From the NCBI RefSeq assembly GCF_001194135.2, contig NC_068982.1, positions 161,445,701 to 161,496,178 of the forward strand: a stretch of DNA of 50,478 bases, written 5' to 3'. The translations under genes and the position numbers were made by a program. This document shows, piece by piece, positions 1-50,478 of the stretch. A model generated the notes under the pieces. It saw only the letters and a program-made list of their open reading frames with translations, was not told where the DNA came from and ran no database searches. Positions within the stretch are counted from its first letter, which is position 1; each line of letters opens with the position of its first letter. The stretch is from Octopus bimaculoides (lineage: Eukaryota).

Positions 1-422
1 TATATATATATATATATGTATATGTATGCATGTATGTATATATATATATATATTTATGTATATATTTATATGTATATATATATATATATTTATGTATATA
101 TTTATATGTATATGTATGCATGTATATATTTATATGTATGTATATATATACATATATTTGTATGTATGTATATATATGTGTATGTATGTATATATATGTG
201 TATGTATTTATATATGTATGTATATATAAATGTATACGTATATATTTATATGCATATGTATGTATGTATATATTTATATGTATATGTATTTATACGTATG
301 TATATGCATGTATAAATATATATATGTATATATGTATGTATATAAATATATATGTATGTATATATATATATGCATATGTATCTATATATGTGTATGTATG
401 TATATATATATACATATGTGTA

Positions 423-481
<59 letters not shown>

Positions 482-565
482 ATGTACATGTATATATATA
501 TATATATATGTGTGTGTATGTATATATATGTATCTCTGTATATGTATGTGTATGTATATACATAT
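1..565. repeat. Compound (TA)n/(TATG)n microsatellite
   Basis: Alternating purine/pyrimidine low-complexity tract; explains the Y/I/M/C/V ORFs. Confidence 0.97.
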
Positions 566-1259
566 AGTTGTGTTTGTGTACCTAGAGATCTTTAGGCAGA
601 CACACACATGATTATATAAATTGTCATGTGTATATATGTCTACCTAGAAATCTCAAGATATAAACATAAACATACAAGGGTTTAACTTCTGTTTAATGTG
701 GGAAATTTTTCAAATATTTTCAGGAATTGCTCATGAAATTTACCCATTCTGTTTGACTGAAAATATGTTGTATTTTTCCAATTCTGCAATACATATTTTA
801 ATTCTTAAATTTCTAATCATTTATCATTGATTTTTTTTTTTAATGTTAAGTTATTTATTGGGTGCACATATTCCTACTACTGTAACACATATGATAATTG
901 GTGTTAATTAGTTATAAAAAATATTAGTGTCTAGTTTTCCATCCCAATTTATTCTATGGATTTTTTGAATACTGGTTTTGTGGAGAAACTATTTTTTTTT
1001 AATTTGTGAATGTAAAAATATGGACGAAAATTTAAACCAGTGTTGTTATATCATTCTTAGTTTTAACCAAATGAAGGGCCATTTGATAAATAAATATGAT
1101 ATACAAAATATATTATTCTGGATAAAATGAAAGCTAGGGATGAAATATTTTTCTGAGATAAAAATTGCTGTGAAAAATTATGGCTAAAGAAATTAGAGAA
1201 AAAAACATTGAAAATTTCTTGGGAGATTTTTATTTCAAAATATCTGACAGGGTCTTGTC

Positions 1260-1511
1260 TCCTTAACGAAATGGCAATCATGACGAAAGCACAGGTTTGT
1301 TGCGATGATGTCACGGGAAAAAGTGTTCTTCCATGGTTCGACTGTGTGAATGTAGTCGTCAAGTTTATAGTGGTTCACTTTCAGTCTATATGTGTGTGTC
1401 TGTAAGTATGTGAGTCTGTAAGTGCGTGTGTGTGTGTGTGTTTTCTGTCTCACTTAGTCCCTTCGCAGATATTCAACTCTTCGTTTGCTTTTATTTTATC
1501 TCCGGCTTCAG
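1260..1511 (+). promoter_or_regulatory. Candidate promoter / non-coding first exon of the HP1BP3-like gene
   Basis: CpG-rich relative to the gene body; good donor CAG|GTAGGT after 1511; the coding exon at 14566 has an acceptor and needs an upstream exon. TSS position not determinable. Confidence 0.4.
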
Positions 1512-2970
1512 GTAGGTGATAGAAAATTAATAATTCTTTAACTATTCACAAATTTCCGCCGATGCTTTAGAGAGTTTTTAATTTTTTTTTTACCTGCGTT
1601 CAATTACTCTCTTTTTGCTATTTCATCTCACCTTGCCATCTGTTTATTTTTCTCAAGTAGTGTTTTGCAGGATGTTTTTGCTGAATTGATTTAAGAAAAA
1701 GATTCGCGTCAGTTGATAATGGCGCTTTTTAGCTAAACTCTCACTGCCTTCCTTGTTCACATAGAAATCTTGCATGCAACTTTGTTCATTTACATATACC
1801 TGCTTCATTTATTCTGTTTAGACTGTCTAGCAATATACATTTCTAGCATAGACCGAGGTTTTTCGTTTAACTTCGTAGGAGATTTTTAAAAACGTATATA
1901 AATAGTTACAAAATATGAAGACATGTAAATATGTGTTCATGTGTGTTATATGTAAATATGTGTATATTTTTATATAAATTTACATATTGTGTTGCTTTTA
2001 GTCTTACTGTAGGTTCTTCTTTCTCTTCATAACTATTCATAATTTATTCATTTGTAAAATAAAAGTGGCTGGTGGGGGTTTTGATATTTAGGCCATGCAA
2101 GCAGTCTTGTATACAGATGTTGCTGTTATGTATCGCTTTGGTTGAAATTTGCAACATCATTTCGAGATACTCTATATATGTATGTGTGTGCGCGCGTGTA
2201 TATCCCATTTAACTGCGGTCCTGTTCTTTTTTTCCCATTGATATCTATCCGTTATATTCATAGGATATATCTATAATATGTATTTATAAGTGTGCGTGTT
2301 TAACTGTGTTCGTTGCGCGTCATACCTCCTACATCTTAGCTTCTTCCTCCTCCCACGTATGTTTATTTCCTCCTACCCGTTCTTTTCGACCTCCTCCTGT
2401 CACTACTACTATCACAACTACGACGTTGTACAAGTTGCTAATTTACATAAATCTACTCTCTGCACTCCCTATTGGTCAGATCTTGGCACCATCATTGTTT
2501 TCCTCTCAACCAGCCCTGAATCTTTGAATGCACGTTTTGCTGTCTTAATTAATAGCAACACGGTAAGAAATGATGCTTTTTTCCCTTGATTGTATATTTC
2601 TTTATGGTCTGACAGATTGGCTTGAGCATTTTTCTGACTGCAAACAATGAAAATAACGTCTGCTGTCCATCAGTATAGTGCTGAAATGACGTCAAAATGT
2701 GTGTCATTACGAAAGGTCATCTGCTGATTAGTATTCAAAATGGCTACTAGTCACGCTTGTTGCCGTCGTCGTTCTGTTTCACACGTACATACACCTCGAT
2801 CTAGTTATCTGTCTGTCTTCTCCCTTGCTAATTCAATGTCTCAACATTACTAATTACCTTCGCTTTCATTTCATCTATTGTTATACTTTTCTTACTAATA
2901 CATACTTTCCCGCGATTTTGCTGATTTCACCACGAGCCAAAGAAGGGGCCGTTACGTTTTTCGCTCGATT

Positions 2971-3160
2971 AGCTAGAAATAGTTTACAAATTTCCTTCAA
3001 CTCACTCCCTATAGTGCTAAAAACAGGATACGTTGAATGATGTCATCCCATACACATTAGGTTTGTGAAATGAAAAAGGGCGGGATGGATGGTCGCAGCT
3101 CGAATGTTTTTGATCATAGGTTTTCTCAATCAGGTTTGCTGATTTGGGGTTAAACAACAA
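2971..3160 (+). mobile_element. Degenerate SINE-like dispersed repeat (related copies near 3270-3460, 4492-4670, 23911-24105, 35932-36124; reverse copies near 12165-12300, 23330-23490, 28930-29070, 38590-38820)
   Basis: Recurrent diverged motifs CTAGAAATAGCAGC...TTTGATCATAGG...TAAACAACAA at many positions; family name not established. Confidence 0.5.
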
Positions 3161-3931
3161 TCAAATACTCATCATGTCTGTATCTTTGCATAGTTTCTTC
3201 TAAATTGTAAACGCTTACTGAACATGCATTTCTGTTATTCCTTTGGAAATTCTACTTCTGTTTGCAACTAAACAAGGAGGCCTCTATGTAGTCGCTAACC
3301 CACTAGAAATCGTATCCCCATCTCCACGTCACACCCCACATAAAAAGGGGAAGGCCACATTGGATAATGATTCTAGATATACATAAAGACTGGATGGGTG
3401 GTCACGGTTGGAATGCATTTGGACATAGGGCTGATTGGAGACTAAACGACTAGTGATCCTCTTCATGGCCTCTCTATCTGCTAGAAGGAAGAGCCAAATC
3501 TTTAAACGACATCCTACCTTCTTCGTTAAAATGTAGGACATTGAATAGTGTAGTCTTCGATGCCACTGTTTGAATTAAATACGGGGACGATTATAGCTGG
3601 AACGTCTATTGATCAAAGGACTGTTCTGTCAGCGCTGACAGACCTCAACATTGCCGATTAGCAAGAGTGTCAAACATAGTGTTTATGGGCGACCATCACT
3701 ATTTACAAAAATACTGAATTACAGAAAAGACAAATCTGTTATAAGGATCTTGTTTGTGTGAGTGTGTAGTAGCGAATTTTCTAAATGAAAACAATCCTTC
3801 CATATTTGTGAATTTTGTGGTAATTTCATTACACTTAATATTTTTATGTATGTTACCAAGGAACCTGACCTAGCTGGTTGCCCACGCTAATGCACTTGGG
3901 TCTAAATAACTAGTTGCTGATACTTTCATTT

Positions 3932-3988
<57 letters not shown>

Positions 3989-6900
3989 CTTGCAGTGATC
4001 CTTTTATATTAGGACCATGAAGTTCAAAAGAATTAATAATACAACCATTCAAGGATTTCTTTGCTAGTGGAGTCGCTATCAGTCCTTCCTTAAATGCATA
4101 GTTTATGTTTTAAAAATAAGATCATTTGTTGCTGGTTAACTGAATTGCTGAAGCATTATTCACAGGAATCCCATTAAAGTTTCTGAAGTAATGATTTATA
4201 AAGCATTTCAACAGATAGTTATCCACAACATATGTATATTTATAGCTTTTTAAAATATAAAAATATGTAATTAAAACGGTTAGTAAACTCCACCACCTGC
4301 ACAAACGTAGTCTGTTTGTCATATGCATGTATATGTGTAGTGTGTGTGTGTGTTTAGTTTTCACCTGATGTTACGTTTTAGTTAAATACTCCGAATATTT
4401 TCTGCCAGTAATGTAATATATTTCTGTTCCAACCATTCTATTTTCGCTTTCCTCCACAACCAATTTCTCTCCAAGTTTACGAGAGAGCCTGTACGTGATT
4501 GTTGCACTTGCTAGAGATAGCAGCTAAATCACACCTTACATTTTTAATATATTAAAATATTGGATAGTATATCCTAAAAGACAAAAAAAAAAGGCCGATA
4601 TGATCGTGGTTGGCAGGCCTTTAACTATAGGTTTGCTCGATCGTGGTTTACGTTAAGGGTAAACAACAATAACCAGAGGTCTCATTGTAAACTACTCAGT
4701 TTCGCTTACATCGCTGGTGGTGATTTTCGGATACACAAACAGAAGTACTCAATATATAGTTTATTCGTGAGAAGCCTCCGTCACTACTCGTAGTTCCTCA
4801 CTACGTGCGATCCTTGAGGAACGAAAATAAAAATATGTGTGTATACTTTATAGGTGAAATTTACACCAACTACTAAAATTTGCACAGTTGCTATATTTTT
4901 CTCGCTTTACATTGTTTAGCCCTATTTTGCAGTGGCCAAGCAAACTTACCATCAGTCAATAGCGTTTCAGCCGTGATCAAACATTAATTTTTTTTCTCTT
5001 TTTACCATAATTTTATTTTCCAGTATGTCCCTTTTTTAAGATGGAATATTTAGAAGAACATTTAACAGCTATTTTTAGTAGATTGAGTGATCACGTAAAG
5101 GCTCCCTCGTCGTTAGTCTTATAATTTTGTTATATATACTATCTACGTGTTTCACGAAATCTTAAGAATTGTTTACATTCACCCGTGTTTATTTTTACCT
5201 CATCTCTCCGATGAAACGTTGTGCATAATTGATAAATTTATTTGATTTGTTCGAAAAGAAATAATAATGTTAGCCAGTGTTGCGTGTTTAATTTCAATAC
5301 TCTAGCTCAGATATTAGTGATATATTTTTCAAAATCTAAATTGTTAAAAGTTTTGATGTTATATCAACTGCTAACGTGTCTCATTCATTCGCGCGCGCGT
5401 ATAAATTCTGAAGCGATGCTATTGATTTCTGTTGCAGTATTTTCATTTCGTTCTGTTGCTAAACATATTGGAAGTAATCGTTGTTTAACATGGACATACT
5501 ACACCATCCATCTCTTATATATATATGTATGTATATATATATATATATATTAGCGTACGCTGTAATGTACAAGAGTATTCCATTTCGGATACTTACTGCC
5601 TATTGACCTTATTTTTATGTGTGCATAAACCCTTTCAGCTCCAAGTGTTGCCCCGCTCTCATGACATCAGTCAGTAGTCATGTAACACAATGTAATAAAG
5701 GGGCGGATAGACCGTTGTACGGTATATTCCAATATTTCATATAATGGAGAATGTGCTGTTTTATAGCAGCAAATGGGAACTTAGTAGCTCAGTGGAATTA
5801 ATGTAGAATTTCAGATTGGGATTCACCACGATTATAGTGATCAATATATATATACAGAGAGAGATATGCTTTTCTAAAAAAGAATTATATTTGATCCCCT
5901 GATTTTTAGCGACCACGATATATTATTTAGAGAAAATACTAATTTTAAATTATCGTATCTTGATATATGACAAATGTAATCAACGTAAACATATCGCTGC
6001 CAACATTATTGATTTCCATATCCATGTAGTAAACAGACTCCTTCCTTTATCGACACTATAGTTCTTTTTTCTTTTTTTGCTTTCTAGAATAAATTGACGT
6101 TGTTTATTTTTCTGTAATTTCCACCATTACAACCCCATTAAATAGGTGAAACGTTTATAAGCTATTTTTTGTTTTGAAATAAATACACTTATTTGTTTGT
6201 TTGTTTTCATTAAAAAAAATTCGAATCCTTTCTCGGCTAGTTGAAGTGCGAACAGGCGCTACTAACCACGAGATGTTGTGCTTTTTCACTACCTGTCTAG
6301 ATTAAACAATCGAGGATTTATATACACACACCTGTGTTGAATTATGCCAATACTGCCAGATTATCTTTCTGGATTACTTGCCCCTCCCCTCAATTTCTCT
6401 AAAGTTTATCGTCACACCCTTTCCCAACAATGACCTGAATTCATTTTATTCACTTTAAAAATTTGTTTGGCTCTTATTTTCTAATTATTTAGTACTTGTT
6501 ATTTAGACGTACCATAAAGAAGAAAAAATTGCTCATTCTCCATTTTACTCTGAAATTTTGTTTAAATTATTTGGGAGTTGCCATGATTGTGTGTGTAAGA
6601 GAGCGCGGCGGATATCTGACTAAAATTCTTCATTGATGTATATTTTTTAGTCACATTTTTTAATGTTGCCTGGTGATATATTTTGATGTTCAAATCAAGT
6701 TAATAAGAATATACGTATGTGCCTGTATGTATGCGCGTTACACACACATACCGTTGCTTGTTGTGATTATTTTGAGACGGAGCCTTTTAAATAACAATAA
6801 CTATTTGATAACATTTTGATACCATCCATAATCATAATAAACAACTTCTGCGTATGTGTTATATATGTGTGTTCGCGCACGCGTGCACATGAACGTTATA

Positions 6901-7071
6901 TGTGTGTGTTTGTTCAATACACATGTTGTGGAATTGTGGAGTCTACATGCTTCATTGTCATCAAAATATGTTGTACATGCATGTGCCAATACATCAAACA
7001 TTGTGTTTGTGCAGAGTTGAAATGACCAAATGAAAAAAACATCAGAATAATAAGTTTGTCAACCACAGCTG

Positions 7072-7633
7072 GGATCTATTTTAAAACGGGGGCCACATTT
7101 TTCATTAATGTTTTACGTAATGTTTTTGGTACGGAAAGACTTTCAAACTTCGTATACTTATCTATGTTGTGTTATAGAACAGAAAAATATTTTTGTATTC
7201 GGATTTATTTCATGTAAAAAATTGTCTTATTTCGATAATTTCAACCAATCACTGACAAGTATTCAGTTGTTTATATTTACTCCTTTGGCTGATTAAGCGA
7301 TGTAAAGCGTATTTAATCTCCATACCTTCGTTTTATTTGCTTTTTTCATTTTAAATTTGCTTTAACCCTAACCCTAGGGTTAGGGTTAGGGTTAATTGTT
7401 TCAGAATCGTTTGTTTATGTAGTCGGCACTTAATGTATATCGGCTGAATGGACGTCAGTGATTGGTTGAAATTACAGAAATACGACAACTTTAACATGGA
7501 ATAACTTATGGATTTCTTTTTTTTTTAAGAAGACTAAGAGAAAAAGATGTTTTATATGACACATTCTACCAGTGTTCCAAGTTTCAAAGTGTTTCGTTAA
7601 TGAAAAATGTGGCCCCCGTTTTAAAAAAGATCC
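7072..7633. mobile_element. Non-autonomous DNA transposon (MITE), 37-bp TIRs, 8-bp TSD; Merlin- or hAT-like
   Basis: TIRs 7072-7108 and 7597-7633 match at 36/37; TSD CACAGCTG at 7064-7071 and 7634-7641; internal 20-bp IR 7237-7256/7454-7473. Confidence 0.88.
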
Positions 7634-8289
7634 CACAGCTGTGTTATTGTATCATTGGCAGTACACTTAATTCTATATACTATTGGATTTCGAACTATTA
7701 CCTTCCACAGAATAGTGTCCTATACAATGGAAGGTTCACAGTATACTACCAGCGAAGGGGCAGGGCAAGGGGCTGAGCCCCTTGCCCTTTTGGTTGCCAA
7801 GGACACTTTTTTAAATATCTCACTATTGATTTTAGATTGAATGAATTTAAGTAATCTACAGCCAGATATTCTAACAGTTACTACCTTTTGGTATTGGTAT
7901 ATGCGCATATATAGTTATATATAATACTTTTCAGTGTTATATATGCATATACATAGTTATATATATAATATAATACTTATTGAAAAGCTTTAACTCATTG
8001 AGTCAAAGTTAGTATATCAAAAGCTGAAGCTAGGTTTGATGTCATTTGTTATGATGTCTTGGCAGCCAGAGTTTCATGGCGGCAAGTTGTGAATGTGAAT
8101 CTTCAATCTGCAGTCTAGAACTTTTATGATCAAATAGGCTAAAACGTGTACTATCCCTGAGCCAGTAGGAAGATCTACATTAAGAGTGTGCGCAACACTT
8201 GCCCAGGATTGATAGGTCTCCTGTACTTTTCAGCTGGTACCTATATGTATTACCCAGTCTCTTGTTCACCACATACTTGTACTCTACCT

Positions 8290-9150
8290 CTCCTGTAGGT
8301 TAAAATTACACGTCCAGTAAACCTTACTTGACTCATTTCTCTCTAGCATTCACAGATCTACAACCAATGCCTCACTGTCATAGCATTGCCCTTCTTATAT
8401 ATGTTGCATACAATTTGTTTTATATACAAGAGCCCTATTTTGATAACAGAGATAACTCACTAAACATTTTTCACGTGTTTACTCTAGTTTTCCCTACAAC
8501 CTCACTAGTTAAGTCACATAGGTCACAGAACCTATCAACTACTTAATTCCTGTATCTTGATTAATTTTCCTATTATTTCACTGCATTTAGTGTGTCTTCA
8601 TTGTTCACATAGTGTACACTGTATCAGGTTTCTAAATATTGAGCAAAGCCACTTTTCAGCTGTCATTACAATTTTGTGCCTTCCTTTACCAACTAGTACA
8701 TTATATTTTTCATATTAATATTTAGACCTTTGGACTATAAATTTTTGTTAGATTCTAGCACCAACTAGCATCAAGTTACCAGTATATAAAACTTACTGAG
8801 AGTATACAATCTTGATATACTATACTATTGTCCAAATATCAATAGATGTTGAGACAGTTCTAGTGAACATACCTTTACACTAAAGTTCTCTTTAAACTCA
8901 TTGTCAACCTAAATCTTGCAGCACTCTCATAGATATCTTGACAAACAATTCATCTACACTTTGTTTTCTCAGTACCTTTCTATCTACAGATCACCTTCAT
9001 ATCTAACAAGAAATATGGCATCTGGAAATCTACATTCTAGTATCAACTCAAAGTATCATACTTAAGCTATCCGGTATATATTATTTGTCATGACTTTTTA
9101 GTCAATCATTAGAAATAACACCCTTTCTACTTGATTAATTAAACATGTAA
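8290..9150 (-). mobile_element. Old, highly decayed RTE LINE RT fragment
   Basis: Reverse complement resembles the LEIVDSFRYLGD and KGRLYDAC...AMLHGSE regions of the younger copy at 39184-39918; no open frame. Confidence 0.45.
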
Positions 9151-9154
9151 TTAT

Positions 9155-9426
9155 ATCATCATCATCGTTTAACGTCCGCTTTCCATGTTAGCATGGGTTG
9201 GACGATTTGACTGAGGACTGGTGAACCAGATGGCTACACCAGGATCCAATCTGATTTGGCAGAGTTTCTACAGCTGGATGCCCTTCCTAACGCCAACCAC
9301 TCCGAGAATGTAGTGGGTGCTTTTACGTGTCAATGGCACGAAGGCCAGTCAGGCAGTATTGGCAACGGCCACGCTCAAAATGGTGTATTTTACGTGCCAT
9401 CTGCACAGGAGCCAGTCCAGCGGCAC
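9155..9426 (-). mobile_element. RTE-type LINE 3' end / RTE-tailed SINE
   Basis: (CAT)n tail then CGTTTAACGTCCGCTTTCCATG...GGATGCCCTTCCTAACGCCAACC, reverse complement of 21120-21306. Confidence 0.85.
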
Positions 9427-9818
9427 TATATATGTTCTAAATTTTCAGCATCTTCACAACTAATCCTGAAGGACCTATTGCTTTCTGTCCCTGCATGTCC
9501 TTACTTGATTTACTATTATCATTTAATTTACTTATACAGTTATCTCCTTTATTGATTTCATTTTAAGAAATCCATGATATTTCTATATTCTGCGTTTACA
9601 ACCTCTCAGTAACACTTTCATGTCTTTTTCTTATCTCTGTCACCCAGACTAATTGTGCTATTGCTATTTAGATGAGATCTCTGTTCAGTGACATTCTGTT
9701 ATACTTTATACTCCTAACTTTGCATTAGAGAAGATTAGCCAACCTCTTCCTTTCAGGTTTTTCCTAGCTACTAACTACTTTTTATATATTGCTGCTTGCT
9801 ACTCTCTATATTTTTTTT

Positions 9819-9995
9819 GTTCCTCCATGGTTTAAATCTTATTGCCCTATCTACTATACTATTCTATCACCATGCTACCCACTGCCTGAGTGGAGCATTA
9901 CTCGTTCCTCCCAGGCCCATGGTTTAAATCTTATTGCCCTATCTACTATACTATTCTATCACCATGCTACCCACTGCCTGAGTGGAGCATTACTC
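9819..9995. repeat. Local tandem duplication with identical 79-bp copies
   Basis: 9825-9903 is identical to 9917-9995. Confidence 0.92.
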
Positions 9996-10544
9996 CAGTC
10001 ACAAAGTTTATCAGTAGATTGTCCCTTAGGAATGCCTATCAATCTACTACCTATCAGAATAGCTAGTGTGTGAGTTGAAAGTTATACCTAATGAGATTTA
10101 AATTTCTGCTTTTCTAGTTGTATTTTGTATTTTAGTGGTTTATAACTTCAGAGATTAATAAAACTAACTTATATTGAAGATGGGATCACTTCTTGCTGGG
10201 AGGAGAGAACCTCTTTGATATTTTGTATATCTCTTGTAAAAACAGTCAATTTCACTTTTCCAATTGATAGCTGTTGATTTTTTCAAAATCCATGTTGAAA
10301 ACAATAAGCTAATTCAAGAGCTCTGTTCTTTTATAATTTTCAAGTTGTTTTTTCTTTGGCAATTTAAATTGTATGTTTGATGCATTGGTTGCAGTGCTGT
10401 TCCATGATTTAAGATTTGTGTGGTAAATTTTAGTGAAACATTTAATAAAATGATATTTCTGATAAGAGTAATAGTAAGGAGTTATTGTTTTCTTCTTTCT
10501 CATTCCCATTGAAGGCAAAATGGTGAAAGCAGAATTAGTAGTAT

Positions 10545-10925
10545 GGCATGTGCTGGTGCCATGTAAAAAGCGCTAGCACCAGCATCACGTAAAAAGTACT
10601 TGCGCCAGCGTCACATAAAAAGTACTTGCGCCAGCATCACATAAAAAGTACTTGTGCCAGCGTCACATAAAAAGTACTTGCGCCGGCGTCACATAAAAAG
10701 TACTTACTCCAGTGTCACATAAAAAGTACTTGCGCCAGCATCACATAAAAAACACTCATACTGGTGCCTCACAAAAGGCACTTGTGCTAGTGCCATGTAA
10801 AAGCACCCAGCACATTGTTAAGTGATTGATGTTAGAAAGGGCATCCAGCCATAGAGATCAGACTGATGGAGCCTGGGCAGCTCTCCATGAAAACAGCATG
10901 GAAAACAGACGTTGAATGATGATGA
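10545..10925 (+). mobile_element. RTE-type 3' end with expanded 26-bp tandem array (10583-10790)
   Basis: Six near-identical units CRTCACATAAAAAGTACTTGCGCCAG plus two degenerate units, then GGGCATCCAGC...AGCATGGAAA...(GAT)n tail. Confidence 0.75.
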
Positions 10926-11286
10926 CATTTGACCATATTACCATGTGATCAGCTGTCCAGCCTGTTAACTTCACAACCATTGTCACTCCATTTGTCTCTC
11001 TCTCTCTCTCTCAGTATGTTGATAGTTTTGTAAGATATTTCCAATTTACTTTTCTAATTTAGTAGGCATCAGATGGACTTTGAGTTATAATGTTATTAAA
11101 TTTCACTAACACAAGTTTATTCAAACTTTGTTGAGCAGTGTAATAAATATAATAACGATGTTTCTCATTAGTGCAAGACCACTTTAATTTGGCCCCAGTC
11201 CATGTCTGATCATAATTTATTGAACTTACATGTGCAATAAAGCTCTCCCTACTTCTCTCAGTAGGATTTGAATTGAGGACATAGGT

Positions 11287-11541
11287 ATCATCATCATAAT
11301 CATCATCATCGTTTAACGTCCGCTTTCTATGCTAGCATGGGTTGGACGATTTGACTGAGTACTGGTGAACCAGATGGCTACACCAGACTCCAATCTGATT
11401 TGGCAGAGTTTCTACAGCTGGATGCCCTTCCTAATGCCAACCATTCCGAGAGTGTAGTGGGTGCTTTTACGTGCCACCGGCACGAAGGCCAGTCAGGCGG
11501 GATTGGCAACGGCCAATTTTCAAAATGGTGTATTTTACATC
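11287..11541 (-). mobile_element. RTE-type LINE 3' end / RTE-tailed SINE
   Basis: Closely similar to 9155-9426; (CAT)n tail. Confidence 0.85.
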
Positions 11542-13771
11542 CCACTTTTCTGTTACTTAAGTAATAATAATGATACACACCTATAGAAAGACTATTTCTT
11601 GTGACAAGATCTTAACTTTAATGGTCTTGTTGAGTTTTCATTTCATCCCTCTTGATCAATAGTTTAGTATTATACTTCCCTTGAGAATGTTTTAAATGCA
11701 GCTTTATATGTATTATCTGAATCGAAGATGAGATAGACATGGCTAGATTTACTGTGTCAGAGCTTGTCTATGAGCATGTAATAACCAAGGCAAGAGAAAC
11801 TAACTAAGCATCCGTAAACAATAGCCTTGGTGAACATTGGAGCTGTCTATTTGCGATTCACTACAATTCATATAAATATGTAAAACATCTGATTAACCCA
11901 GATGTTTTATAATATTTAAAGTTCCATCTATATCCTACTGTTAGAGGTAGGGTTTTGACTTTCACTTCAGGGTTCTTGAAGTAAGTAACAATAAAATATT
12001 GACTGTAAACAACCTCTACATAGTATGTAAGGAGGGTATTTTTAACTAAATGTAATTCTGTGTTCAATTTTAGTGGACACTTAGAGATCTATCCCACTAT
12101 GCTTTTATATGCTTTTAAAAAGTATTATTGATCTAAAGGAATTGACAACATTGGTCAATATACCTACGACCATACCATTCCAGCCATGACCATCCTGTCT
12201 TTTTAGGGTGCATCTTAAATTACATTATCTAACATGCCCTCTCTTTTTGGAAAATGGTTGACTGTAAATTTGGCTGCTATTATTCTTTGCAAGTTAAGTA
12301 ACCATTGACTCAAGTATACAGGAATTCAGAAAGCAAGCAAAATAACAAGGGAGTTAACTAAGCTACTATTATATACAAGTCCAGGTAAAAGTTTTAACTG
12401 CATCCCTCTAAAATGGAGTACCAAAACTAATGGCTCTACAGCAGGAAATTGAGTCATTTTCATATAGTTTGTAAATGGAAATACCTAACATTTCAAATAG
12501 AGACCTTCACCATGCAGCCTTTATTGACAAGTACTGCTAAATAGTCTTATCAAATTCCAAAAATAGATTATAAATAACTTACAATATATCTCAATATTTT
12601 GAATTGTTCAAAACCCACTTGGGTTAATTACCTTTCATCTTTCCAGAACCACTTAAATTAATATTAATAATATACTTTGGTTGAATTAGTTATACACACC
12701 TTCTTTCCAAACTTGTTTAATCAAAGAGACTAAATTTATCCATGTCAGAGAAAAAAAAACCCATAGCCATTACTTGCAAGTGAGTATTACTTGGTAGCGT
12801 GTACTATGCTATTGCAAATTGTTTTAAGTGCCTTTGTGATCATAAGCTGATGTAGACACCCTCTCAGTCTCCCATTCTTGAAACCAGTGAACATCCAGGA
12901 TATAACTGCTAGGAGGAGAGAGGGCTGCACCAGCACTCTGCTGGCATTTATTTTCAGTTTATTATCCTAGAGTAACCTGAAATGAAGTGACTTGCTTAAG
13001 AAGACAAGTGCCACCTGGTTCAGGAATTGAACTTACAGCCTTATGATTGTGATCTCAACACCCTGATAACTTGGTCACATACTTTTACTTGTAAACAGAA
13101 TCATTTGTCAAGATAACTGTGATAAACAAGGGATCATCTTTAGTGGTATTTGTGAGAGAGAAGTTGTGATATTCATGCCTTTTCTCAAATTATTACCAAC
13201 AGAAGTAAAATGAAAGAACTATATATTGGAAATATAAGTTCTCTCTAGCTCCTAAATTAAGAATGGGTACTTTCAGTGTCACTACCTTTTAATGAAGTTA
13301 GCTTTGCTTTCATTTAAGTAACCTATCAAGTTTTTTTTATGAATTGTAAATCATTATCTTGTTGGACTCCTTTCAACTCAAATGATCATCAAGGCTAATG
13401 TTTTTAGATGCCTGCAAAATAAATAATAAATAATTTGTTGTGGTTTTCTACGAGTCACTGTATACTATTTCAATGGATATTTTTTCGTTCTCACTTAGCT
13501 TCAATACATTTCTGGTATACTGCATCAGTTTTGTATTGTGCAAATAACAGATTATGCATTCAGGATAGTTGTATAACAAGGGAGGTAACTAAGTTATTGT
13601 CTAAAGTTCGGTAAGTTTTCCTTGCCAATAATAGCACTCACTCCAAAATTATATTCTCATAAAGAAATATATTGACATCAAAAATATTTTATCAAGTTTA
13701 AGTGGGGCTCTTTTCCAAAAGATTTGTGTCTTAATAGTCATTAAAGTGCAACAAGTCTGAAGTGAAATTAT

Positions 13772-13827
<56 letters not shown>

Positions 13828-14579
13828 AAAGCTTAAAGAATAAAATAGAACACCAGAACTTGGAAAGCATGAAACTTTGTTTTAGTTCATTTTTTTTTTT
13901 ACTGTAGTGAAGTTTGCCTTTTATTCTGCTAGTGTTGACAAAATTAGTATCAGCTACGTAATAGAGTTGACTGTATCATCTCCTCATTAAAGAGTATGTT
14001 TGTATTAGATATGATGATTTAAATGGAAAGTTATGTGCTGATGTTGAACTTTTTAATTATTTCACTTATCAGTTGAATGTAAGACATTTTACAGAATAAA
14101 GTGAATTATGCAATATTTGTAGAAGAGTGATGGTGTTTATATAGGTGACTGAGAAATGCAACATATATGATTTAGATATATGGTATAGAAATGTGATGGT
14201 GCCATGTAAATTACATCGAAATCAGATAATGTCAGGGAGGTTGCTGAGTAAAATTGATCACTGCATGATGCATTTTGTGGTTGTAAATAATAATCTGTGT
14301 AGTATAATGTCAAAGCATAGGATCAGAACAAATGATGAGACCTTCATATATAGGCAGATGTGTTGAAGCATACAAAAATTATGGTGAGGATGGTGTAGCT
14401 ATACAGATATGATGTGCTTTGTTATTGTTAGGAAGTTTCCTTTAAAGTTTATGTAGGTGATGGTATAGTGTAGAAATGGCTTCGTCAACATCATTTATAA
14501 TTAAAATAAATTTCTTTCTAATAACTGCATGTTGTTATTAAAAATATTTATTTTCTTATTTCCAGCTTTATATTGCACC

Positions 14580-14911
14580 ATGCCAGCCATCAAACTCAAG
14601 AGAGTGACAGCAGAATACCTTGCTGAAAAGACTGCACAACAATCTAAAGCAGCTGCTGCAGCAAGCACAGCAGCATCCACTGCAACACCATCTGCAGCAG
14701 ATGAAGATGCTTCAAACCGATCTGAATCCAGTACAGCAGCAGCTACTCCCACTAAAACAGACACAAAGAATAAAGCCAAGCAGCCTACTACCACTGAGAC
14801 AGCGAAATCAGGTGGAGCTGGGTCAAAGATTCTTTCCAAATTAGATGATACAGTTTTGACAGAAAAACGTAAAAGAAATGTTCCTGCTGCTGAGCTCAAG
14901 TTGATGGAATG
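14580..14911 (+). CDS. HP1BP3: Coding exon 1 (exon starts 14566 after TTTCCAG): Ala/Thr/Ser-rich disordered N-terminus, KRKR basic motif, start of winged helix
   Basis: Acceptor AG 14564-14565; strong Kozak GCACC-ATG; MPAIKLKRV...ELKLME(W); donor TG|GTTTGT, phase 2. Confidence 0.85.
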
Positions 14912-15962
14912 GTTTGTCTTTTAATATTTCTTAATTTGAGAATGTTTGGTGGTAGAATTTAATAGAATGCTGGCCAGAGAGATTTCTTATATTTTGCTAC
15001 ATTCTTTTTCTTTCTGATGATATTAACATTTCGTTTTTATTCATTTGAGTTCATCAAAATATACCAATAGCAGATTCAATGTTGTTGTTGTTGGCACTCC
15101 GTCGCTTACAACGTCGAGGGTTCCAGTTGATCCAATCAACGGAACAGCCTGTTCGTGAAATTAGCGTGCAAGTGGCTGAGCACTCCACAGACACGTGTAC
15201 CTTTAACGCAGTTCTTGGGGATATTCAGCGTGACACAGTGTGACAAAGCTGGCCCCTTTGAATTACAGGTACAACGAAAACAGGAAGAAAGAGTGAGAGA
15301 AAGTTGTGGTGAAAGAGTACAGCAAGGTTCGCCACCATCCCCTGCCGGAGCCTCGAGGAGCTTTAGGTGTTTTCGCTCAATAAACACTCACAACGCCCGG
15401 TCTAGGAATCGAAACCGCGATCCTATGACTGCGAGTCTGCTGCCCTAACCACTGGGCCATTGCACCGCCACCAGATTCAATGTAATATACCACTAATACA
15501 TTTGTGGCCTCATACTAATGTAAGCAATGAAAATTTCCACATTTTCATTGTTAATTATACAACAAATTATTCTGTAACCAATCCTTATTTTAATATATAT
15601 TATTAGTAACATCTATTTTCCTCTACATTTAATTTGTTTAAGTTTTTGACATGCCTATAGTTCTCAAATTTTACTAAAACTTCTGAATTCTTTATTTTGT
15701 ATCTTTCTTATTTGATATCAAGCTATATATTTCACTGCAGTTATAGTTTTATGTTTTACACTAATTTTTCATTTTAGGCTTGATGATAACTTTGAAGAGC
15801 GAGACAGTACATCTATTTCAATGTTAATACTCTATGATTACTATGCCGAAACATGTCAGTTAGATGCATCCAAAGTTGTGGATATTCCTAACTTTAAAAA
15901 GGTAATAATTTGACTAATTTCTTAAATATCTAAATATATGTCTGAGGTGAGTTGGTAATAAG

Positions 15963-15994
<32 letters not shown>

Positions 15995-18900
15995 GCTACT
16001 GATCTCATTTTCATAGTAGAAACATTTAAAAAAATCTACACCATGTTTTGATCAGGTAACCTCCAATTGTCATCAGGTTCTTATTAGTGGAAGTATTCAT
16101 TGTTCCACCCATGCTAGCAAGGAAGGTGGATGTTATACTATGATGAAGTAGTAACTTTTACTTCTAAGTTAAGTCTAATGTCCTTTTTCTCTAGGTCACT
16201 AATGCATATATTTGTATAATATAAATGTATTGAAAAATCTTTCCTCTCTGAAGACGAGGTTTACTGTTTATCAATTTATGTTTACTGTAAAAAATGAGGT
16301 TTACTATTTACTAAGTTAGTTACTTGGAAGTGGATTCTGTTATACTTTATTATTGTCACCTATTTAACAATTCTACATTAGAGTATCTACACTGCCAATT
16401 TAATCCTAGATTTTCTTGATCTACATCAACAATTCATCTTATTAATTTTATTTAATTTCTCTTTATTTTTACACAATACTTTAATTCTTTATCAAATTTG
16501 GTGTATTGCTTTGACTAATATTTGAAGAATTATATGTACTTGACTACTTTGTAATACTTCAAGTAATGTTCTATATGTAACCCTTGACTATCCTTGAAAA
16601 CACAAGCTTTTTTTTATTTTGTATTAAGCCATGCATATTGACAGATTATACATAATCTAATGACTCTGTTCCTAAGAATTGAAAGATCATTGCGTAATAC
16701 AGTAAATATTACTGTTAGAAATCTTAGCTGAAATATGAAAGTCATTGATGGTTTATGATATATCAATATATGATTCATGTGAAGATATATTATATATCAC
16801 AGCTATAGAAGTTGGTGTCATCTGAACTTAACACACATGACAGATAAACCATTATTACTCTGTTTCTATACAATCAATACATTAGGTATCTTATACCATT
16901 ATGTATAAATTAGGTAAGTTTCATTACCTAATTTTAACATTTAAGAGTTTCTTACTATTTGGTTTAATGATCTATATATAGTTGTATGTTACTACTAGGT
17001 TAATAGTTTATATAAACATAAACTGGAGTATTTTTCTAGTTCAATGGCTTACATGTATGATAATGGTGTGTACTTGATTAACTTTGTATTTTACTTCTAG
17101 CATCACCAAATTAGATTATTTAAAACGCTTTGTTTATATTTGATAAGTATGATTTTTATATGGAATGTCTTACCTATATGATAAATTAATCAATGAATAA
17201 TTAATATTTCAAATGTCTAGATTGTGCGCCAGAAATTTGGAAAAGGTATTGGCATCAAAGAAACTTCGGCTTATAAAGGTTTGTTAAAAGAAAAGAAACC
17301 AAAGAAAAAACCAACAGTGCAAGCTGAATCATTGCGATTAAAAATGAAAGACATTATTGATGAAGCTCTGAAAGAGTCAGGAAATCCTGTATCCTTTTAT
17401 TTCTGTCTTTTCATTCATTCATATATTCCTGTTTTACAAAACTTTTTGTGAATCAAACTGAGCAAACATATTTCATTTAATGAAACAGTAGAATCCAAGG
17501 AAGTTAATGATGTTGTCAAATAGGAAATAAAAAGAAGTTTACAAAGTGGAATAAGTTAGTTTGCTGTGAAGAGGAAAAACTTGAAATTGTGATTAGTTAA
17601 CACTTTAATAGCTTAAGAACCTGCAAGCTGTATGTATTGGTTATTGCTGGGTGTTTTTACAGGAGTACTGTATGGCTGTTCTTTGTTACACGTTACACAT
17701 CTGTGGCAAGTGTAGTTAGTAATTTATAGCACTGAGACAGGTATATAGTTGACAAATCATAGTACTGAGACACATGATAGTTATTAAGTTATATTGTACA
17801 GTGATGCTTATACAACTACAACATGAAAAGTTATTAGATCATACTATGACATATGTATGCTTTATTAAGTTGTAGAAAGTTGACGCAGATATATGAAATT
17901 TTGTTTGCCATAAAAATGTCATAGAAACAAGAATAATTATTTCACTGAAGAGACTATTATTATAGCTACTTACTTAACTTTGATGATTGAGCAAGTGCTG
18001 TTAACTTCAGTATTATTGTAATATATATTTGGGCATGATTTGTGGGAGATGTGATTGCTATTTTTAGCAGATTGTGCAACTACACAAATATATTCCCTCA
18101 AAAAAGCCCAAAGCAGGAAGTGATGACTGCAGTTGACACTAAGTCAAGTGAAAGTTGTTGCAAGTGGTATCTAAAAGCATATTATAGATTTCTCTCACTG
18201 AGAGCTTATTGTTTAATCCTGCTGTGTCTGCTACCTAGTTGCTGTCTTCACCACAATAGTATTTTTGTAGTACCTGTTGACTGAGTCAAAACTGTGATGC
18301 AGCTGTGTTGCTTCAAATGAGCCCTTATCTTTTTCTGTATTTATAAGTAGATTGTCCATAGTTATAACAATAACTAGATTGTTCATTTTTCTCAAAGTTG
18401 GCTGTGATACAGTTTCAATACTTGTTTTTAAGCTTTCCCCTTTTTCATATTAATGACTCTTTGGAACCAACATGAACACCATCAATTTTTATCATTACTC
18501 AGTATTTTGTGTTTGGTTGACAAAAAAAAATAATACTGTAAATGGAGCTAACTTTCCCCAAGCTGGCACTGTTTCTGCTGTGGAGGGGTGGGGCATATGT
18601 TGCTTTGGTGGGAACATTGTAAAAGGAATTATATGAAGGATGAAGATTAAATAATGAATTAAGTTAAAAGGTTACCAATAATACCAAAGTAATATGAATC
18701 ATTGATTATATCAAACATGGTTGTTATACACTGTCAGTTTATTTGTGGTTTTACTTAACAAAGTGGTTCAGAAAAAAGGCGTTCGTTTTCATTGGTTGAA
18801 ACAGTATATTGGGGCAAAATATCCTGCCCTCCGGGTTGATTTAAAACCAGGCCTTCTAAAAGTTGCTCTTGAGCGAGGTGTTCGATTTGGTTCCGTTCAA

Positions 18901-21900
18901 TTGGTAAGTGATTTATTCTTTCCTACTTCTCATCCCTCAATTCTTGTTCTTCACTATACTCACCCCCACCCATTCATTTCTGATCTCTAACAATCTATTA
19001 CTCACCCTATTCTTGCAATTTCTACTTTGTTCTCCTGTTCCCACTACTTTTACTCACCTTGTACCTTGAGAGTCCACCCCAACACCTCATCACCATTATT
19101 TTTTATCTCTTTCCATCTCTATCCTAGGCACTCCCACTCTTTTCTTTTATGTGAGGAACTATGTAGTTCCTTTACAGCAAGAAACCTGTTCTTCTCTGAC
19201 TCCATCGCTTAGGCTTTACCCTTTTATCTCCTAGCATAAAGCTGCTTCCCTGTCTACTGTAGTCCCATTCAGTTGAAAGGGATCTTATTTTTGCAAGCTA
19301 CATGGCAATCTCTTTAGTGCTGGTACCATAAAAACCTCTCGTTATGTGCTTAAATGTGATTAGTATTAGCCAGGGGACCCTATTCTAAGTTCAAATCCTA
19401 ATAGACCTGATTTAACTTTCATGTTTCAGAGTTTATAAAATAATACTATAATATACTGGGAGTTAATTCAATTCTTTGAAGTTAGGTTCTTTTTATGTTG
19501 ATGAGTATGTATTTGATTATCAGATGCAAACTGAAAATACATATTAGTTGGAATTATTTGAAATAAGCAGATGAACTGGGAAGATAGCAAAGTGACCAAT
19601 GATATGTTGTGAAAGGTGACTGTTATTGTATGTATAGTAATAATTACAAAGTAAAGGAATAAGGAGTTGTTAAAAACAGTAAGGTACTAGACTTAATGTG
19701 TTGAAGTATTTTGTCTGGTTCTTAACATACAAATTCCATTCTGCCTTTCATTGATTTGATCAGGTCTTGTTTGCACTCCTCTCCTCTCAAAGTACCATGC
19801 AGTACAATGTGTCTGTGAAGATATACTGAAGTGCATTTCATTAGTAAATGGGAAGTGTCTATAGATTACTTAGAGTTTGCCAATAGAATGAGTGACCTCA
19901 GTTTAATCGAAGCTAGGGAGCCTCATGTAGATCAAATCCCACTGCCCATGCATGTCTATCTCTTTACTTGTGGGCACAGGCATGGGTTAGAAGTTCACTT
20001 CACGAGTATACTGTTTTGGGTTAAATCACATTGTACTGCATGGTACTTTGAGAAAGTGCCTTTTACCATAATCTTTGGGTCAACCAATGTTGTGTCAGAG
20101 ATAACTGGATGGTAGAATTAATCTTTAACCCAGTTTAACATCATTGCTTGTCCCTTGAGTATCTTGTAGAGTCCTTTCTGTTACGAGCATTCTGGCTAGC
20201 TGTCTGGACTAACAAATAACTTCCTCCTCTTACTAAGCCATTAAAGTAAAAACTTCTTGTTAAGTGTTGACAAGAATAGCCTGGGAAAAGTTCAGGAAAC
20301 TCCTACCTCTGCTGGCAACTAAGGGCCTTTCGCTTAGAGTGAAAGGTAGACTGTATGATGCATGTGTGTGAACTGCTATGCTACATGGCAGTGAAACATG
20401 TACCATGCCTGTTGAGGACATGCATAGGCTTGAAAGAAATTAAGCTAGTATGATCTGTTGGATGTGTAATGTCAGTGTGCATACACGACAAAGTGTAAGC
20501 GCACTGAGAGAAAAGTTGGACAAAGAAGCATCAAATGTGGTGTGCAAGAGAGGCGTCTGTGCTGGTATGGTCATGTTATGTTTGAAAGAAGACAGCTGTG
20601 TGAGGAAGTGCCACTCCCTAACTGTAGAAGGAACCTGTGGAAGAGGTAGACCCAGGAAGACATGAGATGAGGTGGTGAAGCATGACCTTCAAACATTGGG
20701 CCTCACAGAGGCAATGACGGGAGACCGGGACCTTTAGAGATATGCTGTGATTGAGAAAACCTGGCAACTAAAGTGAGACCGCAGCCACTCATGTCCGGCC
20801 CTGTTAAAAATACCCCTGATGCGTCAGGCAATATGATATGCTTGAGAAGACCTGTTGAGTCAAGTAAAACCAATATCGTAGCTGTGGCCAGTTTCCTCTG
20901 ACTGGCTCCCATGCCAGTGGTACATAAAAAGCACCATCCAAATGTGATCGATGCCAGGTCCACCTGACTGGCTCTTGTACTGGTGGGCATGTAAAAAGCA
21001 CCAACCATTCGTGGGCAATGCCAGTACCTACAGAATGGCTCTTATGCCGGTGGCGCATAAAAAGCACCATCTGAACGTGATCGATGCCAGGCCCACCTGA
21101 CTGACTCCCGTGCTGGTGGCACGTAAAAAGCACCCACTACATTCTCGGATTGGTTGGCGTTAGGAAGGGCATCCAGCTGTAGAAACATTGCCAGATCAGA
21201 TTGGAGCCTGGTGCAGCCACTGGCTCTCCAGACCTCAGTCAAACTGTCCAACCCATGCCAGCATGGAAAGTGGACGTCAGACGATGACGATGATGATGAT
21301 GATGATCTGGACTATTTATGGGTTTTGCCTACAGAATTAAATTAGTTGGAATTCTGTTTGTATGAGTTAATTTATTCAAGTGGTTTGTCTCAAATATGAG
21401 AGTGACCAGTATCTGAACTATTAAGATATCAGTTAAAGAGTTGGTGTTTCAAATACTAATAATAGCAAGACCACTCAGAGAGCGCAAATCTCCACCAAGG
21501 CAACACCAACGTCCTCTCAACAATTAGCCAGAGATGCTTTTTTAAAATGAGAATATCTGAAATAAACTAAACTGCTCTCACCAATGAGAATACTAAAAAT
21601 GAACCTGACCGCTCTCAAAAATTAAGTAAAAAAACAGGAAAAATAATCCAGAATCCTTCTCTGGTACTGGATCAATCCCAAAATCTAATCAGTTAGTGCC
21701 AGTCACGAGGCCTAACATCCCTGAAAGTTTCATCCGAATCCATCCAGCGGTTCTTGAGATATCTTGTCAACAGACAAACAAACAAACAAACACAACTGAA
21801 AACAATACCTCCACTTTCGCTAAGGCAGAGGTAATAATTCTAATTTTGAGGAGAGTGAACAGGTCAATTACATCGAAGCCTAATACATGACAAGTACTTT

Positions 21901-24900
21901 TTATCGACACTAATGAAGGCCTTAGTGGGATTTGAACTCAGAATGTGAAGAGTTGAAACAAATGCCATAAAGCATACTTTCAAATACTCTAATGATTCTG
22001 TGAGCTTGCTGGCTAATCAGTTTCAAGTTTTGGCATAAAGCCAGCAATTTTAGGGAAAGAAGTTAGTCAATTGCATAGGTCCCTTCTTTTCGACCCTGAA
22101 AAGATGAATGACAAAGAAGAAATGTGGCTAAGCATTTTGTTTGATGCACTAAGGATAATCTTCATCATTATTTAGCATCTGCTTTCCATGCTGGTATGGG
22201 TTAGACAGTTTGACTGAAACTTGTAAGCTGGAGAGCTACACCAAGTCCCTATCTGATTTGCATGGCTTCTACAGATAGATGCCCTTCCTAATGCCAACCA
22301 CTCCAAGAATGTAATGAGTGCTTTTTACATGCCACCAGCATGAGGTGCCAGTTACGTGGCACCAGCATCAGCTTGGTTTGACGAGTCTTCTCAAGCACAG
22401 CATATCACCAAAGGTCTCAGTCACTTATCACCTCTGTGAGGCCTAACATTCAAAGGGCGTTTTTTGTGTGCCTGTGACTATGGTTTCACTTGGCTTGACA
22501 AGTCTTCTCAAACATGGCATATCACCAAAGGTCTTGATCACTTGTCATTGCTTCCATGAGGCTCAATGTTTGAAGATCATGTTTTCCTGGATCTACTTCT
22601 TCCACAGGTTCCCTCCACAGTTTATAATAATAATAATAATAACAATAACAAAACTCCAGGCTAGACTGGATAATGAATGACAACCTCCACTGTTACCTTT
22701 ATGTGCCAGTGTATGACATTTAACACTGAATATCAATCTCCTGTATACATTTATATATGTTTATAATATGTAACTGATCTACACTGTTACCTGAGTATTT
22801 ATATAACTTCTGTACTGAATCCTTCATTTTCAGGTTCGAGGAATTGGTTATTGTGGCTTCTATCGTCTGCCCTTGCCAGATAGCTCCGAAGAAGCCAAAG
22901 TTGTCAAATCTAAGAAAAAAGAAAGTGGATCCGAAGATAAAAAAAGTGATGGTACTGCTGATGAAACTGCTAAATCTGAAGTAATTAAAACAGTTTCAAT
23001 TTTATTCATTTCTAATCTTTCAATTGATAGAATTAGCTGAGTGGATTAGCATCAGAGATTGTTGCATTGTCACTTTGGACAGGACAGTATACAGATAGAA
23101 AGTATGGGGAACAAGCTTCAGGTTGCCTGGGAATGTTGTTTGCAAATGACTGGTGTCTTATCCCAAGATTTATCCTCTTGTTCATTTGATGCTAATGAAT
23201 GTGAACTGAGGGCACAATCAGCAACTTGCTGTATTCCATCATGGTTAATTAGTGCAATCAATCCTTTAAGATTGTTAAAAAAAACCTTTTGTGTATAGAG
23301 ACATCCACATTTCCATCCAACTACAGTTATTGTTTAGCCCTAATACTGGTCAGTTCTAATTTAAAAAAAAAACTGATCTAAGGCATTCCAGCTATGACCA
23401 TATGATTTTTTTTAGGGCATAATGTATCAAGATTATATTACCTTCTTTTTTAAGATATTTTAGTTGCTATTTCTAGTAGATCGTGTAGCCATAGAAGTAC
23501 CCTCATTGGCTCTTTTGTTTTCCAGTAGATGAGAACAATTTAGTGGTAATAGTTTAGCAAATGTTGTGGTTGCTGAATAAACTGAATGTGTTGATATTGT
23601 TGTATCTTTTGTACAGTGATTACCATGTAAAAATATATGCTCTTTGTAAACAATTTTTAGTCCTAATTTCTCTAGGGAAAAACATGAATGTTACAGTTTA
23701 ATTCTGATCCCCTTTAAACTTGAATCCTTGTATTCATGTAAAAGTATCTATTTTCGCTCATGTAGCAGGTACCACAGAACAAATGTCTTTGCTTCACATA
23801 CTTTTTTAACAATGATTTGGATAGAGTTGTGACCATTTCATACATTCTCTCATAATTTCATTTCCCCCTCCCCTTCAAAACAAAAGCATTATAGGTCATC
23901 AAGGAAGTTTCTACATATGTTCTTGACCTGCTAGAAATAGCAGCTAAATCTCCTAAAAATCAAACTACCATATTCTAAAAAAATTACATTAGATAAATTA
24001 GCTTTACATCTACTAGTCTGATTAAAATACAGAAATGATCTCAGCTGAATGCCTTTACACGTTGCTCTGCTGAATAAAGACTGACCAAGGATTAAACAGC
24101 AACATCAGAAGAAAATAAAATACCTAAGTGCCTCTGAGAAATCTGTGAAAAATACTTGAACAGTGGTTGAATGACAGACATACTACAGTTGTCATCCAAG
24201 CTTATCCATTCATATCCCACTTCGGCTGTTACATTAACTCATTAGACAAAATATTCAACTCTGCTTCAGGATTAATGCATTTTCTTTCATTTAGCCTAGT
24301 CACTGGGAAATTTTGGGGGGAGTAATGTGAACACATTAGCACTTTTGGTATCTGTGAGACTATTGTCTCACACAACAGAATACAATTTGTGTGTTTCTTT
24401 GTTGCTTTTACTGAGCCACCCAACACAGTCCATGGTGTAAAGTACCTGAGACCATTTTATTTATTTTGTGTTGTCCAACATTTTTTAATAATCTTTTCAC
24501 TCCACCTCTTTTTTTCTTTTTTTGTTCTACTCCTTTTTTAAAATTATATAAGCCTCAGATTTAGTAATAGCAAATCCAAATTATTTTGAAATACAACTAA
24601 GAGGTGGACTTTGAACTGGCTGTTTCAATTTCCAAGTGTCTAAGCAATCAAACAGCAGTACTGAAAGCAGTGATTTCTAGAAAGAAAATGAAACAAAGGC
24701 CTTTAAAATATTTCTCTTCCAAAATTTTGAGAACAAACTGCATCCCATCAGTCATCATCATGATTAAAACCCATGGATTATTTACTTTGGTTCATTCCAG
24801 AACTAATTGCTGCACAAAATGTAAACAAAGGGAAGAAGATAAACTGCATGAAATTAATTATTTTTGTCATAAATGGCATTTAGTAAGTAAGCTATATAAT

Positions 24901-27900
24901 ATCATATTGACTAATAACTCATTTTATGCAGTGATATTTCAACAAAATTTAAATGACGTTCAGGTTTTACCTGTAATTAAAGTAGATTTGAGACAAAAAT
25001 TCTGGAAAAGATTTATGTTAGAACCTGTTGCTAAGTCATTTGAAACATTCGGGTGTATTTTAGTTAACAATATAGTAACAAAAGGGTTAGGATAGAAGTT
25101 TTTGAAAGATGTTTTATTTTGTTTGTTATTTTAATATCAGGATGCTGGTGAGAACGGTAGTGATGAGAAAAAAGATGATGGCGATAAAGCCACTGATGAA
25201 ACTGAGAAAAAGACCAGGAAGAGAAAGTCCACAAAAGATGATTCTAGTAAGACAGCTAAAAAGTCAAGGAAAGCGAAGAAAGGTGATTAAATTGGTGTTT
25301 TTTATAAAGTCTAAGGTGTGTTTAATGTCAGTGACCAAATAACATGGTTTCTGATAATCATGCTGGATTTCATTTTAGAAGTTTTAAGACACAGTTTCAA
25401 TCCCACTAACACCTTGGACATGTGTAGCCTTGGGTTAACCAAAGTCTTGTGAGTTAAATTTAGTAAAGACAAGCCCATTGGATGTAGGCGGGGTTGCAGA
25501 ATCGGTGCATCATATAAAAATAACTTGTGGTATTCACTTACTTCCCTTTAAGTCCAAGTCAACTTTGCCTGTCTTCCAACCAATCAACAAAAACCCTTGT
25601 AGGTGGTACTTCAGTGTTGCTGCAGTCTAACGACTGAAAGCAGTCAATGCATAAAAGAATGTGAACTCATGGTTTCCATATTTATAAATGTGTACATGTT
25701 CTGGTAACTAATACACTCAGCTATTTCTTCATTTGATTCCTTAAAGATATTGCTCCATTTATGTAGTTACATTTCCTCCTGTTACATTTCATTTTGGATT
25801 TGATGAACATGTTTGTTCTTCAACTTAGCTGCCAAAACTTCTGTTTTATTATCAAACTGTCCTAGAGTTTTAAATATTTGGCGGTAACCAAGATGTCGGA
25901 GCACTGCTGGAATTGACACATCTTTCATTCCTTTTTGGTGGTTCATGTCTTTGGAATGAAATGTTGCCAGAATAATTTATATTTAAACAAATGCACCAAT
26001 AGAGAGCAGTGTCTCTATTAAACTAAATAATTATTTAAAACTGGAATAAGCTCAATCGTTGAGGTGATAAATAGTTCCAGTACTTCTATCTAAATATATA
26101 ACAGAAGACAAACTCATTAATTTGTTGATAGTTGCCATTTGTTACTGTTTTGTTTCTAATCCATGAAAACCTTTACATATATGTGTGTCTCATGCACATC
26201 ACAATGTAAATCAGAACTGAAATAAATTAAAATATATTTACACACATATTTGTATAATGTTAATTAGACTATTAAAGGTTAGAGTGCTGATATATTTGTA
26301 GCAGTATCTTCACTGATTAATAGTTTTGAGTTAAAATATGTTGTCTTAAAAGAGCAGCATATGTTTAGTGTATAACTAATAGCATAATTCTGCTGTGCAG
26401 GAAAAAAGAAAAAGAAGCCAAAACATAGTACAGAGCTGAAGATTGAAGACACGTTTCCGCTAGCCATTACTTTCATGTCAGAACCTAAAGAAGCATCAGT
26501 GTCTCGGATTAAGCGTTATATCCAAGACTTTTATCCAGATGTCAATGCTGAAGTGAGGTAAGATTAATTAATTTAATGAAATTATTAAAAGTTTTTCCCA
26601 GTTGTATTTCTTTGCAGTTACAGCAAGTTCAAGAGAATAAGTATGATTCTTGTCAGTCAAGATTGACTAGGTTTGATTGATTTTTCAATTGACTTTTAAG
26701 TTTAACTTGAGCTGTGAATTTCCCTTGGAAAAACAAGAAGTTACAACATCCCATTTTCCCTGCTCCCTAAAAGTGTAAGAAAATAATATCCTAATAAATA
26801 TTGATACATTTCAAAATGAAAGCTTAATTAGTTTATTTTGAAATGTATCAATATTTATTTGGATATTATTTTCCTTGTTTCACTGTTATGGTAATTTCTT
26901 GATATTATCGATAATATTTGGATATTGTTGGAGCAAACATTTTCTGTATCTATCAGCTGTATTGTAAGGTTAAAGTTTTTTCTTAATCAAATATGTTTTA
27001 CCTTGAGGCACAATTCAACAGCCCCTATAAAAATACATTAGAATAACCTAAGTGTGAAATAAAAGAATGTATGTGTGTCTTGACAAGAAGTAATTTTGTT
27101 TTTCAAAATATTGTTGAATGTCTAAAACATCTGCAGTTATAAGGTTTACAGTTATTTTTTCCATGTTAATGTATTTAGCTTTTCATATTTGGTTGTTTGG
27201 AGTTAAATTTCAATAATCTTCCGGAGCTATTACAGAAGGCTTGAGCTTGTGGTCCTGTATTCATAAATGCAGCACTTTGATTCATTAAAATCCTGAAATT
27301 ATCATTATCATCATCATTCTTTGACATCCTTTTTCCAAGCTGGCATGGGTTGGACAGTTTGACAGGACCTGGCCAGCCAGAGAGTTGTCTAGGCTCCAAT
27401 TGTCTGTTTTGGGCATGGTTTTTCACAGCTGGATGCCCTTCCTATCACTAACCACTTTACAGTGTGTATTGGGTGATCCTTACGTGCCACCAGCACAGGT
27501 GCACTTTGCATAGTACCAGCATGAGTGCCCCCTGTGTGGCACTGGCACCTGCAAGACAAAAATCTCTCAGCTAGGAGAGGGAGTTGGGGTATGGTCGTAA
27601 AGGACTTGCCTGTATGTATGGATGGTCGCGATTTTACTTAGCTTAATGTTTCTTCTCAAATACAGCAAATCACCACAAATCCCAGTCTCTTGTCATCTCA
27701 GCAAGGTCCAACATCTGAAGATCCTTTCTCACCACTTCATCCCACATCTTCCTGGGTCTGCTCCTTCCACAGGTTCCCTCCACAAATTTTAGTTACAATA
27801 ATATTTCACAGATAATTAGATAACAAATGATAATTATGCCGTTTATTTCAAAGGCATATCAATAATGTGTAATATGTCTGCTTCTCCATGTAGGTGTGGG

Positions 27901-30080
27901 TTGGACAGGTCTTTTTTACAGTCAGGTGTCCTTCCTGATACCAACTCTTTTAGTTGTCCCTTGTGCTAGCATGGAAAAAGTGTTTATTCTAAAACTCAGG
28001 ATATACATGATCTATATATATATGTATGTGTTATTTGTTGTCAGGCTAAAGAAAGCTCTAGAAAAAGGTGTTGAGCGAGGATTATGGGAACAAGTGACTG
28101 GAACAGGAGCTTCTGGAACTTTCAGACTTCTTATTGATGAATTCAATCCTGGAAAATGTGAGTAAATAATTCAGACTTTATTTATCTGAGACTCTTTATA
28201 TCATTGTACTTTCTGATATAAAAGTTTTAAAAGTTGATATACTTTATTTAATATGTACATTTTATATATTGTTTCTATATGTATAGTCAGTTATCATACA
28301 GCTTTAACAAACTCTGGATAAAAATTGCCACAGCTATTTGCCAGAGTTTCAGCTGCAAAAATGAAATGTCAGAAATATAGATAATTTATGTATACAAGCC
28401 CAGTGTTTCTAATAAAATTACACTGCTTATGTGTTTCAATTAATTCTGAAAATAATCCTGAATTTAAAGAGATTTAGTAAATTAACTTTTTCATTATTAA
28501 GCTAGTGCTCGGAACATAATTTTAAAATAAAGTTCTTAAAATGAGCTGTTTTATACCCATAGTATATGGTAGATTTAGATTAAAAAAAGATTAACACTTT
28601 ATTTAATTGCTGAACTTGTTTCGGTGTGCAACTATCAAATATAATCAGTAATTTTTTTAATGTTTGTTGTTTATCATTGGGCCAGCTGTTTTCAAGCAGA
28701 TCTGTGGTCAGAGCATTCAAGTTGTGACCATTATATCATAGGCCTACATAGGTATGGTTGAAGGGAATTTGACTGCTATTTCTAGCAAGGTTGTGAATAA
28801 CCACATGGAGGTTCTTTTCTTGACTTGGAGTGTGCATCATGTTAATTATTTTGATGCTACACATCTAAGTTCAATCAGAACAACAAATGTTTGGTGTTTC
28901 ACAGAACTAAGATATTCATTGATATATGAACTATATTTCTCTGTTGTTTAGTACCAGTTTAGCTCTGATTAGTTAAAAGCATTCCAGCCATGATCTCATG
29001 CTGCCTGTTTTTTAGACATATTGTATCTAGGACTACATTATACAATGTATCCTTCCTGTTTTTAAGACATAAGGATGTAGAGTGACTACAAGAAAGCACT
29101 TTTGTTCAATATAGTTTTAAAATTTTGTGTAGTAACACTGAGAGAAAATGCCTTCATGCAATGACTAAATCTCTGTTATTTTGTTTATCATCCAGGTGAA
29201 ACTGTGGAAGACATGGTATGTCTGGCAATTGTTGCTACTCATGAACCAAAACAAGCTTCTGCTCTGTTAATCAAGCGTTATGTGCAAGAGTTTCATCAAG
29301 ATTTCAACATTGAGACCCGACCACATCTGTTTAAGAATGCAATTAGTAGAGCTGTTAAGAAAAACATCATCAAGTAATTACTGTTTCTTTTCACTCTCTT
29401 CTATGTATACCTTTGTTGTGCTGTACTGCTGAATTGCATTCCATCTAATCTCTGTTCTGTATTGAAGTCATTTTGAAAGGTATGATTATTACAACTGCTA
29501 CTTTGTCAGTATAAGAAATGATGAAGTGGTCTGGGATACATGTGGTGTGTACTTGTGTATGGATGTGTGGATGCAGCATGGTTGAATTGTTAAGAAACTT
29601 GCTTCACAGTCATATAGATCACATAGTCTTATGATGAGTCTGCCTGAAAATATGTTGTAAGGAAATGTCTGTGCAATACCAACTCATTTACACCATAATT
29701 TAATGAGGATATTGTTCAGTTCATTGAACAACATCAAAATTCAATGTTGAAACCAGTGAAAATCCTTTTACTTTTGCTATAATTAATGTAGACTTATAAA
29801 ATTATGTTTTTCGTTGTTTATCGTTTAATATACTAAAAGGTTATTTTATTTCCTCTTTCTAAGGCAATTATCTGGTATTGGTGCCAGTGGTACATTTCAA
29901 CTATTACTACAATATGGACCGTCCCCTGCCATGTTGGCTGGAAATCAAGAGGCAGATGATGTTGGCCAGGGTAGCAGTGACGATGATGAACCAGCTGAAC
30001 AGTATTATGTCCGACCAACCAAGTCTCGTGGCCGAGGGCGCGGTGTTAAAATGATTATTGGCAAGAAAGCCAAGCGATGA
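14580..30080 (+). CDS. HP1BP3: HP1BP3-like chromatin protein (RFX-type winged helix + 3 x H15 linker-histone domains), 10 coding exons, 569 aa; join(14580..14911,15778..15901,17221..17388,18772..18903,22834..22980,25141..25282,26401..26557,28045..28157,29196..29373,29864..30080)
   Basis: Manual splicing gives GT-AG introns with consistent phases (2,0,0,0,0,1,2,1,2) and 1710 nt with no internal stop. Three H15 repeats carry HP1BP3-type motifs (KIEDTFPLAITFMSEPKEAS; LWEQVTGTGASGTF; HEPKQAS; QLSGIGASGTFQL), followed by YGPSP and an acidic stretch, matching my recall of vertebrate HP1BP3. Orthology not verified by search. Confidence 0.88.
15083..15471 (-). mobile_element. Full-length tRNA-derived SINE with 12-bp TSD
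   Basis: Minus-strand head has A box TGGCCCAGTGG and B-box-like GGTTTCGATTCC; (CAA)n tail; TSD CAGATTCAATGT at 15071-15082 and 15472-15483. Confidence 0.9.
15778..15901 (+). CDS. HP1BP3: Coding exon 2: core of RFX-like winged helix
   Basis: TTTTAG acceptor; (W)LDDNFEERDSTSISMLILYDYYAETCQLDASKVVDIPNFKK; donor AAG|GTAATA. Confidence 0.85.
17221..17388 (+). CDS. HP1BP3: Coding exon 3: end of RFX-like domain, basic linker, start of H15-1
   Basis: TCTAG acceptor; IVRQKFGKG...KMKDIIDEALKESGNP; followed by U12-type donor GTATCCTTTT. Confidence 0.87.
17389..18771 (+). other. U12-type (minor spliceosome) GT-AG intron
   Basis: 5' SS GTATCCTTTT (consensus RTATCCTTT); branch site TTACTTAAC 18751-18759 just upstream of the CAG ending 18771; no polypyrimidine tract; exons join in frame (ESGNP|KKGV). 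Confidence 0.88.
18772..18903 (+). CDS. HP1BP3: Coding exon 4: H15-1 helices 2-3
   Basis: KKGVRFHWLKQYIGAKYPALRVDLKPGLLKVALERGVRFGSVQL; donor TTG|GTAAGT. Confidence 0.9.
20271..21306 (+). mobile_element. 5'-truncated RTE LINE (RT C-terminus, modular 3' UTR, (GAT)n tail)
   Basis: RIAWEKFRKLLPLLATKGLSLRVKGRLYDACV...MICWMCNVSV...GRGRPRKT with stops and frameshifts; similar to 39184-39918. Confidence 0.88.
21466..21836. mobile_element. Non-autonomous Helentron/HINE-like repeat (tentative)
   Basis: Degenerate subterminal IR (CTCCACCAAGG ... GGCAGAGGT), (AAAC)n microsatellite and 3' TACCTC...GAGGTA hairpin; classification from recalled family architecture. Confidence 0.4.
22163..22620 (-). mobile_element. 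RTE-type 3' fragment
   Basis: Reverse complement of the 20620-21306 type sequence; ends at TTCCACAGGTTCCCTCCACAG. Confidence 0.75.
22834..22980 (+). CDS. HP1BP3: Coding exon 5: H15-1 wing and charged linker
   Basis: TTTTCAG acceptor; VRGIGYCGFYRLPLPDSSEE...TAKSE; donor GAA|GTAATT. Confidence 0.87.
25141..25282 (+). CDS. HP1BP3: Coding exon 6: acidic/basic linker
   Basis: ATCAG acceptor; DAGENGSDEKK...KKSRKAKK(G); donor AAG|GTGATT, phase 1. Confidence 0.82.
26401..26557 (+). CDS. HP1BP3: Coding exon 7: H15-2 N-half
   Basis: GTGCAG acceptor; KKKKKPKHSTELKIEDTFPLAITFMSEPKEASVSRIKRYIQDFYPDVNAEV(R); donor AG|GTAAGA. Confidence 0.92.
27301..27784 (-). mobile_element. RTE-type 3' fragment
   Basis: (CAT)n tail, GGATGCCCTTCCTA core, ends at CTTCCTGGGTCTGCTCCTTCCACAGGTTCCCTCCACA. 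Confidence 0.8.
28045..28157 (+). CDS. HP1BP3: Coding exon 8: H15-2 C-half
   Basis: TGTCAG acceptor; LKKALEKGVERGLWEQVTGTGASGTFRLLIDEFNPGK; donor T|GTGAGT. Confidence 0.92.
29196..29373 (+). CDS. HP1BP3: Coding exon 9: H15-3 helices
   Basis: TCCAG acceptor; (C)ETVEDMVCLAIVATHEPKQASALLIKRYVQEFHQDFNIETRPHLFKNAISRAVKKNII(K); donor AA|GTAATT. Confidence 0.92.
29864..30080 (+). CDS. HP1BP3: Coding exon 10: H15-3 wing, acidic patch, short RG/basic tail, stop
   Basis: TTTCTAAG acceptor; QLSGIGASGTFQLLLQYGPSPAML...SSDDDEP...SRGRGRGVKMIIGKKAKR, TGA 30078-30080. Confidence 0.92.
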
Positions 30081-30384
30081 AATCAGAACTCTTCATCTTT
30101 CCTATTAAAGAGTGCCACTTGTCAGTTGTTTCAGATGATATAAAGAAATCAGTATACATACATATTACATGATGCCAACCACATTTTTTACATATTCATC
30201 CTGCATCAGGTCACAATCATTACATCTGGCTTTACATGTTGTCACCATCTCCACGTTTCTCAGTTGTCTTAGAGCCATTTTTCATATTTCCTACTCAGAC
30301 ACTCAATCTGTGTGCGTGCGTGCGTGTGTTTAAGATTACTTTTAATCCCCACCCCATTTTGTCAAACAATCACATGAAACCAAC

Positions 30385-30390
30385 AATAAA
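30385..30390 (+). promoter_or_regulatory. Candidate proximal polyadenylation signal AATAAA (a second at 30600-30605)
   Basis: Canonical hexamer about 305 nt after the stop with T-rich sequence downstream; chance occurrence is likely in AT-rich DNA. Confidence 0.35.
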
Positions 30391-32707
30391 ATATATTCTG
30401 TCTTAAATGTATATGTTTTGTAAAAAATAGTTCTAATTTCTATTTAAAACATAATAAAATTATCATTATACTCCACACATACACATCCCCTTTATAATCT
30501 CAAATTTAAATTGCATTTATTTATGTTTGATTAACCATCATATTTTGATGGTTATCTGTTTATTTTGATTATTGATTATGCTTTCTTTTAAATTTGTATA
30601 ATAAAATATATACTTGGTTTATGTAAAAATCTAATCTCAAGTTATAGTTTTATTCCAAATTTCAAAGTCTTTTTGATCTATTGGAAAAAAAGACTTTCAT
30701 TTTTTTATAAAACTATTTGAAGAATTTTGTGTGGTTTCAAACACTAAAACTTATTATTCATGTTATTAGTATATCTTCATAACTTTTTAACTGATCATAT
30801 TAGCAAATTTAGTGAGTACTACAAATCAGCACATAGTTTTAGAGAGATCAATATTGGTTGAGTAGCAGACAGTGAACGAAACATTGCAACTTTGTATATT
30901 TAACTTGTTTGTGCTTTGTTTTATATTTTTAGTGGTTTATATCTGGTGAGGTGATCATGTAACATATATTTTCATGTGATAACTTTCACTGCATTCTCTC
31001 TCCTTCAGTGACTACTTTTTTATCTGTCGCAATCACTGGTGTGTATAATTTATGGAAATGTTTTAAATGGTGTATATGAATCAAGAATGTTGAATATATT
31101 CCTTAAACTATCATAGAAAATGAATTTTCAGTTAAAAACGAAAATGTTTCTTTTAAAAAAAAATATAAAAAAAACAAATAAAATAGTTACTGTTTTGATT
31201 GTTTCAAAAGCTGTATCGATTATAGTGTTTATATTTTAGTTGTATTCTTTTTTTAAAATTTTCCTTGGGACATCTCCTTTGTAATTAGTATATTTCTTTA
31301 ATTAGGTAGAGGTAAGGGATAGTTTTGTAGAAAGATCAGATAACGATCTCAATGTTATATATATAACTATTGCAAGTTACAAATGCTATTCAGTTCTTGT
31401 GGGCCTAAAATATGCTAGGAATTGTCAGAACTACATAAGATAATGTTTTATCCTCATGGCAAAGATATTTTATTCTGTTTGGCATTAATTATGATAAATT
31501 ACACTTCCCTCTAAATTTTACTTCTAGGAATTATTTGGCTTTGAAATGGTTTTTGTTCTGATTTCTAAACTAAATTAAATGAAACACAAACAGGATAAGA
31601 AAGTTAACATTCATTCATAAATATGGAAAATTATACATCTTTGGATTTAAAGAACATATATATCAGATAGACTAAAGAAGTTATAAAATGTGATCCAGAA
31701 ATAGTCAAACCATTATGTTAGTGAATCCCTCCTACATTTTTGTGTACTGTACACACTGTTCCATTAAATATGGTCTGAATGGGAGTGATAAACAACAATA
31801 ATTATTATTACATTTATATATTTTTCTAAGAGTAACACTAAAAAAACAATATGAATTTTACCTGAAGCAACTGGTTGATAAATGATGCTTGAATGTCTTC
31901 TATTAGAAATATCTATTCATTGTAATAATATTTTATTGCAACAGACCTGTTTATAATGTTTTAATGATTATTTAGAGAACTTTCACTTGTTAGATTTGCT
32001 TAACACTGTATTTTCATATAATCTCCGTTCTGAATCATAATTTGATAAGGTTATTAAATACCTTGTATTTATTTTGTTCCAATGTATAATAAACATAGTG
32101 AGTGCTGTTCAATGGATATAATCATTTCATGGTTTCCATTTTCAATTTATTTCACTTACATTAATATAAATCCTCAGGAAATGCATGAATGTTACACCTT
32201 ATCTTGTTTTCCTTATAAGATATTAATCTTAAGCCTATCTAGAAAATTAATAATAATAATAATAATAATAATAATTAAAAGAAAAAGAAATAGAATAAAA
32301 TCAAATAATTATCAGAGATATTTTTATCAATGTGTAACTGATATGAAATCGGTTTATAGCAAGGGTTTATCACATAAGTAGTGTATGAAACCAAGGTTGA
32401 AATTTGTTTTCCATTTTTGTGAAATATTTTTTGCAAGATATTTAGCAGATGCTATTTAATAGATTGAATTTATTTTTTTATATTGTAAGATGAAAGTTTG
32501 ATATATTGAAAAGTAATAAAGCATATTTCTAAATGTTTTTCAACATTTTATTTGGTCTCCATCTATTCCAGCTATCTCCTTAACAGAACCCTACCACTCC
32601 TACACCTGACATTATAATTTCCTGAGTTTAATTAAGTAAGCTATTTTTAATTAGCTCATTAGAACGTTTTTCTGCTGAGTATTTACTTCTGTGTCCATTA
32701 GGAATCT

Positions 32708-32739
<32 letters not shown>

Positions 32740-33477
32740 CTGAGAATAGAAAAAGTTTTCTAAGACTGAAAATAGGGTTAGCACAATTCATAGAAATTTT
32801 CTAACAAATTGTGACTAGAATACTTGTGCTGTGATTCCCCCAGTGTTAGCTATATTTTGTTGCCATATGATCTTGAAATTATGTTTATGTATTATATGTG
32901 TGTGTCTTTCTCTCTCTACAGTTTTTCAACTCTCATGCTAATAATGTTAATATTTATTAATACTAATTGTCTAAAATCTTTGGATGTATATACAGTTTAA
33001 TTTTAAACTCTCCATTATCAACTGACTTAATTATAATAGATCAGCACAGTCAAACATAATTTTGACACATTAAAAAAAATGCTCTTTTACAAAAAAAGTC
33101 TGGTCAGTTCAGATGTTATATAACTTTTTAACTGTGCATCATGAATTAGTTTGCATTAGTAAATAATCAATTAGAAAAAAATTGATCTGCAAAGTATACT
33201 ATTCACATAGGAACAGGATTTCAATGTCCACTGCTGAATCTATGTTAAACAACCATAAGAGAAGCTCATCTCTTAATTCTCTTTGGAAATTTCTGAATTT
33301 GCCTTAATTTTCTTGAAATACCACTCTATTTTGTCTTGGTCATTTGTTCTCATTTACTCATGGCAAAAACACTTGTAGAGGTTATATTTTCTTTATCGAG
33401 AGTCCTATGTTGTAATATATATATACATAATCAATGTTAAATCTCTGAACGAGGTATTAACAGTAACTGCACGACAA

Positions 33478-33634
33478 GGTGAAGTATATTTGCCACTTAA
33501 ATGTGGCTGACCCCTAAGGGTGGATGTTACTGTTGCTTTTAGCCAGCTGGAGGAGATGTTCTCCTGGGGCTAAAAGCAACAGTAACATCCACCCTTAGGG
33601 GTCAGCCACATTTAAGTGGCAAATATACTTCACC
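33478..33634. repeat. Perfect 67-bp inverted repeat with 23-nt spacer, between TA tracts (foldback/MITE-like)
   Basis: Arms 33478-33544 and 33568-33634 are exact reverse complements (checked base by base). Confidence 0.93.
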
Positions 33635-36600
33635 CTATATATACATATATATATATATATAACATTCTTGCCTTAAATTTGCAACTGAAAACAATTAAAA
33701 TCTTTGGAGTGTGTATAAGGGAAAGGCCAAATACGTATAATATTATTTCATATCCCTTTTAAAGATGTATATAACAAAACACACTGAGAATTTTCTCCTA
33801 ACCTCTCTTTCTCTCTCCTTGTTTAATTTTATATTTTGATGAATGAAGTTTGTTCAATCATTTTATCAGGGTTGGAAGAAAAAAACGGTCTTTTTATTTC
33901 TTTATTTTATTTTGTTTTTGTAATTGCCAAAAATTACATCTTATGACTTTGTGTGTGTGGTGTGTTTGGGGAGAGAGAGAGAGAGAGAGATAACAGCTCA
34001 GTTTAATAATGTAACAACCCTTTGAGAGTGGAGGAACCCCCTCTCCCCACAACATAATATCAATTTAGTCAGTTTGTGTTTATTATATTTACATTATTAT
34101 AACTGGTTAATTCACCTGTGTTCAGGTGTCAGATATAGTAACAATTTTCCTTCTATCTTAGTTATTTTATATGGAATTTCTTATTTCTCTATAACTATCA
34201 GCTCATAACCATCTTTTCTTGCAAATGTATTAATATTTCTATTGAAGATATGAGTGCTGCTGTGTAGCAAGGTTAGCTCCTGGCTAGCTACAACAGTGAA
34301 CCAGTTTGAATTCTTGCTTGAAATCTAATCACTTCTTTGTTAATGTCTTCTTGGGAAAGACATGAACTTCTTTCTTCCTCTAAAATAGGGCCTCTGTGCC
34401 TAGTCAAAAAGAATCCAGAATTTAATTTTTAATTTCAAGATTGTATTCCTGAAATACTTCCCTTTGACAGAGTTTCTACTTAAATCATGTTTAGTCTATA
34501 TTTTACAGTTGAAATATGAATTGTTTTTTATTTCTCAAGTATTTGGCTGTAGTTTAATATATATATAGAACATTCTACATTTGTAAATGCTACATTTCAA
34601 GAAAAAATGTCATAACCTCTGACAGTTTTATTGCATATATTCCCTTGATATGTAATATATACATATGGAAACCAGTATATGTTATAATTGTAATATGTAC
34701 AGATGTAAATCTATGATTATATTATAGTTTATTGTCTTCAGTTACATTCATTTTGGTGTTACTTTTTAAGTTGATTTCTTGATTTTTATCAAATGTTTCA
34801 TATGCATGATGGAATACAAATAGGATGAAATGTGTATAAGAAGTTGTATTACATGTTAAACAAGAGGCAATTCTGTGTCTGTGTGTATGGATGGATGTAT
34901 GTGTGTGTGCCTGCGCGCACTAAGTACAATTTCAAATCCATACCTAAATGTTTCATAACAACCAACATCACATTGAAGTGACTGCAATCATAATATATGC
35001 ATGCATACTCATATACAAACATACATACATACACATTATTCATTTTTTTTTTTGTTTCATTTCAACATGAAATTAAATTAATAATTTCATGTTGAACTAA
35101 AAACTAAATATTAATAAACTATAATATATTTGGAGTTCCTTGGGTTTATTTATATATATATATATATATTTGTTTGTTTTTTTTTTTCCATTTTTTTTTT
35201 TTCTGCTTGATTTTTTTTCAAGCTTAGTTTTCATTTTATATGAACTGACTTGTGAGAGTTTCTAGATTTACTTCAAGGTATAACTCATGGTTAGAGTTTA
35301 CGTCTTTTCCAAATGAAACTGCTGTTTGGAAATGATAGGCAGTTGTTTCCTAAATTAACAAAGCAATCAGACATGTGCCTCAATAAAAATAAAATAAAAA
35401 AGAAAGCAAATGAAAAATTCTTCTGCAGATGTGCTTTGAAGTACTAGTTAAAGAGCAAGCCATTGTTTTCCTTTCACAAAACAACTCTGCAAATGGTTAA
35501 AATAATAGAATTTTGTTCTGAAATGTATATTTTATTTATTTATTATCATCATTATTATTTTCATGTGAATTTTGAGTGAAATAAAATTTATTTATAAGCT
35601 GACTGGAAACAGTTTCCACTAGTTGGACTTATCATAATATTTAGTGGGGAAACGTATGAAATGTATTATTTTCAACAAAATATGTGTTTGTTGCTTTCAT
35701 TAATTGTGGAATTTTGTAGGTTGTCATGTAAACTGGATCAACTTGAGTGGAAATAGATTAAGCATAGATTTACTGTGCACTGATAAGATTGATGTTTTCT
35801 TCAAGTCTATGAATGCATACACGTTACTAATAGTGTAGATAGCTAACAGGTCAATAGTTTTTATTTTGTCACTAATATTGTAGTGTGCCAATGGCTAAAA
35901 CACTAAACTATTATTGCTTCAAGTCAATAAAGGAGCATCTACTTGATTAATTGACTTGCTAGAAATAACAGCTGGATCAGTAACAAATAACAACTTTCTA
36001 TCTTAAAAGGAAGGAAACATTGGGTAATGTAGTTTTAGTTGCATACATCTGAAAACGAGATGCTCAATGCTAGAATACTTTTGATTGTAGGTCTGCTCAG
36101 AGCTGACTTGAGGCTAAACAATAATTCTTACATGTAGGTTGCATAAGGTATGACCAGCTCACTGCTGTAAACAATGATTACTATTATAAAATTGATGAGT
36201 TGAAATCTTGAGAGTATATTTAGAAGAGGAATAATTCTCTCACCCACTACCAGATTAATTGTCTATCATACAGTACTGTAGCCATAGATGGTTGTGAGGG
36301 ATCCTCTCAAATGTCTTCTTTAACCATTATTGTCTTAAACACTGCATAATGTCAGTATTGTTTATATTTCGTTTTAAATTTCTTGAAACTTCATATTTTT
36401 ATGATTTCAAAATGACACCAGGTAATTAGAAAACTAAAAAGAAAAAAAATAATAACTATTACTAATATTGTGCTGTGTTAATTACATTAGTTTTTTGGAA
36501 GTAGACATTCACTGTTATATTTTACTTGTGTCTTACTACTTTGATACTTCATATGTGAAGGTTGTGGATTTAATTTCCAGATTAGGTAGCAAGTTGTGTC

Positions 36601-37686
36601 CTTGAGCAAGGTACTTCATTTCATGTTACTTGAATCTACTCTGCGAAAATTAGTATTGACAATAGCTGAGGGTTAAACTTATGGCAAATTGATGTCCTAT
36701 ACAGAGAGGAGTCTTGTACTCATAGTCTTACACTTTGGAAACCAAAATGAGCTCTAACCTGATATTCTTGCAGGCTCAAAACAGACTTAAAAGTATAACT
36801 ATAGTCTCTGTACTGCTACAACCTCTTTGATGCTCTACTGCACTATGCATTACCCTGATATTTGATTATGTGTGTCAACACTTGATATATTAAAATAAGT
36901 ATCTTTTTTATTGGTTAATATGACAGGGTCATAATCTAATTTTTTTCCTTTCAGTATCTCAGTTGCACTTGTTTGGTAAAAGATTTAATCTGAGGAATAA
37001 TTGATAATATTAAATAAAGTAACTACTTCAGTTCTATATTTAAGAGATGAGGAATTATGTACACTATTTACATTTGACGGATATTTCTCCTCATCTTGTT
37101 TGTTGTAAATAATGAAAGTAACTACTGTTGTCCCACTCTTTTAGTCACTGAACTGCAGCCATGCTGGGGCACCACCTTGATGGTATTAGTTAATGAACTA
37201 GTCCCCAGTGTTTATTTATAAGCAGAGTACTTATTTTACTGGTCTCTTTACTGAACTGCTAAGTTATGGAGATGTAAACAAGCTTATACTAGTCGAGCAA
37301 TGAGAAACAAACATAGCATACACTTATACATGACAGGCTTCCACACAGATTCATTCACAATGCATTGGTCAGGCTAGGGCTTAGAAGATACTTGACTAAG
37401 GTATGCACTAGGACTTGAACCTCAACTGCGTGCAGTTGCGAAGAGAACTTTTTAACCACCCAGCATGCTTATACCTGCTTAATAGTTTTTTTAATTTCTA
37501 TTTTATAATACTAAATATTTTAATGTTTTATTACAGAATTTTCCTAATATTTACAAAATATAATAATTACTGATGTAAAAACAAATGAACATATTGTATG
37601 GTTAAGTAGTTCTCTTCACAGTCATATAGTTCTAGGTTTGATCCTATTGTTCTTGGGTGATACACTTAATCTGCTGCCCAGTTTAA

Positions 37687-37906
37687 CCCTTTAATATTTA
37701 AACCGGTCATATCCAGCCCAAATATTCTATATGTTTTATGTTCAAACTGGCCAAATCCAGCTTTTCACATCTACCCTACAATGTCATTCTAAAAACGTAC
37801 AGTCACATCATTGAAATCTCTAAGCTAAAAGATAATGCACAATTAATTCAAAATAATGTGAATAAATAAGCATTACATTTGAGAAAGTAATTTAAATGCT
37901 AACGGG
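37687..37906. mobile_element. piggyBac-like MITE
   Basis: TTAA at 37683-37686 and 37907-37910; imperfect TIRs CCCTTTAATATTTAAA / TTTAAATGCTAACGGG. Confidence 0.7.
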
Positions 37907-39183
37907 TTAATATCATCTGGTCTCTGAATGCCTTTAGCAAGGTCTAACTCTGTTGCAAATATTAAGACTTAGAGGCTTTGCAGAAAGTTCATGAGTGTTC
38001 TTTATCTGACTAAGCTGCCATAAATAAGACAAAACCTACATGTAAATAACATAGTTTAGCTGTAGATTATCTTAATCTTATTATCATTGACTTAATACAA
38101 ACTTTGTGGCTTTGTGTTGTCACTATTAGACGTAAAACAATGTGGGGTGCAACCATTTGAATTATATTGACAAAATAGATAATGGTTAAATATTCAGAAT
38201 ATAAAAATAAATACAGCAAGACATTATCTAGTGCTCTACTAATTATCTCATCCACTTAATGCCTTTATTAGAAAAAAATGTTTAAAAGAAACTACCCTTT
38301 TTAAGCTATTCCAGTATATTCCAATGGTGCCGAACTACAGATCTCAAAGCTACTGTGTCTAGCAGGTTTCAATGCTGTTTTTTTTTTAAAAACAATTTTT
38401 AACATCATACCAACAAGAGTTAAAAACATTAACATCCAAAATGAAGACTTAATAAAAGCCTTCAACAATCAAAGATTAATCAGTCTAGTGAGACAAAAAT
38501 GTGTAATGGTATATTTTGAGAAATTTAATTATAAAAAATATATCATGGCTCTTCAATGTAAAACAAAAAAATGTGGGTCTTCTTATCGAACAACCAGGTC
38601 ACCCCTGATATATTCTATTGTTGATTATCTCGAAGTTAGCCTTGATTGAATTCATGAATGATCAATAGCATTCCAACCATGAGCGTTTTGCATCCTCCCA
38701 CCCACCTGAAATAATTTATCTAGAGCTGTGTAATCAAATGAGTCATTCCTTTTTAAGATAGTAGGATATGTTATAAGGAAGATTTGGTAGCTATTTCTAA
38801 GTTGGATGACCATATAGATACTGGTATATCCTGTTATTTTATCTTTATCGACTGCATGCTCACCAAAAGTGCCAAGCTGAAACTTATAAAAACCATAGTT
38901 TGACTAGTTACTCTTATATGGATGTGAAGGATGGTTGATACCAAGTAACTATAGATGATGAGCTACAGATGAATGCTGCAGATTAGTAGGGTGGCCTATT
39001 GAATCAATGGTTCAGTTTTGGAGGAGGTGGGAGCAGAATGAAACTTAGCAATGATGGTTAGATGGGGGAAAACCGAAATATCATATTCACATTATCAGGG
39101 CCTACACCCTTAGGGGAGGAAGATGGAGTGTGACAAGGAGTGATGTTTGTGTCAAGCCCCCAACATTCAACCAGCCATGTGAA

Positions 39184-39918
39184 TGGCCATATTCTTTGTA
39201 GAAAAGGTGTAGGTAGAAACTCCATAAGATGTACCCAGTGTAAGCTATGGACACGATGTGCAGCAACATCAAAGAAAGATTAACCGAGAAGACAGCTTTT
39301 GTGTGCGACAGATGTACAGGGGCAATAAACACCACAGATGCTCAGAAAACAGATTTCATTACACTCCAGGGGGAGAAACTAGAAATAGTTGATAGCTTCC
39401 GCTACCTAGGTGACCAAGTTAGTAGTGGGGGTGGATGCTCAGAGAGTGTTACCACTAGAATAAGAATAGCCTGGGCAAGGTTTAGAAAGCTTCTACCCCT
39501 ACTGGTGACAAAAGGCCTCTTGCTCAGAGTGAAAGGTAGATTGTACGATGCATGTGTGCAAACTGCCATGCTTCACGGCAATGAAACATGGGCCATGACT
39601 GTCGAGGACATGTGTAGGCTCGAAAGAAATGAAGGTAGCATGATCCACTGGATGTGTAATGTCAGTGTGCACACACGACAGAGTGTAAGTGCCCTGAGAG
39701 AAATGTTGGACATAAGAAGCATCGGATGTGGCGTGCAAGAGAGATGTTTGCACTGGTATGGTCATGTACTATGGATGGATGAGGAGAGATGAGTGAAGAA
39801 GTGCCACTCCCAAACAGTTGAAGGAATCCGGAGTAGAGGTAGACCCAGGAAGACATGGGATGAGGTGGTCAAGCATGATCTTCGAACGTTGGGCCTCACA
39901 GAGGCAATGACGAAAGAC
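39184..39918 (+). mobile_element. RTE LINE ORF fragment (PHD-like finger + RT thumb/C-terminus), running into an assembly gap
   Basis: LEIVDSFRYLGD...TRIRIAWARFRKLLPLL...GRLYDACV...AMLHGNETW...RGRPRKTWDEVVKHD; gap 39919-40576. Confidence 0.88.
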
Positions 39919-40576
39919 NNNNNNNNNNNNNNNNNNNNNNNNNNNNNNNNNNNNNNNNNNNNNNNNNNNNNNNNNNNNNNNNNNNNNNNNNNNNNNNNNN
40001 NNNNNNNNNNNNNNNNNNNNNNNNNNNNNNNNNNNNNNNNNNNNNNNNNNNNNNNNNNNNNNNNNNNNNNNNNNNNNNNNNNNNNNNNNNNNNNNNNNNN
40101 NNNNNNNNNNNNNNNNNNNNNNNNNNNNNNNNNNNNNNNNNNNNNNNNNNNNNNNNNNNNNNNNNNNNNNNNNNNNNNNNNNNNNNNNNNNNNNNNNNNN
40201 NNNNNNNNNNNNNNNNNNNNNNNNNNNNNNNNNNNNNNNNNNNNNNNNNNNNNNNNNNNNNNNNNNNNNNNNNNNNNNNNNNNNNNNNNNNNNNNNNNNN
40301 NNNNNNNNNNNNNNNNNNNNNNNNNNNNNNNNNNNNNNNNNNNNNNNNNNNNNNNNNNNNNNNNNNNNNNNNNNNNNNNNNNNNNNNNNNNNNNNNNNNN
40401 NNNNNNNNNNNNNNNNNNNNNNNNNNNNNNNNNNNNNNNNNNNNNNNNNNNNNNNNNNNNNNNNNNNNNNNNNNNNNNNNNNNNNNNNNNNNNNNNNNNN
40501 NNNNNNNNNNNNNNNNNNNNNNNNNNNNNNNNNNNNNNNNNNNNNNNNNNNNNNNNNNNNNNNNNNNNNNNNNNNN
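39919..40576. other. Assembly gap (N run); a second small gap lies near 46705-46716 between (GT)n and (GA)n
   Basis: N characters. Confidence 0.99.
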
Positions 40577-40623
40577 AATTAGGGATAATTTCAAAAAGGA
40601 ATGAAAAATAAAAACATTTACCA

Positions 40624-40665
<42 letters not shown>

Positions 40666-41006
40666 TATGTGCATGTGCATGTTTGTATATAAGCCACTTA
40701 CAAGTGAATGTGACTTTGCTACATGTAGCAATTTTTTATTAATTGCTTCAGGTGACTATGTGGTCTCAAAGTACATAGATACCCTCTCAGCAATCCTGTA
40801 CTTGACCCACTGGAATACTGAGGATGTGAGAGATGGAGGGTTGTATGAGCTCCTAATCATTTTCTCCAATGAGCAAACTTGTGCTTAATTGGGAACACTT
40901 TTGTAATAGCGTCATCAATGCACTGCACAAAGCATATGATACATGATGACAAGACTGGAGCAGAGTGAACTATACGACTGTGACGAGAACTACTTAACCA
41001 TATCTA

Positions 41007-41893
41007 CGAAGGGGTACCCAAAAGTAACTGGAAACATTCTTTGTGAGACAAGCCCATTATAGTTCAGGCTTACTGCTGCTAGAAACCACTGGATGTGACT
41101 CTCGGGCATCAGTCTGCTGAACAGTGGTGTCGTACTACTATGTGATGTGTCTTTGTTTTGCAGTGCTTCTCCCCTGTTCTTTGATTTTTGCAATGACTAA
41201 AACAAAGCAACAGTGTACTTCTGTGAAATTTTGTTTTCTGCTTGGGAAAACAGTGGCTGAAACAGTTGTCATACTCCAGACAGCTTACAAGAACACTACT
41301 ATGAACAAAACACAAGTTTACAAGTGGTTTTCACACTTTAGAAATGGTCACTTGTTGCTTGAAGACCAACCTTATTCAGGATGACTGCCGACCTCCTGAA
41401 TGAATGAAAACATCATGAAAATTCATGAACTGGACCATCACCAAATAGTTAACAAACTTGTTGATATGACTGATGTATCCTGGGGCTCCTGCCAACGAAT
41501 TTTGATTGACGAATTGTGAATGAAAAGAGTTACAGCAAAATTTGTGCCTTGCTTGCTCATGGAAGATCAAAAGCAGTCACGACTGAACGCGTATCGTGAA
41601 CTGAAAGAACAGTTGAAGTTGATCCAGACCTTTATTCGGAGGTCATCACTGGTGACAAAAGCTGGTGCTATGGAATTTACAGATGTGGAAGAGGTGAAGA
41701 AAAAAACAACAGAGGCATTAGAAGGCATCACTTTACATGAGTTCTAGCACTGCTTTGAATAGTGGAAAATGTGCCTGGATCGATGCATTGCTTCAAATGG
41801 AGAATACTTTGAAGGCAATAAAAGTGTAAACATGTAAAACTAAGTGAATAAGATAATATTGCAGAATTCTAGTTTCTTTTGGGTACCTCCTCA
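41007..41893 (+). mobile_element. Internally deleted mariner (Tc1/mariner) transposon with transposase remnant
   Basis: TA flanks at 41005-41006 and 41894-41895; TIRs CGAAGGGGTACCCAAAAGTAACTGGAA / TTCTAGTTTCTTTTGGGTACCTCCTCA; remnant from ATG 41193 (KFCFLLGKTVAET, KRVTAKFVP, ITGDKSWCY, ASNGEYFEG) with stops. Confidence 0.9.
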
Positions 41894-42256
41894 TATCTGT
41901 TGCTGTTAAAATGTTCATTTGTTTTTACCTGAGTAATACTATATTCTGTAAATATTATCCAAGAACACAACATGTTTCTCATTCCAGGGATTAAAGCCAT
42001 GATCACAAGCCCAACATCCTAACTACTAGGAAATATCATCATCATTTAACGTCCATTCTCCATGGATTGGATGGTTTCCAAGTAGCAGGATGCATTACTA
42101 AACTTCAGGTAATTTTTTCATGAGCTGTGTCATGTAGAAAGTATTTTTCTGTGCTTTTCTCTGTGTTAGTATTTTTACATATTTTTTTATTATATATATT
42201 TTGGGGACTCATTGACTAAGATAGCTGGATTTATGATTTCACTAGGTTAATTCTTA

Positions 42257-42440
42257 TTTCTTTATTGCCCACAAGGGGCTAAACATAGAGGGGACAAACA
42301 AGGACAGACGGAGGGATTAAGTCAATTATGTCGACCCCAGTGCGTAACTGGTACTTAATTTATCGACCCCGAAAGGATGAAAGGCAAAGTCGACCTCGGC
42401 GGAATTTGAACTCAGAACGTAACGGCAGACGAAATACCGC
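42257..42440 (-). mobile_element. 5'-truncated SINE with a Meta-type central domain
   Basis: Minus strand reads GTCGACTTTGCCTTTCATCCTTTCGGGGTCGATAAATTAAGTACCAG, recalled as the MetaSINE core; tRNA head missing. Confidence 0.7.
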
Positions 42441-43593
42441 GAAGGAGTATTTCTTAAACTGTTAGCTTCACATTTCAACAGCTTAACTGAAATTTAGCCC
42501 ACGTAACAGGAACTGAGGGGGATATCGTGGAGCAGAGAAACTGTGGGTGATACAGATAATATAACATTATTTTTGAATTCTGCATGCAGAAACATACAAG
42601 ATACAGGTATTCTTTTCCTTGGGACAAATTCTTTGTTGACCAGTGTTATTCTTATCGTAGTTTACAAATCCAAGCATGAAAACGTTGCTCAACTTTTGAG
42701 TTTTGGAGACAGACACCGCCTTCACATACACACACACACATGAATGCATAAATGTACATATAAACTTATATATGAATACATGCATCCACATGCACTTATA
42801 TATTTAAAAAATAATAAAACCATGCAATCAAAGAAGAGACAAAAGAAACAGTAAGATGATACATGTTGATTTCATTAGGTATCTCCGTTTATTTAGAAAC
42901 CTACAATGAACAGGTCAGACGCTAAACTCAAAATTTCACAGGGTACAACCTTAAAGTTGACACTGCTTCACTAAATGCAGAAAATTTCTGTCTCACTATT
43001 GGCTAAAAATATACAGTTTTTTCAATTTTTAAACCTCTGTCACTTTTTTCTCCAATTTTTGCCTCCACAACATTATACCTTCAAAGCAATGAAACTGGAA
43101 GGCCACATTATAATAGCCGATTTTCAGATTTTTTTCTGTTTTTTAAAAAATGCATATTTTGCGAATGAAAAGAAACTAGATCCAACTTAGCTATAATTTC
43201 ACGAACAAAATGATGGCCAAAACTGAGTGATGTTTATGAAAGTTATTTCTTAAATATGTTAATAGTTATTATGCTAGAGAACCTATGCAGAGAACTACAA
43301 TAGTTCCCCCATGTTGCTTACAATTTTAACAAGGAGTTTTAATATTTAATTATTATTATTATTATTATTAATACAGTATGTCATATCCGTGTGTGTGCGC
43401 ACACGCGTGCACAGTGGAAACTGCTTATTGCAATCATTTGGAAAGAATAAATATTCATAATAATAATAATAATAATAATAATAATCAGTTGATAATCAAT
43501 TTTGAATAAATGGTTTGGAACCTGCTAATAGTTAGATGCTCTTCCTAATGCTAACCACTTTACAGAATGAACTGGGTGCTTTCTACATGGTAC

Positions 43594-43624
<31 letters not shown>

Positions 43625-45045
43625 CATGTTCACACCCACAAATATACTGTGCAACTGTTAATCCAGACACGGTTTGTTCTCTCCACCTTTGTTCTTCCTC
43701 TCTCTTCATTTGTTTTCTCTCATTCCTTTCTGTAGATGAGCATAAGCCCAACACATCAAAGATTTTTTTCATTTCTCCTGAGCATCAAACTAATACAACT
43801 TGTTTGTTGTTCCCTCCCCTGTCACTAGCTTATGTTTTTTTGTCTTTTGTATAATTTTGAACCGCACACACATTCATTTGGATTTATTAACAAGAAGAAA
43901 AGAAGACTCATTATGTATATAGACTTTATTCATTGGTGATGCTGATTAAGAAGAACAGAGCTGAAAGTCTCAGAGTTAGGGCAGTGTTAGCCTCAGAGTT
44001 AGTCCTAGCTTTACACACTCCTAATCATCATCATCATTTACATCTGTTCTCGAAATAATATTTTGGGATTTTCTTGTTCTTAACTTATTTTTATATTTTG
44101 GAATTGGATATGTATCCTTATACATCCATGTATGATGTTTCAGGTAAGTTTTACTTACATTTTTAAATGATCAATAACTTGTTGACATACATATGCAATA
44201 TAAATTTAATTTCCATTGATGTGTTTTCAAATTATTAAAACCTGTATACTTACTCATATCATCACTTCATTATCATTATTACAGTCAATACTTGGTTATT
44301 GATACAAACGTTCTGATGTCACACACATACTTATCAATATTATCATTTTATGTCCGTTTTCTTTGCTTATATCACATTATCAACAGCAACAGTGGAATAA
44401 ATAGTATTATTATGTAATTGTCTTTTATATTGTTTCTTTCTCCTCTTTTTCTTATTGTGAATGAGGCATCAAGTGTACAGGGTCAAATGACTATTGGTCA
44501 AGAACTATTTAGGAATTGCAGCAAGATTACTTGCATAGAATAAATTTTCACATTTGAATTGAAACATGTACTTATTTGTCAGCTAATAAATAACTCTTGG
44601 GAAACAGCTGATAACTGAGAGATGGATTTTAATATAGAATACTGGCATCTTTTCAACAGGAACTTTTTGATTTTTTTTTTATGTACACACCTTTGTAAAA
44701 ATTGTTTTCCGTTCCATATATTTCTTCACAACTGCAGAAGTAAAAGGTAAAATAAATTTTGCTTGAAATTGAACTCAGAACTATGTAAGATAAAATGTCA
44801 CTTAAATCTGAGCTCAGTAGTATGAGGTTTCTTCACTGTTATATTGGGTCACAAATCATTGTTTTTTATGTAACGGTTCCCTTCTGAATGACGGCCAAAA
44901 TATATGTATCGACTTTTACCATATCGCACTGGAAATAAAAAAAAAATTTCATTTAACTTGGATTATCTGAAAAAATAGGATTAGTGCTAGATAAATTGGG
45001 TTATCTGGAAAGTGTGAGTATTATTTAGGGTTTATCAGTCTAGAT

Positions 45046-45296
45046 CAGTGGTTCTCAAATGGGGTCCGTATGGCCCTTGGGGATCTGTATAAGATTTTGC
45101 TTTAAGATTTATCTGCAAAAAATTAGTTATACTTCTGCTATATACACAAAATATTAAATAAATTTTTATACTATTTCTAATATTTAATTATAAAAGCATA
45201 ATAAGGTTTTTTAAACATCAAATGGTTGGGAAGGTCTGTCCAAGTAAAATAGGACTCAAAGGGGTCCATTGGTAAAAAATGGTTGAGAAACAATTA
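45046..45296. mobile_element. hAT/Charlie-like MITE
   Basis: Left TIR CAGTGGTTCTCAA preceded by GTCTAGAT (Charlie-type target); degenerate right TIR TTGAGAAACAATTA followed by GTCT. Confidence 0.55.
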
Positions 45297-45873
45297 GTCT
45301 TTTCCAGGTGGTGCTATTGAGTTAGTCATAGCCTGGGCTGATAATGACCGAAACCAAATCTAAGTTATCTAAGTTAGATAGTAATACGAATAGAGTTAGT
45401 GTTGTTTTCAAACAACTGGATCTGTATGCAATGCACAAATATCAGGATACTAGCTTTGTGTTTTCTTTCCACAAATATTAGTATACTAATTGTGTACAAA
45501 TATATGCACAAGTAACGCTATACTAGCCCTCTGGGTACTTGGTGTGACTAAGCGTTTGGTTATGTCTCTTTATATTCTACATAAACAACCTTGACACTTC
45601 CAGCAACATAAACAATCCTATATTTTTGATATCACAATTCACTCCCCTCAATTAAGTTTGATATCAACCCGTCTGGGACCACTCCTGGTTCTAGGATATA
45701 AACTTTCAGTTTTAAAGACAACTAAATTTAAAACATTACATTTAATTTATATTCTAAACACCGGCTTAGTAACAACAAAGTTATTTTACCAAATTCATTA
45801 TTTTGAAGTTAATTGAAGCTTCAATGACTGACAACTGACTTAGTAAACACACACAAAATTATTAACCATCGTA

Positions 45874-46246
45874 CCAACAACCACCTTGAACACCTTTTTG
45901 AGCTCCATGTGTCTAACACGTGGGCATGCCTACAAAGTCAAAAAACAGCTCCCATGACTTTTGGAAATGTCTTTTCACACTCAAGAGTTGCCGAAGCATG
46001 GAACAAACTACTTGCATCAGTTGTTAGTTGCCGAGACATTGCATCCTTTAAAACCTCCATGCTCCTTGAAATTCGCCAACACTACACTTGATATCCCCCA
46101 CTCCATATGCATGCACACATGTATACCATGACTCTTACACTGTTCACTTTTCTGACTTTTGTACATAATTCTGTGTACTGTACATGAACCTTTGAATAGT
46201 TGTAGTGCATCTGAGCACTATACACAATAATTTCATTCTTATTATT
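45874..46246 (+). mobile_element. CR1-clade LINE 3' end
   Basis: Frameshifted C-terminal motif NT(R)GHAYKV...FSHSRVAEAWNKL.ASVV...SFK typical of CR1; ATT-type tail. Confidence 0.75.
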
Positions 46247-46658
46247 AAAGGTACAGTATTTCAACGAAAGCAGTTCTGGTGATATCCCAGTCATGCAGAA
46301 GTTACCACATATACACAATTAGCAAGAGATATAAGGTGTAATTCCCATCAGAATTTTTTTTTTTGTGACTCAATAGCTATGCGGTTAACATGCTGGATTA
46401 CTGTACACAAGCTTCTAAGTTCAAACTTAGCTACAACCACCGAATTATGTATGTGAGTAAGTATGTGAGTGAAATTTAAAGAATTCAGTATCTAGGGACT
46501 CCAGTGTTTACCATACTGGCTGTATAATATTTTTTACTTCAATTACTTGTTTTCCTCTTATATTTCAACCTGTCCATGTTGAGTAGGGACAAATTTCTCT
46601 ATAAGATAACATATTCACTTTGTTACTGCTGTTGTTTTAGTAGTTTTTACTTATAATT

Positions 46659-46704
<46 letters not shown>

Positions 46705-46716
46705 NNNNNNNNNNNN

Positions 46717-46758
<42 letters not shown>

Positions 46759-47071
46759 TGTTGAAAGTGTGTGTGAACAAGAGTATGTCTTTCAGATACA
46801 CTGTGCATTAGAGAGAAAGTGAGTGTGTGTGTGTTTACATGTTAGAGATAGAGTGTGTTTGAGAAAATACCAAAAAGAGAGAGATACTGTAAGTTTGGTG
46901 GAGAAGGGAAAGAGAATGTACGTTTGGGAGTTTCATACTACTTTCAGAAATGAGATACAAAAATTAGATAAATCAAGTAAACTTACCATTTTTGCCATGT
47001 TTAGAGTCAGGAAGTGGAGTAAATCTGGACTCTATATATTTTTCATGACTCTGAGTTAAAAACATTTTATC

Positions 47072-47083
47072 ATGATAATGATG

Positions 47084-47117
<34 letters not shown>

Positions 47118-47169
47118 TAATAATAACAATAATAATAAAAATGATAATAATAAAAATGATAATAATAGT
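47072..47169. repeat. (TAA)n microsatellite abutting the R4/Dong element
   Basis: About 30 mostly TAA units. Confidence 0.95.
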
Positions 47170-47171
47170 AA

Positions 47172-49920
47172 ACAACATTCGAAAACATTCAACCTATTGA
47201 TAAAGACATCTCTGAACATGATGTTGATGGAGGCAACTTAGAACTTGAAGTAGTAGACGGCCGAAATGAAAGTGAAGTAACAGGATATAGGAATGAACCT
47301 GAGGCTGCAATGGCTGACACAGTCACCAAAGCCAATAGAGAGAAAATACTTGAGGCAAACAACGATATCCTGAGAGAGCTAGGCATCTCTAAACATCTAG
47401 AAATGAATGAGAGAGATCAACTACCAATGTTTCAGAAGACCAAACCAAATCACTATGATCAAAATATATTACTATGCCCTGAAGCAACTTCTCCTTGAAA
47501 CTAAGACAGATTTTAACCTCATTAAACCATCTTATATAGTCAACAGCTATTGCTGCCACAAAGAAAATAGGCCACAAAAAAGCACAAACACCCAAGGTGG
47601 AAAGAGCGCTTAAATAAGGAAATCGAGAGTTTCCGACAGGAATTATCTATCTTAGATGAACTCTCCAAAAGAAATAGTGTAAAAACAAGAAGGGCTAGAA
47701 AGATAAAGCAAAAATACAATCTGACAAACAAGAATGAAGTCCTGAGAGCAAAAGAGGTGGTTAAGCAAAAAATGCAGGTTAAAAAATGCAAGTATGAAAA
47801 GAGAAACAAATTTTACAGGCAAAATAAGATATTTAAAACTGATGCCAAGAAATTCTACTGAAAGTTAGGGAAACAGTCCAAATTAAAAGACCAGCCAGAT
47901 ATGAAAGATGTAGTGACATTTTGGAAAAGCATATGGAATGATAGAAGGGAATTCAACAAGGAAGCTGACTGGGTAGGGAGAGAAGAAGAAAGAATGGCTG
48001 AGATTGAAGAAGAGATGGAACAATATTACAATGTAGAAACTAACAAGATCTATCTAAAACTCATAAGTGGAAGTTTCCTGGACATGATAAAATGCAAAAC
48101 TTCTGGCTTAACAACCTCTCATCATTACACTGTCAGTTAATGGAATGTTTCTCTAATGTCATCAGAAACCCCTAAAAGACTCTAAGCTGGCTAACATTAG
48201 GGATAACATACCTACTCCCTAAAACAAGTGACACAAGAAACCCCCAAAACCACAGGACAATCACTTGTTTGACCACCATGTACAAAACACTTATATCCAT
48301 CCTCACTAAAAGGATGTATCAATTTCTCGATGCAAACAACATCCTTCCCCTTGAACAAAAAGGGTGCAAAAGAAACTCATACAACTGCAAAGACCAACTA
48401 TTAATAAACTGTATAATACTCAAAAATTGCTCATTCAAAAAATGAAATCATATTACAGCATGGATTGACTATTGTAAGGCATTTGACAGTATCCCACATA
48501 GCTGGATCTTAAAGGCACTAAATATATACAAGATCTCTCCTTTCATAAAAGGTTTATTGGACTGTGGGATACAAAATTGTTTCACAACCACAAAAAAGGT
48601 TCACGTGTATCAGAGAACATCAAAATAGACCATGGAATATTCCATGAAAGTTTACTCTCTCCTCTCCTCTTGTCTTTCCTTCATTCCCTTGTACCATGAG
48701 CTGAATAGAACAAATCATGGTTACAAAAATGTTTGTCAAGATCATCTCACACTTGCTCTACATGGATGATCTGAAACTATATGCAAACGATGACAAGGAT
48801 CTGAAAGGGCTACTAGTAACTGAAAAAATTCAGTGATGACATAAATATGAAATCTGACCTTGACAAGTGTGCTTGTTCAAACTTGGTAAACTGACAGCTA
48901 ATACCATAACCCAACTTGATCATGATACAGCTATCAAAGACCTGGATCAAGAAGGTTTTTATAAGTATCTTGAGGTACACGAAGGGAAAGAGATTCAACA
49001 TGGATCAATAAAAGAGATCAGGAAAGAATATGTCAGAATGGTCCTCGATACTGAGCTGAACTCCCAGAATAGAATTGCAGCTATAAACTCCCTGGCAGTA
49101 CCAGTTGTCCAGTATAGCCTTAATGTCATCAACTGAAATCTGAGTGAACTCCAGCATATGAACATAAAAGCCAGGAAACTGCTGATACTAAACAGAATGC
49201 ATCACTCAAAATCAGACATCCAAGGCTCTATTTCCCATGAAAGGAAGGCAGTAGAGGCCTAATTCAAGTTGAAACATCCTATAAAACAACTACAATAGAA
49301 CTCCAAGTGTACATCCAAAGTAACACAGACTGGATGATACAGCTGGTAAGGCAACATGAACAGAGTAAGAAACTCTACTTAATCTCAAAGGAGACATAAA
49401 TATAGATGAAAGCTTAACCTCCCTGATTATGATGATAAGGAGGACACACCATCCACTAAGACAGCAAAAAGGTGTAAAACAAAAGCCAGGCAGGAAAATT
49501 TGAAGGTAATATTGAGAATGTGGCAAAAAAAAAACAAACATTGCATGGGTAATACCCCAAATGAGCTGGGGAAGCTAATGTAGATATGAGAAGAACTGGA
49601 AAGTGCTGGTTTGAAAGCCGAAATAGAAACATTTATCCTAGCGGCACAAGATCAAAGTCTTCTCACTCAGAACTATCAAGCTAATGTCACACACAATGAG
49701 GTAGACACAAAGTGTAGACTCTGCAATGATAAACTTGAGAGTATTGACCACACTGTTGCTGGTTGCTCAGTCCTTGCCCCTACAGAATATAAAACTAGGC
49801 ATGATTGAGTTGGCCAATACTTTCACTGGAGCGTATGCTGTCATAATGATATCCCACACCCTAAGAAATGGTACAAACACCAGCCAGAGACGGTCACTGA
49901 GGGAGAGAATGTTACCATCA
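47172..49920 (+). mobile_element. Decayed R4/Dong-clade non-LTR retrotransposon (RT + CCHC), lacking the RLE 3' end
   Basis: FWKSIW, RTITCLTTMYK, KAFDSIPHSW (about 48477), HLLYMDDLKLY (YMDD 48759-48770), AINSLAVPV, AAQDQSL, CRLC...DH...GC (from 49713), YKTRHD; many stops and frameshifts. Confidence 0.88.
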
Positions 49921-50418
49921 ATACACATTAATACACATTATAAAAGGAAAAAAACAAAAACAAACTAATGTCATTTTCATATTTTCATAAAAAAAAAACA
50001 TCACCAAACATGAATAATGTACAAAGTACAGTCAACTGTCATAGTTGCAAGCAAGAATGGCTTGGTAAATGTATCATGCTTTTTCTAATTGTTCTAGATG
50101 TTTATGTAGTTGTAAGCAAATTTGACCCAGTGGCACATCCAGGATGTAAGAGCTGGACGGAGAGAGAGATCTGCACCAACACTTGACTGGTGCTCATTAA
50201 TGCTGAGTAGACTGGAGCAACGTGAAGTGCCTTGCTCAATGATGCAACAAGCCACTGAATCTGGATCTTATGATCATGAGCTGAACATGCCTAATATTAA
50301 GAACACATGCACTCACAGCGTAGGTGTAAACATTAAAAAAATGTTTCATCTCTGAGGATGACATTAATAGACCAAAAATCTTATCTTATCAATAAATACC
50401 CATTCGAGTGATTGAGCT

Positions 50419-50478
<60 letters not shown>
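50419..50478. repeat. (GT)n microsatellite; others at about 3938-3980 (CA)n, 13770-13826 (CTTT)n, 46655-46755 (GT)n/(GA)n
   Basis: Direct reading. Confidence 0.95.

Follow-up and report, generated by a model that had tools for sequence, protein, structure and literature searches.

The HP1BP3-like locus

The window, by which we mean the whole 50,478-nucleotide stretch of Octopus bimaculoides DNA analysed here, carries an HP1BP3-like gene at positions 14580–30080 on the plus strand, placed on GCA_001194135.2 CM046602.1. The gene has 10 coding exons, and every intron is bounded by GT-AG. Our hand-built model of these exons matches the 569-aa NCBI protein 'heterochromatin protein 1-binding protein 3 [Octopus bimaculoides]' with 100% identity across its full length. 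Pfam recognizes exactly two families in this protein: PF02257 (RFX_DNA_binding), and PF00538, the H15 family, which scores 129 bits over three stretches. Features and coordinates are collected in Table 1.

Table 1. Features of the HP1BP3-like locus, in window positions
Feature	Position	Strand	Evidence
Probable non-coding first exon (5' UTR), start approximate	2471..2563	+	cDNA contig L002
Coding exon 1: start codon, disordered N-terminus (aa 1–94), KRKR (aa 96–99), first half of helix 1	14580..14911	+	model, contigs
RFX-like module, genomic span with introns, aa 95–183 (alignment A1)	14862..17313	+	PF02257, PDB profile search, hhalign, AlphaFold2, Foldseek
Coding exon 2, 124 nt: remainder of helix 1, strand 1, helix 2, first half of helix 3 (aa 111–152)	15778..15901	+	model, contigs, read-through fragments
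Coding exon 3: remainder of helix 3, short wing GKGIGIKETSAYKGL, linker KEKKPKKKP, helix 1 of H15 domain 1 (aa 153–208)	17221..17388	+	model, contigs, read-through fragments
Coding exon 4: body of H15 domain 1 (GD1)	18772..18903	+	model, Pfam, contigs
Coding exon 5: end of GD1 VRGIGYCGFYRLP and start of acidic/basic linker	22834..22980	+	model, contigs
Coding exon 6: low-complexity K/E/D-rich linker	25141..25282	+	model, contigs
Coding exon 7: first half of H15 domain 2 (GD2)	26401..26557	+	model, Pfam, contigs
Coding exon 8: second half of GD2	28045..28157	+	model, Pfam, contigs
Coding exon 9: first part of H15 domain 3 (GD3)	29196..29373	+	model, Pfam, contigs
Coding exon 10: end of GD3, PSPAMLAG motif, acidic patch, short basic tail, stop	29864..30080	+	model, NCBI protein, contigs

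The RFX-like domain is assembled from the first three coding exons. Exon 1 ends ...ATG GAA TG/gtttgt at 14911, exon 2 runs from ttttag/G CTT GAT (15778) to AAA AAG/gtaata (15901), and exon 3 opens with tctag/ATT GTG at 17221. Joined together (14580–14911, 15778–15901 and 17221–17388), they encode MEWLDDNFEERDSTSISMLILYDYYAETCQLDASKVVDIPNFKKIVRQKFGKGIGIKETSAYKGL, aa 109–173, with the ATG of M109 at 14904 and the final base of L173 at 17283. The first of the two introns is in phase 2 and splits the codon of Trp111 (TG/G), within which exon 1 terminates. The earlier note had already quoted this peptide from a three-exon splice, and both the canonical junctions and the match to the NCBI protein bear it out.

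Transcripts place the RFX-like and H15 parts in one message. In a related cephalopod (protein P0003, 78% identical), intronless contigs of 2.5–2.7 kb from at least 10 SRA runs carry both parts within one ORF and align exon by exon to the window, in agreement with the earlier proposal that exon 15778–15901 is joined to the H15 exons. The RFX-like domain is spliced into the H15-encoding mRNA. Transcript support comprises these contigs together with the NCBI gene model, which for O. bimaculoides itself is computational. Skipping exon 2 would turn TG/G into TG/A, an immediate stop, so the exon is obligatory for the H15-encoding frame. Read-through ORF fragments from the genomes of other species start or stop at the borders of exons 2 and 3, and they put both introns inside the domain at conserved positions.

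Upstream, 80% identity links window positions 2471–2529 to bases 10–67 of L002, a cDNA contig of the related cephalopod. The probable 5' UTR exon found there has a donor, acacg/gtaaga, at 2563/2564, and an ATTGG motif (reverse CCAAT) lies at about 2472; the acceptor ttccag/ at 14565 precedes the first coding exon. tRNA and Rfam scans of the window found nothing, so a GC-rich element within intron 1 does not represent a recognizable tRNA-derived SINE head. Three intronic or flanking ORFs compared with Pfam matched no family.

The RFX-type winged helix

Residues ~95–183, with a folded core at ~103–174, form a genuine divergent winged helix homologous to the RFX DNA-binding domain. PF02257 scored 31.5 bits against the full protein and 35.7 bits against the isolated domain (E 1.4e-8 to 2.8e-7), above its gathering cut-off of 27 bits. 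All 17 of 17 diverse family members matched PF02257 and no other family. An hhalign comparison with 20 canonical RFX domains gave a probability of 98.65% (E 5e-16, 62 columns). Searched against the PDB, the family profile found significant matches only to RFX1 (1dp7, E 4e-5, 27.4 bits), RFX5 (8zjr, E 1e-4, 26.1 bits) and ARID2 (7vdv/7y8r, E 3e-4 to 7e-4, 24.7 bits); the alignment to ARID2 reaches into a helix 1 that is prolonged at its N-terminus. The Pfam match covers just profile positions 4–55 of 79, so homology of the wing rests on hhalign and the structural model.

Structure prediction returned the same fold. The AlphaFold2 model of the domain (pLDDT 82) has the topology H1-S1-H2-H3-S2-wing-S3, and its best two Foldseek matches in the PDB were RFX1 (1dp7_P) and RFX5 (8zjr_M), both at probability 1.00 and TM 0.56–0.65 with weak E-values of 0.026 and 0.06; all remaining matches had E > 2. 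An invariant KRKR lies upstream of the domain, and a lysine-rich linker of ~10 residues (KEKKPKKKP) leads to GD1. When RFX and GD1 were predicted in tandem, the domains were confident and the linker was low-confidence (pTM 0.47). In this model the two look like independent beads, and a rigid two-domain unit received no support. Pfam, profile-profile comparison, structure prediction with fold search and the related-cephalopod contigs thus agree with the earlier note in placing one RFX-type winged helix and three H15 domains in a single protein.

On sequence, the domain is without the features that make RFX factors X-box readers. By hhalign and by pairwise alignment, a deletion at the start of the wing leaves it ~4 residues shorter than canonical wings, with RRLGTRG aligned to -GIGIKE, just where the earlier note had read a shortened RRLGxRG. 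The motif R[RK][LVIC]GxR occurs in 0 of the H15-containing matches and at least once in nearly all canonical ones. In RFX1, studied by Gajiwala and colleagues in 2000, the RRLGxR arginines reportedly belong to the wing, the element that reads the major groove of the X-box. Identity to the 20 canonical domains is 16–35%, against an average of ~50% among the canonical domains themselves. The core has a net charge of -2.7 versus +4.55 in canonical RFX domains, a difference that argues against X-box binding only indirectly, and helix 3 plus wing carries +2.5 versus +6.6. In 16 of 17 sequences, helix 3 has Lys or Arg where RFX domains have the lysine of 'FGK', and the wing has a conserved signature, KFGK-x-FG-x-KE-x-S-x-YKG. 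Chu et al. 2010 define RFX factors by at least 40% identity in the DNA-binding domain plus nine contact residues (PMC2873420). With a maximum identity of 35% and no full-length RRLGxRG wing, the octopus protein was rejected as a canonical RFX transcription factor.

Distribution and origin

Measured by identity, conservation of the RFX-like domain is similar to that of the H15 domains. It is 44–57% identical among most molluscs and 35% identical to Patella; the corresponding mollusc values are 44–71% for the H15 domains, 19–32% for the N-terminus and 20–29% for the linker. We searched exhaustively with a profile of the domain through 1.84 billion representatives and obtained 114 matches. The RFX+3xH15 architecture recurs in ~35 proteins from three phyla. 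Named carriers are molluscs, the annelids Owenia fusiformis and Dimorphilus gyrociliatus, and the brachiopod Lingula anatina; 'MPPKKSKAAR'-type proteins (P0019, P0023, P0045-47, P0051, P0053) are further carriers. Vertebrate HP1BP3 sequences were present in the searched collection, and neither these nor any named carrier outside the lophotrochozoans was among the 114 matches. For named matches, lophotrochozoan restriction of the architecture holds, in line with the lineage-specific fusion suggested earlier.

Two further searches covered the H15 part and the whole protein. A GD2-GD3 profile (A2) returned only fragments below 300 aa, those from other phyla being just the vertebrate P0152 and P0167. 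A full-length profile (A3) returned the identical 32 proteins as the first search. No deuterostome invertebrate or cnidarian sequences came back from A2, with its fragments, or from A3.

The same distribution could have arisen by loss. The RFX-like domain may be ancestral to bilaterian HP1BP3 and have disappeared from vertebrates and other lineages, rather than being a lophotrochozoan gain; the disordered vertebrate N-terminus would then be a relic. This history is compatible with the function we prefer, and we rate it as possible but rather unlikely. Architecture and intron positions are kept across three phyla, so the arrangement is old. The canonical RFX gene fragment P0131 moreover has an exon border directly after FGK, as does the octopus gene, which points tentatively to an old origin at the gene level and away from recent shuffling. 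Against ancestry stand the lack of named non-lophotrochozoan carriers and of vertebrate HP1BP3 among the 114 matches, and the presence in marine samples of RFX-less HP1BP3-like proteins with a vertebrate-like IPxWATLS motif (P0028-P0032).

Proposed role and known systems

We think it most likely that the divergent RFX-type winged helix, which this HP1BP3-annotated gene encodes ahead of its three H15 domains, acts as an auxiliary, non-X-box module for chromatin contact or docking. Rather than reading the X-box in a sequence-specific manner, the RFX-like domain would serve as a fourth, auxiliary chromatin contact on a flexible basic tether. Non-specific DNA contacts could come from its basic flanks and helix 3, and a partner could be docked by the conserved wing together with the acidic face of helices 1 and 2. 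Candidate partners are a remodeller, a histone tail, the surface of the nucleosome or basic segments of the protein itself. We slightly favour docking over non-specific DNA contact. A docking role, or targeting of altered or low specificity, would fit the lost wing arginines and the acidic net charge. ARID2 and Rsc9 offer a parallel: their RFX-like domains are part of remodeller complexes and are not stand-alone transcription factors. Because helix 3 keeps its basic residue and the flanks are strongly basic, the domain may also bind DNA appreciably, perhaps with some new specificity.

Taken further, such binding would make the domain a working sequence-specific reader of the X-box or a new motif, steering the triple linker-histone module as a 'targeted linker histone'. 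Its descent from a bona fide DNA-binding domain speaks for this, as do the basic helix 3 position, the strongly conserved wing signature and the flanking basic arms KRKR and KEKKPKKKP; RFX5, moreover, engages nucleosomal DNA according to the title of PDB entry 8zjr. The shorter wing without RRLGxR arginines, the acidic core and an identity range under the 40% mark (PMC2873420) weigh against it, and we consider a specific reader unlikely. Equally doubtful is the related idea of a 'guided linker histone', in which the re-tooled wing, through its invariant signature (KFGK-FG-KE-S-YKG), would read a DNA motif, DNA shape or a nucleosome feature and so place a trivalent H1-like module. If true, it would mean targeted chromatin compaction at defined loci, without parallel in vertebrate HP1BP3 or H1.

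It is highly improbable that the RFX-like exons are an annotation artefact, belonging to a separate upstream gene or forming an optional cassette. The O. bimaculoides gene model is itself computational, and a 12-kb first intron and other long introns leave space for alternative promoters, but the related-cephalopod contigs hold both parts in unbroken ORFs collinear with the window exons. The architecture also recurs across phyla, the 124-nt exon 2 cannot be skipped without a stop, and exon 3 carries the wing as well as helix 1 of GD1, joined by a short conserved linker. A gene-fusion artefact was rejected on the basis of transcript contigs, cross-phylum conservation and exon phases. Chance or compositional similarity to the RFX fold, for which one might cite the partial Pfam match and the Foldseek E-values, is just as implausible given the hhalign score, the exclusive PF02257 matches of all 17 family members, a PDB sequence search significant only for RFX1, RFX5 and ARID2, and a predicted topology whose best two fold matches are RFX domains.

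What we report describes an architecture; it neither establishes a new mechanism nor settles an open question. As to its novelty, raised in the earlier note, we found no paper describing RFX+3xH15 in the literature on HP1BP3, linker histones and RFX domains, but the stored Pfam annotation of database entries already lists the PF02257+PF00538 pair. HP1BP3 has been regarded as a member of the H1 family that vertebrates added and whose N-terminus is unstructured (PMC4344522). The present results date triple-H15 proteins further back, and in molluscs, annelids and brachiopods a conserved, folded winged helix of RFX type makes up their N-terminus. This is a third setting for the RFX fold, after RFX transcription factors and the remodeller subunits ARID2 and Rsc9, and a natural experiment on the role of a wing-truncated RFX domain. 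Residues 95–185 offer a handle on how multivalent linker-histone-like proteins are positioned on lophotrochozoan chromatin.

Vertebrate HP1BP3 (HP1-BP74) and the octopus protein share three H15 domains in the same order, with a PSP..L motif after GD3 in both. Over GD2-GD3 the octopus sequence is collinear with HP1BP3 fragments of eel (E 1e-33) and chimpanzee (E 2e-29), at 40–41% identity; this similarity and the NCBI name suggest that the octopus and vertebrate proteins may be one-to-one orthologues. The N-termini differ. That of vertebrate HP1BP3 is described as a Glu-rich unstructured region of ~100 aa (PMC4344522) and gives no RFX-like match, unlike the octopus protein; in the chimpanzee fragment, KKVKKTIPSWATLS is followed almost directly by GD1. 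The octopus protein also has a very short basic C-terminal tail, unlike vertebrate HP1BP3. Between GD1 and GD2, HP1BP3 carries a PxVxL-type chromoshadow-binding motif, in which the mouse V257E substitution abolishes heterochromatin enrichment (PMC4344522). P.V.[LIMV] is absent throughout the octopus, Pecten and Haliotis proteins, where a degenerate motif is possible, and chimpanzee P0167 has PQVKL. Because the motif is absent, binding of the octopus protein to HP1 cannot be assumed, and caution is due in transferring the name 'HP1-binding' to a protein without the vertebrate HP1-binding motif. Linker histones H1/H5 share the winged-helix globular domain (PF00538) and lysine-rich segments with the octopus protein, but combine one such domain with a C-terminal tail that is long and basic, where the octopus protein has three globular domains plus the RFX-type domain.

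RFX1-8 (PF02257, 1DP7) share the homologous fold and the core W-L..N-[FY]-E, L-Y..Y...C and F-x-K. The octopus domain differs from them in its short wing without RRLGxR, its acidic rather than basic core and its fusion to H15, and the protein is without the dimerization, B and C domains of RFX factors. ARID2 (in PBAF) and Rsc9 (in RSC) likewise carry a divergent RFX-type winged helix in a non-RFX chromatin protein. The RFX-like domain of ARID2 shows a comparably low identity of 29% to RFX1 and keeps 5 of 9 contact residues (PMC2873420); in this PBAF subunit it follows ARID and ARM-repeat regions and precedes zinc fingers (PMC9170682). An ARID2/Rsc9-type identity for the octopus protein was rejected on its Pfam content of PF02257 and PF00538 only. 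The similarity of the domain to ARID2 is no higher than to RFX1 or RFX5. ARID2 and Rsc9 thus combine the fold with ARID, ARM and zinc-finger partners, whereas the octopus RFX-like domain is partnered with three H15 domains.

Gene structure and transcripts

The octopus gene encodes an HP1BP3-like protein in which an RFX-like domain precedes three H15 domains (GD1 to GD3). The window has the AT-rich base composition of animal DNA, and extending the gene model by hand gave 10 coding exons with GT-AG borders at every intron. Its 569-aa product and the NCBI protein 'heterochromatin protein 1-binding protein 3 [Octopus bimaculoides]', whose gene is located on GCA_001194135.2, CM046602.1, are 100% identical from end to end. 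Pfam places Linker_histone (H15) on three stretches of the product (129 bits). The RFX-like peptide spliced from three exons reads as the earlier note gave it, MEWLDDNFEERDSTSISMLILYDYYAETCQLDASKVVDIPNFKKIVRQKFGKGIGIKETSAYKGL, aa 109-173. Its Trp codon is divided TG/G between exons 1 and 2, and exon 2 is needed for the downstream frame because skipping it gives a TG/A stop at the junction. We regard the gene identity and the RFX + 3xH15 architecture as solid, close to certain.

Exons of the octopus gene (window positions; slashes mark splice borders)
Feature	Position	Basis	Borders
Probable non-coding first exon (5' UTR)	2471-2563	extra L002 block 2471-2529	donor 2563/2564
Coding exon 1	14580-14911	hand-built model	3' ...ATG GAA TG/gtttgt
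Coding exon 2	15778-15901	hand-built model	5' ttttag/G CTT GAT...; 3' ...AAA AAG/gtaata
Coding exon 3	17221-17388	hand-built model	5' tctag/ATT GTG CGC...
Coding exon 4	18772-18903	hand-built model	
Coding exon 5	22834-22980	hand-built model	
Coding exon 6	25141-25282	hand-built model	
Coding exon 7	26401-26557	hand-built model	
Coding exon 8	28045-28157	hand-built model	
Coding exon 9	29196-29373	hand-built model	
Coding exon 10	29864-30080	hand-built model	

Transcript contigs from a related cephalopod, collinear with the exons, bear out the splicing of exon 2 into the H15-encoding mRNA. The 566-aa protein of that species (P0003), 78% identical to the octopus protein, is read without interruption on 2.5-2.7 kb contigs from at least 10 independent SRA-run assemblies, and the alignment blocks of its cDNA contig L002 on the window are the 10 modelled exons. 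The probable first exon precedes the start codon by ~12 kb and is 80% conserved relative to the 5' UTR of the related-cephalopod cDNA. ATTGG (reverse CCAAT) stands at its 5' edge, and the promoter should lie just upstream.

Repeats occur within and around the gene. An interspersed repeat is present in two copies, ~84% identical, at 20272-20725 (intron 4) and 39247-39918; a 181-aa ORF in the downstream copy (39247-39792) has no Pfam match, and an N run (assembly gap) follows directly at ~39920-40580. A GC-rich block of ~380 bp (15090-15470) within the otherwise AT-rich intron 1 looks like an inserted repeat; it returned nothing in ARAGORN (tRNA) or Rfam scans, and tRNA, Rfam and Pfam scans of the intronic elements were all empty. 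ORFs at 21154-21345 (+), 22172-22306 (-) and 27175-27426 (-), in introns 4 and 7, contain similar peptide strings (...LSNPCQ.GK... followed by D-rich runs; ...LALGRAS.CR...), which points to a further short interspersed element present several times and in either orientation. Low-complexity, TA/CA-rich, microsatellite-like sequence occupies the window's left end (1-~600), and ~8 copies of a 26-nt unit form a tandem repeat at 10523-10808.

The N-terminal winged helix and its distribution

Four independent lines of sequence and modelling evidence identify the N-terminal segment as a predicted RFX-type winged helix. RFX_DNA_binding scores 31.5 bits in the full protein (Pfam cut-off 27) and 35.7 bits (E 1.4e-8) in the isolated segment, and this family, PF02257, is the only one matched by 17 of 17 diverse homologous segments. 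A profile of those segments (octopus aa 95-183) has significant matches among PDB sequences only to RFX1 (1dp7, 4e-5), RFX5 (8zjr, 1e-4) and ARID2 (7vdv and 7y8r, 3e-4 and 7e-4), and aligns with a profile of 20 canonical RFX domains over 62 columns (hhalign probability 98.65%, E 5e-16). AlphaFold2 predicts H1 (aa 103-115), S1, H2 (126-139), H3 (147-158), S2, a hairpin and S3, with pLDDT 82 and pTM 0.70. The top two Foldseek matches of this model are RFX1 and RFX5 (probability 1.00, TM 0.56-0.65), but with E of just 0.03-0.06; all remaining matches have E > 2. Pfam, profile comparisons and predicted fold thus agree with the fold proposed in the earlier note, and by Pfam threshold and predicted fold the octopus protein can be placed in the RFX-domain superfamily.

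The domain is widespread in molluscs and reaches beyond them. Searched exhaustively with the RFX-like profile (HMMER), 1.84 billion representative proteins gave 114 matches, and a local H15 scan put the domain at the identical N-terminal position in every H15-containing match. Named carriers are the molluscs Octopus, Argonauta, Pecten, Mizuhopecten, Ylistrum, Haliotis, Patella, Elysia, Batillaria, Mya, Mercenaria, Mactra, Solemya and Tegillarca, the annelids Owenia fusiformis and Dimorphilus gyrociliatus, and the brachiopod Lingula anatina, whose protein is likewise named HP1BP3. Vertebrate HP1BP3 fragments in the collection searched, from eel (P0152) and chimpanzee (P0167), gave no match, and two further large homology searches added no taxa. 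This range fits the lineage-specific protein suggested earlier: of the groups proposed for survey, molluscs and annelids carry the domain and vertebrate HP1BP3 from these two species does not match it.

Conservation resembles that of the H15 domains. The segment is near-gapless in all 25 full-length mollusc homologues, including those whose stored Pfam annotation is PF00538 only. Identity to octopus is 44-57% in most molluscs (35% in Patella), close to that of H15 (44-71%) and above that of the N-terminus (19-32%) and inter-domain linker (20-29%), which argues that the domain is constrained like a folded functional unit.

Intron positions are conserved as well, as judged from short ORF-type gene calls that read through exon borders on genomic contigs of other species. 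Exon-2-type fragments (P0054, P0056, P0061-64, P0070, P0079, P0125) begin one residue past the Trp and are always preceded by Arg; this Arg comes from ag/G translated as AGG, which places a phase-2 split in the Trp codon. At their other end, the exon 2/3 border, the next residue is Val, from a GTN donor. Exon-3-type fragments (P0065, P0086, P0102, P0118, P0126, P0129, P0130, P0132) have Gln (cAG) before their start and end GNP/VS. Because these borders agree, the position and phase of both domain-internal introns (14911/15778 and 15901/17221) are conserved across many genomes; read-through ORFs from many species indicate the same for the intron after 17388. The 15901/17221 intron is phase 0 and follows F-x-K in H3. 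The comparison with RFX introns raised in the earlier note matches in part: a canonical RFX gene fragment, P0131, ends ...AAFGK/V at the exon 2/3 site, a single hint of an intron common to RFX genes, and has no intron at the Trp.

Divergence from RFX factors and a possible role

The octopus domain departs from canonical RFX domains in wing, identity and charge. Both hhalign and pairwise alignment place a 4-residue deletion at the wing start, where canonical F-P-x-x-x-T-R-R-L-G-T-R-G-x-S-K-Y corresponds to F-G-K-(gap)-G-I-G-I-K-E-T-S-A-Y. Among matches to the RFX-like profile, R[RK][LVIC]GxR occurs in nearly all canonical RFX proteins and in none of the H15-containing ones; the X-box-reading wing is indeed shortened. 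Canonical RFX proteins match only profile columns ~15-66 (H1 to H3), whereas HP1BP3-like proteins match columns 1-88. Identity to canonical domains is 16-35%, against ~50% on average among the canonical domains themselves. Under the definition of Chu et al. (PMC2873420), an RFX factor needs all nine DNA-contact residues and no less than 40% identity; for the ARID2 RFX-like domain they give 29% and 5/9 contacts. Octopus identity is too low for their rule and within the range given for ARID2. The RFX-like core is net acidic (mean charge -2.7; H1-H2 -5.2, H3+wing +2.5), whereas canonical domains average +4.55, with +6.6 in H3+wing.

The domain has conserved features of its own. Its wing signature is KFGK-x-FG-x-KE-x-S-x-YKG, with K160 and S168 invariant and Lys/Arg at the H3 'FGK' position in 16 of 17 sequences. 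KRKR, nine residues upstream of H1, is also invariant, and the linker to GD1 is lysine-rich (KEKKPKKKP). In a joint model of the RFX-like domain and GD1 (pTM 0.47), both domains are confident and the linker between them is of low confidence (pLDDT 62-64), so that they resemble beads strung on a basic thread, not a rigid pair.

Separately, eight proteins from ENA contigs outside the window (P0035-P0037, P0039, P0040, P0043, P0044, P0048) carry 3-5 tandem RFX DNA-binding domains each. Their lengths range over 570-1,089 aa, all but one being 867-1,089 aa; most of their domains keep an intact RRLGGR wing, and they are the strongest non-HP1BP3 matches to the RFX-like profile. We know of no description of proteins with multiple RFX domains.

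Alignments and models show a conserved, predicted folded RFX-type winged helix joined to a trivalent H15 module through a tether of ~10 basic residues. With the wing arginines gone, the wing shortened, the core acidic and identity below the RFX-factor range, the domain would not be an X-box reader; most likely its role is auxiliary, in contact or docking. Non-specific DNA contact could come from KRKR, H3 and the basic linker, and the acidic H1-H2 face and specially conserved wing may bind a partner, be it a remodeller, histone tails, the surface of a nucleosome or basic segments of the protein itself. The N- and C-terminal regions of vertebrate HP1BP3 both affect chromatin binding in FRAP (PMC4344522), which makes it plausible that an N-terminal module contributes to chromatin residence. 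Within these alternatives we consider a non-X-box auxiliary module probable; a new DNA or nucleosome specificity of the domain is unlikely. The octopus protein as an RFX transcription factor was rejected on both features tested, identity and wing motif.

Relation to HP1BP3 and remodeller subunits

The octopus protein fits the triple-H15 definition of HP1BP3 and is likely orthologous, on sequence grounds, to the vertebrate protein. The N-terminal domain of the latter is described by Garfinkel et al. (PMC4344522) as ~100 Glu-rich unstructured residues, in agreement with the disorder noted earlier; their paper treats HP1BP3 as a vertebrate innovation of the H1 family with a disordered N-terminus. 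In the chimpanzee fragment P0167, KKVKKTIPSWATLS is followed almost at once by GD1. P0167 also has a PxVxL-type motif, PQVKL, whereas none is found in the octopus (aa 267-362 compared), Pecten or Haliotis proteins, so 'HP1-binding' is a name transferred by homology only. HP1BP3-like proteins lacking the RFX-like domain (P0028-P0032) are abundant in marine metatranscriptome and metagenome sources; in them GD1 is preceded by the vertebrate-like K-K-x-I-P-x-W-A-[TS]-L (IPxWATLS) motif and joined to GD2 by a short linker.

The octopus protein represents an HP1BP3-like architecture of lophotrochozoans in which an RFX-type winged helix is the fourth. PF02257 and PF00538 occur together in stored Pfam annotations for octopus, Argonauta, Elysia and several transcript-derived proteins, so the pair is visible to any user of automated annotation; full-text literature searches found no mention of the RFX + H15 architecture. 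For a chromatin protein, this is an old and clear-cut domain combination that the literature searched does not discuss; it is known here from sequence and predicted structure. In function, the closest parallel to the octopus domain is the RFX-like winged helix found in ARID2 and Rsc9, which resides within remodeller complexes (PMC9170682; PMC6959994; PDB 7vdv/7y8r).
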